Source of the DNA: an uncultured Candidatus Saccharibacteria bacterium
GTDB taxonomy: Bacteria > Patescibacteriota > JABMPQ01 > JAQVVF01
DNA: 64,000 bases
NCBI GenBank assembly: GCA_964574655.1
Contig: CAZNOH010000001.1
Span: 265,852-329,851 of the forward strand
Reading direction: 5' to 3'
The position numbers were made by a program, and so were the translations under genes. The notes under the pieces were generated by a model. That model searched no databases and was not told where the DNA came from. It worked only from the letters and a program-made list of their open reading frames with translations. This document shows, in pieces, positions 1 to 64,000 of the stretch (positions within the stretch are counted from its first letter, which is position 1; each line of letters opens with the position of its first letter).

Positions 1-676
1 AAGTGAGAAGGATATTGTTGAATCTGAAGCCAAGAAAGCTCCTGGTTTAGAATTGGCGAGATCAAAAGAATTAGATGGGCTTGTAAGTCGAGCTGATGAA
101 ATTGCTGATGATTTAAAAAATGATCGAAATATAAAAGCTGAAAAGCTGATTGGACTTGACGATGCTTTGGGAAAATTGAGAGTTAATTTTGGCGTGGAAG
201 GCGAAACTATGACAATTGCTGAATTAAAAAAGGTACCAGATGTTGCAGAGAATGCAAGAATTTATGGAAAAATAGAGCGTGCAGTTGAACAAAATAAAGC
301 TAATGGAATTGATGAAGTTACTTATCTTACTCCTGGCATAGCAAGAAAGTTGGTATCTGTTTTCAAGCCAAATCAGTCCATGTCTTTGAATAGTCTTGAA
401 GTAATGACTGATGAGGTGGCTGAAGTTTTGGGTCGAGCAGAAGGTATAAATATTCGATTGTCAAAATTAAATATTTTAACTGGAGGACAATTGCGAAGTC
501 TTTTAGCAAAAACTAATACGATTAGTTTGCGGGGTTTGGATATTGCGCGAGTTGATAGGGATTTAGTGATAACTATAAACCAATGTGCTGGAAGAATTAT
601 TATGAATGGTAAGCAGATTGATCAATTAAAAGAACTTTTTCCTCAGTTCAAATTTCCTAGAATTATGGGACATTAA
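1..676 (+). CDS. Paralogous-family protein A, 5'-truncated by the window edge; conserved N-terminal domain plus LRR-like C-terminal repeats
   Basis: ORF 53..676 stays open in the same frame back to nt 2 (SEKDIVESEAKKAPGLELAR), matching the N-terminus of the next gene. Shares a ~70-aa N-terminal block (GLELA..ELD.VV..D.LA..LE.D.N...EKL..L..ALG.LKVNFG..GETMTIAELKK) with ORFs at 753, 10975, 19705, 20467 and 21364. Confidence 0.6.
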   Translation, partial: SEKDIVESEAKKAPGLELARSKELDGLVSRADEIADDLKNDRNIKAEKLIGLDDALGKLRVNFGVEGETMTIAELKKVPDVAENARIYGKIERAVEQNKANGIDEVTYLTPGIARKLVSVFKPNQSMSLNSLEVMTDEVAEVLGRAEGINIRLSKLNILTGGQLRSLLAKTNTISLRGLDIARVDRDLVITINQCAGRIIMNGKQIDQLKELFPQFKFPRIMGH

Positions 677-752
677 TTAATAATTTTATATGCAAAAATA
701 TATTTTGGTAATAAATTCAGGTTTAATCTTTTAGATTGTTAAAGAAATTTTT

Positions 753-1400
753 ATGATAGAACATTTCGGCGAAAAAATTAGTCAAGCAGATATTGTTGAA
801 TCTGAAGCCAAGAAAGCTCCTGGTTTAGAATTGGCGAGAACGTCAGAATTAGATGAAGTCGTAAGTCAGGTTGACCAATTAGCTGGTGATTTAGAGAGTG
901 ATCGAAATATTCAAATTGAAAAGTTAATTGGGCTTGATGAAGCTTTGGGAAGATTGAAAGTTAATTTTGGGGCAAAAGGTGAGACGATGACAATTGCGGA
1001 ATTGAAAAAAGTACTAGATATTGAACACAATACTGGGATTTTTCGAGAGATTGAAGATGGTCATTTTGAACGAATTTCTAGGTTGACTTATATTACTCAA
1101 GATATAGCGAGAATATTATGTAAGCGACGAGGATTATTACACTTGGCCAATCTAACGTCAATTTCTGATGAAATTGCAGCGATATTTGGTCAGAAGATTG
1201 GCAACGGTATAGTTTTGTGGAATTTACGAAATGTTTCTGAAGCTCAAATAAGAAGTATGTGTCAAAATGGACGCAGTATTGGTTTGGATAGATTAGAAAA
1301 TTTGACGCCAAATTTGGCAAGATTATTGGATGAATTTGATAGAAATGAGCAGATTGATATGTCTGACAGTCTAAAAGAAAAAGTGGAAAAATTAATTTAA
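753..1400 (+). CDS. Paralogous-family protein B (tandem to A); C-terminal L..L..LT.ISDE.A..L repeats
   Basis: 215-aa ORF. N-terminus is near-identical to the preceding gene; C-terminus has leucine-rich ~24-aa repeats. No signal peptide. Confidence 0.6.
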   Translation: MIEHFGEKISQADIVESEAKKAPGLELARTSELDEVVSQVDQLAGDLESDRNIQIEKLIGLDEALGRLKVNFGAKGETMTIAELKKVLDIEHNTGIFREIEDGHFERISRLTYITQDIARILCKRRGLLHLANLTSISDEIAAIFGQKIGNGIVLWNLRNVSEAQIRSMCQNGRSIGLDRLENLTPNLARLLDEFDRNEQIDMSDSLKEKVEKLI

Positions 1401-1404
1401 TCTT

Positions 1405-2526
1405 ATGAAATATATATTAGTCATAAATTCAGGTTCAACTTCTTTGAAATACAAGCTATTCTCTAATTTGCACGAATTAAGCACAAATAGCACAAATAAT
1501 TTGAAGACGATTAAATCTGGATATATCGAACACATTGGTGAGAATAAAGTAAAAAATCATGAGCAAGCTCTAGGAATTGTTTTGGAAGAAATAAAAGACT
1601 ATAAAGATAATATAATAAAAATTGGACATCGAGTTGTTCATGGCGGAACGAAGTTTATTGAGCCAACTAAAATTGATGATAATGTTTTGAAAGATTTGGA
1701 AGAAGTGAGTAAATTGGCGCCATTACATAATCCTGCAAATTTAATGGGAATTAAGGCAGCGATGAAATTATTGCCAAATGTTTTAAATATTGCTGTTTTT
1801 GATACGGCGTTTCATCAAAGTATTCCAGAAAAGGCGTGGAGGTATGGGATTAGTGATAAATATTTGAAGGACTATGGGATTAGAAGATATGGGTTTCATG
1901 GAATTTCACACGAATATGTTATGACGAGAATACAGAATTTAGAATTGAGAATAGAGAAGAACGAAACAAAAGTCCTCAATTCTCAATTCTCTATTCACAA
2001 TTCTCGTAAAATTATTTCTTGTCATTTGGGTGGCGGATGTTCGATTTGTGCAATTGAAAATGGAAAAAGCGTTGATACTTCAATGGGATTTACTCCGCTT
2101 GAAGGACTAGTGATGATGAGCAGATGCGGTGATATTGATCCGGCAATTGTGACATATTTAATGAAAAAAGAAAATTTAAGCGTTGATCAAATTGAAGAGA
2201 TTCTGAATTTTAAATCTGGAATTTTGGCATTGTGTGGTGAGACAGATTGGCTGAAAGTTTTAGAAAAAGTTAAAGCTAATGATAAATTGGCAAAAATGGC
2301 TTTTGATATTTTTGTTTATAGAATAAAAAAATATATTGGCTCTTACTATGCTATTTTGGGCGGACTTGATGTTTTAGTTTTTACTGGATCAATTGGGTCA
2401 GGCGATTCTTTGACTCGTGAAGCTGTTTGCAATGGTTTGTCATTTTTGAATAATGTTGAAGTAAAAGCAATTAAAACTGATGAAGAATTGATGATTGCGA
2501 AGAAAATTCTAAGCACAAAATTCTAA
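1405..2526 (+). CDS. ackA: Acetate/propionate kinase family (acetate kinase)
   Basis: N-terminal ILVINSGSTSLKYKLF, GHRVVHGG, LHNPANL, FDTAFHQSIP and GFHGISHEY motifs typical of AckA; contains a low-complexity insertion. Confidence 0.8.
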   Translation: MKYILVINSGSTSLKYKLFSNLHELSTNSTNNLKTIKSGYIEHIGENKVKNHEQALGIVLEEIKDYKDNIIKIGHRVVHGGTKFIEPTKIDDNVLKDLEEVSKLAPLHNPANLMGIKAAMKLLPNVLNIAVFDTAFHQSIPEKAWRYGISDKYLKDYGIRRYGFHGISHEYVMTRIQNLELRIEKNETKVLNSQFSIHNSRKIISCHLGGGCSICAIENGKSVDTSMGFTPLEGLVMMSRCGDIDPAIVTYLMKKENLSVDQIEEILNFKSGILALCGETDWLKVLEKVKANDKLAKMAFDIFVYRIKKYIGSYYAILGGLDVLVFTGSIGSGDSLTREAVCNGLSFLNNVEVKAIKTDEELMIAKKILSTKF

Positions 2527-2655
2527 ATTCTAAACAAATTCAAAGAACAAAAATATAAATTTTCAAAACTAGACGTTGTCGTTTTTGAGTTTGGAAATTT
2601 GAATTTTGGGTTTGTTTAGGATTTAGAGTTTAGGATTTATAATTTTATTAATTAT

Positions 2656-4374
2656 ATGGATAAACTTTGGCAGGTAAAAGAAAAAGTTAGTGAAGATTTT
2701 ATTAATAAATTTCCAGAATTCGATTCTATAGTTTTGCAATTGTTATATAATCGTGGAATTAGTAATCAAGAAAAAATTGATGAATTTTTTAATCCAGATT
2801 ATTCTCAAGATTTATACGATCCTTTTTTACTGAAAGATATGGATCGGGCAGTTGATAGAATTTTGCAGGCATTAAAAAATAAAGAGCGAGTGGGAATTTT
2901 TGGCGATTATGATGCAGACGGAGTGACTTCGTCTGTTTTGCTGACGGAATTGTTCAAGAAAATTGGTTTAGCTGGACAGGTTTATATTCCTGATCGAGTT
3001 TCAGAAGGCTATGGTATGAATAAAAAAGCAATTGATTGGCTGGCAAAAAAAGATATTAAATTAATTGTAAGTTGTGATTGTGGTGTTTCAAATAGAGAAG
3101 AGATTGATTATGCAAAAGAAAAATATGGGATTGATTGTGTGATTACCGATCATCATAATGTACCGTACGATTATGATGAAAAATATATTGTTGTTGACTC
3201 GAAAAGAAATGGCGATAAATATCCGTATAAAGAATTGGCGGGAGTGGGAATTACATTTAAGTTGGCACAGGCTATTTTTTCTCGAATAAAATCTCGAATA
3301 TCTTCGAATGCGATCTCTAATGATTTTGAAAAGAGTTTGCTTGATCTTGTGACGATTGGAACGATTGCAGATTGTTCGCCAATTATTTCTGAAAATAGGA
3401 CGTTAGTTAAATATGGATTAAAAATAATAAAAGAGACGAAAAGAATTGGTTTGCAAAGTTTAATGCAAATTGCCAGAGTTGATGCTAAAACTGTTGATAG
3501 TGATAGAGTTGGTTTTGCAATTGCACCAAGAATTAATTCAGCTGGTAGAATGGATCGAGCTTCAGCTTCGTATATGTTGTTAATTACTGATGATTTAGAC
3601 AAGGCGGTTTGGCTTTCTAAAAAAATTGATAAAACGAATTCAAGTCGTCAAGCTTTGACAAGCAAATTAGTTGATGAGGCAAAAAAGAAAATTGGTGATG
3701 TCAAAAATCAAAAAGTATTGATGGCATCTGGTTGGAAATGGCCATTAGGTGTTGTTGGAATTGTTGCTGGCAAAATTTGCGAGGAATATAATCGGCCAAC
3801 TTTGATTTGTGGCAAAGGTTTGATTGAATCTGTTGGTTCAGCTAGAAGCATTCCAGCTTTTGATATTATTTCTGCAATTTCGTCTTGCAAAGATTTGCTA
3901 TTAGAATATGGTGGGCATAAACAAGCAGCTGGATTTTCTTTAAAAAATGAAAACTTTGAAAAGTTTCATCATAAACTAGAAAAATTGGCGGATGATATAT
4001 TGACTGAAAAAGATTTACAGCCAGTGATTGAAATAGATAGTGAAGTTGATTTTAAAGATGTAAATTGGAATCTGTACGAAAAACTATTAGATTTTGAACC
4101 GCATGGAATTGGAAATCAAAAACCAGTTTTTTTGGCAAAAGATATTCAAGTTGTAAATGCTTACAATGTTGGTAAAACAAAAAAACATTTGAAAATGAAA
4201 ATTAAATTTGATTCTGATAGTCGAATTTTTGATGTAATTGGTTTTAATCACGGGCATCGTTTAGAAGAATTAAGCAGTGATAAGCGGATGGATATTGTTT
4301 TTCAGCTTGATTGCAATGAGTGGAATGGAGAACATATCTTACAACTTAGATTGATTGATTTTCGGATTGATTAA
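2656..4374 (+). CDS. recJ: Single-stranded-DNA-specific exonuclease RecJ
   Basis: DHH-family motifs (GDYDADGVTSS, ITDHHN) plus DHHA1-like region; length 572 aa. Confidence 0.85.
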   Translation: MDKLWQVKEKVSEDFINKFPEFDSIVLQLLYNRGISNQEKIDEFFNPDYSQDLYDPFLLKDMDRAVDRILQALKNKERVGIFGDYDADGVTSSVLLTELFKKIGLAGQVYIPDRVSEGYGMNKKAIDWLAKKDIKLIVSCDCGVSNREEIDYAKEKYGIDCVITDHHNVPYDYDEKYIVVDSKRNGDKYPYKELAGVGITFKLAQAIFSRIKSRISSNAISNDFEKSLLDLVTIGTIADCSPIISENRTLVKYGLKIIKETKRIGLQSLMQIARVDAKTVDSDRVGFAIAPRINSAGRMDRASASYMLLITDDLDKAVWLSKKIDKTNSSRQALTSKLVDEAKKKIGDVKNQKVLMASGWKWPLGVVGIVAGKICEEYNRPTLICGKGLIESVGSARSIPAFDIISAISSCKDLLLEYGGHKQAAGFSLKNENFEKFHHKLEKLADDILTEKDLQPVIEIDSEVDFKDVNWNLYEKLLDFEPHGIGNQKPVFLAKDIQVVNAYNVGKTKKHLKMKIKFDSDSRIFDVIGFNHGHRLEELSSDKRMDIVFQLDCNEWNGEHILQLRLIDFRID

Positions 4375-4431
4375 GTTGCTAAATTGTTCTATTGTTAAAT
4401 TGTTAAGAAATATTTTAAAAATAAAATAAAA

Positions 4432-5694
4432 ATGAGAAAAAAAATATGGTTTTTGTTTGTTGTAGTTCTTTTTGTGTTTTGTTTCGGTAAAATTAGTTTG
4501 ACGAACGCGGCGACGGGCGCGTGGGTAGATAAGACAGGAAATTTATCAGGATCTAGTATTTTTTCTATAATTCAAGCGACAGATGGCTCAATTTATGCGG
4601 GAGGATATGATTTTTCTTCTAGTTCAGCAAAAGTCTGGAGATATTCAGCAGGCGCATGGATAGATATTACGGGAACTTCATTAGAAACTCGGATTAGTTC
4701 TTTAATTCAAGCGGCAGATGGCTCGATTTATGCGGGAGGATTTCGTTGTATTGATTCGGTGGTTTGCAGCAGTACTTCTGCCAAAGTTTGGAATTATTCA
4801 GGAGGCGTATGGACAGATGTTACAGGAGCTTTGTCAGGATCTTCGATTAGTTCTTTAATTCAAGCGGCGGACGGCACTCTTTATGCAGGAGGAAAGAGCA
4901 ATGATTATCCTTGGGCGAGAGTCTGGAAATATTCAGCAGGCGCATGGCAAGATATTACGGGAACTATTTTAGGATCTAGTATTTTTACTTTAGCGCAAGG
5001 GGCTGATGGTTCAATTTATGCGGGAGGAGACGGCACTTCTGCTGGTCCAGCTAAGGTTTGGAAATATTCAGCAGGCGCATGGATGGATATCACAGGAGCT
5101 TTATATGGCGGAGCTGTTTCTTCTTTGGTCAGAGCTTTTGATGGTTCTATTTATGCTGGAGGAACTAGCGGTGATAATGCTATCGTTTGGAAATATACTT
5201 TTGATGTTTTAGAACAACAAGAATATAATCTTGAAAAAGGAGAGCGAGTTGTTTTGATGCAGGGATTAGATAATCAATCTATTTCTGGTCAAGATTTAGC
5301 AATTAATTTTACGAAACTTCCAACAAAATTAATCAAGAATAATAAATATTGGATGAAATGGAATAAACTAAGCAAATATCCAAATAAAACATTTTTGAAA
5401 AATTGGAAATTAACAACTAATCTTTATAAATATAAAGTTAAAAAATCATCACAGAAATTTAAAATTAAAGTTTCGTTTAATTATACCAAGAAAAATTTAA
5501 AGAAATTTTTAAAGAAAAATAAATCAGCGACAAAATCAAATTTAATTATGAAATACAAACAAGGCACTTCTTGGAAAGATATTACTTCAGTCTTTACTGA
5601 TGCCAAAGTTATAAAAAAGAATAAGAAATTCATTGTTAAATATTTCACTAATTTTCCGGTCAAGACTCAATATTTTGCGATTGGGGTTAAATAA
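4432..5694 (+). CDS. Secreted repeat protein (six ~45-aa DGSIYAGG...AKVW.YSAGAW.DITG repeats) with Lys-rich C-terminal domain
   Basis: N-terminal signal peptide (MRKKIWFLFVVVLFVFCFG...TNA), internal tandem repeats, and a ~110-aa K-rich tail ending KYFTNFPVKTQYFAIGVK that is shared with ORF 49598..51226. Confidence 0.5.
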   Translation: MRKKIWFLFVVVLFVFCFGKISLTNAATGAWVDKTGNLSGSSIFSIIQATDGSIYAGGYDFSSSSAKVWRYSAGAWIDITGTSLETRISSLIQAADGSIYAGGFRCIDSVVCSSTSAKVWNYSGGVWTDVTGALSGSSISSLIQAADGTLYAGGKSNDYPWARVWKYSAGAWQDITGTILGSSIFTLAQGADGSIYAGGDGTSAGPAKVWKYSAGAWMDITGALYGGAVSSLVRAFDGSIYAGGTSGDNAIVWKYTFDVLEQQEYNLEKGERVVLMQGLDNQSISGQDLAINFTKLPTKLIKNNKYWMKWNKLSKYPNKTFLKNWKLTTNLYKYKVKKSSQKFKIKVSFNYTKKNLKKFLKKNKSATKSNLIMKYKQGTSWKDITSVFTDAKVIKKNKKFIVKYFTNFPVKTQYFAIGVK

Positions 5695-5745
5695 CTTCTC
5701 TAATAAAATCTCTAATTGATTTCTCTAATACCATCTCTAATTTAC

Positions 5746-5782
5746 AAAGCCGTAATTATTATTTACGGCTTTTTTTATTTTT
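5746..5782 (+). terminator. Rho-independent terminator (agccgtaa/ttacggct stem plus T-run)
   Basis: Hairpin followed by TTTTTTTATTTTTT directly after the ORF stop. Confidence 0.6.
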
Positions 5783-5817
5783 TGGTATAATTAAATATCA
5801 ATAACTAATAAAATAAA

Positions 5818-6258
5818 ATGTCAACAACAGATTATATAGACAGTAAAAAAACAAAAGAATTAGATATTTATACTGATGGAGGATCAAGAGGTAATCCTGG
5901 GCCAGCAGGAATTGGGGTTGTTATTTATAATTCTGATGGTTTAGCAGTTGAAAAAGTTTCTGAATTTATTGGTGAGGCAACAAATAATCAGGCTGAATAT
6001 AATGCGTTGATTGTTGGTTTGCAGGAAGCGCAAAATTATAAAGCAAAATCTGTTCATTGTTATTTGGATAGCGAGTTAGTAGTAAAACAATTGAAAGGAC
6101 AATATAAAGTCAAAAATAAAAACATGAAGCCTTTGTTTTCGGTTGTTCAAGGATTAATCAAAGATTTTGAAAGCGTGAAATTTACGCACATACTGCGTGA
6201 AAAAAATAAGGAAGCCGATAGATTGGTTAATGAAGCTCTTGATAAGGCGGAGAGTTAA
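5818..6258 (+). CDS. rnhA: Ribonuclease HI
   Basis: IYTDGGSRGNPGPAGIGVVI and EATNNQAEYNALIVGL motifs with the catalytic DEDD arrangement. Confidence 0.85.
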   Translation: MSTTDYIDSKKTKELDIYTDGGSRGNPGPAGIGVVIYNSDGLAVEKVSEFIGEATNNQAEYNALIVGLQEAQNYKAKSVHCYLDSELVVKQLKGQYKVKNKNMKPLFSVVQGLIKDFESVKFTHILREKNKEADRLVNEALDKAES

Positions 6259-6382
6259 AAGTTATAAAGTTCATAAAGTTATAAAGTTCGTAAAGTTGAG
6301 CGATTGATTTGGAAATTGCTAAATAGTTTTATTATTTTCTTGTTTTGTTGTTTTATGGCTTAATCAAGCCTATAAAATTGTA

Positions 6383-6411
6383 TTGACAAAATTGTGTTTA
6401 TTTGATATCAT
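6383..6411 (+). promoter_or_regulatory. Sigma70-like promoter for RNase P RNA (TTGACA, 17-nt spacer, TATCAT)
   Basis: TTGACA at 6383-6388 and TATCAT at 6406-6411, about 6 nt upstream of the P1 helix start. Confidence 0.4.
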
Positions 6412-6416
6412 AATTT

Positions 6417-6930
6417 GACTCAAGTAAGTTGAGTGATTGCTTCTCGCTATGTAAAAGTGGTGAGGAGAGGAAAGTCCGGGCATCAATTCGGAAGTCAGAT
6501 ATCGGATGTCGGAGGTCGGATCGTTCCGATTTCCGAAGCTCCGATTTCCGACTTCCGAATTAAGTGGTAGTTCCGAAATGGAACCAAGGATAAAAAGTAA
6601 TCTGTTCTTCTTAAGAGAACTGATTATTTTGAACCTAGGACAAGTACCACAGAGACATATACCGCCTAGCGCATTTATGTGCTAGGTAAGGGTGAAAAGA
6701 GTGGTTTAAGAGACCACAGATTGTTATGGTGACATAACAATAGGGCAAACTCTACCTGATGCAACCCAATATAAAACTGGGGCTTGAGCTGGCAAGCGAT
6801 TGCCAGCCTAGAGAGATAATCACTGAATCGCGAATTTACACAAATTTTTCACAAATGGTATTCGTGATATTTGTGCTATATTTGTGCAAATTCGCGATTC
6901 TACAGAACCTGGCTTATAGACTTACTTGAG
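6417..6930 (+). ncRNA. rnpB: RNase P RNA (bacterial type-A-like) with two large hairpin insertions
   Basis: GGAAAGTCCGGGC (P4 5' strand, 6468-6480), GGGTGAAAAGAGTGGTTTAAGAGACCACAG (P10-P12 consensus), ACAGAACCTGGCTTA (P4 3' strand) and P1 pairing of CTCAAGTAAGT (6420-6430) with ACTTACTTGAG (6920-6930). No ORF; locally GC-rich. Confidence 0.7.
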
Positions 6931-7071
6931 TTTTTTAATCGCGAATGTACACAAATTCACCACAAATATCACAAATGTTTTCAACAAGGGCTTGTTGATT
7001 TTTTTTATGTTTAAGGTTAGAATATTAATAGTTTACAGTTAATTATTTTCTAATAACTATCTTTTGTTAAC

Positions 7072-8457
7072 ATGAAACGATCCGAGTTATTTTTTACAGC
7101 TGTATTAGTTCCATTGGATTTTATAATGCTTGTTTTGGCAGCAATTTCTGCCTATTTTTTGAGGTTTACTACTTATTTTGTTGATATTAGAGAAGTAAAA
7201 TTTGATTTGCCTTTTTCGCATTATATTGTTTTTGTTGCTGTTATTGCTTTAACTTGGTTATTGATTTTTTCTTTTTTGGGACTCTATGATGTAAAAAAGA
7301 AAAGAAGATTTGTTGATGATCTCTATCTAGTGTTTGTTGCAGTCTCAACTGGCATGGCGGCAATATTTGCATATTTGTTTTTTTCTCAAGAATTATTTGG
7401 TTCGCGTTTTATTGTTCTAGTGGTTTGGTTTTTCAGCATTGTTTATGTTGTTACTGCTCGTCAATTTGTGAAGATTTTCAAAAAATGGCTTTATCGTTTC
7501 AATATTGGCGTTCATCGAGTTGTTTTAGTTGGCCTTAATCCAATCAGTCAAAGCATTGTTAAATATTTAACAGAAAAAAAATATTCTGGCTACAAAGTTG
7601 TTGCAAGAATTAAAAGTTTCGATGAGACAGTTGAAGGAACATTGGAGAGAATATCACAACGAAAAGGCATAGATGAAATTATTCAGATTGATCCAAAATT
7701 GTCGAAAGGTCAGGTTTTATCTTTGATTGATTTTGCTGATGAAAGAAAGATTGATTTTAAATATGCTCCGGATCTTTTTGGGACTCAGGCAACAAACATT
7801 GATGTAGAAACTTTTTATGGCGTGCCGATTGTTTGTTTAAAAAGAACACCATTGGATGGATGGGGCAGAATAATTAAAAGAATCGTTGATGTAATTATTG
7901 CTGTTATTCTATTGTTGATTTTGTCACCAATTTTTTTGATAGTTTCTATAATTGTAAAAATTGATTCAAGAGGTCCTGTGTTTGTGAGACTGAAACGTGT
8001 TAAAAAAGATGGAGAATTCTATATTTTTAAATTTAGATCAATGGTTAAGAATGCTCATAAAATGAAAGAAGAGCTATTGAAATACAGCGAGAGAAAGGGT
8101 CCGTTATTCAAGATGAAAGATGATCCAAGAGTTACAAGAATTGGCGGGTTTTTGAGAAAAACAAGAATTGATGAATTGCCACAGTTAATGAATGTTGTTC
8201 GCAACGAGATGAGCTTGATCGGTCCAAGACCGCATGAACCGCAAGAAGTAGAAAAATATACAAAACATCAAAGACGAGTTTTAGAAATTAAGCCTGGAAT
8301 GACAGGAATGGCGCAAGTTTCTGGAGCTTCAGATCTTAGTTTCAATGAAGAAGTCAGATTGGATACTTATTATATTGAGAGTTGGTCTTTGTTGTTAGAT
8401 TTACAGATTTTCTTGAAGACAATACTTATTGTTCTAACAATGAGAGGAGCAGCGTAA
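7072..8457 (+). CDS. Polyprenyl-phosphate sugar phosphotransferase (WbaP/WcaJ-like bacterial sugar transferase)
   Basis: N-terminal TM helices; C-terminal sugar-transferase domain (RIIKRIVDVIIAVILL...SPIFLIVSIIVKIDSRGPVFV, ELPQLMNVVRNEMSLIGPRP). Confidence 0.85.
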   Translation: MKRSELFFTAVLVPLDFIMLVLAAISAYFLRFTTYFVDIREVKFDLPFSHYIVFVAVIALTWLLIFSFLGLYDVKKKRRFVDDLYLVFVAVSTGMAAIFAYLFFSQELFGSRFIVLVVWFFSIVYVVTARQFVKIFKKWLYRFNIGVHRVVLVGLNPISQSIVKYLTEKKYSGYKVVARIKSFDETVEGTLERISQRKGIDEIIQIDPKLSKGQVLSLIDFADERKIDFKYAPDLFGTQATNIDVETFYGVPIVCLKRTPLDGWGRIIKRIVDVIIAVILLLILSPIFLIVSIIVKIDSRGPVFVRLKRVKKDGEFYIFKFRSMVKNAHKMKEELLKYSERKGPLFKMKDDPRVTRIGGFLRKTRIDELPQLMNVVRNEMSLIGPRPHEPQEVEKYTKHQRRVLEIKPGMTGMAQVSGASDLSFNEEVRLDTYYIESWSLLLDLQIFLKTILIVLTMRGAA

Positions 8458-8458
8458 C

Positions 8459-8585
8459 GAATTTCTAATTTCTAATTTTAAATTTCTATTAAATTTTAAA
8501 TGAATAAATTTTTAAACTCTTGACGAAACTATTGTTAAGGTTTGAAAATTAAGTAATTAGAAATTTAATAGAAATTAGAAATTGA
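8459..8585. repeat. MITE-like palindromic element, family 1 (TIR AATTTCTAATTTCTAATTT / AATTTAATAGAAATTAGAAATT)
   Basis: ~125-bp intergenic element with terminal inverted repeats; a second copy lies at 25257..25395 with a near-identical TIR and core (TTTTTAAACTCT). Confidence 0.55.
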
Positions 8586-8602
8586 TAATTAAAAATTTTA
8601 AT

Positions 8603-9727
8603 ATGAAGGTCGCTTTAGTACATGATTTTTTAAATCAAGTTGGCGGGGCTGAAAAGGTCTTGGAAATTTTTCATGAAATTTTTCCAAGAGCTCCAGTATA
8701 TACTATCACTTACGATGAAAAAGAAACTCGCGGTGTTTTCAAACATCTGAACATCAAAACTTCTTTTATTCAGCGTTTGCCTTTTGGTGTGAAGCAATAC
8801 AAGTGGTATATATCAATGATGCCAGCAGCTATTGAGCAGTTTGATTTTTCAAAGTATGACATTGTTTTGTCTGATTGTTCTGCATTTTCAAAAGGCGTGA
8901 TTGTTAGACCAGAGACTTTGCATATAAGCTATGTTCATTCTCCAACAAGATATCTTTGGAATGATACTCATAGCTACACTGAAGAAATAAAACAGCCTGG
9001 CGTTATTAAAAAAATGTTGCCTTTGGTTTTGCAAAAGATTAGAACTTGGGACCAATTAGCGGCGCAAAGAGTTGATAAAATGATTGCTAATTCAAAAACT
9101 GTTTCTGAAAGAATTGAAAAATATTATAAAAGAAAAAGCGATATTATATATCCGCCTGTTGAGACAGGCAAGTATTATATTTCTAATGACATTGATGATT
9201 ATTTTTTGGTTGTTTCAAGACTTCGTCCTTATAAAAGGGTTGATTTAGTTGTTGAAGCTTTTAATGCTTTGAGATTGCCTTTGAAAGTTATTGGAACTGG
9301 CGAGGAATTACAGACTTTGAAAAAAATGGCAAATGATAATATCGAATTTTTAGGTCCTGTATCTGATAAAGAAAAAGCATATTATCTTTCAAGATGTAGA
9401 GCTTTTATACATCCACAAGAAGAAGATTTTGGTATTACTGCTTTGGAAGCAATGGCATCTGGAAGGCCAGTTATTGCTTATAAAAAAGGCGGAGCTGTAG
9501 AAACAGTAATTCCTGGGAAAACCGGTATCCTGTTTGAAGATCAATCTCCATGGAGTTTGGTTGATGCTGTGAGAGACTTTAAAGAAGAAGATTTTAATCC
9601 AGAGGAAATAAGAAAGCGCGCATTGGATTTTGATATCAAATTGTTCAAAGACAGAATAGAAAAATATATTTTTGATTCATATAAAAATTTCAAGAATAAA
9701 AGGGAAGATTATTATAAGGTTAGTTAA
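8603..9727 (+). CDS. Glycosyltransferase family 4
   Basis: MKVALVHDFL start, EDFGITALEAMASGRPVIAYKKGGAVETV GT4 C-terminal signature; upstream TTG at 8582 is an alternative start. Confidence 0.8.
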   Translation: MKVALVHDFLNQVGGAEKVLEIFHEIFPRAPVYTITYDEKETRGVFKHLNIKTSFIQRLPFGVKQYKWYISMMPAAIEQFDFSKYDIVLSDCSAFSKGVIVRPETLHISYVHSPTRYLWNDTHSYTEEIKQPGVIKKMLPLVLQKIRTWDQLAAQRVDKMIANSKTVSERIEKYYKRKSDIIYPPVETGKYYISNDIDDYFLVVSRLRPYKRVDLVVEAFNALRLPLKVIGTGEELQTLKKMANDNIEFLGPVSDKEKAYYLSRCRAFIHPQEEDFGITALEAMASGRPVIAYKKGGAVETVIPGKTGILFEDQSPWSLVDAVRDFKEEDFNPEEIRKRALDFDIKLFKDRIEKYIFDSYKNFKNKREDYYKVS

Positions 9728-9728
9728 C

Positions 9729-10246
9729 TAATCGCTAATCATTTGCTAATTTTTGCTAATAATTTGCTAATTGCTTGCTAATTTTTTAATAATATGGAGG
9801 GGTTAATATATAAAGATTTAAGTTATAGAATCGTAGGATTGTGTTATGCTATTCATAATCTTTTAGGTCCGGCTTGTAAAGAAATTCAATATAAAGATGG
9901 ACTAGAAGTTGAATTTAAAGGAGAAAAGATAAAATATGAACGAGAGAAAGAGATTTTATTTTATAGCAAAAATGGAAAGATTGGAGGCAATCGAGTTGAT
10001 TTTGTTATAAATAATCAAATTATTTTGGAAGCTAAATCAAAAATGTTTCTTACTCCCGAAGATAAAAGACAAGTTTTAAGATATTTAAAAGTTGGAAAAT
10101 ATAAATTAGGTTTGTTAGTTAATTTTAGAGGTAAAAAAGTAAATGTTTGTCGCATTGTTAATTCAGACTTATCTGATGATATTGGAATAAATACTACTTT
10201 ATTATTGGCAAATAATTTGCAAAAATTAGCAAATGATTAGCGATTA
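9729..10246. mobile_element. Mini-cassette: GxxExxY gene flanked by perfect 28-bp inverted repeats (TAATCGCTAATCATTTGCTAATTTTTGC)
   Basis: 9729-9756 is the exact reverse complement of 10219-10246; TTGCTAAT-type tandem motifs continue outward on both sides. Confidence 0.5.
9794..10240 (+). CDS. GxxExxY family protein (PD-(D/E)XK-like)
   Basis: LSYRIVGLCYAIHNLLGPACKEIQY, VDFVI and ILEAKS motifs typical of the GxxExxY family. Confidence 0.7.
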   Translation: MEGLIYKDLSYRIVGLCYAIHNLLGPACKEIQYKDGLEVEFKGEKIKYEREKEILFYSKNGKIGGNRVDFVINNQIILEAKSKMFLTPEDKRQVLRYLKVGKYKLGLLVNFRGKKVNVCRIVNSDLSDDIGINTTLLLANNLQKLAND

Positions 10247-10265
10247 ATTAATTTAAATAAACTAT

Positions 10266-10874
10266 ATGCATCCAAAAAATTATATTCAAGTAATTTTAAG
10301 GCACAAATTTACAATAATTGCCTGTATTGTTTTGTGTGGTTTAACGGCACTGATTTACGCTTATGTAAAACCTCAAGCTTTTAGTTCGAACATTTCAATG
10401 TCTTTTCATCGCGTAAATAAAGAAGCAACAGTTGATTATCAGTATGATAATTATTATGCTGGCAAGGCAGTTGAAATTGTTTCCAACACTGTAGCTGGCT
10501 GGTTGCAAACTCCGAATATTGTCCAGGAAATTTATACAGAAGCAAAGGTAACTCCAGACGATATTTATAAAGATGCAAAGAAATTTAAACCAAAACAAGT
10601 TTCTGCTCATCAAGTGGAAATGAGATTGGTAAATAAAAATAGACAAGATTTAGAAAAATTATCTAAAGCAACTGTTGCGGTAATGAAAAATAAAGTGGCG
10701 AATTTGGAAGTTACAAATGAGCAAAAAAATGCTTTTGATGTGATTTCTGAAGATCCAATAATTACGGAAGTAAAATATAGTCCATTGATGTTGGCTTTGA
10801 TTGGTCTTGTTGCTGGATTGTTTGTTGGCATTGGATTGGCTTTTCTTTGGGAATACTTTAGCGAGACAGATTAG
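10266..10874 (+). CDS. Polysaccharide chain-length-determinant-like (Wzz-like) bitopic membrane protein
   Basis: N-terminal and C-terminal TM helices around a soluble domain; C-terminal GLAFLWEYF resembles Wzz family ends; lies in the glycan locus. Confidence 0.45.
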   Translation: MHPKNYIQVILRHKFTIIACIVLCGLTALIYAYVKPQAFSSNISMSFHRVNKEATVDYQYDNYYAGKAVEIVSNTVAGWLQTPNIVQEIYTEAKVTPDDIYKDAKKFKPKQVSAHQVEMRLVNKNRQDLEKLSKATVAVMKNKVANLEVTNEQKNAFDVISEDPIITEVKYSPLMLALIGLVAGLFVGIGLAFLWEYFSETD

Positions 10875-10925
10875 GCAAGCGCTGATTTTACGCTGATTTC
10901 TAACGCTGATGTGACGCTGATTGAT
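10875..10925. repeat. Intergenic repeat family 3 (CAAGCGCTGATTT.ACGCTGATTTCTAACGCTGAT.TGACG.TGAT)
   Basis: Near-identical ~52-nt copy at 24396..24447; both start right after a stop codon. Confidence 0.6.
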
Positions 10926-10974
10926 GCAAAATTAAAGAAGGGATATTGTTCTGTCATTTTATTTTTATATATTT

Positions 10975-11991
10975 GTGCCAAGATCACCAGAACAGCCATC
11001 ACAATTAGCTGATATTCAAAAAGAAACTGGAGAAAAAGCTCCAGGTTTTGAAATTGCTAAAACTCCAGAATCAAAGAATTTCGTTGATGTTGTTGGTAAT
11101 TTAGCAGAAAAAGTGGAGCGAGATGAGAATGTAACAGCAGGAGAAGTTCTAGATTTAGAACAAGCATTGGACAGATTAATCGAATCAGATCCAAGATTAG
11201 AAGCAAAAAGATTGTTTGGCGAGAGCTATATGGGACCAGATGAGATAGAAAGACATTTTACTCTAGAAAGCGGTGAGAAGCTATTTGAATATACTCCTAA
11301 ACAAAGACAAAGAATTAATCAAATGCTCAGAGAAAAGCTAGCTGATCCGCAAATCAAAGATTTAATCAAGAGAACACTAAGAGAAGAATTAAGGCAGAGA
11401 TTTCAACTTTTTCTTTTTCCAGATAAATTCAAAGATGGAACAAAAGTAACAATGAAAAGTCTGAATGACAAATTCCAGCCAGAAATGACAAGACGAGGTT
11501 CGGGTAAATTATTATTCGATACAAGTTGGTACAAAAATGAAGAATTCTTTACTTCTGATTCCAATCCTCTATCTTGGAAGTTATTAAGCCGTGGCAATAT
11601 CGAAGGATCAAATAACAAGAGCTATATTGAAGAAACAAGATTTTTTAGAGAATATTTGAGGCAAAACAATTTAGCTACAGCTGATGAATTAAAAGAATGC
11701 AGTGATGAAAGATTAGCAAAATTAGAACGATTAATGGCAACGAACTGGAAAAAAGCTGGAAAGCAACTATCAGAACTAAGGATTAATAAGAAATACCGGA
11801 TTAATCCTTTCGAAATTATTTTTATTCATGCTGCTAACAAAAGCGGATTGACTAAATATGCTAGGACTGCAAAGCGCTCGTCTGATGGGAGGTTGGTCCG
11901 TGCTGGGCGCTGTGATTCCCTTGGCGCGGATGTGATTTGTTGGAGGCCTGTCGATGCCCTTGACGGTGTGGGTGTTTCTGTCTCCCGCTAG
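10975..11991 (+). CDS. Paralogous-family protein C (conserved N-terminal domain; divergent C-terminus with GC-rich tail)
   Basis: GEKAPGFEIAKTPES...LAEKVERDENVTAGEVLDLEQALDRL aligns with the family N-domain; the last ~45 codons (11860-11991) are far more GC-rich than the rest. Confidence 0.5.
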   Translation: MPRSPEQPSQLADIQKETGEKAPGFEIAKTPESKNFVDVVGNLAEKVERDENVTAGEVLDLEQALDRLIESDPRLEAKRLFGESYMGPDEIERHFTLESGEKLFEYTPKQRQRINQMLREKLADPQIKDLIKRTLREELRQRFQLFLFPDKFKDGTKVTMKSLNDKFQPEMTRRGSGKLLFDTSWYKNEEFFTSDSNPLSWKLLSRGNIEGSNNKSYIEETRFFREYLRQNNLATADELKECSDERLAKLERLMATNWKKAGKQLSELRINKKYRINPFEIIFIHAANKSGLTKYARTAKRSSDGRLVRAGRCDSLGADVICWRPVDALDGVGVSVSR

Positions 11992-12050
11992 TGCGAACAA
12001 TTGAATTCTTGATTTGGTTTTAAAATTTTTATGTTTTTATTTTTTTAAGT

Positions 12051-13214
12051 ATGATAATCGGTATTGATATCAGATCTTTGATGGAAGGGAAAAGAAGCGG
12101 TGTTCAGCAGTACTTGATTAATTTAATGCGTAATTTATTTGTAATTGATAAAAAAAATCAATACAAACTTTTTTGCAATGCTTATAAAAAAAATAGTCTA
12201 GATGTCTCTGAATTTGAAAAATTTCCTAATGTAAAAGTTTGCAAATTCAATTATCCTAACAAAATTTTAAATACTAGTTTCTGGCTTTTGAAGTATCCGA
12301 AGATTGATAAATTGATCAATAATTTGGATATTTTTTTTGCGCCTAATATTTTGTTTTCTGCAATTTCTCCGAAATGCAAATTTGTAACAACGATTCATGA
12401 TTTATCTTTTGATTATTTTAAGAGATTCTATTCTTTGAAAAGAAGATTTTGGCATAATATTGTTGGACCGAAGAAAAAGATTATAAAATCTGATGCAGTT
12501 ATTTGCGTATCGCAATCAACAGCTAGTGATTTAATAACTAAATATGACGTGAATAAAGAAAAAGTGCATGTTGTATATTCTGGAATTGAGAAATTCGAAA
12601 ATTCTGATATTCGGATATTAGATATTAAGAAAAAATATAATTTACCAAATAATTTTGTTTTGTTTTTAGGTGCCATGGAGCCACGCAAAAATATTGTTGG
12701 ACTTATTGAAGCTTTCGAATTATTGAAGTTTTCCCATATCTCATTTCCCATTTCTCACCTCTCAAATCTAAAACTTGTTATTGCTGGATCAGGCGGTTGG
12801 CTTGAAAAAAGAGTGAGAAAAGTGTATGAGCAATCTAAATTTAAAAATGATATAATATTTTTGGGCTATGTTGATGAGAAGGATAAAGCTGCTTTATATA
12901 GCTTAGCAAAATTGTTTGTTTATCCATCTTTTTATGAAGGATTCGGTTTTCCGCCATTGGAAGCAATGTCAGCTGACTGTCCAGTCGTGACTTCTAATGT
13001 TGGATCTTTGTCGGAAGTTTGTGAGAAAGCAGCAATATTGATTGATCCGTATAATGTTAATGAAATTTTTGAAGCAATGAAGCAAGGATTGGATGATGAA
13101 AAATTACGGGAATATTTGATTGCTGAAGGCAAGAAACAAATTTTAAAATTTGATTGGAAAAAATGTGCGAAGGAGACGTTGAAGGTGTTTGAATCATTAA
13201 GCACAAAATCCTAA
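12051..13214 (+). CDS. Glycosyltransferase family 4
   Basis: EGFGFPPLEAMSADCPVVTSNVGSLSEV signature; GT4 two-domain layout. Confidence 0.8.
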   Translation: MIIGIDIRSLMEGKRSGVQQYLINLMRNLFVIDKKNQYKLFCNAYKKNSLDVSEFEKFPNVKVCKFNYPNKILNTSFWLLKYPKIDKLINNLDIFFAPNILFSAISPKCKFVTTIHDLSFDYFKRFYSLKRRFWHNIVGPKKKIIKSDAVICVSQSTASDLITKYDVNKEKVHVVYSGIEKFENSDIRILDIKKKYNLPNNFVLFLGAMEPRKNIVGLIEAFELLKFSHISFPISHLSNLKLVIAGSGGWLEKRVRKVYEQSKFKNDIIFLGYVDEKDKAALYSLAKLFVYPSFYEGFGFPPLEAMSADCPVVTSNVGSLSEVCEKAAILIDPYNVNEIFEAMKQGLDDEKLREYLIAEGKKQILKFDWKKCAKETLKVFESLSTKS

Positions 13215-13340
13215 TATCTAAATTCTAAACAAATTTAAATGCTCAAAACTAAAAAATTAAAAACCGACGTTAGTTTTTGAATTTTGGTATTTAAGTTTTG
13301 GATTTGTTTAGGATTTAGAAATTAGTGCTTAGAGTTTTTT
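13196..13340. repeat. Palindromic intergenic element, family 2 (CTAAACAAATT(C/T)AAA ... TTTGGATTTGTTTAGGATTTAGA)
   Basis: Copies at 2508..2650, 13196..13340, 17405..17540 and 46365..46512; each overlaps the stop codon of the upstream gene and ends just before the next start. Confidence 0.6.
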
Positions 13341-14471
13341 ATGAAAATAGCAATCGACGCCAGATTCTTTGGCCCATTTGGCAAAGGTCTCGGGCGATAT
13401 ACAGAAAAATTAATAAAGTATCTGGAAAAAGTTGATCAAAAAAATGATTACACTATTTTTTTGCGCAAAGAAAATTTTGATCATTATATAGTAGAAAATA
13501 AAAATTTCAAAAAAGCTCTGGCTGATTTTAAATGGTATACGTTGAGTGAACAAAGAGGAATGCCAAAATTATTGAAAAAAGGCAATTTTGATCTGGTCCA
13601 TTTTCCGCATTTTAATGTGCCGTTATTATATCGAGGTAATTTTGTAGTGACGGTTCATGATTTGATTCTTTTAGATTTTCCAACAAAAAGAGCGACAACT
13701 TTGGGGCCAATAAAGTATGCTTTGAAAAATATGGCTTATAAAAAAGTGATTAGTTCTGCTGTAAAGAAAGCCAAAAAAGTGATTACTGTTTCAGAATATA
13801 CCAAAAAAAGATTGATTGAACATTTTGATTTGGATAATGAAAAGATTGTTGTAACTTATGAGTCTTGTGAAAAAATTAATCTTGAAAAAGAAGTAGAAAA
13901 TAAAGATTTCTTAAAATTACATAAGATTAAAAAACCATATTTACTTTATGTCGGCAATGCATATCCGCATAAAAATTTAGAGAGGTTATTAAAAGTTTTT
14001 AAAAAGCTTAGAAATAATAATTTTGACTATCAATTAGTGTTGGTTGGCAAAAAAGATTATTTTTACCAAAGATTGCAGGATTTGGCAAAAGATTTAGGTT
14101 TGCTTGATTCTGGTGAAGTTATCTTTTTTGGTTTTGCGAAAGATAGCGAGTTAGCAGGATTATATCAAAATGCGTCTTTGTATGTTTTTCCATCATTCAT
14201 AGAAGGTTTTGGATTGCCTCCTTTGGAGGCAATGAGTTATGGATTGCCAGTCGTGACTTCTAAAACTTCTTGTTTACCGGAGATTTTGGGAGATGCAGCA
14301 AGATATTTTGATCCAAAAAATGATGAGGATATCGCCAATGTTATTTTAAGAGTTTTGAATGATAATATTCTACGGGACGAGATGAAGAGGTTGGGTTTGG
14401 AACAAGTGAAGAAATATAGTTGGGAAAGATGCGCAAAGGAAACATTAGCCGTATATGAATCAATTCTATAA
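13341..14471 (+). CDS. Glycosyltransferase family 4
   Basis: EGFGLPPLEAMSYGLPVVTSKTSCLPEILGDAARYFDP signature. Confidence 0.8.
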   Translation: MKIAIDARFFGPFGKGLGRYTEKLIKYLEKVDQKNDYTIFLRKENFDHYIVENKNFKKALADFKWYTLSEQRGMPKLLKKGNFDLVHFPHFNVPLLYRGNFVVTVHDLILLDFPTKRATTLGPIKYALKNMAYKKVISSAVKKAKKVITVSEYTKKRLIEHFDLDNEKIVVTYESCEKINLEKEVENKDFLKLHKIKKPYLLYVGNAYPHKNLERLLKVFKKLRNNNFDYQLVLVGKKDYFYQRLQDLAKDLGLLDSGEVIFFGFAKDSELAGLYQNASLYVFPSFIEGFGLPPLEAMSYGLPVVTSKTSCLPEILGDAARYFDPKNDEDIANVILRVLNDNILRDEMKRLGLEQVKKYSWERCAKETLAVYESIL

Positions 14472-14503
14472 TAAGTATTTTTTAAGGTAACTATTGACAA
14501 TTT

Positions 14504-14528
14504 AACCACTTTCAGTGGTTTTTTTTAT
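14504..14528 (+). terminator. Rho-independent terminator (AACCACTTTCAGTGGTT plus T8)
   Basis: Perfect 6-bp stem with TTTC loop, then TTTTTTTT. Confidence 0.6.
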
Positions 14529-14582
14529 TGTTCACTATTATGTTATTTTGTTTTATAATATAGACATATCAGAAACTTTGCT

Positions 14583-17408
14583 TTGGCAGAGATTTTTGGA
14601 GTTATGTTAAACAAAAACAAATTTAGGATTATTGGCGATGTGGCGGACTTTAATAATGGTCCGGAGATTTTAGATTTGCGTGAAATTGCTAAAGCTAGAA
14701 AAGAAGAAGAAAAGATAAGAATAGAAAAAGATTTAATTAATTTAAAGTCTTGTAAAAGAGAAGAAAATGTTGTTGATGAGAAGCCGGAAATTGTAGAACA
14801 AAAGGAGAGTTTAAATCTAGAACAGATAAAAGAGAAAATTCAGAAACCGCAAGTAACGGAGAGGCCAATTTTGTCAGAGAGCAATGACGACGAGAAGATT
14901 TTGGTTAAACATAATGATTACGCAAAGCCAGTTGTTTTACAGCAATCTGTAGAGACGTTGCATTGCAACGTCTTGTCGCAAGCAGAAAAAAATGAGAAGC
15001 CGTTGGTTATTGAAGATTCGAAATCAAAAGCGAAGAAGATGTCTTTTGGCCAATCTTGGTTGCAAAGACAAGCTGAAAAGAAGATATTAAGGAATAAAAA
15101 ACTAGCTGAAATTAAAAGATTGAAATTTGAAAAGCGAGCTCAGATACAAGAGTTGAAAAAAGCTAAATTATTACAGAAGCAGAATTTAAAGCTAAAAAAA
15201 GAATTGGAGAAAAGAGAATCAAAAAAGAGATGGTTGCTGGCAAAGCAGGAGGTTGAGCAGAAAAAGCAAAAAGAAAAAGAAATGTTGCGTAAAAAAATAT
15301 TTTTACAAAAACAGCAGTTAGGACAACAAGGATTAGAGCAAGGAAGATTAATCAAGAAACAGATGTCAAGGCAACAAAAACCAAAAGTCGATTATTTGTT
15401 ATTATTCAGAAATAGATTTAATAAAGGACTAGGATTTTCTATAATTGCTTTTATTTTTGTGGGTGTTGTTCTGTTTTCAGGAGTTAAGGGATTAGATTTT
15501 TTTAATACCCAAGCTAAAGATACGAAATCAAAAATATTAAGTGATGCTTTAGTTGCTTATCAATATATGGGATCAGCAACAAATTCTGCAACTAGTACAG
15601 ATTTTGAAATGGCATCATATAAATTTGGCGTGGCAGGCGATAGATTCTTGAATGCTCAAAAAGATTTGAATCAGTATGGAGAAGTACTGACTTCAATGTT
15701 GAAAATTATGCCTGGAGCATCAGCTGTTAGATCAGGCGATAATTTACTTTCTGCTGGCGCTAATTTGTCAAAAGCAGGAGAATACGTGACTTTAGCAGTA
15801 ACGCCTTTTAATGATTTAGGCAGTTTTATCAGTTTGCCAGGAAATTCTGATAGCAATCAGAAATCTTCATTAACAGAATTATTATCTGAAGCAACAAATA
15901 ATTTGAATTTAGCAATTGGTAAGTTAGACACAGCTAATTCTGATTTAAAAAATGTAAAAATTTCTGATTTGCCGTCAGATGTTGGACCAAAAATTGCAAC
16001 AATCAAAGATAATTTACCTAAAATAAGTTCCGATTTAAAAACATTAGTTTCCTATTCGGATTATTTTTTGCAGATGCTTGGACATAAGGGCGCAAAAAGA
16101 TATCTAGTATTATTTGAGAATAATAGAGAATTAAGGCCAACTGGCGGTTTTATGGGAACATATGCTTTGGTTGATATTGATTCTGGCAAAATAAAAAATA
16201 TTAAAATTGAAGGTCCATATAATTTGGATGGCAATTTAATGGAAAAAATAATTGCGCCAGAACCATTAAGATTGATTCAAGTAAAATTATTTTTAAGAGA
16301 TTCTAATTGGTTTTTAGATTTTCCGATGTCAGCAAAAAAAGTAATGTCAATGTATGAAAAATCTGGCGGACCAACTGTTGATGGCGTTTTTACGGTAACT
16401 GGCAATGTAATGGAAGCATTGTTAAATGTTACAGGCGATATTGATATGCCAGAATATAATACAAAAGTTAATGCAAGTAATTTTTTTGATGAAACGCAGT
16501 GGGAAGTTGAATATGATTACGATAAAGAACAAAATGAGCCGAAAAAATTCCTTGCTGATTTATTTCCAGTATTTATTGACAGATTAGCAAAATTAGATAA
16601 GGATAAATGGTTAGAAACTGCAAATGTTATGTATAAGATGCTTGATCAGAAAGATATAATGATGTATTTTACAGATGAAAAATTAGAAAATTTTGTTAAG
16701 GAATTCAATTGGACTGGCGAGATAAAGAATCCTAGCAAAGATTATTTATCAACTGTAATAACAAATATTGGCGGTGGAAAAACAGATAACGTGATTGATC
16801 AGAAAATCTTGCATGAAGCGGAAATTTCAGAGGATGGATCAGTTATTGACACAATTACGATTACTAGAATTCATAATGGCGATCCAGACAATATGTGGAC
16901 TGGTGTTAAGAATATGTCGTATATGAGATTTTATGTTCCTTTGGGAAGCGAGTTGCTAGAAGCGAAAGGTTTTGATAAAGAATTCTGGGGAGTCTTAAGG
17001 CCATTGGAAGAAGGTTCTAATCCTGATCCTATGATTTCAAATATTGAGAGCAATATGAAAGTTAATAATGAAAATGGAATTAGAATAATGGAAGAAGGCG
17101 GTAAAACAGTTTTTGGCAATTGGATTGGTGTTGAATGCGGTCAAGCAAAAACCATGGTTATAAAATATAAATTGCCATTTAAAGTTAAAAATTCTGGCCA
17201 AGATGTAGCAACTTCTTATGGAATGTTTTTTCAAAAACAGCCAGGCACAAAAGCTTTTGAAACAACAAGTATTTTGAAATATCCAATAGATTATTATGTA
17301 AATTGGAAATATTCTTCTGATAATTTGTTAAGCGATGTTGCGGATGGATTGCAATATAGAACGAAATTGAATAAAGATAAAGCATATGCTGTTGTCTTCG
17401 TTAAATAA
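14583..17408 (+). CDS. DUF4012 domain protein with K/E-rich coiled-coil N-terminus and one TM helix
   Basis: RYLVLFENNRELRPTGGFMGTYALVDIDSGKIKNIKIEGPYNLDG is the DUF4012 hallmark; TM segment GLGFSIIAFIFVGVVLF; 941 aa. Start is ambiguous (ATG at 14604 is an alternative). Confidence 0.7.
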   Translation: MAEIFGVMLNKNKFRIIGDVADFNNGPEILDLREIAKARKEEEKIRIEKDLINLKSCKREENVVDEKPEIVEQKESLNLEQIKEKIQKPQVTERPILSESNDDEKILVKHNDYAKPVVLQQSVETLHCNVLSQAEKNEKPLVIEDSKSKAKKMSFGQSWLQRQAEKKILRNKKLAEIKRLKFEKRAQIQELKKAKLLQKQNLKLKKELEKRESKKRWLLAKQEVEQKKQKEKEMLRKKIFLQKQQLGQQGLEQGRLIKKQMSRQQKPKVDYLLLFRNRFNKGLGFSIIAFIFVGVVLFSGVKGLDFFNTQAKDTKSKILSDALVAYQYMGSATNSATSTDFEMASYKFGVAGDRFLNAQKDLNQYGEVLTSMLKIMPGASAVRSGDNLLSAGANLSKAGEYVTLAVTPFNDLGSFISLPGNSDSNQKSSLTELLSEATNNLNLAIGKLDTANSDLKNVKISDLPSDVGPKIATIKDNLPKISSDLKTLVSYSDYFLQMLGHKGAKRYLVLFENNRELRPTGGFMGTYALVDIDSGKIKNIKIEGPYNLDGNLMEKIIAPEPLRLIQVKLFLRDSNWFLDFPMSAKKVMSMYEKSGGPTVDGVFTVTGNVMEALLNVTGDIDMPEYNTKVNASNFFDETQWEVEYDYDKEQNEPKKFLADLFPVFIDRLAKLDKDKWLETANVMYKMLDQKDIMMYFTDEKLENFVKEFNWTGEIKNPSKDYLSTVITNIGGGKTDNVIDQKILHEAEISEDGSVIDTITITRIHNGDPDNMWTGVKNMSYMRFYVPLGSELLEAKGFDKEFWGVLRPLEEGSNPDPMISNIESNMKVNNENGIRIMEEGGKTVFGNWIGVECGQAKTMVIKYKLPFKVKNSGQDVATSYGMFFQKQPGTKAFETTSILKYPIDYYVNWKYSSDNLLSDVADGLQYRTKLNKDKAYAVVFVK

Positions 17409-17540
17409 AATCCTAAATCCTAAATCCTAAATCCTAAATAAATTCAAAATTCTAATGACTAAAATAAAAAAAATGACGTTTTCTTATTTTAATTTTTGAT
17501 TTTGGATTTATTTAGGATTTAGAGTTTTGATTTTTTTAAT
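17405..17540. repeat. Palindromic intergenic element, family 2 (copy with a 4x AAATCCTAA left arm)
   Basis: AATCCTAAATCCTAAATCCTAAATCCTAAATAAATTCAAA ... TTTGGATTTATTTAGGATTTAGAG. Confidence 0.6.
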
Positions 17541-17543
17541 ATT

Positions 17544-19082
17544 ATGATTGAAAAATATAAAAAATATTTTCTATCTGGTGCGTTGATTTTAGGTGTATCT
17601 TCTTTTATTTCTCGTTTTTTGGGATTGCTGAGAGATAGATTATTTGCCGAACAATTTGGCGCGGGTAGAGAATTAGATGCCTACTATGCGGCTTTTAGAA
17701 TTCCAGATTTTATTTTTAATTTATTGATTTTAGGCGCATTGTCTTCGGCCTTTATTCCGATTTTTGTTGACTATTTATCACAGAAAAAACAAAAAGAAGC
17801 TTGGCATTTGACTAATTCTTTACTAAACATAATTTTAGGAATTACTATAGTAATTTGTGCAATTATTTTTATTTTTGCGCCTCAACTGGTGTTTTTAATC
17901 GCTCCAGGGTTTAGCGGTTCTGAAAAGGAATTAACTGCCCAATTAACTCGGATAATGCTTTTGTCGCCAATCTTTTTTGGTTTTTCTAATGTTGCTGGTG
18001 CAATTCTGACTTCACACAAGAGATTCTTTTTTTACGCTTTAGCTCCGATAATGTATAATTTGGGAATTATTTTTGGAGCTTGGTTTTTGGTAGAGCCTTA
18101 TGGTATCAAAGGTCTTGCTTATGGAGTTTTGATTGGAGCATTTTTACATTTTATTGTTCAATTGCCGAGCATTTACAAGCTAGGTTATCGTTATAAATTT
18201 ATTTTTGATTATACGCATAAAGGCGTTCAAAGAGTAGTGGCCTTGATGGTCCCGTCAATCATGGGTTTGGGAATGACTCAGATAAATCTTTGGGTGATTA
18301 CTGCAATTGCATCTTTGATATCGGTTGGCAGTATCACAATTTTTAATTTTGCTAGCAATTTGCAATATTTTCCAGTTGGGGTGTTTGGGATTTCTATTGC
18401 TTTATCGGCTTTTCCAAAATTAGCAGAAGCTGTTTCGTTGCGAAAATCAGGATTATTTAAAGATACTTTTTCTTTTGCTTTTTCAAAAATTATGTTTTTC
18501 GTGATTCCAATTTCAGTATTTATGCTTTTGCTCCGAGCGCAAATTGTAAGACTTGTTTTAGGCTCTGGAAAATTTGATTGGGAAGATACTTATTTGACTG
18601 CGCAGTCTTTGGGATTATTTACATTAAGTTTATTTGCGCAAGCATTAATTCCATTACTTGTCAGATCTTTTTATTCAATGCAAGATGCAAAGACGCCGGT
18701 TTTTATCAGCGTTGTTTCAATGATAGTAAACATTGCTGGCGGTCTGATTTTATCAAAATATTTTGGTGTATTAGGATTGGCTTTGGCTTTTTCTTTTGCT
18801 GCTTTGATAAATATGTTGTTGCTATTTATTGTGCTGAGATGTAAATTAGGTGATTTGGGTGATTCAGAAATTACAAAAAGTATTTTAAAAACTTCTTTTA
18901 TCACAATAATTGCTGGCGTTGTTTGCTATTGTTTGTTGCTAGTGATGGCTAATTTTGTAGATATGCAGACTTATTTAGGAATATTTTTGCAAGCAGGCAG
19001 TGCATTTATTGGTGGAGCAGGGGTGTTTATCCTATTAGCTTGGGTATTTAAATTCAAAGAGCTAGGAATAAGTAAAAGTTAA
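17544..19082 (+). CDS. murJ: Lipid II flippase MurJ (MviN)
   Basis: N-terminal FISRFLGLLRDRLFAEQFGAGRELDAYYAAFRIPDFIFNLL is diagnostic for MurJ; about 14 TM helices. Confidence 0.85.
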   Translation: MIEKYKKYFLSGALILGVSSFISRFLGLLRDRLFAEQFGAGRELDAYYAAFRIPDFIFNLLILGALSSAFIPIFVDYLSQKKQKEAWHLTNSLLNIILGITIVICAIIFIFAPQLVFLIAPGFSGSEKELTAQLTRIMLLSPIFFGFSNVAGAILTSHKRFFFYALAPIMYNLGIIFGAWFLVEPYGIKGLAYGVLIGAFLHFIVQLPSIYKLGYRYKFIFDYTHKGVQRVVALMVPSIMGLGMTQINLWVITAIASLISVGSITIFNFASNLQYFPVGVFGISIALSAFPKLAEAVSLRKSGLFKDTFSFAFSKIMFFVIPISVFMLLLRAQIVRLVLGSGKFDWEDTYLTAQSLGLFTLSLFAQALIPLLVRSFYSMQDAKTPVFISVVSMIVNIAGGLILSKYFGVLGLALAFSFAALINMLLLFIVLRCKLGDLGDSEITKSILKTSFITIIAGVVCYCLLLVMANFVDMQTYLGIFLQAGSAFIGGAGVFILLAWVFKFKELGISKS

Positions 19083-19083
19083 T

Positions 19084-19165
19084 TGTAGATAAAAAAATAA
19101 TTTTTAAATATTTCACTAATTTTCCGAAAAAGACGCAGTATTTTGCAATAGGATTGAAGTAATTT
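19084..19165 (+). repeat. Remnant duplicate of the 3' end of gene 4432..5694 (encodes ...KYFTNFPKKTQYFAIGLK*) plus its downstream region
   Basis: ~85% identical to 5630..5700, including the CTCTAATAAA motif downstream of the stop. Confidence 0.55.
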
Positions 19166-19210
19166 TCTCTAATAAAGTCTCGAATTTAACGAATGCGATC
19201 TCTAATTTTT

Positions 19211-19243
19211 GGGGGCACAATATTTTGTGCCCCTACGTTTTTT
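19211..19243 (+). terminator. Rho-independent terminator (GGGGCACAA/TTGTGCCCC plus T-run)
   Basis: 9-bp perfect stem followed by TTTTTT. Confidence 0.6.
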
Positions 19244-19283
19244 AATAAAAATTTGTTATAATTTAATATAATTCTTAAAAATT

Positions 19284-19682
19284 ATGCCAAAAATAATTAT
19301 TGCATCAGGTCCGGTTATTATTGAAAATAATAAGGTGCTTTTAAATAAACATGGAGATGATAATTTCTGGAAATTTCCTGGTGGCAAAGTAGAAAATTTT
19401 GATTTTAAAGATTGGAATAATTCTTTGGAAGAGGCTGCAAAAAGAGAAGTAAAAGAAGAAATGGGAATTGGTGTAAAGATTATTAATCCTTTAAAGACAA
19501 TGATGATTCCAAAACCAAATTAAAAAGATTCATATGTTGTTTTGGTTCATTTTTTGGCGGAAAGAATTGGAGATGTAAAACCTGGTATAGATATTAAAGA
19601 ATGGAAATGGATTGAGATTAATAATTTGCCAGAAGATTGTGCGCCAAATGTTACGATAGTTCTAAAGTCTTTAAAGTTATAA
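19284..19682 (+). pseudogene. NUDIX hydrolase interrupted by an in-frame TAA (19521-19523)
   Basis: N-part has the Nudix box GGKVENFDFKDWNNSLEEAAKREVKEEMGI; reading continues in the same frame after TAA (KDSYVVLVHFLAERIGDVKP...WKWIEINNL) to a stop at 19680-19682; the parts total ~131 aa, a normal NUDIX length. Confidence 0.6.
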
Positions 19683-19704
19683 AGTTTATAAAGTACCAAA
19701 ATAA

Positions 19705-20464
19705 TATGTCAGAAAACATTGAAGAAAGATTAGCGGAAGTTCAAGATATCTCTGCTTCTGAAAAAGAAAAGAGAGAGTCTGGTTTGGAATTGGCAAGAGG
19801 GAAAGAATTGGATGAAGTTGTTAAATCAGCTGATAATTTGGCGGGAAAAATTGAGAGTGATGAGAATGTTAAAGGCGAAGATGTTTTGAAATTGGAGGAG
19901 GCTTTGGGAAAAGTGAAGGTCAATGTCTATGGTGAGGAGCTAATCATTGAAGAAATAAGAAAGATACCAGATTGGCGGCAAAATATGGAAATTTGGCATA
20001 AAATTATGGCGATGGAAGGATCGGAAGTCGATGTAGCTCAAGTTGATACGTTAACGCGACAAATAACTTTTTTGCCAGTTGAGGTGGCACAAAAAATTAT
20101 TACTTTTAGTTTAGGTGAGAGATTAAATTTTCCAGTACTAAAAACTGTTTCTAGCAAGACAGCAAGTGTTTTAGCAACTCATGAAGAATTATTTTTAGGC
20201 ATAGAAAAACTAAGTTCAGATGCAACTAGACATTTAGGTCAACAAAAAGGAGTGTTGTATATGTCTGATGTAAAATATCTTTCTGATGAAGTAGTCAGAT
20301 ATTTGAGTTTGCATAAAGGCAGATTATATCTGCCAAGATTAGAAGATGTGTCTGATCAAGCTATAAAATTATTAGCAAAAATGGGTTCTAGATTGCAAGT
20401 AGGGTTAAAGATTGAGAAAAGAATAAATGAAATTAAAAGCAAAAAATTTAAATTTTGGAGATAA
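19705..20464 (+). CDS. Paralogous-family protein D (conserved N-terminal domain plus LRR-like C-terminus)
   Basis: ESGLELARGKELDEVVKSADNLAGKIESDENVKGEDVLKLEEALGKVKVNVYGEE; the upstream extension to 19637 overlaps the NUDIX tail and is unlikely. Confidence 0.55.
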
Positions 20465-20466
20465 TT

Positions 20467-21252
20467 ATGCCAGAAAATATTGAAGGAAAATTAGCGCAAG
20501 CTCAGGATGTTTCTGCTACTGAAAAAGAAAGTAGAGGGCCTGGTTTGGAATTGGCAAAAAGTGAAGAAAAAGGTGGCGTGATTGAAGTAGTAAGTGAAAT
20601 ATCTCAAGCATTAGAAAAAGATGATCCGGTTACACAGGAAAAAGTTGATAAATTAGAGGAAGCTTTGCAAAATGTAAAAGTTGATTTTGGCGGTGAGGGA
20701 ATTCCAATAGTTGAAATAAAAGACGATCCAGAAATGATGAATAATATAAGAATTTGGAATATGATTAAGTCTGGAAGCTTGGATGGGATAGGTGTTTTTA
20801 TGATGGCTCGTGATTTGACAAGAATTACGCCTGGGATTTTAAAAATAATTGTTAGTCATAGTGCTGCCTGGGATTCATTATCTTTAAGAGAAGTATCTAT
20901 TTTTTCTGACGATTGTGCAAAGGAATTAAGAGGCTATAATGGTTTTATTGATTTAAGATTAGTTACAAATTTGTCAGATGAAGCAATGGATGATTTGGCG
21001 CATAATACAAATAATGCTATAAATTTGAAAGCAATAACTAGTCTTTCTGATAGACAAGCTCTTGCTTTAAGTAAATTGAAGGGTAGCGTATATTTGGATA
21101 ATTTGGAATCAATTTCTGAAACAGGAATAAGACATTTAGCAAGAAATGATAGAGATAAAATCGTTTTGTCTGGAGAAATGGATGAAAAGGTCGAGAGATA
21201 TCGATCAACTTGGTCTAAATTGAAAAAACGGCTTAGCAAAACAAAAAAATAA
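20467..21252 (+). CDS. Paralogous-family protein E (tandem to D; LRR-like C-terminus)
   Basis: GPGLELAKSEE...LEEALQNVKVDFGGEG N-domain; C-terminal repeats L.L..VTNLSDEAMDDLA / INLKAITSLSDRQALALSKL. Start is 3 nt after the stop of D. Confidence 0.55.
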   Translation: MPENIEGKLAQAQDVSATEKESRGPGLELAKSEEKGGVIEVVSEISQALEKDDPVTQEKVDKLEEALQNVKVDFGGEGIPIVEIKDDPEMMNNIRIWNMIKSGSLDGIGVFMMARDLTRITPGILKIIVSHSAAWDSLSLREVSIFSDDCAKELRGYNGFIDLRLVTNLSDEAMDDLAHNTNNAINLKAITSLSDRQALALSKLKGSVYLDNLESISETGIRHLARNDRDKIVLSGEMDEKVERYRSTWSKLKKRLSKTKK

Positions 21253-21363
21253 CGAGATCATATATCTCGTTTTTTGATTGAAAAAAATCTGTTAATTACT
21301 AATGTGATTTTCCCAATTATTATGTTATACTTATGTTAGTTTTTAATAATTAATTTTAAAATT

Positions 21364-21594
21364 ATGGCAGTTGATAAAGAATCAGGTGTGCCTGAGGATG
21401 TAAAAGGTTGGGAGGCACCAGAAAGTGAAAAAGCAATAAAGGAAGAAGCAGAAAAATTATCAAGTTTGGAAGAGCAACTAAATAAGGCGAAAATCATTTT
21501 TCAAGGAGAAGAGATGACGGTTGGAGAGCTTAGAAGACGAATGAAAGAAGATCCTACTCTTTTAGAACAAGCAAAATCTTCTGATAAAAAATAA
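21364..21594 (+). CDS. Short paralogous-family member F (N-terminal domain only, 76 aa)
   Basis: LEEQLNKAKIIFQGEEMTVGELRR parallels the family core LDEALGRLKVNFGAKGETMTIAELKK. Confidence 0.4.
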   Translation: MAVDKESGVPEDVKGWEAPESEKAIKEEAEKLSSLEEQLNKAKIIFQGEEMTVGELRRRMKEDPTLLEQAKSSDKK

Positions 21595-21611
21595 GCAAAA
21601 ATTGATTTTAA

Positions 21612-21655
21612 AAGAATGTTATAAAATAATATTAATAGCATTCTTTTTTTATTGA
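21612..21655 (+). terminator. Rho-independent terminator (AAGAATG...CATTCTT plus T7)
   Basis: Stem with an AT-rich loop, followed by TTTTTTT. Confidence 0.5.
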
Positions 21656-21778
21656 AAAAAAATATGTTTTAGTATAGAATCTAGAATATGGTAAAAGATA
21701 TTAAAAGTATCCGAAATTTTTGTATTATTGCACGTTATTTAAAAATATGTTAGCTTAGGTATGTAAGCTAACTTTAAA

Positions 21779-22600
21779 ATGGCAAGAATAATAATATCAA
21801 AAAAAGAACTAATTTATTTATACTGGAAGAAAGGCTTATCTCCTTATAAAATTGCAGATTTGTACAATTGCAGTTTTAGTACTGTAACAAATCGAATGAA
21901 GGATCATAAGATACCTTTTAGAGATTCTGTAGATGCTAAAATGAAGTATAAAAAATTTAATTTTAGTGGTAATTTAGAAGAAAAAGCTTATTTGTTGGGA
22001 TTTGCTTTGGGTGATTTGAGCGTTTGTAAAAAAAGTGTTAATTCGAAAACAATAGTTGTCCGTTGCCATACGACCAATGATACTCAGGTTCGGATCATAG
22101 AAAAAATGTTTGAAAAATATGGGAAAGTTACAGTATCAACATCAAAATATGGTGCAAATATTAATTGTTTTTTAGATCTTTCATTTGATTTTCTTCTTGG
22201 GAAAAAAGATTATGTTGGTGTTTGGATTAACGAACAAAAAGAATTTGGACTTGCTTTTCTGGCAGGTTATACTGATGCAGAAGGTAGTTTTGGCATAAAT
22301 CAAGGAAGGGGGCGTTTCAAAATTGATTCTTATGATAAAAATATTCTTAATTGGGCATACAAAATGTTGGTTGAAATGGGAATATTGGCTAAGATTAGAA
22401 TGATTGGAAAGAGAGGAGAATTAAGAAGCGATGGGACATATTTTAAGAAAGATCTTTGGAGATTGACTATAAATAAAGCTGACTCATTATATAAATTTAT
22501 AGGGTTAATAAGATTTTATTTAAAACATGGAAAAAGGAGAAAAGACATGTTCAAAGTTTATAGGAATGTAAAGTTAAGAAAAAAAAGAGGAACAGTTTAA
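21779..22600 (+). CDS. Free-standing double-motif LAGLIDADG homing endonuclease with N-terminal HTH-like region
   Basis: Two LAGLIDADG-like motifs about 100 aa apart (AYLLGFALGDLSV and FLAGYTDAEGSFG); own start and stop; ends 10 nt before lepA. Confidence 0.7.
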   Translation: MARIIISKKELIYLYWKKGLSPYKIADLYNCSFSTVTNRMKDHKIPFRDSVDAKMKYKKFNFSGNLEEKAYLLGFALGDLSVCKKSVNSKTIVVRCHTTNDTQVRIIEKMFEKYGKVTVSTSKYGANINCFLDLSFDFLLGKKDYVGVWINEQKEFGLAFLAGYTDAEGSFGINQGRGRFKIDSYDKNILNWAYKMLVEMGILAKIRMIGKRGELRSDGTYFKKDLWRLTINKADSLYKFIGLIRFYLKHGKRRKDMFKVYRNVKLRKKRGTV

Positions 22601-22610
22601 AAATATTTTT

Positions 22611-24395
22611 ATGAATATTAATTTAATTAGAAATTTTTCGATTATTGCTCACGTGGATCACGGAAAATCGACATTGGCGGATCGTCTTTTGGAATTGACA
22701 AAAACTGTTGAAAAGCGAAAAATGCAGGATCAGATGCTTGATCAAATGGATCTAGAACGAGAGAGAGGTATTACGATAAAACTTCAACCAGTAAGGATGG
22801 ATTATAAATATAATAATCAAGATTATATTTTGAATTTGATTGATACTCCTGGTCATGTTGATTTTACTTATGAGGTATCGCGAAGTATTGCAGCTTGCGA
22901 AGGCGCTTTGTTATTAGTTGATGCAACGAAAGGCGTGCAGGCTCAAACGATTGCCAATCTTTATTTAGCATTAGAGCATGATTTGGAGATTATTCCAATT
23001 ATAAATAAAATTGATTTACCGAATGCAAATGTAGAACAGGTCAGTCGAGAAATTGTGCAACTATTAGGCTGTAAAGAAGATGAGATTATGAGGATTTCTG
23101 CAAAGACTGGAGAAGGCGTGCCATATGTTTTGGAAAAAATTGTTGAGAAAATTCCTGTTCCTGAAAAATCAGATAGCGATGAATTAAAATCTTTAATTTT
23201 TGATTCAGTTTTTAGTGAGTACAAGGGCGCAATTGCTTATGTTAGGATTTTTTCTGGATCTGTAAAAATTGGCGATACAATAAAAATGATGTCAACTGGC
23301 AAGGAATCGGAAGTTTTGGAAGTTGGTGTTTTTAAGCCAAAGCAATTTGAAATAGATAAATTAACTTCAGGTGAAGTAGGCTATATAGTTGCTGGTTTGA
23401 AAGAAGTTTCTGAATGCAGAGTTGGCGGGACTATAGCTTCGGTTAACGTGAAAGAGCCGTTGCCTGGATATAAAGAAGTGAAGCCAATGGTTTTTGCTTC
23501 TTTTTATCCAGAAAATGCTGATGATTTTGACGATCTGAAAGATGCTTTGGGAAAATTAAAATTAAATGATGCAGCATTAGATTATGAAATAGAATCGTCA
23601 AAAGCTTTAGGCAGAGGTTTTCGTTGCGGATTTTTGGGATTGTTGCATTTGGAAATTATTACTGAAAGATTGAAAAGAGAGTATGGTTTGATTTTAACAA
23701 TCACTGTTCCGTCAGTTGCTTATGAAATTAATCTTAAATCAAAAAAACAGATAATAATTTTTAGCGCGGCTGATTTGCCAGATATGAGCTTGGTAGAAAG
23801 CATTGCTGAGCCTTGGGTTTCTATGGATATTATTTCGCCAAGTACTTATGTGGGAAAGTTGATGGAACTAATGCAATATTACAGAGGACAATACAAAGAT
23901 ACTGAATATTTGGATGAAGCTAGATCTATTTTGCATTATGATGTGCCGTTAGCAGAAGTAATTACAGACTTTTATGATAAATTAAAAAGCGTATCAAGTG
24001 GATACGCATCAGTTAATTATGAAATTTCTGATTATAAAATTGAAGATTTAGTAAGACTTGATGTTTTGGTTGCTTCTGATTTAGTGTTAGCTTTATCTAG
24101 AATTATTCCAAGAGCGAGGGTTCTTTCAGAAGCAAAGAGTTTAGTTAAAAAATTAAAAAAAGTTGTACCACAACAAAGTTTTCAAGTTTCTTTGCAGGCA
24201 GCAATCGGTGGAAAAATAATTGCTCGTGAAGATATAAAAGCAATGAGAAAAGATGTTATTGCAAAATTGTATGGCGGAGATGTGACAAGAAAAAAGAAAT
24301 TATTAGAGAAACAGAAGAAAGGAAAAAGAAAGATGAAAGAATTAGGACGAGTCAGAATTCCACAGGAAGCATTTTTGGAAGTGTTGAAAAAGTAA
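22611..24395 (+). CDS. lepA: Elongation factor 4 (LepA)
   Basis: IRNFSIIAHVDHGKSTLADRLL, DTPGHVDF, NKID G-motifs and the LepA-specific C-terminal domain; 594 aa. Confidence 0.9.
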   Translation: MNINLIRNFSIIAHVDHGKSTLADRLLELTKTVEKRKMQDQMLDQMDLERERGITIKLQPVRMDYKYNNQDYILNLIDTPGHVDFTYEVSRSIAACEGALLLVDATKGVQAQTIANLYLALEHDLEIIPIINKIDLPNANVEQVSREIVQLLGCKEDEIMRISAKTGEGVPYVLEKIVEKIPVPEKSDSDELKSLIFDSVFSEYKGAIAYVRIFSGSVKIGDTIKMMSTGKESEVLEVGVFKPKQFEIDKLTSGEVGYIVAGLKEVSECRVGGTIASVNVKEPLPGYKEVKPMVFASFYPENADDFDDLKDALGKLKLNDAALDYEIESSKALGRGFRCGFLGLLHLEIITERLKREYGLILTITVPSVAYEINLKSKKQIIIFSAADLPDMSLVESIAEPWVSMDIISPSTYVGKLMELMQYYRGQYKDTEYLDEARSILHYDVPLAEVITDFYDKLKSVSSGYASVNYEISDYKIEDLVRLDVLVASDLVLALSRIIPRARVLSEAKSLVKKLKKVVPQQSFQVSLQAAIGGKIIAREDIKAMRKDVIAKLYGGDVTRKKKLLEKQKKGKRKMKELGRVRIPQEAFLEVLKK

Positions 24396-24447
24396 CAAGC
24401 GCTGATTTGACGCTGATTTCTAACGCTGATCTGACGTTGATATTGAA
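24396..24447. repeat. Intergenic repeat family 3 (second copy)
   Basis: CAAGCGCTGATTTGACGCTGATTTCTAACGCTGATCTGACGTTGAT; compare 10875..10925. Confidence 0.6.
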
Positions 24448-24660
24448 TTTTGCCAATGACTTAAAATTCTGCTATACTTTAAGTCAAGGCAGGAAAAATC
24501 AGCCAAGTTAAAACGAGGGTAACTGTTACGCCGACAAGGACAATCCAAATAATTTTTTTCTTTAGTTTATTTTGCATATAATACACTAATTATCACTAAT
24601 AACTCTAATTTACACTAATAAAATATTAGTGGCAATTAGTGGTATTAGCGAGGTATTAGA

Positions 24661-25257
24661 GTGAGGCCTATGTTTGAAGATTATTTAACCCAAGATTTAA
24701 AACAAGACGAGGAAGTGGTGGTTATTTTTCGAAAAAGTTGGGGAAGCCGTCTAGCTTCTATTTTAAAGATTATTTTATTTTTGGCAATACCACTTGTTTT
24801 TTCTTTTGTTTTACTGACACATTGGCTGGGCGGAATTATTTTTACTTTATTATTGTTGTGGGCAGTTTTTTACGCTCTATATGTATGGATGAATTGGTAT
24901 TTTGATAGCGTTGTAATCACAAATCAAAGAATCATTAAAGTTAGTCAAAAAGGGCTTTTTAATAGAGCAGTTGAAGAATTTCCTTTAGATCATGTTGGAA
25001 ATGTTAGTTATGAAATTCCTGGTTTTTTAGCAACTTTTTTTAAATATGGTACCTTAAAGATTGAAATGGATTATGGTAAGAAGACAGATTTAGAGTGTTT
25101 AAGCGGTCCGAGACAAACTCAAGACTTGCTTATAGAATTAGCGCGTTTAGCTCGCAAAAAAATATCAGCAGAAGAATTGATTGAATTTATTTCTCGCGTG
25201 AAGTGGGATGTCTATAAAAGAGAGGGAGGGTTGAAGAAGAAAGAGAAGATAGAGTGA
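24661..25257 (+). CDS. Membrane protein with bacterial PH (bPH_2/DUF304-like) domain
   Basis: Two TM helices followed by NWYFDSVVITNQRIIKVSQKGLFNRAVEEFPLDHVGNVSYEIPG, typical of YdbS/YdbT-like PH domains. Confidence 0.5.
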   Translation: MRPMFEDYLTQDLKQDEEVVVIFRKSWGSRLASILKIILFLAIPLVFSFVLLTHWLGGIIFTLLLLWAVFYALYVWMNWYFDSVVITNQRIIKVSQKGLFNRAVEEFPLDHVGNVSYEIPGFLATFFKYGTLKIEMDYGKKTDLECLSGPRQTQDLLIELARLARKKISAEELIEFISRVKWDVYKREGGLKKKEKIE

Positions 25258-25395
25258 ATTTCTAATTTCTAATTTTTAATTTCTATTAAATTTTTAATGC
25301 TTTAATTTTTAAACTCTACGGGTTAGATAGTATTAGATGTTTAGAAATTAGTTTATTGAAAATTTAATAGAAATTAGAAATTAAGAATTATAAAT
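25257..25395. repeat. MITE-like palindromic element, family 1 (second copy)
   Basis: GAATTTCTAATTTCTAATTTTTAATTTCTATTAAATTT ... AAATTTAATAGAAATTAGAAATTAAGAATT. Confidence 0.55.
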
Positions 25396-25400
25396 TTGTA

Positions 25401-25793
25401 ATGAAAAAGCGATTATTAACTAAAAAATGGTCTTTGCGCTTGATAACTGTCACTGGTCTTGTTTTTGTAATTTTTATTGCAATGGGCTTGGTAAGAGAGC
25501 TTGTTAATCGTTATATGATAAATCAGGAAATTGAAAAAGTGCAATCAGAAATTAATACTTTAGAAAGAAAAAATAAAGAATTGGCCGGATTGGTTGATTA
25601 TCTAAACACCGATGCTTTCAAAGAAATTCAGGCTAGGCAAAATTTAGGAATGCAAAAAGATGGCGAAACAGCTGTTTCAATAGAGTCTTTGCCAGACAAT
25701 ATAAATAGCATGGCTGAACTTTCTCAAGATAGTAATGATCAAAGTGACAAGACTAACATTGGAAAATGGTGGGGTTATTTTTTCTCAAAGTAG
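25401..25793 (+). CDS. Septum formation initiator (FtsB/DivIC family)
   Basis: Single N-terminal TM, then a coiled coil (INQEIEKVQSEINTLERKNKELAGLVDYLNTDAFKEIQARQNLGM). Confidence 0.6.
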   Translation: MKKRLLTKKWSLRLITVTGLVFVIFIAMGLVRELVNRYMINQEIEKVQSEINTLERKNKELAGLVDYLNTDAFKEIQARQNLGMQKDGETAVSIESLPDNINSMAELSQDSNDQSDKTNIGKWWGYFFSK

Positions 25794-25867
25794 CAAGTAT
25801 TATGTAGAAAGTAGAAAGTAGTCAAACTACTTGCTACTTGCTATTTACTACTTAAGTTTTTAAAAAA

Positions 25868-26956
25868 ATGGAAAATTTAATTGAAAAACCAGTTGAAGAA
25901 AAAAAGAACGAGAATGATTCTTTTTTGCCGGTTCAAAAGAAAAAAAACAAAAATATAATTTGGATTGTTTTGGGAACTATTTTAGCTGTAATCGTTTTAG
26001 GATTTGTGGCTTGGAAATTTGGTTTTTCTGGTAATTTGGGCGGAAGGATTTCAAAAATGTTTCCGCTTCCTGTAGTTAGAGTAAACGGTGGTTTTGTGAT
26101 GTCATCAAAATTAGACAAAAATTATCGAGCATTAAAATTCTTTTATGATTCTCAAGAAGGCCAGTCTGAAGAAAAAATTAGCGATTTAGATATTAATAAA
26201 ATGGCCTTAGATCGTTTGATTGAAGACAAAGTTGTCAGCCAGTTGTCAGAAAAATATAATATTAAAATTTCAAAAGAAGATATTGAAAAAGAATACAAAT
26301 TAGTTTTAGCTGATTATGATACTGAAGATGAATTAAAGAAAGAAATTAAGAATTTGTATGATATGGATATCTTAGAATTTAAAAAAGAAATCTTAGAACC
26401 TTCTTTGATGTATGATAAATTGTTAAAATCATATTTGATGGATGACAAAATTGATAAAGATAGAAAAGTAAAAAGTGATGAGGTGAAGAAAAAGGCTGAG
26501 GATGCTTTAGCAAAATTGAAGAATGGAAAAGATTTTGCAGAGTTAGCAAAGGAAGTAAGCGAAGATAAATCAACTAAAAAAGATGGTGGTAATTTAGGTT
26601 TTTTTGGCAAGGATGAAATGGAATTGGAATTTGAGACTGCGGCGTTTAAATTAAATGCCGGTGAAACAAGTGAAATTGTCAGAACTATTGAAGGATTTCA
26701 TATTATTAAATTAGACAAGAAAAAAGGATCTGGCGATAATGAGCAAGTCAAGGCTTTTCATATCTTTTTCAAAGTGAAAGATGATTTTGATAAATGGTTC
26801 TTAGATCAAAAGAAAAAAGCAAAAGTTAAAATTTATGTTAAAGATATAAAATGGAATAAAGAGCAGGCTACAATTGAAGGTTTGAATGTTGAAAATGCAG
26901 ATACTTCAGCTGAGGATGTACAGATTGAGGACGTGGAAGTTGAGCCAGTCAAATGA
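25868..26956 (+). CDS. Parvulin-type peptidyl-prolyl cis-trans isomerase (PrsA/SurA-like)
   Basis: N-terminal TM anchor; rotamase domain LAKLKNGKDFAELAKEVSEDKSTKKDGGNLGFFGKDEMELEFETAAFKLNAGETSEIVRTIEGFHIIKL. Confidence 0.8.
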   Translation: MENLIEKPVEEKKNENDSFLPVQKKKNKNIIWIVLGTILAVIVLGFVAWKFGFSGNLGGRISKMFPLPVVRVNGGFVMSSKLDKNYRALKFFYDSQEGQSEEKISDLDINKMALDRLIEDKVVSQLSEKYNIKISKEDIEKEYKLVLADYDTEDELKKEIKNLYDMDILEFKKEILEPSLMYDKLLKSYLMDDKIDKDRKVKSDEVKKKAEDALAKLKNGKDFAELAKEVSEDKSTKKDGGNLGFFGKDEMELEFETAAFKLNAGETSEIVRTIEGFHIIKLDKKKGSGDNEQVKAFHIFFKVKDDFDKWFLDQKKKAKVKIYVKDIKWNKEQATIEGLNVENADTSAEDVQIEDVEVEPVK

Positions 26957-27006
26957 TACAAATCTGACACAAATTTAGGAAAAATTCTACACAAATAACA
27001 CAAATT

Positions 27007-27036
27007 AAAACCCGTCTTGATGGCGGGTTTTTTTTC
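27007..27036. terminator. Bidirectional rho-independent terminator (CCCGTC ttgat GGCGGG, A-run/T-run flanks)
   Basis: AAAACCCGTCTTGATGGCGGGTTTTTTTTT lies between the convergent PPIase gene and the minus-strand tRNA pair. Confidence 0.6.
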
Positions 27037-27086
27037 TACCTGGCTTTAGCCAAGGGGTCGGAAAGCTTTAGCTTTAGTTTACGGAA

Positions 27087-27158
27087 GCCGAAGGAGAGAA
27101 TCGAACTCTCGACCTCCACTTTACGAAAGTGTTGCTCTACCGACTGAGCTACTCCGGC
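27087..27158 (-). tRNA. tRNA-Thr (anticodon CGT)
   Basis: Reverse complement GCCGGAGTAGCTCAGTCGGTAGAGCAACACTTTCGTAAAGTGGAGGTCGAGAGTTCGATTCTCTCCTTCGGC folds as a cloverleaf; anticodon loop TTCGTAA; T-loop TTCGATT; no encoded CCA. Confidence 0.85.
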
Positions 27159-27170
27159 AATTTAAAATTA

Positions 27171-27240
27171 GCGAGTAATGAGAATCGAACTCACATATCT
27201 TGCTTGGGAAGCAGGCGCACTACCACTGTGCTATACTCGC
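27171..27240 (-). tRNA. tRNA-Gly (anticodon CCC)
   Basis: Reverse complement GCGAGTATAGCACAGTGGTAGTGCGCCTGCTTCCCAAGCAAGATATGTGAGTTCGATTCTCATTACTCGC; anticodon loop TTCCCAA; one C-A mismatch in the anticodon stem. Confidence 0.75.
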
Positions 27241-27350
27241 CCCGTACCAAGTTTCTGCTTTTATTGCTTTTAGCTTTGATTATAGTTTACTGAAATCAGA
27301 GCTACGGGCTTTAATCACCAGAAACTTGGTACGGGGCACGCATTAGAAGA

Positions 27351-27379
27351 ATTATAAATGATTTCAAAAAAAATGTAAA
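27351..27379 (-). promoter_or_regulatory. Putative sigma70 promoter for the tRNA-Gly/tRNA-Thr transcript (TTTACA, 17-nt spacer, TATAAT on the minus strand)
   Basis: Minus strand reads caatTTTACAttttttttgaaatcattTATAATtcttc, with a predicted TSS just upstream of the 19-bp hairpin leader. Confidence 0.4.
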
Positions 27380-27447
27380 TTGTGGTAAAATAGAAAATGT
27401 AGGGGTTCAAGATTTTGAATCCCTACCGATAAATTAAAATTAAAAAT

Positions 27448-28530
27448 ATGTTAGAACAAAAAGATGTAATAAAATTAAATCGTTTACAAAGCGATAAAGA
27501 AGATGTGGTAACAATTTATTTGAATTGCGATCAAAGGCGCTATAAGCCGGAAGAAATTGAAATAAAACTGAAAGATTTATTAAAAGTCGTTGAAGAAAAA
27601 CTAGGAGTTGAGGCGACAAAACAAGTTGAAGATTGGATTGATTTAAGGCTGGATAAAAGAGTCAGAGGCATGGCGTTTTATGCCTCGCCATCAAAGAATT
27701 TTTGGTCAATTTATAAATTTCCTTGTCCAATAAAATCCGGAGCCTATATTGAAAAAAATGTCCACATTGAGCAATTATTGCAAGTATTAGATGAATTAGA
27801 AAGATATTGTGTTGTTGTCTGTGATAAAGAAAAAGCAAAGATTTTTACAGTTTTTTTGGGCGTGATTCAGGATTTTAGTTATATTTTTGATGAATTTCCT
27901 GGAAAGCATGCTCAAGGTGGTTGGTCTCAGCAAGGAAATGCCTTACACATTGAAGAACATTTGCATCGCCATTTGAAAAAGATTAATGAGCAGTTATTCA
28001 AATTTTGGAAAGAAAGAGGATTCGACAGATTGATTTTAGCAGGCTCAAAAGAAATTTTGCCAGAATTAAGGAAGCTTTTGCATACAGAATTAAAAAATAG
28101 AGTTGTTGGCGAGTTTTTTACTGAATTATTCAAGTCTAATGAACATTTTTTGGAGCAGTCTTTAATAGTTGCGGAAAAAATAGAAAGAAAAAATGAAGCA
28201 ATGCTAGTTGAAGAATTGAATAATAGTTTGAATGGCAAGCTGGCAATTGCTGGACTAAAAAATGTTTTGGATGCAGCGCAAGAAAGAGATGTCAGAGTTT
28301 TATTATTAGATTCTAAACTAAGTACAACTGGCAAAAAATGTCCAAATTGTGATTTTTTAGGATTGGATGAAATTGTTTGCCCTTATTGCAGTTTTAAAAC
28401 AGAAGATGTTAAGGATATTGTTGATGAATTAGTACAAAAAGTTTTTAGCCATAAAGCAAAGATTGAATTTGTGGAAGATAACGAAACATTATCAGGATTG
28501 GGTGGGATTGGAGCGATGCTGCGTTTTTAG
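27448..28530 (+). CDS. Hypothetical protein with C-terminal CxxC...CxxC zinc ribbon; possibly eRF1/Pelota-like (baeRF) fold
   Basis: FPGKHAQGGWSQQG motif in the middle and C-terminal KCPNCDF...CPYCSF; no confident family assignment. Confidence 0.3.
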   Translation: MLEQKDVIKLNRLQSDKEDVVTIYLNCDQRRYKPEEIEIKLKDLLKVVEEKLGVEATKQVEDWIDLRLDKRVRGMAFYASPSKNFWSIYKFPCPIKSGAYIEKNVHIEQLLQVLDELERYCVVVCDKEKAKIFTVFLGVIQDFSYIFDEFPGKHAQGGWSQQGNALHIEEHLHRHLKKINEQLFKFWKERGFDRLILAGSKEILPELRKLLHTELKNRVVGEFFTELFKSNEHFLEQSLIVAEKIERKNEAMLVEELNNSLNGKLAIAGLKNVLDAAQERDVRVLLLDSKLSTTGKKCPNCDFLGLDEIVCPYCSFKTEDVKDIVDELVQKVFSHKAKIEFVEDNETLSGLGGIGAMLRF

Positions 28531-28573
28531 TTTTAAAGCTATAAAGTGGAATATTTAATATTTATTTAAAAAT

Positions 28574-29683
28574 ATGGTTTCTATAGCTAGAAAGAATCTA
28601 TTTGGTGAAAAAATTAGATTTATGATTTCTATTTTAGGAGTGGCTTTTTCAGCAATGCTTATTTTAATTATGTTGGCTTTGTATCAAGGATGGAATAAAA
28701 AAGTAGGAGAGTATATAGAGAATGTGGATACTGATTTTTGGGTTGTGAAGAAAGGTTCTACAGATATGTTTCATTCTATTTCTCTACTGCCAAACAGTTT
28801 AAAGCCAGAAATTGAATCTATCCCGGGTGTTGAATTAATATATCCTTTTGTTGGTTACAGGACGATTGTTAATTTTAATGGCCAGGAATTATTGACATTT
28901 ATTGTAGGTTATAATGCCACAGAAAAAATAGGAGGTCCGAAGAAAATTCTGGAAGGATCAGGTATTCCTAAAGAGAGTGAAATAATCATTGACCAAGTTT
29001 TTAGTAAAAGCAAAAAAATAAATCTTGGCGATAAATTAAAAATTGCTGATAAAGATTTTACAGTTTCTGGAATTAGTGAAGGATCAAATATGGCTTTTTT
29101 TCAGTTTTCTTTTATTGATTTTGATGAAGCAAAATCATTTTTTCAAGGCCAAGATATTTCAAATTATTTTCTTGTAAAAGTAAAACCAGGATATAACAAA
29201 GAAGAAGTAAATAAAAAAATCGAAGATGTTTCATCGGAAATTGTAGTTTTGACAAAGAGTGAATTTTCAGAAAAAAGTCGAAAGTTTTTAAAAGATGCAT
29301 TTGTTCCAATTCTTTTTGTTTTAGTAATAATTGCTTTTATTACCGGCGTTGTGGTAATTGGTCTAACAATTTATACGGCAACAATCGAGAAATCAAAAGA
29401 GTATGGAATGCTTAAAGCAATTGGCGCTTCGAATGGTGATTTATATCGAATTATTTTTCAGCAATCATTGCTTTCTGGCATAATCGGATTTGTGATTGGT
29501 GTAATATTTTCGCAAATTGCATCTTGGATAATAGGACAATATGTTCCAGAGTTTGTAACTATGTTTAACATTGCTGACATAATCTATGTTTTTTTGGCAT
29601 CAATTTTGATGAGTATATTGGCAGCTTATGTTCCAGTTAGAAGAATTGCAAAAATTGATCCGGCTTTAGTTTTTAAATCTTAA
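28574..29683 (+). CDS. ABC transporter permease, FtsX/MacB-like
   Basis: N-terminal TM, large periplasmic domain and a C-terminal 3-TM FtsX domain (LKAIGASNGDLYRIIFQQSLLSGIIGFVIG). Confidence 0.8.
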   Translation: MVSIARKNLFGEKIRFMISILGVAFSAMLILIMLALYQGWNKKVGEYIENVDTDFWVVKKGSTDMFHSISLLPNSLKPEIESIPGVELIYPFVGYRTIVNFNGQELLTFIVGYNATEKIGGPKKILEGSGIPKESEIIIDQVFSKSKKINLGDKLKIADKDFTVSGISEGSNMAFFQFSFIDFDEAKSFFQGQDISNYFLVKVKPGYNKEEVNKKIEDVSSEIVVLTKSEFSEKSRKFLKDAFVPILFVLVIIAFITGVVVIGLTIYTATIEKSKEYGMLKAIGASNGDLYRIIFQQSLLSGIIGFVIGVIFSQIASWIIGQYVPEFVTMFNIADIIYVFLASILMSILAAYVPVRRIAKIDPALVFKS

Positions 29684-29687
29684 ATAA

Positions 29688-30533
29688 ATGGAAAATATAT
29701 TAGATTTGTATAACGTGACAAAAGTTTTCGGCAAAGACAGAACGGAAATTTTGGCTGTTGATAATGTTGACTTGGAATTAAAAAAAGGGGAAATTGTTTT
29801 GATAATGGGGCCAAGTGGTTCAGGAAAAACTACTTTACTTAGCATGGCTGGTTCTTTACTTCAGCCAACAAAAGGAAAAATATTTTTGCAAGGTGAGGAA
29901 ATAACAAATTTGTCGGAAAGAAAACTGCCTTTTGTTAGAAGAAAGAAGATTGGTTTTATTTTTCAATCTTTTAATCTTTTAGAAAATCTGACAGCTTTGG
30001 AAAATGTTGAAATTGCATTGGAATTAGCGAAAATAAAATCTAAAGAGGCTAAAGATAAAGCAAAAAAACTTTTGCAGTCAGTTGGATTGGGAGAACGATT
30101 AAATCACAAACCGAGTGAACTTTCTGGCGGAGAAAAACAGAGAGTTGCTATTGCTCGGGCTTTGGCAAATGATCCTGATATTATTTTGGCTGATGAGCCG
30201 ACTGGAAATTTAGATACAAAAGCAGGCCATGATATTCTGATGTATATTTTTAAGATTGCTAAAGATAAAGGCAAAGCAGTGTTAATTGTTAGCCATGATC
30301 TTAGAATAATGGATGTAGCTGATAGAGTTTTGTGGCTGGAAGATGGAAAATTGAGCCAGCGTAAAAAGGAAGAAGAGTCAGAAGTAAGAGATTTAGTTTG
30401 CGGAATGCATATTAAAAAGCGTGAAGCAGGCTGGGTAAGTTATTATCAAGGTATTGATTATTATTTTGATTCATCTGACTGTAAGAATAAATTTGATGAA
30501 AATCCTGAAAATTACGTTAATAAAAAAGAATAA
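29688..30533 (+). CDS. ABC transporter ATP-binding protein (MacB/LolD type) with C-terminal YHS metal-binding domain
   Basis: Walker A GPSGSGKTT, signature LSGGEKQRVAIARAL, Walker B ILADEPTGNLD; C-terminal VCGMHIKK...YYFDSSDCKNKFDENPENY matches the YHS domain. Confidence 0.85.
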   Translation: MENILDLYNVTKVFGKDRTEILAVDNVDLELKKGEIVLIMGPSGSGKTTLLSMAGSLLQPTKGKIFLQGEEITNLSERKLPFVRRKKIGFIFQSFNLLENLTALENVEIALELAKIKSKEAKDKAKKLLQSVGLGERLNHKPSELSGGEKQRVAIARALANDPDIILADEPTGNLDTKAGHDILMYIFKIAKDKGKAVLIVSHDLRIMDVADRVLWLEDGKLSQRKKEEESEVRDLVCGMHIKKREAGWVSYYQGIDYYFDSSDCKNKFDENPENYVNKKE

Positions 30534-30567
30534 AGATAAATGCTTGTAAAATTTTTATCTAATTATT

Positions 30568-31461
30568 ATGAAGCCAATTGAACAAGACAAATTGTTATAT
30601 CCAGAGATTTTAGCTCCCAGACCAAAAGAGGCGCATAAAAAGTCTGTTGGCAGTGTGATGATTGTTGCTGGTTCAGAAGGAATGTCTGGAGCAGCGACTT
30701 TGTGTTGTGAAGCAGCAATGCGGGCTGGAGCAGGCATTGTTTTGTTGGCATTTCCAAAAAGTTTGAATGATATCTATACAAGATTAATTCCAGAAGTTTT
30801 GACTTTGCCAAGTGACGAAACAAAAGATAAAACTTTGGCATTATCATCTTTTGATAAAATTTTGGAAGCAGCAAAAAAATACGATGTTATTTTAATAGGT
30901 CCAGGTTTATCTCAACATGAAGAAACAAGGCATTTGATTTGCAAATTATTTAAAGGACTAAAAGATTTGCAAAAAAATGTTGTTTTGGATGCTGATGGCT
31001 TGAATGCTTTTTCCGGCCATGTAGAGCTTTTAACAGAATGGGGAGATAACAAAACTGTTTTACTGCCTCATGCTGGTGAAATGGCAAGGCTTTGTAATTT
31101 AGATGTTGATAATGTTCAAAGAGACCGTGAATGGTTAGTCAGAAAAAAAGCAAAAAAATGGAAAAGCATATTGGTGATAAAAGGCTATGAAACTGTTATT
31201 TCAAATGGAGATAAAGTTATAATTAATAAATCAGGCGGACCTGAATTGGCAACTGCTGGAACAGGCGATGCTTTGGCTGGCATGGTTTCTGCTTTTTGGG
31301 CGGGAAATATTAATTCGTATTTTGAAGCAGTGGCAACAGCTGTTTTTTTGCATGGATTAGCTGGGGAGATGGTTAGCGAGAAATTGGGTGAAAGATCTGT
31401 TTTGGCGACTGATGTAATTGATATGTTGCCAGAGGCCATAAAACAGTCCTTAAAGTTGTAA
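30568..31461 (+). CDS. ADP-dependent NAD(P)H-hydrate dehydratase (YjeF C-terminal/Nnr2 family)
   Basis: VMIVAGSEGMSGAATLCCEAAMRAGAGIV, VLDADGLNA, LLPHAGEMARL and ATAGTGDALAGMVSAFWAG. Confidence 0.85.
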   Translation: MKPIEQDKLLYPEILAPRPKEAHKKSVGSVMIVAGSEGMSGAATLCCEAAMRAGAGIVLLAFPKSLNDIYTRLIPEVLTLPSDETKDKTLALSSFDKILEAAKKYDVILIGPGLSQHEETRHLICKLFKGLKDLQKNVVLDADGLNAFSGHVELLTEWGDNKTVLLPHAGEMARLCNLDVDNVQRDREWLVRKKAKKWKSILVIKGYETVISNGDKVIINKSGGPELATAGTGDALAGMVSAFWAGNINSYFEAVATAVFLHGLAGEMVSEKLGERSVLATDVIDMLPEAIKQSLKL

Positions 31462-31523
31462 AGTATGCTAAACTGTTTTATTGTTCTGTGTTTTAGTGTT
31501 TAAAGTGTTTGATTGTTAAAAGG

Positions 31524-31553
31524 CAATAAAAAAACCGAAATGAATCGGTTTAA
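31524..31553. terminator. Bidirectional terminator hairpin (AACCGA aatgaa TCGGTT) between convergent genes
   Basis: A-run upstream and T-rich tract downstream; sits between the 30568..31461 (+) and 31559..32632 (-) genes. Confidence 0.5.
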
Positions 31554-31558
31554 ATGAG

Positions 31559-32632
31559 CTACCAGTCAAGATCTGGATTAGTGAAGTCAATTTGTTTTCT
31601 ACGTAAAAAGGGAATGAGTTCGTGGATAGAACATTGTTTTAAGTATTCTGGACTAATTTTTTTACCTTTTCGTTTTGATGCTTCGAATATTAGAAAAATA
31701 TCGTTATCAGTCATTAGCGCTAATAGCAAGGCAGGATCAATTTCTTTTACGTTACGTTGCAAATAATCGTGAACAATTTCTAGAATTTGTCTGGTGTTTG
31801 CAAGATTGGTTAAGGGGTAGATATCGTACATTTCTTGTTTGATGGCATTAAGCAAATGAGAGGCTTCAGAGATGGAAAAAGAGAGAGATCCTTGTTCAGC
31901 TGATTCGAGACAAACATGATATGTGAAGAAATTGATTCTTGTTCTTTGGTTGTGTCCGCATTGTTGTACTAATTTTTGCAATTTAGGATAACTTGTTAAT
32001 TTGAAACCAATTCTTTCAAAAATATCATTGAAGTTGCCAAAGGTATTGGCAATAGTGTCGGCAAGCCGAACAGTATTGATTTCTGGAAGAAGAGATGGTT
32101 CTACGTATCCAGTGTCTTTGCCTAAAGAATGATGCAGAAATCCTTGAAGCACTTGGTGAGTTAGAAAAAGTCCTTGGCCTTTGCGTTCAATGTGTTGAGC
32201 TATAATAACGTTCATTTTTTCATGGCGAAATGGTTTTCCAGTTATTTGAGCAATGAATGATTCTCCGGGGTGTCCTAAAGGCGTGTGCCCTATATCGTGG
32301 CCCAACCCAATTGCGAAAGCTAATTCTGAATTCAATCCAAGGATTTGACAGATTGTGGAAGCAACTTGAGCGACTTCTAAGCTGTGGGTGAGACGAGAGC
32401 GGATGTGAACATTGGTTTTATGAGAAAAAACATGAGTTTTAGAAGCTAATCTTCTTAAAGCTTTGCTTTGCAAGATTTTTACTCTGGCATCAGTGAAAAA
32501 TGGAGGTAAGCAATTTACAAGCAGTTGGTTTTGATCTGAAGATTCATTTCTACGGCGAGCGCTTTTGTTCGGAGTTCTGAAGCGGCTAAGACAATTTCTG
32601 CAAGCTTGAAGTTTTTGCGGATCTATCTGCAT
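31559..32632 (-). CDS. dGTPase-like HD-domain triphosphohydrolase
   Basis: RSRLTHSLEVAQVASTI...GLGHDIGHTPLGHPGE HD motif arrangement characteristic of the dGTP triphosphohydrolase family. Confidence 0.75.
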   Translation of the reverse strand: MQIDPQKLQACRNCLSRFRTPNKSARRRNESSDQNQLLVNCLPPFFTDARVKILQSKALRRLASKTHVFSHKTNVHIRSRLTHSLEVAQVASTICQILGLNSELAFAIGLGHDIGHTPLGHPGESFIAQITGKPFRHEKMNVIIAQHIERKGQGLFLTHQVLQGFLHHSLGKDTGYVEPSLLPEINTVRLADTIANTFGNFNDIFERIGFKLTSYPKLQKLVQQCGHNQRTRINFFTYHVCLESAEQGSLSFSISEASHLLNAIKQEMYDIYPLTNLANTRQILEIVHDYLQRNVKEIDPALLLALMTDNDIFLIFEASKRKGKKISPEYLKQCSIHELIPFLRRKQIDFTNPDLDW

Positions 32633-32734
32633 TTTCTCCTCCTTGTGTTGTGAATGAACAATTATCTAAGTTTAGTCTAAAAATTTTATTTGGTCAAATG
32701 ACGAAAATTGTTAAATTGTTAAATTGTTAAAGCG

Positions 32735-33562
32735 ATGGCGAAATTTTCAAAAAACTTTTTTATTTATGAAGCTGTTTTATTTCTAGTAACTCAGTTTTTA
32801 GGTTTATATTTGGGTTGGCGATTATTTCAAATCGAAGAAATAAAAGAATTAGTGGCAAAGCAATCTTATTCATTGTGGCAATTCTTGATTGCCTTTTTTG
32901 TTGGAACTGTAGTTGTATTATTGATAATAAAATATGCAAAAAGTAGAATTATATTTTCTGGCTTTTTTTATGTTTTATTATTTTTAGGTTGCTTGGCTTT
33001 TTTTGATGTTTTTACTTTAGGCTATTTAGGATTAGGCTTGGCTTTGATAGTTGTATTGTTGCGAAGATTTATGCCTTCAGTTTTGACGCATAACTTGGCA
33101 ATTATATTAGCAATTTCTGGAATCAGCTCTTATATTGGTTTGTCTTTTTTGCCTTTGCAAATAATTATTATGCTGGTTATTTTGTCTATTTATGATTTTA
33201 TTGCGGTTTTCAAGACCAAGCATATGGTTGTGATGTTTAAGAAAATGATGGAAAATGGCGCTAATCTCACAATTATTGTGCCAAATAGATTAGTCGGTTT
33301 TTTATCTGGAATTGATAAAATAAAGCCAGGTGGAGATTTCATGTTTTTAGGAACTGGAGATTTGGCTTTCCCAATTATTTTTGCGGTTTCGGTGTTGAGA
33401 GATAATGTTATAAGTTCTATATTAATAATAATTGGAGCTTTGTTAGGAGTGCTGGCAATTAATATTTATTTTTATTTTATAAAAGAACGAAGGGCATTTC
33501 CGGCATTGCCTTCGATAACGATTGGTTGCATAATTGGATATCTGGTTTCGCTAATATTTTGA
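32735..33562 (+). CDS. Presenilin/signal-peptide-peptidase-like intramembrane aspartyl protease (A22 family, GxGD type)
   Basis: Polytopic membrane protein with LSIYDF (YD), FLGTGDLAFP (GxGD) and FPALPS (PAL) motifs in the canonical order. Confidence 0.6.
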   Translation: MAKFSKNFFIYEAVLFLVTQFLGLYLGWRLFQIEEIKELVAKQSYSLWQFLIAFFVGTVVVLLIIKYAKSRIIFSGFFYVLLFLGCLAFFDVFTLGYLGLGLALIVVLLRRFMPSVLTHNLAIILAISGISSYIGLSFLPLQIIIMLVILSIYDFIAVFKTKHMVVMFKKMMENGANLTIIVPNRLVGFLSGIDKIKPGGDFMFLGTGDLAFPIIFAVSVLRDNVISSILIIIGALLGVLAINIYFYFIKERRAFPALPSITIGCIIGYLVSLIF

Positions 33563-33632
33563 TATTCGGATATTGCGGACTAGATATTCGGATATTATGG
33601 ATATTCGGAAATTATTCTTAATTTAAATTTTT

Positions 33633-34226
33633 ATGAATAAATTACCAAGTTTGTCGGAAATTAAAAATTTAATGCAAAAAATTGCCAAAGAAAATGGCGT
33701 TTTAGAACAAGTTGACGAGACTTGGGATCATGAAACTAGGGTTTGGAATTTTTCCAAAAAGATTGCAGATTTAGTAATTAATAATGGTTATAAAGTTGAT
33801 TTGGATTTTTTGAAAATTGCATGCTATGTTCATGATTTAGGAAGAATGGTCTCTGGAAGTAAGGCTTCTAAAGAATTAGAGCCAGTAATTTTTCATGGAT
33901 TAAGGGGGTATGAATTGGCAAAGGAACAAGGCTGGCCTGAAAAATTAGCGCGAGCTTGCATTCGGCATATGGGAGGAATCGGGCAGACAAAAGAAGTAAA
34001 TAAGGAGATAGGTTTAGGTAATAAAGATACTCTAGCTAAGACAATTGAAGAAAAAATTCTAGCTTATTCAGATTGTCGGACTTTTTTCAATGAAGAAAAA
34101 GGTAAAGCTGATATTTATCCTTTTAGAGTTGCTTATAATAGGTTTAAAATATATCCGAGAGTCGGAGAATTACTGAAGAAAAATAAAGAGTTTATTGATA
34201 AAATAACTGGTGGCAAAGTGGATTAA
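33633..34226 (+). CDS. HD-domain phosphohydrolase
   Basis: ACYVHDLGR...HGLRGYELA...CIRHMGG motif pattern (H...HD...H...H...D). Confidence 0.6.
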   Translation: MNKLPSLSEIKNLMQKIAKENGVLEQVDETWDHETRVWNFSKKIADLVINNGYKVDLDFLKIACYVHDLGRMVSGSKASKELEPVIFHGLRGYELAKEQGWPEKLARACIRHMGGIGQTKEVNKEIGLGNKDTLAKTIEEKILAYSDCRTFFNEEKGKADIYPFRVAYNRFKIYPRVGELLKKNKEFIDKITGGKVD

Positions 34227-34293
34227 AATGTGATATAATAAAAAAAATATATTGTTTTATTGCTTCATTGTTTCATTGTCAACAATTTAACAA

Positions 34294-36444
34294 TTGGGCA
34301 ATTTAACAATTATTAAAAACAAAATGACAAAATTAAGCAAACTTTTTATTTGGAGTGCTTTTTTTGTGTCGTTGGTTTTTGGAATAGCTAACATTTCTTT
34401 TGCTAGGACTTGGATGCAGAGTGGGACAGAAGGCATGGGAGACACAAATAATAAAGGTTTTTATGGGTTTGAACAATTGGTTGGACAGCTTTTTGTAGGT
34501 ACATATAATAATACTGCTGGTGCACAAGTTTTTAGTTCTCCGGATGGGATAAATTGGCTTAGAGTAAGTACTGGTGGTTTGGGCGATGTTAATAATCAGG
34601 CTTATAATGGAGGCCATGTTGTTTTTAATAATAATGTTTATGTTTGTACTAGGAATCCGTTTTCGGGAACTGAAATGTGGAGAGTACCGACTTCAGGGAT
34701 ACTTTATGCTGCTCAAGTGAATACTGATGGTTTTGGTAAGGGAGCGGCTAATACTTTATGCATGGCAATAAAAGAGTATAAAGGAATGCTTTATACTGGT
34801 ACTGAAAATATAGGAAATGGCGGTGAATTATATGTTAGTGGCGGAGATACTACATGGACTCAAGTTGGAGCAAACGGATTTGGCGATACTAATAATGTAA
34901 TTTTTGAATCTTTAGAAGTTTTTGGTAATTATTTATATTTAGGAACATATAATGCAGTGACTGGAGGAGAGGTTTGGAGAACAGCTGATGGAGTGATTTG
35001 GTCCCAAGTTAATGTTGATGGTTTTGGCAATAATTTAAATATTGGAGTTTTGACGCTTAAATCTTTTGGAAATTATCTTTATGCTGGAACTGGAAACATA
35101 ATGACTGGTGGAGAGATCTGGAGAAGTAGTGATGGACTTAATTGGCAAAAAACTAGTTTTAGTAGTGTTTATGATTTTTCTGTTTCTGGAATGTATGAGG
35201 CTGGGGATCGTTTATTTGTTGGAACTCAAAATGTGGTTAATGGGGCAGCAATATTTGAAACGACTGATGGTCAAGTTTGGACGCAGACTAATCAGGGTGG
35301 TTTTGGCGTGGCAGGTATTCTGGGTTTATTTGCGGTAAGAGATTTTGGCTTAATGGGAGATTATTTATATGCTGGCGCGAACACTAATTTTTTGAGTCCG
35401 ATTGGCGGCAGAGTTTATAAGGCTGATGTGATTGCGCCAACTATAACAGCTAGTCCAGATAATAAAGTTTCCAGGAAAAAAATTAAAGTGACATTATCAA
35501 GCAATGACAGTTCTGGCTCAATTTATTATACAATTGATGGTTCTGAGCCTTCTATTGCTTCAACAAAATATTCAAAGACATTAACTTTTAAAAAGACTAA
35601 AATATTAAAATTTATTGGCGTGGATATAGAAGGAAATATCAGCAGTGTTTCAACAAAATATTTTATTGTAACAAGTTATCCGTATTTATATAATGCAAAT
35701 AAAGAATTGCGGGAGAAAAATGGGACGATAGAGTTTTATAATATTTCAACAGGAAAATATGGCAAGAAATTTAAGCCATTTTCTTCTGGCTTGAAATATT
35801 TTACAGTTGCTGATCCGAATCAAGATAATAAAACAGAAATTATTGCAAATAATGGAAGTGAAATTAAGGTTTATAATTCCAAAAGAAAATTAAAATATAC
35901 TTTGAATATTTCTAATGATTATTTGGCATTTGGTGATATTGATAATAGTAAAAAAGAAAAAACTTTAATTGCTAAAGCCAAGATTTTGAAAATTTATAAT
36001 AAAATAAGCTTGGTTAAAACATTTAATTTTTCAGAAAACATAAAAAATATTGCAGTTGGCAGGGTGTTGAAATATGATCAGCCTTTAATAATTATTGGCT
36101 TTGATAACAAAATTAAATTATACCAATACAAAAATAGCAGCTTGGTTTTGAAAAAAACAAAAACTTTAGTTTACAGTAAATTAATGGCTTATGATTTAGA
36201 TACTGATGGTTTAGATAACATAATGTATTCTAAAAATAATAGAGTCTATGTTTTGAATAAAAAATTAAAGAAAAAGTTTTCTTTTAAGGGAGGTTCAAGT
36301 TTTTTGTCTGTAGCTGATGTTAATTCTGATTATTTATTAGAAACATTGGTTAGTACTGGAAAGAAATTAAAGACTTATTCAAACATAGGAATATTATTAT
36401 CATCAAAAAAAGATTTAGGAAAATGGCAAGGGGTAAAATTTTAG
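34294..36444 (+). CDS. Secreted repeat protein (beta-propeller-like GNYLYLGTYN..GGE.WR repeats plus chitobiase/Fn3-like segment)
   Basis: Signal peptide; about 7 repeats with YxGT...GGEIWR; central IYYTIDGSEPSIASTKY resembles the chitobiase/hexosaminidase C-terminal (CHB_HEX_C-like) motif. Confidence 0.45.
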   Translation: MGNLTIIKNKMTKLSKLFIWSAFFVSLVFGIANISFARTWMQSGTEGMGDTNNKGFYGFEQLVGQLFVGTYNNTAGAQVFSSPDGINWLRVSTGGLGDVNNQAYNGGHVVFNNNVYVCTRNPFSGTEMWRVPTSGILYAAQVNTDGFGKGAANTLCMAIKEYKGMLYTGTENIGNGGELYVSGGDTTWTQVGANGFGDTNNVIFESLEVFGNYLYLGTYNAVTGGEVWRTADGVIWSQVNVDGFGNNLNIGVLTLKSFGNYLYAGTGNIMTGGEIWRSSDGLNWQKTSFSSVYDFSVSGMYEAGDRLFVGTQNVVNGAAIFETTDGQVWTQTNQGGFGVAGILGLFAVRDFGLMGDYLYAGANTNFLSPIGGRVYKADVIAPTITASPDNKVSRKKIKVTLSSNDSSGSIYYTIDGSEPSIASTKYSKTLTFKKTKILKFIGVDIEGNISSVSTKYFIVTSYPYLYNANKELREKNGTIEFYNISTGKYGKKFKPFSSGLKYFTVADPNQDNKTEIIANNGSEIKVYNSKRKLKYTLNISNDYLAFGDIDNSKKEKTLIAKAKILKIYNKISLVKTFNFSENIKNIAVGRVLKYDQPLIIIGFDNKIKLYQYKNSSLVLKKTKTLVYSKLMAYDLDTDGLDNIMYSKNNRVYVLNKKLKKKFSFKGGSSFLSVADVNSDYLLETLVSTGKKLKTYSNIGILLSSKKDLGKWQGVKF

Positions 36445-36457
36445 CACTAGATTTCTC

Positions 36458-36486
36458 TTGACACTTATTTTGACTTAGCGTATTAT
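36458..36486 (+). promoter_or_regulatory. Sigma70-like promoter (TTGACA, 17-nt spacer, TATTAT) driving a leader ORF plus terminator
   Basis: TTGACA at 36458-36463 and TATTAT at 36481-36486; the leader ATG at 36495 is near the predicted TSS. Confidence 0.4.
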
Positions 36487-36494
36487 TTAAAGTG

Positions 36495-36566
36495 ATGAAA
36501 AAAATTACTGTAATTACAAATCGTCGTAGAAGTGAATTAATGGAAACTGGATTCCCGAATCTTTAA
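36495..36566 (+). CDS. Candidate leader peptide MKKITVITNRRRSELMETGFPNL (three consecutive Arg codons CGT CGT AGA)
   Basis: 23-codon ORF between the promoter and an intrinsic terminator, upstream of a gene with an extended Shine-Dalgarno (AGGAAGGAGGAGGG). Confidence 0.3.
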   Translation: MKKITVITNRRRSELMETGFPNL

Positions 36567-36592
36567 TTTTTTTAAAAAATTGATTGCATAAA

Positions 36593-36619
36593 GATCTCGG
36601 AAGTCCGAGGTCTTTTTTT
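36593..36619 (+). terminator. Intrinsic terminator/attenuator (GATCTCGG aagt CCGAGGTC plus T7)
   Basis: 8-bp stem with one G-U pair, followed by TTTTTTT, 26 nt upstream of the next gene's SD. Confidence 0.55.
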
Positions 36620-36645
36620 GCTTTTGAATAGGAAGGAGGAGGGAA

Positions 36646-37194
36646 ATGGAGAGAAGAATCTTGGAAGCAGGCCACTACTATAAGGCAAAGGGTCCTACAG
36701 CATGGTCAATGATTGGTTGGGGCGTGTTGGAACAGTTGAGGCAAGTTGATGATGTGACGATGTTGTTTGTTGATGACTTTCATGAATTGAAAGATTTGGA
36801 TGAGACAGAAAGAGAGGCTGATGTTGTGGAATTTGCTCCGAATCCGGATTATATTGTTTATGAAGCTTCTCAAATCTCGAATGCAAAAAAGGTTTTTGAG
36901 ATGTTGATGGCCCTTTCGGCAAAAAGACGGCCCAAGCAAAGAGAAGATGGCAGTTGGAAATTGAATGGTACGATCAAGTTGAGATATCCGAGTGGCAAGT
37001 TTACCTGTGTAATGTTGGATGCCGGACTTTGTCTGCAGAAGAGTGCAATTGCTTCTGAGGCAATCAATGTTGTTCCTTATTATTATGAATCTGAGCAAAG
37101 AAGTTTGCTGGCGATTTTGAAAAAAGCGATGCCAGACTTTTCTTTGCAAGTTGTTCTTTTTGAGCTGAATGGAGAATTTCGAATGCTCATGTAG
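36646..37194 (+). CDS. Hypothetical protein (182 aa), moderately elevated GC, very strong SD
   Basis: ORF with AGGAAGGAGGAGGG 6 nt upstream of the ATG; no recognisable motifs. Confidence 0.45.
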   Translation: MERRILEAGHYYKAKGPTAWSMIGWGVLEQLRQVDDVTMLFVDDFHELKDLDETEREADVVEFAPNPDYIVYEASQISNAKKVFEMLMALSAKRRPKQREDGSWKLNGTIKLRYPSGKFTCVMLDAGLCLQKSAIASEAINVVPYYYESEQRSLLAILKKAMPDFSLQVVLFELNGEFRMLM

Positions 37195-37241
37195 TTTTTA
37201 TTCTCCATTCCTTTTTTTATGAATTATTTATTTTAATATAT

Positions 37242-38336
37242 ATGAAATTGCAGATTGTTTGTTTGAAATGTGGCAAGAAATTTGACTTTGATAAAAAAAA
37301 TCCAAAATGTTGTTTGGATAGTTTTTATTATGATAATTTTACTCCAGTTGCAAAAAATGTTTTTGCTCTAAAAAGGAAATTAAAAAATAAATGGTTGAGT
37401 TTAGATGAAGGAAATACATTGCTTAAAAAATTTGAAAATTTGAATAAATATTTTTCTGGCGTTGAAATTTTTGGAAAAATGGAAAATTTAAATCCAACAG
37501 GATCATTCAAAGATCGAGAAACAGTTGTAGCAATCAATGTAGCAAAAGCGCAAAAAATCAAAAAAGTTGGCGTAATATCTTCTGGCAATGCAGCTTTGTC
37601 AGTTGCTTGTTATGCAAAAAAAGCTAAATTAAAATGTGTTTGTTTTGTGCCAAAAAAAGTTTCAAAAAGAAAATTAAAATTAATAGAATCTTTTGGCGCA
37701 AAAGTTGTAAAAAAGGCAGGATTTTTTGAGGATGTTTATAAAAATGTAATTGATAATGAAAAAAATATTTATCATTTATCTGCTGGGCAAAATTGTTTTA
37801 GAGATTTGGGCAGTCAAGAAATAAGTTTTGAAATATTTGAAAAATTTGGCAAGGATAATATGCCCGACAAGATTGTTGTTCCAGCTGGAAATGGATGTTT
37901 GCTATATAGCATATATAGAGGTTTTGAAGTATTGAAAAAAGATAATAAAATAAAAAAAATTCCGCAAATGATTGGAGTTCAGATGAAGAATGCTTCGCCG
38001 ATAAAAAAAGCATTAGAAAAAAAAGAATTGTATTGTGAATTAAAAAATATTAAAGATTCAATAGCTGAAGGAATCGTTGCTTTGGAAAGTTATTGTTCTC
38101 CCAAGGCAATTTTGGCATTAAAAAAAACAAAAGGCTTTGTAGTTGAAGTTACTGATAATGAAATTAAAAAATGGGATAAGATAATTCAGAAAAAAGAATC
38201 AATATTTTTAGAGCCAACTGCTGTTACTGTTTTTCCAGCTGTTAAAAAACTGAAATTAAAAAAAGGTGAAAAAGTTGTATTGATTTTGACAGGCAGTAAA
38301 AAGAAACAAACTACCGTTAGTGGTAGTTTGAGGTAA
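37242..38336 (+). CDS. Threonine synthase-like PLP-dependent enzyme (tryptophan-synthase beta fold) with N-terminal zinc ribbon
   Basis: MKLQIVCLKCGKKFDFDKKNPKCC N-terminus as in short ThrC forms; PLP-lysine context GSFKDRETVVAINVA; GVISSGNAALSVACYAKKA. Confidence 0.65.
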   Translation: MKLQIVCLKCGKKFDFDKKNPKCCLDSFYYDNFTPVAKNVFALKRKLKNKWLSLDEGNTLLKKFENLNKYFSGVEIFGKMENLNPTGSFKDRETVVAINVAKAQKIKKVGVISSGNAALSVACYAKKAKLKCVCFVPKKVSKRKLKLIESFGAKVVKKAGFFEDVYKNVIDNEKNIYHLSAGQNCFRDLGSQEISFEIFEKFGKDNMPDKIVVPAGNGCLLYSIYRGFEVLKKDNKIKKIPQMIGVQMKNASPIKKALEKKELYCELKNIKDSIAEGIVALESYCSPKAILALKKTKGFVVEVTDNEIKKWDKIIQKKESIFLEPTAVTVFPAVKKLKLKKGEKVVLILTGSKKKQTTVSGSLR

Positions 38337-38380
38337 AAAAAATCCTTCGAGATGAAGGATTGATAAAGTGCAAAATTTAA

Positions 38381-40228
38381 TTACATTTTTTCGGGGGCTT
38401 CGATTCCAAGCAATTCGAGGCCTTTTCTGATTACAATGCCGGTACATTTACAGAGTGCAAGGCGAGCAATTTTAGTCGGTTCTGGCACTTCGTCGGAAAG
38501 GATCCGATGGGCATTGTAGAACCGGTTGAAAGCTCTTGCAAGTTCGAAGAGGTAGGCCGAAATTTTTGATGGGTCATGGTTTTCGGCTGTAGCTTGAATC
38601 GTTGGTCCAAACTCAGTGAGAGCAAGGAGCAAGGAGTGCTCATCGCTCTCTTGTAATGCAGAGTAGTCAGTCGGAATTGTTGTCTCTCCAGCTTTTCGAA
38701 GTAGACTGGCAATTCTGGCATGTGTGTATTGGACGAAAGGTCCAGTACGGCCATTGAATGCGATTGACTTTTTGGGGTCATAGCGCATTTCTGAGAGAGC
38801 TTTGCTATCAAGGAAGAAGAATTTCAATGCTCCGAGTCCGACTTGGCGAGAGATCTCGTCTAGTTCGGCTTTAGAAAGCTTTTCTTCCCTTCCTTCGTTG
38901 AGAGCTTCAGCTTCAGTTTTGGCTAGTTCGACGATGCTTCTGATCAGATCATCAGCATCGATGATTTTGCCCAAGCGTGACTTCATCTTTCCTTCAGGTA
39001 GGTTGACCATACCGTAGGGAAGATGATAGAGCACTGTGTCCTTGACTTCTTCGATGCCGAGCATTTTTAGAAGCAGGAACAGAACTTTGAAATGGTGGAT
39101 CTGTTCAGAACCGACCACGTAGACAGATTTAGCAAGCGGGCGATAGTCAGCAGACTTCAAGATGGCAGTGCCAATGTCTTGAGTAATATAGAGAGAAGTG
39201 CCATCGGCGCGGAGAAGGAGCTTGTTGTCAAGCCCTTCAGCACTCAGATTGGCATAGACTGATCCATCTTCCATGCGGAAGAAGATTCCACGAGCCAATC
39301 CGTCTTGGACGTGTTGTCGTCCGAGGAGATAGGTGTCGCTCTCATAGTAGATTCGGTCAAATTCGATTCCGAGCTTGGCAAGAGTTGCATCGAAACCAGC
39401 ATAGGTCCAGTTGTTCATCATGTGCCAAAGGGCCATGACTTCCGGATCGCTGGCTTCCCATTTCAGGAGCATTTCTTTGACAGCCAAGGCTGGCGGATAC
39501 TGTTCTAGGAAAGCAGTTTTGCGTTCTTCCTTGTCATCCAAAGGAGCTTGTGGATCAAGTCCCTGAGATGTGAGAAGAGTAGCAAAAGCTTCATCTTCTC
39601 TTTTTCCGTACATGGCGTAATAGCGTCCAACGAAGTGGTCACCCTTGGTGCCAGTACTTTCTGGAGTTTCACCATCGCCCCAAGTCTGCCAAGCATAGAT
39701 GCTCTTGCAGATGTGGGCGCCACGGTCATTGATCAAGTTTGCTCGGATAACTTCAAATCCCATTGCTTGGAAAATTCGAGAGATGCTTGCACCAAGCAGA
39801 GCATTTCGAACATGTCCAAGATGCAAAGGCTTGTTGGAGTTTGGAGCCAGGAACTCGATCATCACTCGTTGGCCGTTGCCAACAGTGCTTGTGCCGTAGC
39901 TTAGGCTTTCTTCTAAGATCTGCGAGCAGACCAGTCTGGCCAAAGCTCCGGTGTTGAGGTGGATATTGACAAATGGTCCTTGAGCTTCAGCTCTTGCAAT
40001 TAAGTCCGAGGTTTCGAAACAACCAGTGATCCATTCAGCAATGTCTTTGGGATCGCCGAAGTCTTTCAGTTGAAAACAAGGAAATGCGAAATCGCCGAGT
40101 TCAGGCTTGGGCGGTTTTTTCATTTTGTCAGGAGAAAATTCTGTTGCAGAAAAATCTGGATTGATTGCTTGTTGCGCTGCAATCAAAAGTTGAGTGCAGA
40201 CAAATTCCAATAGATCTTGCGCTTTCAT
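38381..40228 (-). CDS. argS: Arginyl-tRNA synthetase
   Basis: N-terminal Arg_tRNA_synt_N-like domain (GPFVNIHLNTGAL), HIGH motif PNSNKPLHLGHVRNALLG, KMSKS-like EGKMKSRLG, DALR anticodon-binding region (VGLGALKFFFL). GGAGG SD precedes the ATG at 40228. GC about 47%. Confidence 0.8.
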   Translation of the reverse strand: MKAQDLLEFVCTQLLIAAQQAINPDFSATEFSPDKMKKPPKPELGDFAFPCFQLKDFGDPKDIAEWITGCFETSDLIARAEAQGPFVNIHLNTGALARLVCSQILEESLSYGTSTVGNGQRVMIEFLAPNSNKPLHLGHVRNALLGASISRIFQAMGFEVIRANLINDRGAHICKSIYAWQTWGDGETPESTGTKGDHFVGRYYAMYGKREDEAFATLLTSQGLDPQAPLDDKEERKTAFLEQYPPALAVKEMLLKWEASDPEVMALWHMMNNWTYAGFDATLAKLGIEFDRIYYESDTYLLGRQHVQDGLARGIFFRMEDGSVYANLSAEGLDNKLLLRADGTSLYITQDIGTAILKSADYRPLAKSVYVVGSEQIHHFKVLFLLLKMLGIEEVKDTVLYHLPYGMVNLPEGKMKSRLGKIIDADDLIRSIVELAKTEAEALNEGREEKLSKAELDEISRQVGLGALKFFFLDSKALSEMRYDPKKSIAFNGRTGPFVQYTHARIASLLRKAGETTIPTDYSALQESDEHSLLLALTEFGPTIQATAENHDPSKISAYLFELARAFNRFYNAHRILSDEVPEPTKIARLALCKCTGIVIRKGLELLGIEAPEKM

Positions 40229-40244
40229 TTCGGGCCTCCTTTTA

Positions 40245-41483
40245 TCAGACATCATCACGCAGGAGCGGGCAGGTCATACAACGAGGACCACCGCGACCGC
40301 GAGAGAGTTCAGCGCCGGGGAGGGCAATAGCAAGTTTCCAGCCAACATTCTCGTGCTGATACATATAATATCCGGAATTGCGGACGAATTCATCGGCATC
40401 AATTACCTTGTAGCCACGTGTGCTGAGTTCCAGCAGAGTGTTGTCATTACAGTCGTAACCAATGACAACGCCAGGCGCAAGGGCAAACATGTTGGCGCCA
40501 TCAGTCCATTGCTCGCGCAATTGACTGATTTCGTTATTACCGCCGCAGACGATTGGATCAAGTTCGATGCCATTGGCATAAAGAAATTCAATCAAATTGC
40601 ATTCTTCAGTGGTCCATCTATTGATTTTCTTCGAACGGTATTCGATTTTCAGCTCACCATTTTTGAGAACCTTGGGGGCGTGAACAATCGCTTCGGTTTG
40701 TGAGATGCGAGTAAAGATGGTATCGAGGTGCATGCAAGAGCGAGCTTTGGCGAGCCTGACTCGAGCGACGGTTTGGAAACCGTTTTGGAGCAGCCGATCG
40801 GCGAGCCGGTCGATAGCAGTTTCGTTGGTTCTTTCGGAGCAGCCGACCAAAACGACATGTTCGTTCATCACTGCCATGTCTCCGCCTTCGATAGTGACGA
40901 TTTGGTCTTGTCCTTCATTGATATCGATTTGTTTGAGACCGGCGAAGAGCGGATGGTACTTTAGAACTAGCTGGGTCAGCGCCATCTCTCGCTTTCGGGC
41001 TTTTTTGCTGGCGTAGCATGAGACTGCATGATTGCCGACGATTGCTGCGATATCACGAGTGAAAATCAAGTTTGGTGCGGGATGGAAATATTCTTCATCG
41101 TCCAGCTGGCCATCATGCCGACCAACAATCAGAGTTCGAGTGAGCTGGTCGCCTTCGAGCCTAAGTAGTTTTTCCTGAATTCTTTTGGAGATACGTTTGA
41201 TTTCAATAACAATTTGAATTGCTTGTTTGCGGACATCTGGATCTCTAAATACGTAGGTCATTAGGTCTTCGATGGTCACGACATCAGCAACGGCGCGAAT
41301 AATTTCGACAAAAGTTTGATATTCTTGCTTGGTTCTTCCCATATTAACAATGTCATCATAGAGCAGAGATCGACAGTTCTGAGGAGTCAAAAGTGCATGA
41401 TTATTTCCAGGGAAATGAAGCATGACTTGACGGAGTCGTCCGATTTCTGAATAAATTCTCAATCCTGTTGTTGCCTGTTCCAT
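40245..41483 (-). CDS. arcA: Arginine deiminase
   Basis: About 410 aa with ...MHLDTIFT..., DGANMFALAPGVVIGY and C-terminal LSRGRGGPRCMTCPLLRD (catalytic Cys signature of ADI); AAGGAG SD; GC about 45%. Confidence 0.85.
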   Translation of the reverse strand: MEQATTGLRIYSEIGRLRQVMLHFPGNNHALLTPQNCRSLLYDDIVNMGRTKQEYQTFVEIIRAVADVVTIEDLMTYVFRDPDVRKQAIQIVIEIKRISKRIQEKLLRLEGDQLTRTLIVGRHDGQLDDEEYFHPAPNLIFTRDIAAIVGNHAVSCYASKKARKREMALTQLVLKYHPLFAGLKQIDINEGQDQIVTIEGGDMAVMNEHVVLVGCSERTNETAIDRLADRLLQNGFQTVARVRLAKARSCMHLDTIFTRISQTEAIVHAPKVLKNGELKIEYRSKKINRWTTEECNLIEFLYANGIELDPIVCGGNNEISQLREQWTDGANMFALAPGVVIGYDCNDNTLLELSTRGYKVIDADEFVRNSGYYMYQHENVGWKLAIALPGAELSRGRGGPRCMTCPLLRDDV

Positions 41484-41704
41484 CTTTTTTTCGCTCCTTG
41501 CAGGTTTTCTCCTGCTGTTGTCTTGAGATTCTATTCGTTTCCAAATTTTCTGAAAAAATGTAATAAATTGTGAAGGTGCTTCTGGACATTATAATCTTAT
41601 AATAGATTATTGCAATAGCTTTAGGCTAAGCGTGCTATTGTTATAATTTTAAGGACGTGTTAAATTATGTTGAACAGGTTACCCGAGGAAGGGAGGAGGA
41701 GAAA

Positions 41705-42925
41705 ATGACAGAGACGGAACGTTTGATTGGGTTGGAAGATGCGTATGGAGCCAGAATTTACAGCACTTTGCCAATAGTTTTCAAAGAAGCAAATGGAGCA
41801 ATTTTGACTGATGTTGAAGGTATCGAATATATCGATGCTTATTCTGCTTATAGCGCCAATATCAGTCATCGAGATCCTCGTTTGATTTGTGCGGTAATGG
41901 GTCAGTATATGACTGGTCTTGCTTTGACTGCGCGTTGCGTTCATCACAATCGGCTTGGGCCTTGGATGGAAAGAGTGTGCAAGCTGACTGGAATGGATCG
42001 AGTTATTCCGAAGAATGGCGGAGTTGAAGCAGATGAGGCAGCGTGGAAAGCAATGTTGCGTTATGGTGTTCGAAAGATGGGAATTGAAAATGGGAATCAG
42101 AGAATTGTGGTGATGAAGGGTGCATTTTCTGGTCGGACATTGACTGCTTTGTCGGCAATGGACAATGAAAAGTATCGGAAAGATTTTGGTCCGATGAGTC
42201 CAGTTTTTGTTCCTGTTGAATTTGGAAATTTGATTGCATTAATACATGCATTGAGAGACGAAAATGTAGTTGGGGTGTTTATGGAACCATGGCTTGGTGA
42301 AGGTGGAGTAATTCCTGCGCCACGAGGTTATCTGGTTGCTGTTGTGAAAGAAGCGCACAAAATGGGAAAGATTGTTGTTTTTGATGAGATTCAAACTGGA
42401 CTTGGTCGAACAGGCAAGCTTTTTGCTTGGCAACATGATGGCGGAAAAGCTAAACCGGATGGTATTTGTCTTGGCAAGGCTTTGTCTGGTGGAATGTTCC
42501 CAATGAGTGCATTCTTGGGGACAGAAGACTTGATGAGTGTTTTTGATCCTGGATCTGATGGTTCAACCTATGGTGGAAATCCAGTTGCTTGCGCTGCGTC
42601 TATGGCGGCACTGGATATCATCGAACAGGATGATTTGGTTGAAAAGTCGCGAGACATGGGTGAAAGGGCTCTGAATTTTTTCAGAACAAACTTGGAGCAA
42701 ATACCTGGCGTAGTCGATATTCGTGGTGGAGGCTTGTTTATTGGAATCCAATTGGATCGACCTGTTGCGCCAGTTTGTGAAATGTTGCTTCAGAAATATC
42801 ATGTTGTTTGTTTGGATACGCACAAAGATGTCTTGCGTTTTGCGCCCCCTCTTTGTATTACTGAGTATCAATTTCAAAAAGTTATATCGAAGATTGTTGA
42901 AGCAATCGAAACGTTCCTTGCTTAG
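41705..42925 (+). CDS. Ornithine aminotransferase (class-III PLP aminotransferase; RocD/ArgD-like)
   Basis: N-terminus aligns with OAT (YGARIYSTLPIVFKEANGAILTDVEGIEYIDAYSAYSA); DEIQTGLGRTGKLFA plus PLP-lysine GKALSGG. GGAGGAG SD before the ATG at 41705. Confidence 0.8.
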   Translation: MTETERLIGLEDAYGARIYSTLPIVFKEANGAILTDVEGIEYIDAYSAYSANISHRDPRLICAVMGQYMTGLALTARCVHHNRLGPWMERVCKLTGMDRVIPKNGGVEADEAAWKAMLRYGVRKMGIENGNQRIVVMKGAFSGRTLTALSAMDNEKYRKDFGPMSPVFVPVEFGNLIALIHALRDENVVGVFMEPWLGEGGVIPAPRGYLVAVVKEAHKMGKIVVFDEIQTGLGRTGKLFAWQHDGGKAKPDGICLGKALSGGMFPMSAFLGTEDLMSVFDPGSDGSTYGGNPVACAASMAALDIIEQDDLVEKSRDMGERALNFFRTNLEQIPGVVDIRGGGLFIGIQLDRPVAPVCEMLLQKYHVVCLDTHKDVLRFAPPLCITEYQFQKVISKIVEAIETFLA

Positions 42926-42987
42926 AACTCACTAATTTTGTGAGTTTTTTTATTTGGTAAAATAAAAAAAACGACATTTAGAGTCGT

Positions 42988-43929
42988 TTAAAGTTCAGGC
43001 AGAAAGATTTCAGCGAGCATGCAACGAGCACTGCCACCGCCATATGTTTCAATAGTATCAAGAGGAATTTGGAGAATTGTGCCATGGTTTTGAAGCATTT
43101 CAATTTGTTCTTGTGCGAGAAACGTGTATGCTTGTTTTGACATGACGATAAATCTTCGGCCAGTTTTACTTTTGATTTGGAGTACATTGCCGGCAAAGTG
43201 GTTCATTTGCTCCATTGTCAACTCGATTATTTCGCGGCGTGCAAGACGGGCATGAGTAAGAATGCTTTGATGATATCGGTCTGGAATAGCTTTTAGACAA
43301 ACGATTTGGAATTGTTCGCCGATGGACATCACAACATTGGTGTGGTAAACAGGAATGGTGTTTTGATTAAATGCTTGAAAAGCTACCAAAGAGTACATCA
43401 TTTTTTTAGCGAATTCTTCCAAGACTTTGAGATGAGTTCGTGGTGAGAGACAAGCGTAAGCAATTCCGTTTCGGCGATCAAGTACCATACTGCCTGTTCC
43501 TTCAAGGAAGAGACCTTGTTCTTCCTGGGCAGTGATATCAGATATTGTACTGATTTTGAATTTGGTTGCAAGTTGTTCAATGATGTCATGTCTTCTTTCT
43601 GGGCGGCGGTTTTCAGCTAGCATCGGATAGATAACAACAGTTCCGTTTTCATGGAAAGAAACCCAATTGTTGGGAAAGATTGAGTCTGGTGTGTGAGGTT
43701 CTGGTGTATCTTCAATTACAATAACATTTACTCCGTGATTTCGAAGTATTGCAACAAAGTTATCAAATTCTTTTAGCGCAGCTTGATGAGTCTCTGGAAT
43801 TTGTGAATTCACATCGTCTTTTTGGAATGTGCAGGTTTCAACAGTTTGTGTGTTTAAAGTGAATCGGGCTGGTCTGATCATAAGTATAGAACTCGTTGTT
43901 TGTTGTTCTAGTGTTACTTTGTTTTTCAT
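42988..43929 (-). CDS. Amidinotransferase-superfamily hydrolase (DDAH/citrulline-ureidase CtlX-like)
   Basis: About 313 aa ending ...ETYGGGSARCMLAEIFLPEL (catalytic Cys in the GGGxxRC context of the guanidino-group-modifying enzyme superfamily). GGAGGG SD before the ATG at 43929. Confidence 0.6.
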   Translation of the reverse strand: MKNKVTLEQQTTSSILMIRPARFTLNTQTVETCTFQKDDVNSQIPETHQAALKEFDNFVAILRNHGVNVIVIEDTPEPHTPDSIFPNNWVSFHENGTVVIYPMLAENRRPERRHDIIEQLATKFKISTISDITAQEEQGLFLEGTGSMVLDRRNGIAYACLSPRTHLKVLEEFAKKMMYSLVAFQAFNQNTIPVYHTNVVMSIGEQFQIVCLKAIPDRYHQSILTHARLARREIIELTMEQMNHFAGNVLQIKSKTGRRFIVMSKQAYTFLAQEQIEMLQNHGTILQIPLDTIETYGGGSARCMLAEIFLPEL

Positions 43930-44033
43930 CTTCGTCCCTCCTTGTTGGGAAAGTGCTATAGTTAGCATAGGCTTAAAATATTTGTTTGTCAATTTTTGTC
44001 AAAGAAAAAACAACATCAAAGATGTTGTTTGGG

Positions 44034-44107
44034 TGGTCCTGGCCGGGTTCGAACCGGTGACCTTTCGCTCCGCAGGCGAACGCTCTATCCAGCTGAGCTA
44101 CAGGACC
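44034..44107 (-). tRNA. tRNA-Arg (anticodon GCG)
   Basis: Reverse complement GGTCCTGTAGCTCAGCTGGATAGAGCGTTCGCCTGCGGAGCGAAAGGTCACCGGTTCGAACCCGGCCAGGACCA; anticodon loop CTGCGGA; perfect cloverleaf. Confidence 0.85.
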
Positions 44108-44187
44108 TAAAGGTGCAAAATGTCAATGTGTTGTGTGAAGGTGCGAGAAGAAATAAATTGGTTGTTTTGCAAAAAGTGTTAACTTTT

Positions 44188-44263
44188 TGGTAGGCCTGAT
44201 CGGGCTCGAACCGACGACCCTCCGCTTAGAAGGCGGACGCTCTATCCACTGAGCTACAGGCCC
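44188..44263 (-). tRNA. tRNA-Arg (anticodon TCT), CCA encoded
   Basis: GGGCCTGTAGCTCAGTGGATAGAGCGTCCGCCTTCTAAGCGGAGGGTCGTCGGTTCGAGCCCGATCAGGCCTACCA; anticodon loop CTTCTAA. Confidence 0.85.
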
Positions 44264-44295
44264 GAAAATCTGAATGAATAAACTGAATTTCTGGG

Positions 44296-44369
44296 TGGGC
44301 GTGACCAGATTCGAACTGGCGACCATCCGCTTCGAAGGCGGATACTCTATCCACCTGAGCTACACGCCC
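44296..44369 (-). tRNA. tRNA-Arg (anticodon TCG)
   Basis: GGGCGTGTAGCTCAGGTGGATAGAGTATCCGCCTTCGAAGCGGATGGTCGCCAGTTCGAATCTGGTCACGCCCA; anticodon loop CTTCGAA. Confidence 0.85.
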
Positions 44370-44386
44370 TAATGAGAACTGATGTC

Positions 44387-44460
44387 GTGACCCCAGCGAG
44401 GTTCGAACCCGCGACCTACGGATTAGGAATCCGTCGCTCTATCCAGCTGAGCTATGGGGC
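44387..44460 (-). tRNA. tRNA-Arg (anticodon CCT)
   Basis: GGCCCCATAGCTCAGCTGGATAGAGCGACGGATTCCTAATCCGTAGGTCGCGGGTTCGAACCTCGCTGGGGTCA; anticodon loop TTCCTAA. Confidence 0.85.
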
Positions 44461-44480
44461 CTAAAAGGAACAAGAATGAA

Positions 44481-44556
<76 letters not shown>

Positions 44557-44711
44557 GAACTTCGAAAGCGAAGATATTTATTTCTAATATTGTAGTTTAA
44601 TGTAATTGATTTAAGATGTCAAGAGAATCTCGTTTTATGATTGTTTGACAAAAGAATTTCAAAAATTGGATGGTTTAAAAAAACTATGACAAAAAAATCA
44701 TGGTTTTAAAA

Positions 44712-45254
44712 CTATTTTTTGTTTATTTTTTTGTCAAGTTCTTTGCGAGTATAAAGTTTTTTATTCCAAGTTTTCTTTGAAATAGGAAAGGGTTTGTTTC
44801 TTTTTAAATAGCTAATCAATTCATTTAAAACTCCAATGCAGTATTGAGCGGTCACTTTTTTCAGAAGGCTAGATTTTGAAATATCATTTATTGGAAAAGT
44901 TCTGACTATTATAATTTTTCCATGATCGATTTTTATATCCATAAAATGCGAGGTAACACCGTAATTTTTATCTTTGTTTTTTATTGCATAATAATAACCT
45001 CCTATGCCTCTGTATTTTGGAGGTGCGGGGTGAATATTAATAGCTCCCTTTTTTGCTTTTTTGAGGATTTTTTCATTTAAAATGAGATCTGATTTGTAGG
45101 AAATTATCCAATCTCCTTTCCAATTGCTTATCTGAGATGGATATTTGTTACCATGATTATAAAGAATTATTAAATTTTCCAAAAAATTACTTTGTATAAT
45201 TTTTGTAGCAAGCTTACTCGAATTTGATTTGTCGCCTATAAATAATATTTTCAT
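44712..45254 (-). CDS. Formyltransferase-family protein (PurN/Fmt N-terminal-domain-like)
   Basis: INIHPAPPKYRGIGG and GVTSHFMDIKIDHGKII correspond to the formyl-transferase catalytic motifs; 180 aa. Confidence 0.55.
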   Translation of the reverse strand: MKILFIGDKSNSSKLATKIIQSNFLENLIILYNHGNKYPSQISNWKGDWIISYKSDLILNEKILKKAKKGAINIHPAPPKYRGIGGYYYAIKNKDKNYGVTSHFMDIKIDHGKIIIVRTFPINDISKSSLLKKVTAQYCIGVLNELISYLKRNKPFPISKKTWNKKLYTRKELDKKINKK

Positions 45255-45425
45255 ATTTTTATGTAAATAGTTTTTCGAGACTGTATTGCAAGCTAATAAT
45301 TTTATTTAAATTGTTCTTGTAAATTTTACTATTTATGTTGGCACGTCTTAAAATTTTTGTCAAGATGTTTATAACTTTGTTGACAAAAAAACTCAAGACG
45401 CTATTATGGTATAAATACTTATATT

Positions 45426-46373
45426 ATGATTAAAGTAGAAAATCTTACAAAAACATACGCAGATTTTAAAGCGCTTGACGGTGTTTCTTTTGAGGTTCAA
45501 AAGGGAGAAGTCATTGGCTTTTTAGGTCCTAATGGCGCTGGAAAAACAACAACAATGAGAATTTTGACTGGTTTTTTCCCTCCAACTTCAGGAAGAGTTG
45601 AGATTGATGGTTTTGATGTTTTTAGCGATTCATTGGAAGTTCGCAAAAGAATTGGTTACTTGCCAGAAAATACGCCATTATATCAAGACATGGAAGTTTA
45701 TTCTTTTTTGAGATATATTGCAGAATTGAAAGATGTTGAACCAGAAAAGAAAAATCAGCATATCAAGAATATTATGATTCGTTGCGGAATTGAACACATG
45801 AAAAATGAAATTATTTCTCGCCTTTCAAAAGGTTATAAACAAAGAGTTGGTTTAGCGCAAGCGTTGATTGGCGATCCAAAGGTTTTGATTCTAGATGAAC
45901 CAACAATTGGTTTAGATCCAAAGCAGATTATTGAGATTAGAAATTTGATTAAAGAATTAGGCAAGGAAAAAACAATTATATTATCAACTCATATTTTACC
46001 AGAAGTTGCAGTTACTTGTTCTAGAGTGATTATTATCAATGACGGAAAGATTGTAGCTGAAGACACGCCAGAGAATTTGGAAAATAAGGTTTCTGGAGTG
46101 GCAAAAGTAATTGTTACGGTGCGTGGTGGAAATCCTGATTTAATCAAGACAAGATTGCAAGGAATCAAGGGTGTCAGTAATGTGACTGTTTTAAAAAATA
46201 ATGCAGGTTTAACTGATTTAAGCGTTCAATCAGAAAAGGATGTTGATACTAGAGATAAGATTTCGCAAATTGTTGTTCAAAATAATTGGGGATTGATTGA
46301 AATGCACAGAGAGACATTAGGATTAGAAGAAATATTTTTGAAACTTACAAAGAAGGAAAATTCTAAATCCTAA
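45426..46373 (+). CDS. ABC transporter ATP-binding protein (ABC-2/GldA-like)
   Basis: GPNGAGKTTTMRIL, LSKGYKQRVGLAQAL and LILDEPTIGLD motifs. Confidence 0.85.
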   Translation: MIKVENLTKTYADFKALDGVSFEVQKGEVIGFLGPNGAGKTTTMRILTGFFPPTSGRVEIDGFDVFSDSLEVRKRIGYLPENTPLYQDMEVYSFLRYIAELKDVEPEKKNQHIKNIMIRCGIEHMKNEIISRLSKGYKQRVGLAQALIGDPKVLILDEPTIGLDPKQIIEIRNLIKELGKEKTIILSTHILPEVAVTCSRVIIINDGKIVAEDTPENLENKVSGVAKVIVTVRGGNPDLIKTRLQGIKGVSNVTVLKNNAGLTDLSVQSEKDVDTRDKISQIVVQNNWGLIEMHRETLGLEEIFLKLTKKENSKS

Positions 46374-46512
46374 ACTCGTTAAAAGCTTCTAAGGTCGCTT
46401 TTAACTTCTAAATAAATTCAAATGATAAAATTACAAATTCGACAAAGAGTTTTAAAGATTTTAATTTTGAGTTTATTTAGAATTTAGGATTTAGAGTTTT
46501 GAATTTAAGAAA
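46365..46512. repeat. Palindromic intergenic element, family 2 (fourth copy)
   Basis: ...TTCTAAATAAATTCAAATGA ... TTTGAGTTTATTTAGAATTTAGGATTTAGAG. Confidence 0.55.
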
Positions 46513-46514
46513 TT

Positions 46515-47225
46515 ATGCATAATATTTTAACGATTGCAAAAAAAGAGTTAAGATCATATTTTTTATCATCGATTGCTTATGTAGTATTTGCGATGTTTTT
46601 GCTTTTGGCAGGTTATTTTTTCACTGTAATTTTATTGTATACCCAAGAAGCTTCGTTAAAAGGCGTGGCATATAATATTGTAATTACTTTGTTATTCTTG
46701 ATTCCTTTATTGACGATGAGAACATTTGCTGAAGAAAGACGGCAAGGTACTTTGGAATTATTAATGACAAAGCCAGTTACTGATTTAGAAGTGGTGTTAG
46801 GCAAGTTTTTTGCTGTAACTGCGATGTATTTTATAATGCTTTTGTCAACTGTTGCATATGTATTTATTTTGATTAAATATGGAAATCCTGACATGGGTCC
46901 AATTTATTCTGCTTATATTGGATTGATTTTGGTTGGATTGTCTTTTATTGCTTTGGGTGTTTTTGTTTCAACTTTAACTGAAAATCAGATTGTGGCAGCA
47001 GTAATCGGTTTTGCTTTAATTCTATTGCTTTGGGTTTTGTCTTGGGCATCATCACAATTTACTGGCAATATGGCAGAAATAATTTCTTATTTGTCTTTAT
47101 CTGGGCATTACGATAATTTTGTAAAAGGCGTGATTGATCTAAAGGATGTAGTCTATTATTTGAGTTTTATTATATTTTGGCTATTTGTAACTGTAGAATC
47201 AGTTGGAATAAGAAGATGGAAATAA
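46515..47225 (+). CDS. ABC-2 family permease (GldF-like)
   Basis: Six predicted TM helices; follows the ABC-2 ATPase and precedes the GldG-like gene. Confidence 0.7.
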   Translation: MHNILTIAKKELRSYFLSSIAYVVFAMFLLLAGYFFTVILLYTQEASLKGVAYNIVITLLFLIPLLTMRTFAEERRQGTLELLMTKPVTDLEVVLGKFFAVTAMYFIMLLSTVAYVFILIKYGNPDMGPIYSAYIGLILVGLSFIALGVFVSTLTENQIVAAVIGFALILLLWVLSWASSQFTGNMAEIISYLSLSGHYDNFVKGVIDLKDVVYYLSFIIFWLFVTVESVGIRRWK

Positions 47226-47345
47226 AAGTCGCTAATATTTTGCTAATATTTGCGAATATTTTGCGAATAAAGTTAAAAATTATGACGGAAAATTAGTTTT
47301 TATTAGCAAATTATTAGCAAATATTTGCAAATGATTAGCGAGTAA
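47226..47345. repeat. Empty IR element related to the GxxExxY cassette ends (TTGCTAAT/GCGAATA tandem motifs in inverted orientation)
   Basis: Left arm CGCTAATATTTTGCTAATATTTGCGAATATTTTGCGAATAA, right arm TTATTAGCAAATTATTAGCAAATATTTGCAAATGATTAGCGAG; shares the CGCTAAT(C)ATTTGC core with 9729..9756. Confidence 0.45.
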
Positions 47346-47349
47346 TTAT

Positions 47350-48804
47350 ATGAAATTTGATAAGAAAAAAATTAGCGAGAAGATCAAGAGTGTGAGCAGG
47401 AAAGCTGGCAATATTTTAGGTGCAAGACAAGCAAAATTTGGCAGCAATGCTTTAGTATTAATTTTGGCTTTGTTAGGTATTTTGATTTTGATTAATTATA
47501 TTGTAAGAAAAGAATCTGGAACTTTGAGATATGACATGACAAAAAATAAACAATTCACTTTGTCTGATCAAACAAAAAAAGTTTTAAAAAGTTTGAAAGA
47601 TGATGTAAATATTACAATTTTTTATCAAACTGATAATCCTTCTCGCGCTCAATTGCAAAATTTGTTGGGTGAATATAAGGCAAAAAATTCTTATATCAAA
47701 TTTGAATTTGTTGATCCTGATAAAAGTCCAACTAAAGCTCGAGAATTTGGAATTACAAGATATGGCACAATAGTTTTTAAAAAAGGAGATAAAACGGAAC
47801 AAACAACGGGTTTTTCAGAAAGTGATATAACTTCTAGTATTTTGAAATTAAGCAAGGACGGTAAAAAGGTTATTTATTTTATAATTGGACATAAAGAAAA
47901 GGATCTTAGCCTAACTTCAGAAAAAGGTTACAGCAGTATTAAAAACACTTTAGAAAAAGAAGGTTTTGAGATAAAAAATTTAAATTTAACTACGAACAGC
48001 AAGGTTCCAGACGACGCTTCTGTTGTTATTTTGGCTGGACCGCAAAAAGCGCTTTTAGATAAAGAAAAAGAAATATTAAAGAAATATTTAGATGAAAGAG
48101 ATGGCAAGTTATTTGCCTTAATTGATCCAAGAAAAGAAATAAAAGAAGATGTAAAAATGTCTGATCTGTTGGATGATTATGGCATTACATTGACAGATGG
48201 CATGGTAATTGATCCGACTAAAGCATTTTTTGGCGATGTTGCAGCACCTGTTGTAGAAAAATGGGAAAGCCATCAAATTACAGAAGGCTTGTCTGCAGCT
48301 TTTTTTCCTGGCGTACAAATGGTTTCTAAAATAGATAAAGCTCCTGAGAGTATTTTAGTTAGTGATCTTGGAAAAACAAGCAATGATTCTTGGTTAGAAA
48401 CAACTTTGGATACAGAAAAGGTAAAATATGATTCTGCAACTGATAAAAAAGGTCCAATTTCAATTGGCAGTGCTTCTCATCAAACTAAAAAGGTAAAAGA
48501 AGGCGATCAAGAAGTTACAAAAGAAGGTTTAAGAATAGTTGTGCTTGGTGATTCTGATTTTGCAGTGAATGGTTATGAAACATTTTTAGGAAATCAAGAT
48601 TTATTTGTTAATTCAGTGCTTTGGCTAGCTTCGGAAGAAGAGTTAATTTCTATTCGTCCAAAGGAAGAAGATCAGAGAACTGTTGCGTTAACAGGAAGCC
48701 AGGGCAGAGTTATATTTTACGTAACTGTTGTAATTATGCCGTTAATGGCAATTGGATTAGGAATATATGTTTGGTCAAGAAGAAGAAAAACAAGACGACA
48801 ATAA
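47350..48804 (+). CDS. GldG-like ABC-transport auxiliary component
   Basis: N-terminal TM, large extracytoplasmic domain, C-terminal TM (VIMPLMAIGLGIYVWSRRRK); gene order ABC-ATPase, ABC-2 permease, GldG. Confidence 0.7.
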   Translation: MKFDKKKISEKIKSVSRKAGNILGARQAKFGSNALVLILALLGILILINYIVRKESGTLRYDMTKNKQFTLSDQTKKVLKSLKDDVNITIFYQTDNPSRAQLQNLLGEYKAKNSYIKFEFVDPDKSPTKAREFGITRYGTIVFKKGDKTEQTTGFSESDITSSILKLSKDGKKVIYFIIGHKEKDLSLTSEKGYSSIKNTLEKEGFEIKNLNLTTNSKVPDDASVVILAGPQKALLDKEKEILKKYLDERDGKLFALIDPRKEIKEDVKMSDLLDDYGITLTDGMVIDPTKAFFGDVAAPVVEKWESHQITEGLSAAFFPGVQMVSKIDKAPESILVSDLGKTSNDSWLETTLDTEKVKYDSATDKKGPISIGSASHQTKKVKEGDQEVTKEGLRIVVLGDSDFAVNGYETFLGNQDLFVNSVLWLASEEELISIRPKEEDQRTVALTGSQGRVIFYVTVVIMPLMAIGLGIYVWSRRRKTRRQ

Positions 48805-48832
48805 TTTGTAAATTATATTAAGTTATTTTAAT

Positions 48833-49405
48833 ATGAAAAAGTTTTGGGAAAAGATAATGAATTTTAAATTTAAAGGCGCGTTGTTTTTAACATTAATTTT
48901 TGTTTTATTGCTAATTTTTGTGTTGGTTTTTGAAAGAAACAGAGAAGTGAAGATTGATGAAGCAGGACAGGAAGTGTTTACAGTATGGGATGTTAAGAAA
49001 GATAATGTAAAGCAGATTACATTTAATAACAATGGTGAAAAGTTGGTACTTGATAAACAAGGCGATGGATCTTGGAAAGGAAAAAAACAGCCAAAAGATG
49101 AAAAGCAGAAAACTGAAGAATTCAAAGTAGATAGCACAAAGCTGGATTTAGTTTTAGATGAAATTATTAAAATTGAGGCAACTGAAAAAATTGAAAAATC
49201 AAATTTAAAAGATTATGGCCTAGAGAATCCAAAGCTTTCAGTAGCTTTTGTTTTAAAAGATGATAAGAAGAAAGAATTGTTTATCGGTGATAAGAATCCT
49301 GATGGTTCACAACTTTATGTGAAAGTTGATGGAGAAGATTATGTATTTTTAGCTCCAACTGCTTTGAAAGCAAAAATTCAGACTAAAGAAAGTGATTTGA
49401 AGTAA
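48833..49405 (+). CDS. DUF4340-like protein (commonly follows gldG)
   Basis: N-terminal TM anchor then a soluble domain; assignment rests on context and size only. Confidence 0.35.
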   Translation: MKKFWEKIMNFKFKGALFLTLIFVLLLIFVLVFERNREVKIDEAGQEVFTVWDVKKDNVKQITFNNNGEKLVLDKQGDGSWKGKKQPKDEKQKTEEFKVDSTKLDLVLDEIIKIEATEKIEKSNLKDYGLENPKLSVAFVLKDDKKKELFIGDKNPDGSQLYVKVDGEDYVFLAPTALKAKIQTKESDLK

Positions 49406-49444
49406 TCGAGAATTGGCACAAATTAATCACGAATTTCACAAATA

Positions 49445-49472
49445 CGGCGAAAGCCGTTTTTTTGATATAATA
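49445..49472 (+). terminator. Rho-independent terminator ACGGCGAAAGCCGT plus T-run (identical hairpin reused at 51250..51276)
   Basis: GNRA-like GAAA loop on a 5-bp GC stem followed by TTTTTTT. Confidence 0.6.
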
Positions 49473-49597
49473 AAGAATTATGTTATAATATTATTGTTTA
49501 TTTTAGGTCAGTAAAAATAGAAATTGATGAACAATTTTGTTAAGAGTTGTTTTATCGGTTTAAATAATTTTTAGATAATTAATTAAAATAAAAATAC

Positions 49598-51226
49598 ATG
49601 AAGACATTTATTAAAAAAACGAGCTTACTAATTTTAAGCTTTCTTGTTTTTTTGGCATTCTCTTTTACGATAATGCCACAAAGAAATGCGATGGCTGTTA
49701 GCTGGGAAATTCAGACAGTAGAGAGTGCTGGTACAACTGGATATTATTCATCTATTGCCATTGATTCTAACAACTTGCCGCATATTAGTTACTATGATTT
49801 GTCTAATACTAGATTGGAATATGCTTCATGGGATGGCACAACTTGGACAATTGAAACAGTTGATGACAGCGGAACTGTTGGTCTTTATTCTTCATTAGTT
49901 TTAGATTCCTCCAATAATCCGCATATCAGTTATTATGACAGCACAATTACAAATCTTGATTTGAAGTATGCATCAAAAAATGGTTCAACTTGGAATGTAG
50001 AAACTGTAACTAGCACTGGAAATGTCGGCCTTTATTCGTCGTTAGCTTTGGATTCATCTAATAATCCACATATTAGCTATTATAATGTAACAAATGGAGA
50101 TTTGAATTATGCAAGTTTTAATGGTTTAACTTGGACAATCCAGACAGTGGACAATTCTTCAATAATTATTGGCATGTATACAAGTTTGGCTTTGGATTCT
50201 TCTAATAATCCACACATCAGTTATTATGATTCCACAAATCAGGATTTGAAATATGCTTATTATAACGGTTCTGCTTGGTTAACTCAGACAATAGATAGTA
50301 CAGGCAATGTCGGTGATTACAGTTCAATTGCTTTGAATTCATCTAATAATCCGCGAATAAGCTATCATGATTGGAATAATATGGCTTTGAAGTATGCAAG
50401 CTATAATGGTTCTGCTTGGTCAGTTGAAATTGTTGACAGCGTGACTGCTGGAAATTTAGGACTGTATTCTTCATTAGCTTTAGGATCGACAGATATCCCG
50501 CAGATTGTTTATCTTGCGACTAATGGCCTCAAGTATGCTTATGATAATGGTTCTTCATGGCATACAGAATTTGTAGAAAATGGCAATGTTGGTTATTATA
50601 CTTCTTTAGCTTTGGATTCTTTAGATTATCCTCATGTGAGCTATCATGATCAAACAAATTTTGATTTGAAATATGCAACTAAGGTCCAAAGTCCGGAAGG
50701 AGTAGCGCAAGAAGAAGCTGAGGATTTATTGGAGGCTGGTGATGAAATTCCTTTAAATGAGCTTTTGGATGGGCAAATAATAAACGGTCAGGATTTGGAA
50801 ATATTTTTTATGGAATTGCCGGATGAGTTAATTAGCGGTGATTATTGGATTAGATGGAAAAGAGTAAAAAAATATCCGGTAAAATGGAATCAAAAAAAGC
50901 AAAAATCTTTAAAAAGATATTGGAAATTGACTACTAACTTGAATACTTATACAGGTCCGAAATTTAAAATCAGAGTAGCTTTCAAGTATAACAAAAAGTT
51001 ATTTAATTTATTGAATAAGAAAAATAGTTTTTTGACTAAAAAAGAATTAAAAAAAGAGCTGAAATTGAAATTTAAGAAAAAGAAGACAAGTCAAAAATGG
51101 CAAAAGATAAATAAAGGTTGGAAGAAAGCAAAGGTGATTCATAAAAAGAAAAATAAACGTTTTCTAGTCAAATATTTTAAGCAGTTCAAAAAGAACAAAT
51201 ATTTTTTCGGAATTGGACTGAAATAA
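49598..51226 (+). CDS. Secreted beta-propeller-like repeat protein with Lys-rich C-terminal domain
   Basis: Signal peptide; about 7 repeats of YSSLALDSSNNPHISYYD.TN.DLKYAS.NGS.W..ETVD..GNVG; K-rich ~120-aa tail ending VKYFKQFKKNKYFFGIGLK, homologous to the tail of ORF 4432..5694. Confidence 0.5.
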   Translation: MKTFIKKTSLLILSFLVFLAFSFTIMPQRNAMAVSWEIQTVESAGTTGYYSSIAIDSNNLPHISYYDLSNTRLEYASWDGTTWTIETVDDSGTVGLYSSLVLDSSNNPHISYYDSTITNLDLKYASKNGSTWNVETVTSTGNVGLYSSLALDSSNNPHISYYNVTNGDLNYASFNGLTWTIQTVDNSSIIIGMYTSLALDSSNNPHISYYDSTNQDLKYAYYNGSAWLTQTIDSTGNVGDYSSIALNSSNNPRISYHDWNNMALKYASYNGSAWSVEIVDSVTAGNLGLYSSLALGSTDIPQIVYLATNGLKYAYDNGSSWHTEFVENGNVGYYTSLALDSLDYPHVSYHDQTNFDLKYATKVQSPEGVAQEEAEDLLEAGDEIPLNELLDGQIINGQDLEIFFMELPDELISGDYWIRWKRVKKYPVKWNQKKQKSLKRYWKLTTNLNTYTGPKFKIRVAFKYNKKLFNLLNKKNSFLTKKELKKELKLKFKKKKTSQKWQKINKGWKKAKVIHKKKNKRFLVKYFKQFKKNKYFFGIGLK

Positions 51227-51249
51227 TCTAAAAGATGTTCTTAATAAAA

Positions 51250-51276
51250 CGGCGAAAGCCGTTTTTTATTTACAAA
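51250..51276 (+). terminator. Rho-independent terminator ACGGCGAAAGCCGT plus T-run
   Basis: Same hairpin as 49445..49472. Confidence 0.6.
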
Positions 51277-51286
51277 AAAACAGGAA

Positions 51287-52261
51287 TTAGATTCCTGTAG
51301 AGTTCAGATTGAGGTTTAACATAGGAACAGTTGGACCAATTGTGATTTTGATTATTCTTATTTCTTGCTGTTTATTTAAGAATACATCACCATCAACGTT
51401 TATGTCTTCATCAGTCTCTATGATCAAAGTTTTGGCATTAGTATTTACAACTTTGCCAGCTCTGTGATCTTTTTCTACTGATTTGCCCCAAAGATATTTA
51501 AAAACATGGCTGAGAAGTTCAGGCGCATTGAGAGCAAAGATACCAAGCAAGAATGATCCTTTCTGAATAGATCCTGATAATGGTTTGAAAGTTAGAACAA
51601 CATCTTTAATGTTAGCAGCAATTACTCCGGCAAACTTGGTTCTTTTGAAATGCTGATTGTCATAGGTCACCTTTGCTTCAGCGTAATGATGGATTTTGAA
51701 TTTACTAATAACTGTTCCAAGAATACAGCGGAAGATCAAGCAGATTGCAGCCCACAAACCTTTGCTTGTTTTTTCATAATATTTCAGATAATCGACAACA
51801 ACTCCGATTGCAAAGAAAAAGCCGTAATAAATTTTTCCAGCGTCATCAATTTTTACCAATTCTTTTTGATAAATCGGTGGATTGGGTTGTGATCTAATTT
51901 TCAAAACTGTTGCTAGATTTTCATGAGGTTCTTTTGTAAAGCCTAAAGCCTTTGCAACCATAGACATCGATCCTCCGCCAATATGAGCAACAATTGGTAA
52001 TTGTTGAGTTCGGTAAATTCTGATTGTTTCTTGAATAATATGGCGCAATGCTCCATCACCTCCGCAACAGCAAATATAACTGACTTTCATTTTTTGTAAT
52101 TTGCGGATGATGCTACGGACTTGTTCTGGATTTTGAGTGATGAAAACTTGGACATTTTCAAAACTTGTCGCAACTTTTTTTATTCTGTTGATGTATTTCA
52201 GGCCTTTTCTTCTAATTAGCATGGCATTCAGATTGATGATGACTGCAACGAGTGGTGGCAT
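51287..52261 (-). CDS. Diacylglycerol-kinase-catalytic-domain lipid kinase (YegS/BmrU family)
   Basis: PPLVAVIINLNA start, GGDGALRH (GGDGT-like) motif and DAGK_cat layout; the ORF-track start at 52297 is probably too long. Confidence 0.7.
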   Translation of the reverse strand: MPPLVAVIINLNAMLIRRKGLKYINRIKKVATSFENVQVFITQNPEQVRSIIRKLQKMKVSYICCCGGDGALRHIIQETIRIYRTQQLPIVAHIGGGSMSMVAKALGFTKEPHENLATVLKIRSQPNPPIYQKELVKIDDAGKIYYGFFFAIGVVVDYLKYYEKTSKGLWAAICLIFRCILGTVISKFKIHHYAEAKVTYDNQHFKRTKFAGVIAANIKDVVLTFKPLSGSIQKGSFLLGIFALNAPELLSHVFKYLWGKSVEKDHRAGKVVNTNAKTLIIETDEDINVDGDVFLNKQQEIRIIKITIGPTVPMLNLNLNSTGI

Positions 52262-52409
52262 TTTCTGACCTCCGCCCCTTTTTATTGTAAGGTGCAATTA
52301 GTTTAAATTAGCATAAAAATGAGTTATGCACAACAAAGTTATTGATGTTTGGTTTTTGTTCGGTTATAATAAATTTAGAAAGATAAAATAATTATTTAAA
52401 AATAAATTT

Positions 52410-53021
52410 ATGAAAAATTTAACGAAAAAGCAAAAAAAAATATTAGATTATTTGGCTGAATATGAACAGGATAATGGTTATATGCCAGCATATCAGGAGA
52501 TTGCAGAAGAAATGGGATTAAAATCAAAAGCAACAATTTGGGAGCATCTGAAAAATTTAAAAGATAAGGGCTATTTAGATTTTGTGAAGGGAGCTGCTCG
52601 GGCAATAAAATTAGACGAAAAATTCAGATTATTTGCGAAGGCAGTCAGTATTCCTTTAGTTGGTTTAATTGCAGCTGGTGAGCCAATAGAGGCCTTAGAA
52701 GATAGAGAAATGATGGATGTGCCAATTGGTTTTGTGAATGGCAAAAGAGTGGAAGATTGTTTTGCTCTGAAAGTCCGTGGCGATTCAATGATTGAAGATG
52801 GAATTTTAGATGGCGATTATGTGATGGTAGAAAAAAATTATTATCCAAATAATGGCGATGTAGTAGTAGCTTTATTGGGCAATGAATATGCAACATTGAA
52901 GAGGTATTATCGTGAAAAAAAGAGAATTAGATTACAGCCGGCTAATTCAACGATGAAGCCAATCTATGTAATGAATCCGGCGATACAAGGAGTCGTGCGA
53001 GCAGTGTTGAGAAAGTTTTAA
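52410..53021 (+). CDS. lexA: LexA repressor
   Basis: N-terminal winged HTH (YMPAYQEIAEEMGLKSKATIWEHLKNLKDKGYL), Ala-Gly cleavage site (LIAAGEPI), S24 peptidase Ser (VRGDSM) and Lys (TLKR). Confidence 0.85.
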   Translation: MKNLTKKQKKILDYLAEYEQDNGYMPAYQEIAEEMGLKSKATIWEHLKNLKDKGYLDFVKGAARAIKLDEKFRLFAKAVSIPLVGLIAAGEPIEALEDREMMDVPIGFVNGKRVEDCFALKVRGDSMIEDGILDGDYVMVEKNYYPNNGDVVVALLGNEYATLKRYYREKKRIRLQPANSTMKPIYVMNPAIQGVVRAVLRKF

Positions 53022-53057
53022 CAATTTATAAAAAATATTTTAATCTAAGTTATCCTT

Positions 53058-53303
53058 ATGTACGAACAAATTAATGATCCAATAGAGGTTTTAGCTGGTT
53101 TTAAAAGAGGACAGATAATTCCCTATCGTTTTAAGTGGGGAATACATCAATATGATGTGAAAAAGGTTAATCTTGTTCATGGCGAGATGCGAGGCAAAGA
53201 TATGTTATATTATTTTTCTGTTTCTGATGAGGCAAATTATTTCAAGCTTTGTTTTAATAGCGGAAAAATGGTTTGGAAATTGGAGGAGATGATGGAGAGT
53301 TAG
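53058..53303 (+). CDS. Hypothetical small protein (81 aa) between lexA and the radical-SAM gene
   Basis: ORF only; no motifs recognised. Confidence 0.35.
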   Translation: MYEQINDPIEVLAGFKRGQIIPYRFKWGIHQYDVKKVNLVHGEMRGKDMLYYFSVSDEANYFKLCFNSGKMVWKLEEMMES

Positions 53304-53419
53304 AAAATGCAAAAATTGGGATTGACTTGATCGATAAATTTGTTTATATTTAACGGCTGTTCTTTAAAATTTTTGGTAGCTGACTAATTCCAAGCAAACA
53401 AAGTCAGAGGAGGAGAAGA

Positions 53420-54643
53420 ATGCGAAGAAAGGCAATAGATTATTATGATACATTTGCCACTAATCGTGGATTGTTGAAAAAGCGGATTTTGCAAGTAACT
53501 GGACTTTCTGGCGTGAAAGAATTGCAAATAAGGATGGCAGAGCGTGTTAATAATAAATCTGTCGACGTGTTGGTTGAAAATACTTGTAGTCATAATTGTA
53601 TTGGTTGTCATTTTAGCGAAAATAAGGGTAGGGGACTTGTTTCTGTGAGTTCTGAATTAATAGATGATATCAGACATGCTGTTGATTTTGTACGATCAAC
53701 TAATCCTATGTATGTGACATTTTATCCTTGCGAGATTACAACTGCAATGGAATTATTGCCGATATATACTTATTTGGGCTCTGATAGAGTGCTTACCAAT
53801 GCTAAATTTCTTGATTGTGAAGGAGTAATTGAAAGATTAAAACGAGCTGGTATTAGGCAGATGAGTATAACTGTGCCTGGTGAGAAAGAAGCGTATGCTT
53901 TGTATACTGGCGAGAATCCTGATACATATGTTCATCTTTTATCAAACATATCGTTGGCTGTTGTGTCTGGATTTGATGTTAGTATTTTTATGCCGATGTT
54001 CAAAGGCAATCTTTATGATGTCCGATCTACTGTGGATGAGCTGTATAGGCGTGGTATTAGAGAGATAAAGTTTCTTCGACTTTTGCCTGTTGGCAAGGCT
54101 AAAGATCTGCCTGATGATATGTTTTTGACCAATGATGAAATTCTTTTATTTTTGCGGACAGTGAATCAGTTGAGACATGATTATCAGGGCAAGGGTTTGA
54201 GATTGGTGTTGTTTGGTGGTTATTTTGGTCCGAATTTTTATTCCAAAAATGTCTTTAAGTATTTACAAGGAGAAAATGTGCCAATAAGTAATTTCCGAAG
54301 TAGATATTTTTGTCCAGCTATTGGTCAGCAGTTTATTTGCCTATCGGTTGGAAGTAGAGAATTGTTTGGCTGTCATCAGGGAATGTCATTTCATGAATTT
54401 TGGATTGGGTCATTGAAGAATGATAGATTTTGTATTGATGCAAATCCATTTGTTTCTGATGATTTAAAAAATAATCTTCGTGGTTTATGTTCTTCTGATT
54501 CTTGTGAAGAGCAATCAATTTGCATGGGAGGATGCCGGATGGTTGCATTTTCTAATGCAAAAAGAAGAGGCGAGAATGATCCGCTTTGTGCTGGTCAGGA
54601 TTTCTGCATCACGCATTTTTTGAGGAGTGTTAGTTCTTTTTAG
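53420..54643 (+). CDS. Radical SAM enzyme with C-terminal SPASM/twitch-type auxiliary cluster domain
   Basis: CSHNCIGC (CxxxCxxC) near the N-terminus; C-terminal CSSDSCEEQSICMGGCRM...CAGQDFC Cys-rich SPASM-like pattern; GGAGGAG SD. Confidence 0.7.
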   Translation: MRRKAIDYYDTFATNRGLLKKRILQVTGLSGVKELQIRMAERVNNKSVDVLVENTCSHNCIGCHFSENKGRGLVSVSSELIDDIRHAVDFVRSTNPMYVTFYPCEITTAMELLPIYTYLGSDRVLTNAKFLDCEGVIERLKRAGIRQMSITVPGEKEAYALYTGENPDTYVHLLSNISLAVVSGFDVSIFMPMFKGNLYDVRSTVDELYRRGIREIKFLRLLPVGKAKDLPDDMFLTNDEILLFLRTVNQLRHDYQGKGLRLVLFGGYFGPNFYSKNVFKYLQGENVPISNFRSRYFCPAIGQQFICLSVGSRELFGCHQGMSFHEFWIGSLKNDRFCIDANPFVSDDLKNNLRGLCSSDSCEEQSICMGGCRMVAFSNAKRRGENDPLCAGQDFCITHFLRSVSSF

Positions 54644-54903
54644 ATAGCAAAAGCTATCTTTTTTTATGAATATTTTTGAATTTAGATTTTTGATTTTAAA
54701 ATTAAAAATTTGAATTCAAATTATGCAAAAACAAATTTTACATATTGACAAGGAAAAGTCAAAAATAAAAAGGTAAAAGTTCCAAGTAAAAAGTAAAAAT
54801 AGTTTAATTTCTAGTTTAAATAATAAAAAAAGACTGGAAATATTTTTTGTTTTTTTTACTTTTTATTTGTCGCTTTTTACTTTTTACTTTTTACTTTTGC
54901 CTT

Positions 54904-56205
54904 ATGATATTACATATTGATATGAATTCATATTTTGCTACTTGTGAATAACAGGCAAATCCTTTTTTGCGTGGAAAACCGGTGGCTATCGGAGGGGATC
55001 CAAGGTCGTTTCATAATGGTGAAATTTCGAGGAGCCGGACTTTGATTGTAGCTGCATCTAAAGAGGCAAAAAAAAGAGGTGTAAAATCTGTTATGCCGTC
55101 TTGGGAGGCAGTGAAAATTTGTCCGGAATTAATTTTTGTGCCTGGCGATCATATAAAATACAAATGGATTACTGACAAATTTTTAGAAATATTTAAATCA
55201 TATTCGCCTATTCTAGAAATTTTTAGTATTGATGAAGCTTTTTTAGAAATCGCGAATTTGCACGAATTAAGCACAAATATCACAGATGGTAGAAATTTTG
55301 ATAGAGCAATTAAGATTGCTAAAGAAATTAAGTTAAGATTGAAAAAGGAAGTTGGCGAGTGGATGACTTGTTCAATTGGAATCGCGGAAAATAAATTGTT
55401 GGCAAAGCTGGCTTCGGATTTAAAAAAACCAGATGGATTAGTTATAATTGATGAAAATAATAAAGAAAAGATTTTGGATTCTATTGAACTGACTGATTTT
55501 TGCGGGATTGGCAAAAGAATAGAGGCAAGATTAAATAGAATGGGAATTTTTACAGTAAAGCAATTAAAGAATTGTTCTTATATTAATTTAACGAAAGAAT
55601 TTAAATCTTACGGCCATAAATTATATTTAATGGCCAGAGGCGAAGATAACTCAGAAGTTGTTCCATATTATTTATTGCCAGATGAAAAATCAATGGGCCA
55701 TAATTTTACTTTGCCAAAAGATGTTTGGGATTTGAAAGAAATCAAATCAGTTATTTTGCAATTGTCAGAAAAACTAGGCAGGAGATTGAGACGGAAAAAT
55801 TTTGTTGCAAAATGTATGACATTATTATTGAGATATTCTTTTTATGAAAAAAATATTGGTTATGTGAGTTTTCATCATTTTCATAAACAAAAAAAAGTAA
55901 GTTATTGGATTAATGATGGTTATGAGATTTATAAAATTACAGAAAAAATTTTGCAAAGCTGGAAAGATAATCAATCTGTTAGAATGATTGGCGTTGCTGT
56001 TTCTTGTTTTTCTAAAATAAATCAAATTTCTTGTTTGGAAAAAGATAATAAGTCAAAAAGAATTTTAAAAGCTTCGGATAAGATAAATAATAAGTTTGGA
56101 GAAAATACTATTTTTAGAGGTGCATATTTAAAAGCTGGAAAGTCAAAAATTTTGATGCCGAAAGCATTAAAATCGCCAGTTAGTTTTATGAGAAGAAATG
56201 ATTAA
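54904..56205 (+). CDS. dinB: DNA polymerase IV (DinB, Y-family) with an in-frame TAA at codon 16 (54949-54951)
   Basis: [30 protein letters not shown]... aligns with the DinB N-terminus including the catalytic-Asp region; the ORF track only gives the TTG-initiated fragment 54967..56205; downstream IDEAF and SIGIAENKLLAKLAS motifs are present. Confidence 0.7.
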
Positions 56206-56359
56206 TTAAAATAGCTAATAATGATTTGGCTGTTTTTTTGTCTTGACTAAGTTATAAATTGTGTTAAGCTAGAAACTTGCGTTGAAGAAACGAAGTTCTG
56301 CTGTTTGGCAGGCAAGAAGTCCGCCTACGCTGAAGTTTCGGCGGACGATGGAGGAAAAG

Positions 56360-57043
56360 ATGAAACGGACGAGTCTTTGCATGTTGATGGTTGTAATGTG
56401 CGGATGTACAAGCTCTTTCGATGGCAAGCAAAATGTGAATTCCGGCAATGGCGACATCAATGGCAAGAAGGCACTCACTACTGACATGCAGCTTTCGGTC
56501 GGAGAAGTAGCACCTTTTGGCGATGGGAATGTGATTGTCATGGATATGTCAGGCAGGGAAGTTTTGCATGTCAAGGCAGTTGCAGACGGACTCAAGCGTA
56601 AGCTCAAGGGTTCGGCTTGGTCCAAAGATTCGGCAAAGTTTGCTGTTTTATATAGCGATGATCAGGGAACTGAAGTCATTGTCTATTGTATCTATGATCC
56701 TTCTCCTTGTGGAAAAGCAATGCCTCGCAATACTGCGATGATTGGATTTCGATATTTGGCTTTCAGCAGGAATCCTGGATTTGTCTTGATTTCGATTGAT
56801 GGCAAGGATGTAGAAGAATTGCCGATCAAGCCGATTCCTCCTCCGTCATCTCCAGTGTCATCTCCAGTGTTTGTCAAGGAAATCATTGATGCTGGAGCAA
56901 ATGAAGATATTGAAGTTGATGCTGGAAAGTTGAAGCCAGTTGAAGAGAGAGATCAGGAAGATTTTGAGACTGGAACAATTCCTGAACGGACGATGCCACG
57001 TCCTTCAGTAGAAACTGGAAAAGTGGTGGGTGGCAAGCTCTAA
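56360..57043 (+). CDS. Putative lipoprotein, GC-rich (about 47%), Pro/Ser-rich linker
   Basis: MKRTSLCMLMVVMCGCTSS signal/lipobox-like N-terminus; PIPPPSSPVSSPV linker; GGAGGAAAAG SD; upstream in-frame extension unlikely. Confidence 0.45.
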   Translation: MKRTSLCMLMVVMCGCTSSFDGKQNVNSGNGDINGKKALTTDMQLSVGEVAPFGDGNVIVMDMSGREVLHVKAVADGLKRKLKGSAWSKDSAKFAVLYSDDQGTEVIVYCIYDPSPCGKAMPRNTAMIGFRYLAFSRNPGFVLISIDGKDVEELPIKPIPPPSSPVSSPVFVKEIIDAGANEDIEVDAGKLKPVEERDQEDFETGTIPERTMPRPSVETGKVVGGKL

Positions 57044-57061
57044 TAGGAATTAAATTCGTAC

Positions 57062-57095
57062 TTTTTTTTAACCAAGCTTACTTGGTTTTTTTATT
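57062..57095 (+). terminator. Rho-independent terminator (AACCAAGCTTACTTGGTT plus T-run)
   Basis: 7-bp stem flanked by T-runs on both sides. Confidence 0.55.
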
Positions 57096-57185
57096 TTTAA
57101 AAAACCAATAGATATTGACAATTGTTATATTTTTTGTTAGAGTAGCTTAACTTGTTCCTTAAAAATCAGGAAGGAGGGAGAGAGA

Positions 57186-57521
57186 ATGAAGACAGAGATT
57201 AGATGGGTTTTTGTTGATCCTTGTCTGGGATTTAAGCGAGCAGGGATGCAGGTTTCTCTTTTTAAAGTGAAACGTGATGGAGAAAAATTACAGCTTATTT
57301 GTCCGATTCATTGTTTTTATGATAATCATTTTAACGCTGAAGGACTGAAAGTTGGTGATATTTTGTGCCATAAATTGAGTTTTGAGCATTTTGCCTATGC
57401 AAGTCGTAATGATGAACATCATTTTCTAGTTGTAGTTGGCATTTCTGAAAAAGAAATTGAATTTTCATCTGTTTTTGAAAAAGTAGAAGATCTTTTTGCA
57501 TATTTGGATAAGAAAAAGTGA
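57186..57521 (+). CDS. Hypothetical protein (111 aa) with extended SD
   Basis: AGGAAGGAGGGAGAGAG 5 nt upstream of the ATG; Cys/His-containing (CPIHC...HKLSFEH). Confidence 0.4.
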   Translation: MKTEIRWVFVDPCLGFKRAGMQVSLFKVKRDGEKLQLICPIHCFYDNHFNAEGLKVGDILCHKLSFEHFAYASRNDEHHFLVVVGISEKEIEFSSVFEKVEDLFAYLDKKK

Positions 57522-58095
57522 ACTTTGCAATCGAAGAATAATCTTCGATTTTTTATTTATCAATATATTTCTGAAAATTTTCTTGACAAATTTTTTTATA
57601 ATAATAATATATAAACTATGTTGTTCTTTTTCACAGCAAGGGAAGAAGTGGAGTGAAGATTTTTTGGCGCTTTGCGCGTTTTTTTGGCCAATTTTTTTCG
57701 ATTCTCTTGGCCGTAAGGCCAAACAATGGGGATAAGAAATATAAGAAGATCTAGTTAAGCCAAAAAAATGCTTTGTTGAAGAGTTTTTCCGAAACAGAGT
57801 TAAATATTATTTGTTATTATATTATCGTTAAAATTCTCTCTCATCTTTATGACGGATTTTAACTGGCTCCCATAACTTTGCTGGTAGATATCTTTGGAGG
57901 TTACGGCTTCTGAAGACTAACGTGGAACAGTCAAGTTTCACGCCATACAATATAACCACGCTAATTTTTTATTTGATTTTTTTCTTTTGAATTTTTGGTG
58001 TGGTTGTTTTTTTTCGATTTGATTTTTTTATTGCTTTACTAGGTTTATTTTTGTATTATATCTGTAGATTGTAGCTTCTCAAAGGGAGGAAGAAA

Positions 58096-58509
58096 ATGGC
58101 TGGAAAAAAGGTGAGTGTCTGGAAAGAAAACTATTTGAGCAAAGAAATAAGACAGGGATTGTTGGCTTGGGCAGTAGTTATCGGAATCTGTTTGCTGATA
58201 AAATTGATTTTTGATGTAAGCTTTTGGCTGTGTTTAGCAACTTTCTGGGCAATATGTGTAGCTCTTTATTATTTTGTGAATTTGGGTATTGCAATACATG
58301 ATTTCATGAAAAAACTGCTTTATGAAAGAAATTTTTTTGTGGAGAATAAAAAGAATGTCAGAAAAGCACTGATTTGGTTGATAGTTGTAATTTCAAGTTC
58401 CGTTTTCTGTTCGATTAATTTGGGATGGTTTTTCGGTTTACTTTTTATTGTTCCTTGTTTGCTCTTGATCTATTGGACATTCGTAAATAAAGAATGTCCG
58501 CGTGTTTGA
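58096..58509 (+). CDS. Small membrane protein (3-4 TM helices)
   Basis: Hydrophobic segments; AAGGGAGGAAGAAA SD. Confidence 0.4.
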   Translation: MAGKKVSVWKENYLSKEIRQGLLAWAVVIGICLLIKLIFDVSFWLCLATFWAICVALYYFVNLGIAIHDFMKKLLYERNFFVENKKNVRKALIWLIVVISSSVFCSINLGWFFGLLFIVPCLLLIYWTFVNKECPRV

Positions 58510-58570
58510 CAGGCTATGCCTGTTTTTTTTGCACTTGAATTTTGTGTTGGATAAGGTAAAATTATATTAT

Positions 58571-59110
58571 ATGGTCAAAATAATTTTTGAATCGCATGGA
58601 ACAACATTAGATAATGAAGCAGGACTTTCGTCTGGCTGGTTTGATGTTGAATTGTCTGATCTTGGAAAAAGGCAGGCAAAGGAATTGGGAGAGCGACATA
58701 AAAATAAACATTATGATGCGATTTTTTGTTCTGATTTGAGCAGGTCATATAATACTGCTGAAATTGCTTTTTTAAATCGAGACTTTAGAATTATTAATGA
58801 CAAGAGATTGAGAGAATGCGACTACGGCGATTTTACAAAACACAAAAGTTCTGAAGTTGAGAAAATGAAAAAAGATCATATTGAAAAACCATTTCCAAAA
58901 GGCGAAAGCTATATGCAAACTTCAGAAAGAATGAAAAGTTTTTTGCAAGATTTGTTGAAAAATTATAATAATAAAACTGTCATGATCATTGGCCATCGAG
59001 CAACTCAATATGGTTTGGAGCATTGGATCAATGATGTTGATTTGAAAAAAGTAGTAACTGATCCATGGATTTGGCAATCTGGCTGGACTTATTATTTAGA
59101 AAGAATATAA
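58571..59110 (+). CDS. Histidine phosphatase family protein (phosphoglycerate-mutase-like/SixA-like)
   Basis: IIFESHGTT (RHG-like) N-terminal motif and IIGHRATQ near the C-terminus; internal ATG at 58571 preferred over the 58502 start. Confidence 0.55.
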   Translation: MVKIIFESHGTTLDNEAGLSSGWFDVELSDLGKRQAKELGERHKNKHYDAIFCSDLSRSYNTAEIAFLNRDFRIINDKRLRECDYGDFTKHKSSEVEKMKKDHIEKPFPKGESYMQTSERMKSFLQDLLKNYNNKTVMIIGHRATQYGLEHWINDVDLKKVVTDPWIWQSGWTYYLERI

Positions 59111-59147
59111 TAGATCGTTCCTTTCAAATTCAGAGGAGGGAAGAGCA

Positions 59148-59501
59148 ATGATAGGCGTTATGTTGCATCAGTATTTTATTTATCCGTACATACCAATATC
59201 TTTGCCGTACGGTAGTGACTCAATATTACGAAAATTGCGTTTATCTGAAAATGGATATATCGGATCAGTTGTAATTAAAAAACTGATAGGCAATTTGTTT
59301 GTTTTTGCAGACTATATTAAGCCAGGAGATATTTTTGAAGCAGTTCTTGTAACAATAAATATGCCTGGAGAAAGATTGCTTGGCTATTGTTCTGTTTTAT
59401 CTGTTGCCGATAATAATCTTGTTTTGTCTGATAATTTCAGATCAAAAAATGAAGCACAGATAGCATATACATTAGCAACTAAAATGAGAGATTCGGAATG
59501 A
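59148..59501 (+). CDS. Hypothetical protein (117 aa)
   Basis: ORF with AGAGGAGGGAAGAG SD. Confidence 0.35.
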   Translation: MIGVMLHQYFIYPYIPISLPYGSDSILRKLRLSENGYIGSVVIKKLIGNLFVFADYIKPGDIFEAVLVTINMPGERLLGYCSVLSVADNNLVLSDNFRSKNEAQIAYTLATKMRDSE

Positions 59502-59666
59502 TCCTTTTGTTTACCGAAAACTAGTTTTTCGGTTTTTTATTTATCACAAATCTCATGAATGCCGTGTGGCCACTAATTTCACAAATGTTTAGTCGCGAAT
59601 TATACTAATGAGATGATTGATTATCACTTCTTTTTATTGTAAGCTAGAAAGGTGAAATAAAAAATT

Positions 59667-59897
59667 ATGCTGATTAAAGTAAAAGTATTTCCGAATGAAA
59701 AAAAAGATGAGATAATAAAGAAGTCAGAAGATAGCTTTATTATCAAGGTAAAAGAAAAAGCAGAATTAGGCCAAGCAAATAAAGCAGTGATTTGGCTTTT
59801 GTCTTTACATTTTCAAATTCCGGGAAACAAATTTAGGATAATTAAGGGAGGGAAAGAAAGAAATAAGATAATTGAGATAATCACATATGGAAAATAA
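59667..59897 (+). CDS. DUF167 (YggU/UPF0235) family protein
   Basis: IKVKVFPNEKKDEI...ELGQANKAVIWLLSLHFQIP...IIKGGKERNKIIEI follows the DUF167 pattern. Confidence 0.55.
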   Translation: MLIKVKVFPNEKKDEIIKKSEDSFIIKVKEKAELGQANKAVIWLLSLHFQIPGNKFRIIKGGKERNKIIEIITYGK

Positions 59898-60996
59898 CAA
59901 AATGAAAATTTTGATTAGCAGTATTTCGGCTACTCCAAGCCCTTTTTATTTGTTGCGCGAAATGGCTTCAAGAAAATTTGACTCTTTGAAATTTTTGCGA
60001 AAAAAGAACAAAGCTTTGAAAGAGTTAAATAGCAAATTTTGGGGCGAAAATTTTTATGATGGTGTGGAGTTAAATTTTCCTGGCTTAGGTTTTTTTGATA
60101 GCAATTGGAATATAAAAAAGGATAGAGTGATGGAATACAAAAGAAGCAATTATCCTTTTTATTCTTTTCATGGTTGTTTTGATTCTTTTCCGAAAAATTT
60201 TAAAGGACTATATTTCAATCTAGCTTCTTCTGATAATTATGTATCAAAAGCTTTGAAGTCTCAGATTGATGTTGCAGCAAGACTTAGCAAAGATATGCCA
60301 ATTTTGGTTTTACATCCGGGCTTTGCTGATAAATGTAGCAAGGAAAGAGCGTTAGATAATTTGTTATTTAATTTAGAAGGAGCTCTTCCTTATGCGAGAA
60401 GAAGAAATGTGATTTTGACTTTGGAGAATATGAATTGGAATCCAGTGCGGAAAAATTTGGGATATTTTGCTGATGATTTTGATTATGTTTTTCGCAGATT
60501 AGATGATCCGAATCTGAAAGTAACGTTTGATATTGGGCACATGAATACTCAGGTTCTGAATAGGAAATTTAGAATCTGCCATGACATTGAAAATCTTTCG
60601 CATGTTTCAGAGTTTGTTGATAGGATGTCCAAAAGAATTATTCATGCTCATCTTCATTATAATAATTGCCATCATAATTTTGACAATATGTCAGAAATGT
60701 TGAAACGAAGTATTACGAAATGGTTTTATTTGGGTTTTATGCTGTGGATGAAGATAAATAGATCAATTATAGCTAATCAAAGTGATTTGTTTGATGAACA
60801 TTTACCGCTTAACAAAGCAGACAAGATAACAATGGATGCAATAAGTAATTTGTTAGATAAAACATCTATAAGAGAATATGGACGTTTAACTTTTGAGTTT
60901 ACGCCAAAGAAAATTTTTAAATTTGTGGCGATGAAAAACGGCGCTGATATGAAAGATCATTTAGCTAGTTTGCAGTTGTTAAGAAAGATGATTTAG
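59887..60996 (+). CDS. Sugar-phosphate isomerase/epimerase-like TIM-barrel protein (xylose isomerase-like, AP endonuclease 2 family)
   Basis: LTLENM and FDIGHMNTQ metal-ligand motifs and VLHPGF; overlaps the previous stop by 11 nt; alternative start at 59902. Confidence 0.5.
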   Translation: MENNKMKILISSISATPSPFYLLREMASRKFDSLKFLRKKNKALKELNSKFWGENFYDGVELNFPGLGFFDSNWNIKKDRVMEYKRSNYPFYSFHGCFDSFPKNFKGLYFNLASSDNYVSKALKSQIDVAARLSKDMPILVLHPGFADKCSKERALDNLLFNLEGALPYARRRNVILTLENMNWNPVRKNLGYFADDFDYVFRRLDDPNLKVTFDIGHMNTQVLNRKFRICHDIENLSHVSEFVDRMSKRIIHAHLHYNNCHHNFDNMSEMLKRSITKWFYLGFMLWMKINRSIIANQSDLFDEHLPLNKADKITMDAISNLLDKTSIREYGRLTFEFTPKKIFKFVAMKNGADMKDHLASLQLLRKMI

Positions 60997-61108
60997 TTAT
61001 AATTTAAAGTATTATTCTATTTATATATTATTAAATTGTTGCATTGCTAAATTGTTAAATAATTTTTATTTTAGCAATTTAATAATTTAATAATTAAACA
61101 ATTAAGCT

Positions 61109-61342
61109 ATGGCAAAAGTAAAAGTTTATAGTACGCCAACATGCCCTTACTGCGTGCAAGCAAAGGATTATTTAAAAAGCAAGGACGTTGAATATGAGGA
61201 AATTGATGTTGCTGTTGATGAAGCAGGCAGAAATGAAATGGTTGAAAAATCAGGACAAATGGGAGTGCCAGTAATTTTGATTGGTGAAGAATATATTGTT
61301 GGTTTTGATCGTGGAAAGATTGATGAATTGCTGGAAAAATAA
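61109..61342 (+). CDS. Glutaredoxin-like protein (CPYC active site)
   Basis: YSTPTCPYCVQAK...GVPVILIGEEYIVGFD thioredoxin-fold glutaredoxin pattern, 77 aa. Confidence 0.8.
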   Translation: MAKVKVYSTPTCPYCVQAKDYLKSKDVEYEEIDVAVDEAGRNEMVEKSGQMGVPVILIGEEYIVGFDRGKIDELLEK

Positions 61343-61478
61343 AAATATAGAAATTGTCATCCTGAATCGCAGTGCCTGCCTGCCGGTAGGCAGGAAGGAT
61401 TACGTTTTAATAAACAATTACGGGATTCTTCGCTTCGCTCAGAATGACAAATATTTATTTTTAGGTTTTTAAATTACA

Positions 61479-62357
61479 ATGAGTAAGATTTTATTATTGT
61501 TGGCATTATTGGCGGTGCAAATAACTCCATCAGTTGGCGGTAATTTAGATATGCAAAAAAAGGTTGATGATTTAGGGCCGATCAAGAAAACAGAGAGTTT
61601 GGGAATGCAAATAACAGCAAAATCAGCGATTGTCTTAGATCGCAAAACAAAAAAAGTTTTGTATGAAAAAAATCCAAATCAAAGAATGGCAATGGCGAGT
61701 TTGACTAAGTTAATGACGGCAATCGTTTTTTTGGAGGAAAGCAAGAAAAAGCTTGATGAACGTTTTTTGGTGCCTTATGAAATTACGGTTTTAGATGGTG
61801 CTGGCATTGGATTAGTGCCTGGAGAAGAAATATCCTACAAGGATTTGTTTTGGGGAGCTTTGATTGGATCTGGAAATGATGCAGCAGAAGGACTAGCTTT
61901 AACTTTAGGCAACCGTAAGGAATTTATTGACAAAATGAATGAGAAAGCAAAAGAATTAGGGCTTTTAGATACTCATTTTGCTTGTGCATCAGGACTTGAT
62001 ACTGAAAATCATTATTCTACAGCTTCGGATATGGCGAAAATTTTGGATTATGCTTTAGGCATTAAAGAGATCAAAGAAGCAATGAAAGTAAAAGAATTTG
62101 ATGTTCATTCGTTGAACACAGATCTTGTTCACCATGTTTTGAATACAAATAGACTGCTTAGATATGATTATCCAAAAATGAAAGGCGGAAAAACTGGTTA
62201 TACTGAAGCTGCTGGTTTTTGCTTGGCTTCTTATTCTCTGGATGAGAAAGATAACGGAATTATTACTGTTGTGATGAATTCTGATTTGGATGGCAACCAG
62301 TTTCAAGATACAAAAGCATTGGTTGATTGGACGTATAATAATTATAAATGGAAATAA
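61479..62357 (+). CDS. D-alanyl-D-alanine carboxypeptidase (PBP5/6-like, peptidase S11)
   Basis: Signal peptide; SLTKLMT (SxxK), GSGND (SxN) and KGGKTGYT (KTG) motifs. Confidence 0.8.
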   Translation: MSKILLLLALLAVQITPSVGGNLDMQKKVDDLGPIKKTESLGMQITAKSAIVLDRKTKKVLYEKNPNQRMAMASLTKLMTAIVFLEESKKKLDERFLVPYEITVLDGAGIGLVPGEEISYKDLFWGALIGSGNDAAEGLALTLGNRKEFIDKMNEKAKELGLLDTHFACASGLDTENHYSTASDMAKILDYALGIKEIKEAMKVKEFDVHSLNTDLVHHVLNTNRLLRYDYPKMKGGKTGYTEAAGFCLASYSLDEKDNGIITVVMNSDLDGNQFQDTKALVDWTYNNYKWK

Positions 62358-62399
62358 ATTGAGATTGAAAAATAAGCCAAAATATTTTATAATAATGAC

Positions 62400-63458
62400 A
62401 TGCAACATATACAAGATATAATTTTAGTGACAAATTCCGCAAAAGTTTTAATTATAACAGCAATAGCTTTTGTGACTGCAATTTTATTGACTCCTGTTCT
62501 GACCCATTTTTTGTATAAATATAAATTAGGCAAGAATATCAGAACTTCTGGAGCGCCAGTTTATACAAAATTGCATCAAAAAAAAGCAGGCACGCCAACG
62601 ATGGGTGGGATTTTGATTTGGGCTACGGTTTTGATTTTAATTCTTTTGTTTTTGATATTAAGCAAACTGTTTCCTGATTATTTTGGCTGGATGAATTTTA
62701 TGTCAAGATCAGAAACTTGGTTGCCATTATTTGCATTAATTATAACTGCATTAATTGGTCTTGTTGATGACTTGATGAATGTTTTTAAAATCGGTCCAAA
62801 AGGCGGAGGATTGAGGATACGGGCAAAGATTGTTTTGTATACTTTAGTGGCAACAATTGGAGCTTGGTGGTTTTATTACAAATTGGGATGGGATTCTTTG
62901 CATGTTCCAGGTGTCGGTGATTTTACAATTGGCTGGTGGTATTTTCCATTATTTGTTTTAGTGATTGTCGCAACTTCTTTTTCGGTTAATGAGTCGGATG
63001 GTTTGGATGGATTAGCTGGCGGAATTTTGCTGACTTGTTTCAGCGCTTATGCGGTTATTGCTTTTATGCAAGGCAAGGTTGATTTAGCTACTTTTTGCGG
63101 TGCTGTTGTTGGAGCTTTGCTAGCATTCTTGTGGTTCAATATTTATCCAGCAAGATTTTTTATGGGCGATACTGGTGCTTTTGGCTTAGGCACAACTTTG
63201 GGAGTAATTGCAATGCTGACTAATTCGGTTTTAGTATTGCCAATTATTGCTTTGCCTTTGGTTTTAGAATCTGGTTCAGTTATTATCCAAATGATTTCTA
63301 AAAAATTATTTAAGCATAAAGTTTTTATTTCAACTCCAATTCATCATCATTTTGAAGCATTAGGCTGGCCGGAAACAAAAGTAACAATGAGATTTTGGAT
63401 TATTGCAATTATATCGGCGGGATTAGGGTTGATTATAGGATTGATTGGAAGAGGCTAA
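62400..63458 (+). CDS. mraY: Phospho-N-acetylmuramoyl-pentapeptide transferase MraY
   Basis: TPTMGGILI, VDDLMNVFKIGPKGGGL, NESDGLDGLAGG and HHHFE motifs; 10 TM helices. Confidence 0.9.
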   Translation: MQHIQDIILVTNSAKVLIITAIAFVTAILLTPVLTHFLYKYKLGKNIRTSGAPVYTKLHQKKAGTPTMGGILIWATVLILILLFLILSKLFPDYFGWMNFMSRSETWLPLFALIITALIGLVDDLMNVFKIGPKGGGLRIRAKIVLYTLVATIGAWWFYYKLGWDSLHVPGVGDFTIGWWYFPLFVLVIVATSFSVNESDGLDGLAGGILLTCFSAYAVIAFMQGKVDLATFCGAVVGALLAFLWFNIYPARFFMGDTGAFGLGTTLGVIAMLTNSVLVLPIIALPLVLESGSVIIQMISKKLFKHKVFISTPIHHHFEALGWPETKVTMRFWIIAIISAGLGLIIGLIGRG

Positions 63459-63502
63459 AATTAATAACAAAATAACTAAATTAGAAATAACAAAATTTTT
63501 TT

Positions 63503-64000
63503 ATGCAAGAAAAAATAACTATTGGTGTTTTGTTTGGAGGAAGATCTGGTGAGCATGAGGTTTCTTTAGTTTCGGCAACTTCTGTTATTTCTAAATTAGA
63601 TAAAGAAAAATACGATGTTGTATCAATTGGCATTTCGAAAGAAGGCCATATTATTTATGGTGATAATGCAATGAAAAGATTAAAAGATGGGGAGCAGATT
63701 TTTGAAAGCGAAGTCATGATTTCTTGTGATCCTACAGATTCTGGTTTAATTGATTTAAAAAGCAGAGACGAGGCATTGTCTCGTCTTTACAAAAAAATTA
63801 AAATAGATTGTTATTTTCCTGTATTGCATGGAACATATGGCGAGGATGGAACAATGCAAGGATTATTAGATTTGAGTGGCGTTGCTTATGTTGGTGCAGG
63901 TGTAATTGGTTCCTCTTGCGGTATGGATAAAGTGGTGATGAAGAAATTGTTTAGACAGGCTGGATTAAATATTGTTGATGATTACGTGTTGATTCGTTCA
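63503..64000 (+). CDS. ddl: D-alanine--D-alanine ligase (3'-truncated by the window edge)
   Basis: ITIGVLFGGRSGEHEVSLVSA and FPVLHGTYGEDGTMQGLLDLSGVAYVGAGV N-terminal Ddl motifs; the ORF runs off the window end. Confidence 0.8.
   Translation, partial: MQEKITIGVLFGGRSGEHEVSLVSATSVISKLDKEKYDVVSIGISKEGHIIYGDNAMKRLKDGEQIFESEVMISCDPTDSGLIDLKSRDEALSRLYKKIKIDCYFPVLHGTYGEDGTMQGLLDLSGVAYVGAGVIGSSCGMDKVVMKKLFRQAGLNIVDDYVLIRS

Follow-up and report, generated by a model that had tools for sequence, protein, structure and literature searches.

A previously undescribed family of soluble, modular leucine-rich repeat proteins in Patescibacteria

The six genes described here, which lie in a 64-kb stretch of DNA (64,000 nucleotides, hereafter the window), form part of a previously undescribed bacterial family of soluble, modular proteins. 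A constant N-terminal module (N-module) is followed by C-termini that diversify fast, most of them built of leucine-rich repeats (LRRs), and the six products are plausibly a set of recognition proteins. The operons of a sister lineage suggest a shared machine to which the N-module would attach the variable LRR binders.

Results

Six paralogues on one strand

Six open reading frames of the window, all on the + strand, share the N-terminal block that an earlier note on this DNA had described, and their similarity is real and significant. The coordinates given there were right except for the start of member D, which lies at 19706 and not 19705, and the gaps of 76 nt between A and B and of 2 nt between D and E were found as claimed. 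The features are the following.

1..676 (ORF 2-676, frame 2), + strand: member A, truncated 5' by the edge of the window; 233 aa when complete (P0002); N-module, degenerate LRR region, then a '..QLKELFPQF..' tail
690..734, + strand: decayed 5' end of ackA in the A-B spacer, 'MQKYILVINSGLIF*' against 'MKYILVINSGSTSLKY' of the ackA gene at 1405
753..1400, + strand: member B, 215 aa, complete; its stop lies 4 nt before ackA (1405)
10975..11991, + strand: member C, 338 aa, GTG start
19706..20464, + strand: member D, 252 aa (P0003); N-module, about 4 degenerate 23-aa LRRs and a basic tail (net +6, last 15 aa)
20467..21252, + strand: member E, 261 aa (P0004); N-module, about 5 LRRs and a basic tail (+7)
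21251..21271, + strand: terminator-like hairpin at the stop codon of E, 8-bp stem with a T-run
21364..21594, + strand: member F, a 76-aa stub

In pairwise composition-corrected BLASTP, A matches B at 7e-50, D matches E at 5e-28 and A matches D at 4e-24; member C matches the others at 1e-6 to 4e-9 over its N-terminal ~60 aa only, and member F at 1e-3 to 2e-4. An HMM of the N-block, run against all 940 six-frame ORFs of the window, matches these six alone (1e-15 to 5e-39), the next window ORF scoring E 0.9 and the best shuffled ORF 0.11. The similarity is thus not merely compositional, a doubt that the earlier note had raised against itself, and the six are true paralogues. Neither a signal peptide nor a TM-like segment is present in 120 family members (maximum Kyte-Doolittle 19-mer 1.54), which agrees with the absence of signal peptides already noticed in the six.

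Members D and E, 2 nt apart, are probably co-transcribed, and the hairpin at 21251..21271 is likely the end of their transcription unit; 5 such sites were found in the region for 0.6 expected. The match of member F is confined to the second helix and the hairpin of the N-module (E 2.5e-5, HMM positions 55-85) and no repeat remnants lie 3' of it, so that F may be a decayed copy; the identical protein is present on 3 contigs. The tail of member A resembles that of a repeat subtype marked by 'LTSAEGLVLP'.

A constant module at the N-terminus

A shared N-terminal domain of ~70 aa had been proposed; this holds for the first ~68 residues of all six proteins, and the LRR-type members share more, ~100-105 residues. 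The module always stands at the N-terminus in the family clusters (residues ~1-100 of nearly every match). Each protein opens with a conserved, disordered acidic peptide, which is followed by a small alpha/beta module. In member B, residues 1-~25 are disordered and acidic, and the module (~26-101) comprises a strand (26-27), two helices (31-48 and 55-66), a hairpin (69-80) and two further helices (81-84 and 90-101). E26, D50 and G76 are near-invariant, the median net charge is -7, and the module is fused to at least four C-terminal types.

The possibility that this module is an F-box was rejected: no F-box protein is retrieved when its profile (A5) is run against the whole set of PDB sequences at E<=10, and Pfam gives no F-box match in the window proteins or the 120 members. 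A lone sub-threshold TRADD-N match occurs in member E (E 0.019, 15.2 bits for a cutoff of 23.7); no other member gives one at E<=0.01, and the PDB profile search of the N-module returns no TRADD chain. This lead (TRADD-like_N) and a weak Csm2 match in member A were set aside, neither being reproduced across members or by fold search.

A shortened LRR solenoid

The C-termini had been described as LRR-like, with units of ~24 aa. LRRs they are in the repeat-bearing members, by the profile match to FBXL2 and by AlphaFold modelling, but the period is 23 aa, as found in 157 of 222 successive pairs, and member C has a distinct domain with no repeats. The consensus, LTSLSDxAAExLSxHxGxLxLxG, was drawn from 105 ungapped units of 46 proteins, with L at 85-91% at the core positions; the tandem 20-30-aa units with the conserved segment LxxLxLxx(N/C/L)xL that define LRRs are therefore present. 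Repeats number 0-10 per member and up to about 14 in large arrays. The solenoid ends in a C-terminal cap helix, often with a basic tail, whose net charge is +3 or more in 50 of 110 members. The repeats of the window's own members are degenerate and barely match the consensus.

The predicted structure of member B (AlphaFold2, 120-sequence alignment; pLDDT 90.3, pTM 0.79) has an LRR solenoid at ~110-203 and a C-cap helix at 205-214. In this model, strands 153-155, 176-178 and 201-203, about 23-25 residues apart, alternate with helices 139-146, 163-169 and 186-197, which gives the strand/helix solenoid expected of an LRR protein. The family profile, compared with PDB sequences, matches the LRR region of FBXL2 (residues 73-388) at E 5.3e-11, with variable lymphocyte receptors (VLRs) among the weak matches (E ~1e-3), and the best partial Foldseek matches are short LRR proteins (coupling factor B, FBXL17). 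None of the Pfam LRR models scores above threshold, whether in the six window proteins or in the 120 members, the lone match being LRR_EndoS at E 0.0088.

The repeats are a shortened form of the LRR of F-box/LRR proteins (the cysteine-containing or CC type), related to it but a distinct variant. The register is that of FBXL2, FBXL17 and Skp2, LxLxG-(C/L)-xx-(I/L)-(T/S)-D-x-(G/A)-(L/A)-xx-L, with one strand and one helix per unit, and, as in F-box/LRR proteins, a small helical domain precedes the repeats. The family differs from the CC type by a unit of 23 aa instead of 26, through a 3-residue deletion after the helix, and by Leu in place of the signature Cys and LSD in place of ITD; it differs from F-box proteins by an N-module that is not an F-box and by its occurrence in bacteria, which lack a ubiquitin system. 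The GALA-LRRs of Ralstonia effectors, to which the family repeats may be compared, have 24-aa units.

A second C-terminal domain in member C

In member C, the first ~68 residues of the N-module are followed by a different alpha/beta domain of ~270 aa, which ends in 'GVSVSR' and has no fold or sequence match; the predicted structure of C reaches a pLDDT of 83. The domain has 14 homologues, the only organism names among them being those of Patescibacteria, and it occurs both with the N-module and, in P0131, without it. A CdiA_C_tRNase match in C was set aside, as it is sub-threshold (E 0.0046, 17.7 bits for a cutoff of 26.5), is not supported by the fold search and is not reproduced across members.

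Distribution

The earlier note did not recognise the family, and no curated library does either: Pfam, NCBIfam, PADLOC and PHROGs give nothing above threshold for the six proteins, nor does Pfam for all 120 members, and both the N-module and the C-type domain are unrecognised in the PDB. A word-indexed homologue search returned almost nothing for member B or for the N-module profile, and the family was revealed only by an exhaustive profile search of 1.84 billion proteins, which yielded just 118 clusters. The organism-labelled members are from Patescibacteria only. A scan of GTDB representatives gave no relative of the N-module, and no description of the family was found in the literature on Patescibacteria/CPR and LRRs. 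At least 7 copies lie on a 654-kb contig, and a close relative has 21 or more. A phage origin was rejected for lack of evidence, two IMG/VR scans giving no relative and PHROGs nothing.

Diversification, duplication and turnover

The earlier note had seen a constant N-terminal module with rapidly diversifying C-termini, and this picture is borne out by hypervariability of the concave face, reshuffling of repeat arrays, raised dN/dS and presence or absence of copies between close relatives. The most variable positions of the family are the solvent-exposed residues of the LRR beta-strand, on the concave face: positions 18 and 20 of the unit, rich in Y, F, W and D, have entropies of 3.84 and 3.58 bits, against 0.5-0.9 at the structural Leu/Ala positions. 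In the orthologues of loci L086 and L087, 122 of 129 residues of the N-part are identical (95%) and the arrays are reshuffled, with 8 units in one and 7 in the other; units of identical sequence occupy different ranks, and one stretch of two units is duplicated exactly.

Orthologous flanking genes are 80-92% identical, with a dN/dS of 0.06-0.15, whereas for the family genes of a shared locus identity is 39-64% and dN/dS is 0.31-0.44, rising to 0.5-0.6 in the repeat part. The dN/dS of the family is 3-6 times the value of the flanking genes. Because dN/dS remains below 1 throughout and dS, at 0.6-1.0, is near saturation, these values do not separate relaxed constraint from positive selection.

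The comparison of loci shows that new copies arise by local tandem duplication and that copies are gained and lost between close relatives. Between A and B, the ackA remnant records the tandem duplication from which this pair arose; it forms part of a DNA repeat (D14) in which 681-735 matches 1393-1447 at 75%. Member A shares 64% identity with each of the two syntenic copies of L078, between which it is a mosaic. The first 100 nt of D and E are 83% identical in DNA, and L079 carries a D-like/E-like pair with the same 2-nt spacing upstream of lepA. Members D, E and F are missing from L001, whose flanking proteins are ~90% identical to those of the window. In the close relative, L090 holds a nine-gene array, with near-identical 'MPNPEQP..' starts, that contains a remnant of the downstream gene; arrays of 2-4 family genes are found at other loci.

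Gene neighbourhoods and a possible link to MoxR/VWA proteins

In the window's lineage, no conserved partner gene stands beside the arrays, the neighbours being assorted housekeeping operons. Family copies precede ackA, lepA, ftsQ, ligA and a cytidylyltransferase gene by 4-100 nt. No secretion-system gene is present in the 64-kb window or beside any array examined.

The situation differs at three loci (L085, L088 and L089), all of one sister lineage with a GC content of 40-42%. In L088 and L089, an AAA_5 gene is followed by 7 or 10 family genes and these by a conserved gene for a 678-aa protein, and every gene between the ATPase and the putative VWA gene codes for an N-module+LRR protein. The bracketing genes of the two loci are 87% and 83% identical, against at most 60% for the array members. 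The ATPase resembles CbbQ/NorQ (E 2e-8). The 678-aa protein shares 55% identity with one encoded inside the L085 array; the latter gives a weak VWA_2 match (E 5.8e-5, 24.1 bits for a cutoff of 27), and both contain DVSGS, which fits the DxSxS MIDAS motif. The 678-aa protein is NorD/CbbO-like with a putative C-terminal VWA domain, and L085 has the putative VWA partner within its array. Neither MoxR nor VWA partner was found in the 64-kb window, in L073-L087 apart from this L085 protein, or beside the nine-gene L090 array of the close relative. The ATPase/VWA-bracketed system is not known to PADLOC, and an archaeal origin of the MoxR-linked loci was rejected, the ribosomal protein L2 of L088 being bacterial.

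Discussion

A proposed repertoire of binders docked on a shared machine

The reading we favour, with a probability of roughly 40%, is that the family constitutes a repertoire of LRR binders docked through the N-module on a shared partner. The LRR face would be the ligand-binding surface, and the paralogues would be binders that differ in specificity. A near-invariant Glu and Asp and a disordered tail mark the constant N-module, which would act as the common handle by which every paralogue docks on one partner, the best candidate being a MoxR-class AAA+ ATPase with its VWA protein. To the 'adaptor' half of the earlier note's proposal, the operons of the sister lineage give indirect support. The targets would most likely be proteins of the host, or foreign ones, at the interface of the symbiont with its host or with phages. 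Against this must be counted the absence of the MoxR/VWA link beside the window's genes, the VWA call, which combines a sub-threshold match and a motif, the position upstream of housekeeping genes, which also fits a housekeeping or selfish role, and the degenerate repeats of the window members.

Known MoxR/VWA pairs, such as NorQ/NorD, CbbQ/CbbO and RavA/ViaA, offer the nearest comparison for the bracketing genes. In such pairs, the MIDAS site of the VWA protein binds an acidic residue of the client, which is remodelled by the ATPase (PMC9976466, PMC7159879). Kaur et al. (2020) described MoxR-vWA 'ternary' conflict systems, in which a conserved ATPase/VWA core is joined by a third component that is highly variable and evolves fast (PMC7159879), and in L088 and L089 the ATPase and the putative VWA protein of ~680 aa likewise bracket a fast-evolving third component. 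Here, however, this component consists of 7-10 separate small LRR proteins and not of VMAP, iSTAND, FtsH or beta-propeller proteins, none of whose domains has a Pfam match among the 120 members, and the putative VWA protein has no fused recognised effector domain.

Alternative readings

An unlikely alternative is that the proteins are exported or injected effectors, whose N-terminal ~70 residues (including the conserved disordered 'MPxPEQ..' peptide) would serve in recognition or translocation by a non-Sec exporter, for instance a type IV secretion or pilus-related machine, and whose LRRs or C-type domain would act on host-cell proteins. The presence of one N-module on at least four C-terminal types, the tandem arrays and the rapid turnover recall the polymorphic toxin and effector families to which the earlier note had likened this one. 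The lack of a Sec signal and of a TM segment, the fast evolution with copy-number turnover and repeat shuffling, and the 5' ends kept similar in DNA between paralogues (83% for D/E; the 'MPNPEQP..' starts of L090) also agree with it. Some type IV secretion substrates carry positively charged C-terminal signals, and 50 of 110 members have a tail charge of at least +3. The genome, with its 654-kb contig, is very small, and lineages with such small genomes are generally episymbiotic. The secreted-effector half of the earlier note's proposal is nevertheless not supported: signal peptides are lacking, none of the members has a recognisable toxin or enzyme domain, the genes that neighbour the copies are paralogues or housekeeping genes, with nothing immunity-like downstream, and no secretion-system gene occurs in the window or by the arrays examined. 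Unlike in polymorphic toxins, most of the C-termini are binding repeats and not enzymes, and the genes linked at the three loci code for cytoplasmic AAA+ and VWA-like proteins, not for export machinery.

Quite unlikely, in our estimation, is a role as cytoplasmic inhibitor or immunity proteins, in which the LRR horseshoe would neutralise an incoming toxin, nuclease or phage protein in the manner of ribonuclease inhibitor, the arrays being orphan immunity genes. Such a role would fit cytoplasmic proteins without signal peptide, tandem arrays of divergent paralogues with presence/absence variation, an aromatic-rich hypervariable concave face and an LRR class related to ribonuclease-inhibitor and FBXL-type repeats. 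It accords poorly with the sharing of the N-module with a quite different fold in member C, which is unusual for immunity proteins; toxin genes were not found nearby, PADLOC finds nothing, and the strictly conserved disordered N-terminus and the MoxR/VWA bracketing are left unexplained.

It is very improbable that the family is selfish or near-neutral DNA that spreads in tandem upstream of essential genes, rides on their transcription and evolves fast through weak constraint and not diversifying selection, for although the copies 4-100 nt upstream of ackA, lepA, ftsQ, ligA and the cytidylyltransferase gene, the duplication footprints with pieces of downstream genes, the stubs and fragments (F, P0100, P0117 and a 78-aa piece in L088), the dN/dS below 1 and the degenerate window repeats are what it would produce, the ORFs remain intact in the 118 clusters, their structural positions are conserved and the fold is predicted with confidence, a dN/dS of 0.3-0.6 still denotes purifying selection, the variability is focused on specific surface positions and not even, and the 7 to >20 copies kept in genomes of 0.65-1 Mb argue for usefulness.

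Implications

Little is known of how CPR/Patescibacteria, with genomes well under 1 Mb, recognise, attach to and exploit their hosts or resist phages, and for most of their lineage-specific genes no function has been assigned. The present family makes up a notable share of such genomes and bears the hallmarks of a recognition repertoire, in that the concave LRR face is hypervariable, units are shuffled and copies come and go rapidly. The boldest form of the docked-repertoire reading, to which we lend little credence, is a germline-encoded, recombination-diversified LRR repertoire of ultra-small episymbionts, dozens of small binders plugged by one N-terminal handle into a MoxR AAA+/VWA machine, in which cassette-like reshuffling of 23-aa units would yield new specificities for host or phage proteins. 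In that form the family would be a prokaryotic counterpart, in logic, of VLRs and plant NLRs, and it might help to set the host range of CPR bacteria.

Experimental handles are at hand: the N-module as bait, natural variants with identical N-parts and different arrays, and the operon link to MoxR/VWA in one lineage. Even if the function proves mundane, the N-module and the C-type domain are both new as domains, and the 23-aa repeat is an LRR variant to which current LRR profiles are blind.

The likeness to lamprey VLRs and to the LRRs of plant NLRs is one of logic only and lies in the concave-face variability, the shuffling of units and the many paralogues per genome. The family differs from both by its LRR class, by its small and cytoplasmic proteins, and by showing no sign of programmed somatic assembly, of a diversity-generating retroelement (DGR) or of a template repeat. 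DGR-driven hypervariation was rejected, as the long DNA repeats that touch these genes in 1-23000 are the paralogous N-module regions only; the RVT_3/RNase_H match at 5818-6258 corresponds to a 146-aa protein of the RNase HI type.

The six genes and their family

The six genes of the window share a constant N-terminal part, the N-module, and are the following.

A, 2-676, + strand, truncated at the window edge (full form P0002, 233 aa)
B, 753-1400, + strand, 76 nt after A
C, 10975-11991, + strand, N-module followed by a domain of ~270 aa
D, 19706-20464, + strand, directly before E
E, 20467-21252, + strand, 2 nt after D
F, 21364-21594, + strand, a short stub

The earlier note had announced all six with these gaps and coordinates, apart from the starts of A and D, which it placed at 1 and 19705. 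Their similarity goes beyond composition, since in composition-corrected BLASTP A and B are 49% identical (E 7e-50), D and E 34% (5e-28) and A matches D at 4e-24; C aligns with the other members over its first ~60 residues only (1e-6 to 4e-9), and F matches them at 1e-3 to 2e-4. An HMM of the N-module, run over the 940 six-frame ORFs of the window, found only A-F, the next-best ORF having an E-value of 0.9 and the best shuffled sequence 0.11.

The family had not been recognised from the sequence, and the curated libraries contain no match to it. An exhaustive HMMER search of 1.84 billion proteins with the N-module profile yielded 118 cluster representatives at E<=1e-3 and 58 at <=1e-10, nearly all of the 118 matching at residues ~1-100. 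The only organism label among the members is 'Patescibacteria group bacterium', the G+C of their loci ranges from 0.30 to 0.42, and two scans of viral contigs gave no relative. It follows that the family is genuine, and that it is rare and has a narrow distribution.

The window itself has a G+C of 31-33%, a strong positive GC skew and nearly all its genes on the + strand. Its LepA shares 90% of its residues with the LepA of a 'Patescibacteria group bacterium' MAG (locus L001) and 57-60% with those of Falkowbacteria, Magasanikbacteria, Uhrbacteria and Buchananbacteria MAGs, and a single NCBI contig of 654,272 bp carries the family proteins; this identifies the organism as a CPR/Patescibacteria bacterium with a small genome. 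The family is surrounded by ordinary genes: acetate kinase, RecJ, RNase HI, RNase P RNA, sugar and glycosyl transferases, a Wzz-like protein, DUF4012, MurJ and LepA.

Modular architecture and short leucine-rich repeats

Read from a 120-sequence alignment and from individual sequences, the proteins begin with ~20-25 disordered, conserved and acidic residues ('MPxPEQ..ENLADIKEP'), followed by 'GLE(I/L)AKT', a helix, 'D..VT', a helix 'VLDLEEALG.LK' and a hairpin 'V.F.GEEMT.EE'; G76 is invariant and E26, D50 and I96 nearly so. A link made of 'IPDLK.N..IW.EI..G' and 'LTY(I/L)T..IA..L' leads to the first of the repeats, of which the representatives have 0-10 and the members of large arrays as many as about 14, and the solenoid is closed by a C-terminal cap helix '(D/E)I..QI(D/N)KFKK'. 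The median net charge of the first 70 residues is -7, and that of the C-terminal tail is at least +3 in 50 of 110 members. Segments resembling a signal peptide or a TM helix are absent from all 120 members; for the six, the earlier note had already reported no signal peptide. A second repeat flavour, 'LTSAEGLVLP..IGG.L.L', carries a tail '..L..KYPQ..' similar to that of A. Another type of C-terminus is the 270-aa domain of C, which has 14 homologues, several per genome, and neither a sequence nor a fold match (AlphaFold pLDDT 83); its presence without the N-module in the homologue P0131 demonstrates that the two are separable. The remaining members are short stubs such as F. The N-module profile matched no PDB sequence (best E 0.04), and its reading as an F-box was rejected for this reason.

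The repeats are LRRs of a variant type. The earlier note had described leucine-rich units of ~24 aa; the unit is of 23 aa (157 of 222 spacings), with the consensus LTSLSDxAAExLSxHxGxLxLxG over 105 ungapped units, and C is devoid of repeats. Against human FBXL2 (PDB 6o60_C) the family profile reaches an E-value of 5.3e-11 in the LRR region, the register 'sLeLsGLtsLSDeaaesLskhkg' facing 'hLnLnGCtkITDstcysLsrfCsklk', but with Leu in place of the signature Cys, LSD for ITD and a unit 3 residues shorter. The AlphaFold2 model of B, built on the family alignment (pLDDT 90.3, pTM 0.79), predicts a helical/hairpin N-module, strands about 23-25 residues apart alternating with helices, and a terminal helix. 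Foldseek found no significant match in the PDB, its two best partial matches being short LRR proteins, and the Pfam LRR models left the repeats of all 120 members undetected. The family is modular and new, with a short CC-like LRR solenoid.

Diversification and turnover

The structural positions of the repeat are nearly fixed (0.5-0.9 bits), and entropy is maximal at positions 18 (3.84 bits) and 20 (3.58 bits), which point outward from the xLxLx strand and are frequently occupied by Y, F, W and D. One gene is present at two loci, L086 and L087, and 122 of 129 residues of its N-terminal part are identical between them, but their arrays of 8 and 7 units contain identical units at different ranks and an exact two-unit duplication, the differences lying mostly in strand residues. 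The concave face is hypervariable and the repeats are shuffled. A diversity-generating retroelement (DGR) was ruled out, no template/variable repeat pair being present in 1-23000.

Rates were compared between the window and the syntenic locus L078 of the close relative WC663. Identity is 80-92% for the flanking AckA, RecJ, RNase H and sugar transferase (dN/dS 0.06-0.15, dS 0.7-0.9); for the two family genes that L078 has at this position it is 64% with A and 39-44% with B, with dN/dS of 0.31-0.44 overall and 0.5-0.6 in the repeat part, ratios that are rough because dS is near saturation. The N-module of A is nearer one L078 copy (76 vs 59%) and its C-terminal part nearer the other (68 vs 54%), and this mosaic points to recombination between the tandem paralogues. 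The DNA of D and E is 83% identical over their first 60-100 nt and ~50% beyond, their 5' ends having been homogenised.

Family genes turn over rapidly. A decayed ackA start in the A-B spacer is a duplication footprint, and a 54-aa ORF starting 'MKKVLIFGTFDLLHPGH' in the nine-gene array of WC663 (L090, 10781-10945) is apparently a remnant of the cytidylyltransferase gene downstream of the array (16011-16418), a footprint of the same kind. L001 has flanking proteins ~90% identical to those of the window and lacks the entire block of D, E, F and the LAGLIDADG gene, with ~250 bp separating its NUDIX fragment from lepA; in another relative, L079, a D-like/E-like pair, again 2 nt apart, lies directly before lepA. 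L001 also holds ~1.8 kb between murJ and the NUDIX fragment (7731-9505) where the window has a gap of ~200 bp, a second indel at the same variable spot. Just upstream of the free-standing LAGLIDADG/HTH gene (21779-22600) lies a 15-codon fragment of the lepA 5' end ('MVKDIKSIRNFCIIA', 21688-21732), nearer to the LepA start of L079 than to this genome's own, the intact lepA (22611-24395) having a different N-terminus ('MNINLIRNFSIIAH'); the arrangement resembles a homing-endonuclease gene insertion by which the lepA 5' end was duplicated or replaced.

Copy number and gene context

This genome has at least seven members, including P0007, which adjoins ftsQ on the same contig. In WC663 the members comprise the nine-gene array, two copies before ackA, four further genes of the LRR type and at least six of the C type. 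Smaller arrays, of 2-4 genes, lie at L076, L080, L083, L084 and L085. Housekeeping genes of various kinds adjoin the family genes in the window's lineage, often only 4-100 nt downstream (ackA, lepA, ftsQ, ligA, hrcA-dnaK), and none of them is a conserved partner.

The context differs in a sister lineage, where 7 (L088, a 55.8-kb contig of G+C 0.42 with a bacterial ribosomal protein L2) and 10 (L089) consecutive family genes, abutting or overlapping, lie between two conserved genes. The upstream one encodes a 637-aa AAA_5 ATPase, 87% identical between the loci and nearest to CbbQ (E 2e-8) and NorQ (6e-8), both MoxR-class AAA+ proteins; the downstream one encodes a protein of ~678 aa (83%), whereas identity between array members reaches 60% at most and their numbers differ. 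The 678-aa protein is 55% identical over its full length to a 647-aa protein inside the L085 array that has a sub-threshold VWA_2 match, and both possess 'DVSGS' (DxSxS of a MIDAS site) and an N-terminal HExxH motif. PADLOC recognised no defence system, and the MoxR/VWA partners occur neither in the 64-kb window nor beside any array of its lineage. The operon of L089 adjoins a serine recombinase (108-1424, minus strand) and that of L088 is flanked by two TrmB-family regulator genes (2800-3540 and 19786-20532), which suggests a mobile or separately regulated island.

A possible role in molecular recognition

In the model we propose, the LRRs would provide binding surfaces whose specificity differs between paralogues, and a common docking handle would be formed by the N-module, constant and acidic, together with its disordered tail. 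The best candidate for the docking partner is a MoxR/VWA machine, which we put at about one chance in three. 'Ternary' conflict systems built on MoxR and vWA, whose third component varies, have been described (Kaur et al., PMC7159879); with a conserved MoxR/putative VWA core enclosing a hypervariable LRR array, the arrangement seen here would add a new variant to them. The earlier note had compared the family with polymorphic effectors or adaptors: this reading is partly supported, modularity and diversification being established and the adaptor idea being backed indirectly. Exported effectors, an idea without support so far, seem unlikely. That the proteins are inhibitors or immunity proteins is quite doubtful, and a selfish expansion under weak constraint is highly improbable. 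LRR binding proteins are a known kind, of which this family is a new variant, and it constitutes a concrete, testable candidate for molecular recognition in CPR bacteria.

Other features of the window

An island at 38381-44556 (41-45% G+C vs ~32% elsewhere), mostly on the minus strand in a region otherwise on the + strand, encodes arginyl-tRNA synthetase, arginine deiminase, a class-III aminotransferase and a DDAH-like amidinotransferase, lies next to five clustered tRNA-Arg genes (anticodons gcg, tct, tcg, cct and ccg), and may be a horizontally acquired arginine-use module. An intergenic repeat of ~120-150 nt, downstream of ackA (2490-2646), a GT4 gene (13217-13338) and the DUF4012 gene (17426-17542), consists of a 'AAATTCTAAACAAATT..' half and then a 'GGATTTAGAGTTTAGGATTT..' half, apparently roughly complementary, and could be a terminator or REP-like element. 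A 37-nt motif of 'ATAAAGT'-type heptamers, upstream of the RNase P RNA gene (6260-6296) and immediately upstream of D (19658-19694), the two copies being 84% identical, may serve as a promoter or UP-like element. For the RNase P RNA itself, of bacterial class A (6421-6932, 178 bits), the match spans 512 nt against a 367-position model, which implies sizeable insertions. A 420-aa protein (4432-5694) with Reg_prop (two-component regulator propeller) matches is made of five 135-nt (45-aa) tandem repeats of 69-81% DNA identity, and 27448-28530 encodes a bacterial homologue of the archaeo-eukaryotic release factor eRF1 (baeRF family 10 and eRF1 domains 2 and 3), 89% conserved in L001.

Follow-up and report, generated by a model that had tools for sequence, protein, structure and literature searches.

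As judged by comparison with its relatives, the segment at positions 9718-10255 of the window (the whole 64,000-nucleotide stretch of DNA analysed) is shown to be an insertion in a sugar-polymer operon, the genome being of Patescibacteria type (CPR). The insert is a 0.5-kb cassette in which a small nuclease gene lies between two inverted arrays of short units, and it could be a very small autonomous mobile element, driven by the nuclease and with gene-less derivatives; we give this reading about an even chance. The gene-plus-inverted-arrays design is shown to be common to relatives of the gene in many settings and several phyla, and this suggests a class of tiny mobile elements that has yet to be described. 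The original prediction, that an inverted-repeat element carrying the GxxExxY gene is mobile or recombinogenic, gains support from an empty site and from inverted repeats that travel with the gene across contexts and phyla.

The upstream host gene (8582-9727, forward strand) encodes a GT4 glycosyltransferase and in relatives adjoins a Wzz-like gene, which in the window lies beyond the insert (10266-10874, forward strand; weak PF02706 match, 27.2 bits vs a cut-off of 25.5). It had been suggested that relatives be searched for adjacent GT4 and Wzz-like genes, and such relatives exist. In the closest one found (L092), the flanking proteins are 96% (GT4) and 93% (Wzz-like) identical to those of the window, at a nucleotide identity of ~82-87%. 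According to blastn, L092 is colinear with 5818-9717 and with 10256-10864, and has about 30 nt in place of 9718-10255; this spacer contains neither a GxxExxY gene nor a hairpin. In 11 further relatives the GT4 gene is likewise followed directly by the Wzz-like gene, without GxxExxY. The cassette is thus polymorphic, present in the window and missing from these relatives, at a site that is otherwise conserved. The read sets SRR13723393 and SRR13723396 contain the filled allele. One relative (L141) carries a different GxxExxY cassette in this operon, one spacer further upstream.

Perfect 28-bp inverted repeats had been reported around the GxxExxY ORF, and this is borne out: the 28 positions of 9729-9756 (left copy TAATCGCTAATCATTTGCTAATTTTTGC) are all complementary, in reverse, to those of 10219-10246, and chance would yield no such pair, since 100 dinucleotide-preserving shuffles gave no match with up to three mismatches tolerated. 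A repeat finder lengthens both members to 48 nt with 92% complementarity, giving a left arm at 9724-9771 (forward strand) and its inverted copy, the right arm, at 10204-10251 (reverse strand), with 432 nt separating them. The left arm begins at the GT4 gene's TAA stop codon and contains the units TCGCTAAT (9732-9739) and TTGCTAAT (9743-9750, 9753-9760 and 9764-9771); a fifth unit, again TTGCTAAT, is at 9775-9782 in the inner left spacer (9772-9793, forward strand). In the right arm ATTAGC occurs at 10225-10230 and 10236-10241, and the degenerate forms ATTGGC/ATTTGC at 10204-10220. The additional TTGCTAAT-type units said to lie outside each arm are indeed outside the 28-nt core, but they are on its inner, gene-proximal side (9764-9771 and 9775-9782; 10204-10220) and belong to the longer, imperfect arms. 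The window has 15 occurrences of TTGCTAAT where 6.95 are expected; five of the 15 are in the cassette and three in the hairpin at 47226-47345 described below. TTAA, a palindrome that takes in the host stop codon, is present on both sides of the insert. A target-site duplication was not seen in L076/L087 or L141, and nothing reliable emerged from inspection of L141, L006 and L076/L087 or from the alignment with L092, whose spacer differs by an indel of ~17 nt. Other gene-spanning inverted repeats of the window (I14, I17 and I22-I24) are weak, AT-rich matches of 71-83% and were treated as chance.

The gene between the arms (9794-10240, forward strand) is intact and encodes a protein of 148 aa, with the family domain at residues 9-122. 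Its identification as GxxExxY, PD-(D/E)XK-like, made originally from the letters and translations, is confirmed by profile searches, with 94.9 bits against TIGR04256 GxxExxY (cut-off 35) and 92 bits against PF13366 PDDEXK_3 (cut-off 22). These are its only Pfam/NCBIfam matches, and by the same searches the cassette encodes no recognised transposase (DDE, HUH, serine or tyrosine). The TAG stop codon (10238-10240) lies inside the right arm, which encodes a C-terminal tail of 26 aa that is missing in homologues (coverage ~84% of the query). The putative catalytic residues E30, D69, E79 and K81 are all present; in a 31-sequence alignment G25, E30, D69, K81, Q93 and Y97 are invariant, and position 79 is E or D. 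An AlphaFold model of the protein (pLDDT 91.2) has as its best matches among solved structures Cas4 SSO0001 (E = 2e-4, TM 0.52), lambda exonuclease and MGME1, and the predicted fold is that of PD-(D/E)XK enzymes. Searching solved structures by sequence gave no meaningful match, PADLOC defence-system models gave only noise, PHROGs gave a single weak family of unknown function, and no relatives were found in viral contigs. What does the family do? It is large (20,876 clusters at 50% identity, E-values up to 0.001), its function is given as 'Unknown' in the only functional entry found (PMC3424549), and neither the function of GxxExxY nor cassettes of this kind were the subject of any paper in the literature searched.

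The same architecture without a gene had been noted at 47226-47345, and it is there. The hairpin (47229-47341), which separates an ABC-2 permease gene from an ABC auxiliary gene, has arms of 43 nt (47229-47271 and 47299-47341) that are 86% complementary and enclose a 27-nt loop. Its arms are colinear with those of the cassette unit by unit, with the same unit order, an identical terminal GCAAATGATTAGCGA and the same terminal TCGCTAAT / ATTAGCGA; the right arm matches at 25 of 28 positions, and the arms are ~85-88% identical. Also of this motif class are a gene-less hairpin with CACTAAT units (24580-24660), a hairpin with TCGCGAAT and then CACAAAT units inside the RNase P RNA gene (6825-6900, in 6421-6932), and a solo array (6937-6976) complementary to the right arm of the latter. 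Counting the two arms of the cassette, the 64 kb contain 12 arrays of the class; a composition-matched shuffle contains none. Array density per 100 kb is 18.8 in the window, 6.7 near GxxExxY genes and 1.6 at unrelated Patescibacteria loci, and lineage sampling could be a source of the higher density near GxxExxY genes. The window is also rich in long AT-rich hairpins directly 3' of stop codons.

Do homologues elsewhere have the same flanks? Inverted-repeat scores were computed for the flanks of 78 metagenomic homologue loci and of 126 control ORFs. At 83% of the homologue loci the score exceeds the 95th percentile of the controls, and the medians are 19 and 8, respectively (Mann-Whitney p = 1e-28). 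Inverted repeats accompany homologues of 43-57% identity in unrelated contexts, and cassettes split genes that normally adjoin (gatC|gatA, ABC ATPase|permease, fabD|fabG). The arms at these loci are tandem units ending in GCGAAT, ACGAAT, GCTAAT or ACAAAT, and the 6-mers TGCGAA, ATGCGA and TACGAA are enriched 30-47-fold, in forward orientation upstream and reverse-complemented downstream of the gene. Helical phasing of the units was considered and rejected, the spacing peak being at 8-9 nt and not at 10.5. Around distant homologues in Sphingomonas, Bacteroides, Bernardetia and Treponema, the inverted arrays are made of other short motifs: ACGCGAAG in Sphingomonas (64% GC), ACACGGAT in Treponema and CACAGAG in both Bacteroides and Bernardetia; CGCGAATGCGCGAA is found in a bacterium of 47% GC.

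Several of these loci bear on movement. Between L076 and L087, homology is confined to the stretch from AACCGCGAT... through ...ATCGATGTT and the flanks differ, so that the ends are discrete. The gatB gene of L187 holds one full and one gene-less copy with a shared terminal CGCTTCGCCC[GT]AATGA, L085 has two cassettes, and in-frame, stop-free copies, both full and gene-less, occur inside protein-coding genes (gatB, recG, asnB and GT4 genes). Cassette genes number two in 705 kb of Patescibacteria sequence. No near-identical cassettes were found in different contexts (the closest are ~79% identical), and movement would for this reason be rare or old. Neighbouring genes share the orientation of the cassette gene in ratios of 37:8 upstream and 49:2 downstream, counts that we judge uninformative because nearly all genes there are on one strand. 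Tandem-array flanks of the same kind, with other motifs, surround 23S_rRNA_IVP genes that lie outside rRNA in Patescibacteria and cyanobacteria; these genes belong to an unrelated family and encode a four-helix-bundle protein and not a nuclease, so that the cargo is not necessarily what reads the arms.

We propose that the element is made up of a left array of four to five units of 8-11 nt (TCGCTAAT / TTGCTAAT), a gene for a PD-(D/E)XK (GxxExxY) endonuclease of ~125 aa, and the left array again but inverted, and that it would have landed exactly in the ~30-nt spacer between two operon genes. Its arms would work at the DNA level, as arrays of putative binding sites and not as a selected RNA stem. 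The arm motif is probably recognised by the encoded nuclease, which would read the arms, join the two ends and cut there; host recombination or repair would finish the movement, with no target duplication. Gene-less hairpins would be derivatives that have lost their interior and, no longer autonomous, are mobilised in trans, like MITEs by an IS or REPINs by a RAYT. In the transcribed operon the arms could pair as a stem of ~50 bp around the gene, which may limit harm to the operon, but this RNA stem appears not to be what selection maintains. We know of no precedent for a ~125-aa PD-(D/E)XK protein as the sole mobility enzyme.

Which parts of the cassette does selection maintain? The nuclease is under purifying selection (dN/dS 0.06-0.17). 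The arms are shown to be so as well: in the more diverged pairs conservation is higher in the arms than at third codon positions (e.g. 0.86-0.88 vs 0.64). The rival to weigh first is an IVS-like RNA element, in which the arms pair in the polycistronic transcript and RNase III cuts the stem, freeing the insert from the mRNA of the operon in the way that intervening sequences are freed from 23S rRNA; the nuclease gene would then ride along passively or be unrelated cargo, and spread would be by ordinary recombination or horizontal transfer. When 9700-10275 is folded as RNA, the arms are indeed predicted to pair over ~50 bp, in the MFE structure as well as in the centroid (-134.7 kcal/mol, z = -6.2), the geometry is close to that of the Coxiella IVS (PMC4990558), the 23S_rRNA_IVP genes with their array flanks are the ORF family of rRNA IVSs, and a hairpin of the same motif class sits inside the gene for RNase P RNA. 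However, the arm mismatches of 69 cassettes comprise 125 G:U-compatible and 125 A:C pairs, whereas those of the other hairpins of the window comprise 34 and 11, and this lack of a G:U bias argues against selection for an RNA stem. Furthermore, older cassettes keep their units while the inter-unit spacers become mismatched, and orthologous arms change without compensatory changes visible by eye. The flanks of some homologues (Fusobacteria L178, Prevotella L185) are direct repeats, which could not pair, and pairing alone leaves unexplained a related motif core across phyla of very different GC content. Finally, the in-frame, stop-free copies in genes such as gatB, recG, asnB and GT4 imply that the insert is translated through and not excised. 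The even mismatch counts and the lack of compensation led us to demote the RNA-stem model, good fold notwithstanding, and we regard it as rather unlikely.

Conserved each on its own and not as pairs, the arms could instead be operators in a resident, domesticated nuclease gene under self-control: bound by the gene's own protein or by a host factor, the arrays would repress a potentially toxic nuclease by looping, and the gene would be an old acquisition that no longer moves. The strong purifying selection and the low copy number are in keeping with this, and the persistence of some cassettes at one site over a dS of ~0.9 also fits a domesticated gene. A promoter-like match directly precedes the nuclease start codon (TTGCTA, 18 nt, AATAAT at 9764-9793; weak, 9/12 against the consensus only), so placed that the innermost left unit overlaps the -35-like hexamer and the -10-like hexamer follows; in L003 the sequence can be read as TTGCAA, 16-17 nt, TATAAT. 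Such a resident gene would, however, explain neither the gene-less hairpins, whose two arms have the same termini, nor the in-frame insertions in essential genes and the many insertion sites, nor the absence of the cassette from a relative as close as L092, and we consider it unlikely.

The gene-less hairpins take the lead in another scheme, in which tandem-motif hairpins arise and spread independently, the nuclease cuts a gene-less hairpin whose motif class is its own, and the gene is copied into the loop when the break is repaired on a filled template, the arms providing the homology. The gene does always occupy the loop position, a gene-less hairpin with similar arms is present in the same window, and at this very GT4|Wzz spacer the relatives L093, L095, L097 and L116 variously have or lack hairpins with other motifs. 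PD-(D/E)XK homing endonucleases exist, I-Ssp6803I among them, and this counts in favour of the scheme. Yet the empty site of L092 is without any hairpin, and homing would consequently need two steps or a precise loss; nor would it account for the spread of the gene-less hairpins themselves. On this evidence homing into pre-existing hairpins is very unlikely. That the arms are just a common terminator hairpin, or a repeat that brackets the gene by chance, is barely credible: the many hairpins after stop codons in the window lend it some colour, but neither arm has a terminator-like site, the loop would be 432 nt (an intrinsic terminator was rejected on these two grounds), a perfect 28/28 repeat has no chance expectation, the arrangement recurs at 83% of the homologue loci, and insertion polymorphism and a mismatch spectrum unlike that of ordinary hairpins do not fit a merely widespread terminator motif.

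If the insert is taken as a mobile element, it may have a wider kinship. We suggest, tentatively and as a possibility still open to considerable doubt, that GxxExxY cassettes and the identically built 23S_rRNA_IVP cassettes are one unrecognised superfamily of ultra-small mobile elements in many bacterial phyla, with arrays of 7-11-nt motifs as their ends and, for the GxxExxY branch, a ~125-aa PD-(D/E)XK protein as a new kind of mobility enzyme. Were this so, STRR/heptamer arrays, ORF-bearing rRNA IVSs, extra RNase P RNA hairpins and in-frame palindromic insertions in CPR proteins would have a common origin. The shared design (inverted arrays, a related motif core, gene-less and in-frame copies) gives the GxxExxY / PDDEXK_3 family a testable role, and it supplies a concrete hypothesis for the cyanobacterial heptamer/STRR arrays, for the origin of ORF-bearing rRNA IVSs and for the long tandem-motif hairpins of CPR genomes. 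For annotation, it would explain spurious N- or C-terminal extensions and 'fusion' RecG, GatB, AsnB or GT4 proteins with an internal PDDEXK_3 domain.

Among known systems, the ORF-bearing 23S rRNA IVSs of Coxiella and Leptospira (S23p / 23S_rRNA_IVP) resemble the cassette in size (~0.45-0.5 kb), in a terminal stem of ~28 bp and in carrying a small ORF. The Coxiella IVS measures 428-444 nt, has a 28-bp terminal stem with the ORF in the loop, and is excised by RNase III; like the cassette, such IVSs lie inside a transcribed unit without destroying it and are sporadically distributed (PMC4990558). The cassette shares the stem insofar as its arms are predicted to pair, but it is in the spacer of an mRNA operon, in a window with no rRNA, its cargo is a PD-(D/E)XK nuclease, and its arms are arrays of short motifs that lack a signature of selection for RNA pairing.

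Cyanobacterial STRR and other heptamer arrays, such as the hupS-hupL hairpins and the TAACTGA repeats, consist of 7-nt units in tandem; they occupy operon spacers and can fold into hairpins, and no function is known for them (PMC2670836, PMC4679880). To go by the title of Vioque 1997, as cited in PMC2858038, an STRR also occurs inside an RNase P RNA gene, which is reminiscent of the hairpin in the RNase P RNA gene of the window (6421-6932). In the literature searched, the STRR/heptamer arrays are treated as regulatory or structural repeats, and no link between them and GxxExxY or 23S_rRNA_IVP genes was found.

Free-standing homing endonuclease genes (phage seg/mob; I-Ssp6803I) are, like the cassette, small nuclease genes between conserved neighbours with presence/absence polymorphism. 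They have no inverted repeats at their ends and keep to the homologous site, whereas the cassettes are at many unrelated sites and have gene-less derivatives. Rickettsia palindromic elements (RPE), reportedly described by Ogata et al. in 2000, are comparable to the cassette family as palindromic selfish DNA that is found between genes, in RNA genes and in frame within protein-coding genes. We know of no RPE that encodes an enzyme; the cassette family, in contrast, has a full copy with a nuclease gene.

In REP / RAYT (REPIN) systems, as here, a low-copy gene lies between inverted short repeats that are also dispersed between genes as hairpin doublets. RAYT, a Y1 HUH transposase, is passed on vertically and keeps a fixed site; the cassette gene is not of the Y1 (HUH) type, and in its case the unit of gene plus arms is itself inserted at many sites. 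IS200/IS605 elements have a TnpA of ~130-150 aa and hairpin ends and make no target duplication. With these in particular, and with IS that have MITE derivatives in general, the cassette shares terminal inverted repeats (48 nt, 92%), a tiny enzyme, several related copies that include gene-less ones with the same ends (47229-47341, L187 gatB, L085), insertion polymorphism and perhaps also the lack of a target duplication. It differs in its putative mobility enzyme, which is PD-(D/E)XK and not HUH or DDE, and in its ends, where arrays of 8-11-nt units pair across the element and do not form one hairpin per end.

The window has a G+C content of 33%, its genes have their relatives in Patescibacteria (CPR) genomes, and nearly all of them lie on one strand (a cluster of five tRNA-Arg genes, with anticodons GCG, TCT, TCG, CCT and CCG, is on the minus strand at 44032-44556). 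Nearly all spacers longer than ~100 nt contain a long hairpin with arms of short tandem motifs. Two dispersed families of ~120-nt hairpins can be recognized, one with AAATCCTAAAT-type (CTAAAT-type) units at 2500-2649 (2518), 13211-13325, 17415-17534 and 46330-46527 (46359), the other with AATTTCTAAT-type/TTTCTAAT-type tandem units at 8460-8597 and 25257-25396; both begin at, or within a few bases of, the upstream gene's stop codon. Since hairpins occur in nearly every long spacer, we asked whether the GxxExxY cassette is just another of them.

The 148-aa GxxExxY ORF (9794-10240), which clearly belongs to TIGR04256 (GxxExxY) and PF13366 (PDDEXK_3), is surrounded, as noted, by a perfect 28-nt inverted repeat, 9729-9756 being the exact reverse complement of 10219-10246. 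In 100 dinucleotide-preserving shuffles the 28-nt repeat found no match, even with three mismatches permitted. The repeat finder reports a longer, 48-nt pair (9724-9771 and 10204-10251, 92% complementarity, 432 nt between). The arms are non-arbitrary sequence: the left arm consists of TCGCTAAT followed by four TTGCTAAT units at 10-12 nt spacing, and the right arm of the reverse complements of the left-arm units, the innermost being degenerate. The family domain reaches residue ~122; beyond it, the 26 C-terminal residues are encoded by the right arm and are missing from all homologues (coverage ~84% of the query).

Relatives were found with the GT4 protein as query against a single genome from each species. 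One such locus, L092 (96% identity for GT4, 93% for the Wzz-like protein), is colinear with 5818-9717 and 10256-10864 of the window and has ~30 nt without a hairpin in place of the window's 538 nt. The Wzz-like gene also directly follows GT4, without GxxExxY, in loci L093-L100, L106, L109, L116, L118 and L120. The cassette is an insertion. In L141 the neighbouring spacer of this operon is occupied by a different GxxExxY cassette, whose arms are its own (GGGGGGTCTAATCTACAAAT... / ...ATTAGACCCCCC). No target-site duplication could be established for the cassette against L092, and none was seen in L141 or in L076/L087. The hairpins that relatives carry in the GT4-Wzz spacer are built of very different motifs, and some relatives have no hairpin there. 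Compared with L092, the window has a second insert of its own (10865-12025), which holds a 338-aa ORF (10975-11991) of 37% G+C. This ORF matches no family above threshold and has a faint CdiA tRNase-like match; upstream of it lies a one-sided array consisting of four ACGCTGAT units (~10876-10925). In L092 the next GT4 gene directly follows the Wzz-like gene.

The design is common to the gene family. All four homologues inspected at 46-57% identity have inverted arrays on their flanks; their contexts are unrelated and include gatC|gatA, ABC ATPase|permease and DUF3048|holA. A metagenome scan added 80 loci, 78 with enough flank to score for local inverted repeats between the 130-nt flanks; the median score was 19, while 126 control ORFs taken from these loci had a median of 8 (p = 1e-28), and 83% of the 78 exceeded the control 95th percentile. 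Arms are made of three to six units, which end in GCGAAT, ACGAAT, GCTAAT, ACAAAT or GCCAAT, arm 6-mers being enriched 30-47x in strict orientation, and the outermost unit of either arm has the consensus (Y)GAT[GA]CNAAT. Motif variants are common to both arms of one element: GCAGAT (L040), GCGAAA (L014, L019, L024) and CCCGAAT (L036). Distant homologues outside this clade retain the gene-plus-arrays design, with flanks of CGCGAATGCGCGAA / TTCGCACATTCGCG on a contig of 47% G+C, GACACGAATTGCACGAA in L173, ACACGGATTCG in Treponema, CACAGAG in Bernardetia and Bacteroides, and ACGCGAAG in Sphingomonas (fabD|fabG). In two distant cases (Fusobacteria, Prevotella) the flanks are direct, not inverted, and clear arrays were absent in three of the distant cases examined. 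Locus L085 carries two diverged cassettes (163-576 and 1192-1599), each with its own arms, 1 kb apart with one gene between. In L003 a cassette is followed, two genes further downstream, by a weak Y1 transposase (PF01797) gene (L003:3760-4425), possibly by coincidence.

Gene-less copies also exist. The 'empty' hairpin at 47226-47345 (I7 of the repeat finder) is real. This twin (47229-47341) can be aligned with each of the cassette arms, unit for unit, and shares their termini. Hairpins of the same motif class are found at 24580-24660 (CACTAAT) and, with TCGCGAAT/CACAAAT units, at 6825-6900 inside the class A RNase P RNA gene (6421-6932, 178 bits; 512 nt versus a 367-position model). That RNA carries a second extra hairpin of TCGGA-type tandem units at ~6486-6565 (123 nt versus 12 in the model); a title cited in PMC2858038 reports a parallel, STRR inside cyanobacterial RNase P RNA. 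The density per 100 kb of arrays of the cassette's motif class is 6.7 near GxxExxY genes, 18.8 in the window and 1.6 in unrelated Patescibacteria loci.

Reading frames are also entered. Solo arrays of the cassette motif class with an identical 25-mer, AATTTGCACGAATTAAGCACAAATA, occur in frame in the acetate kinase gene (1465-1489 within 1405-2526) and the Y-family DNA polymerase gene (55255-55279 within 54967-56205), giving ..NLHELSTN.. in both proteins; these look like insertions of a solo arm. Searching 1.84 billion cluster representatives (E-value up to 0.001) gave 20,876 family members, many of them long host proteins with an internal domain, confirmed in RecG, GatB, asparagine synthase and GT4. 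In-frame cassettes, arms included, or gene-less hairpins are found in RecG (P0085, P0165), AsnB (P0139) and GT4 (P0091, P0063), P0091 having one full cassette and three translated hairpins. The gatB gene of L187 (501-2486) contains a full cassette in frame with CGAAT-array arms and, elsewhere, a gene-less hairpin sharing its terminal CGCTTCGCCC[GT]AATGA. Continuous frames across ~550 nt of insert imply that in-gene copies would be translated rather than excised from RNA. The cassette is shown to be a discrete unit of conserved design with gene-less derivatives, tolerating sites in spacers, RNA genes and reading frames.

Does the same design carry other genes? When 1.05 Mb of retrieved DNA was screened blindly for ORFs of 70-260 aa bracketed by strong inverted repeats, the hits were 30 GxxExxY genes, two 23S_rRNA_IVP (four-helix-bundle) genes and one GIY-YIG gene (the last two kinds at L137:5212-5565, L043:290-652 and L169:1402-1674). 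In L137 the IVP gene comes immediately after GT4. Tandem-motif arrays flank the IVP genes, and a simple 22/25 inverted repeat flanks the GIY-YIG gene. Plasmid-borne cyanobacterial IVP genes (L179-L182) are flanked by heptamer arrays, inverted in Nostoc and Trichormus (GTCAGGA) and Picosynechococcus (AGGAGATA), direct in Pseudanabaena (AAAAGCT/AAAAGCC); they are inserted within CRISPR-Cas operons, at cas10|cmr3 in Picosynechococcus and cas6|cas4 in Pseudanabaena. Such arrays are of the kind described, with function unknown, as STRR or heptamer repeats (PMC2670836; PMC4679880). IVP arm motifs vary from case to case, whereas GxxExxY arms hold a related core across phyla. Because IVP cargo has the same array design, the idea that arms are in every case read by the protein encoded between them is weakened.

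The rival with most weight is that the cassette acts in RNA, as an insulator resembling an intervening sequence. The predicted fold of 9700-10275 closes a ~50-bp stem around the gene (z = -6.2). The 23S rRNA intervening sequence of Coxiella has a matching geometry: a 28-bp stem encloses an ORF in its loop, and RNase III excises the insert (PMC4990558). However, sense-strand arm mismatches in 69 cassettes are 125 G:U-compatible versus 125 A:C, and frames read through the inserts in host genes. The window's other hairpins have 34 versus 11, the ~120-nt families leaning to G:U on the plus strand as expected of RNA hairpins; the two that share the cassette's motif class have 0/0 and 0/1. Among older cassettes, arms match in the units and mismatch in the spacers between them, and no compensatory changes were seen between orthologous arms. 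Because these observations argue against selection for RNA pairing, the arms may be read as a pair of arrays whose sequence motif is recognised.

Orthologous cassettes give dN/dS values of 0.06-0.17 for the protein, its catalytic residues are conserved, and among the more diverged pairs the arms outdo third codon positions in conservation (0.86-0.88 versus 0.64 in L057/L060; 0.77-0.90 versus 0.53 in L076/L087), so that protein and arms are both under selection and both functional. The predicted structure is confident (pLDDT 91) and resembles Cas4, lambda exonuclease and MGME1. Copy number is low and no relatives were found in viral contigs. A domesticated, self-regulated gene is the rival second in weight. 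Homing into pre-existing hairpins comes third. In the reading of the cassette as a mobile or recombinogenic element, the nuclease would bind the arrays at both ends, cutting and host repair would move the unit, and gene-less hairpins might be moved in trans. The original prediction of such an element holds, given the empty site in L092 and the design common to the gene family.

No published account of GxxExxY function was found in the literature, and an undescribed family-wide pattern stands behind this cassette. Together with its gene-less copies it resembles, in the way it works, an IS and its MITEs but has no known transposase, and a RAYT and its REPINs but has no HUH enzyme; in appearance it is close to an rRNA intervening sequence but is not in rRNA. 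It thus fails the defining tests of all three families.
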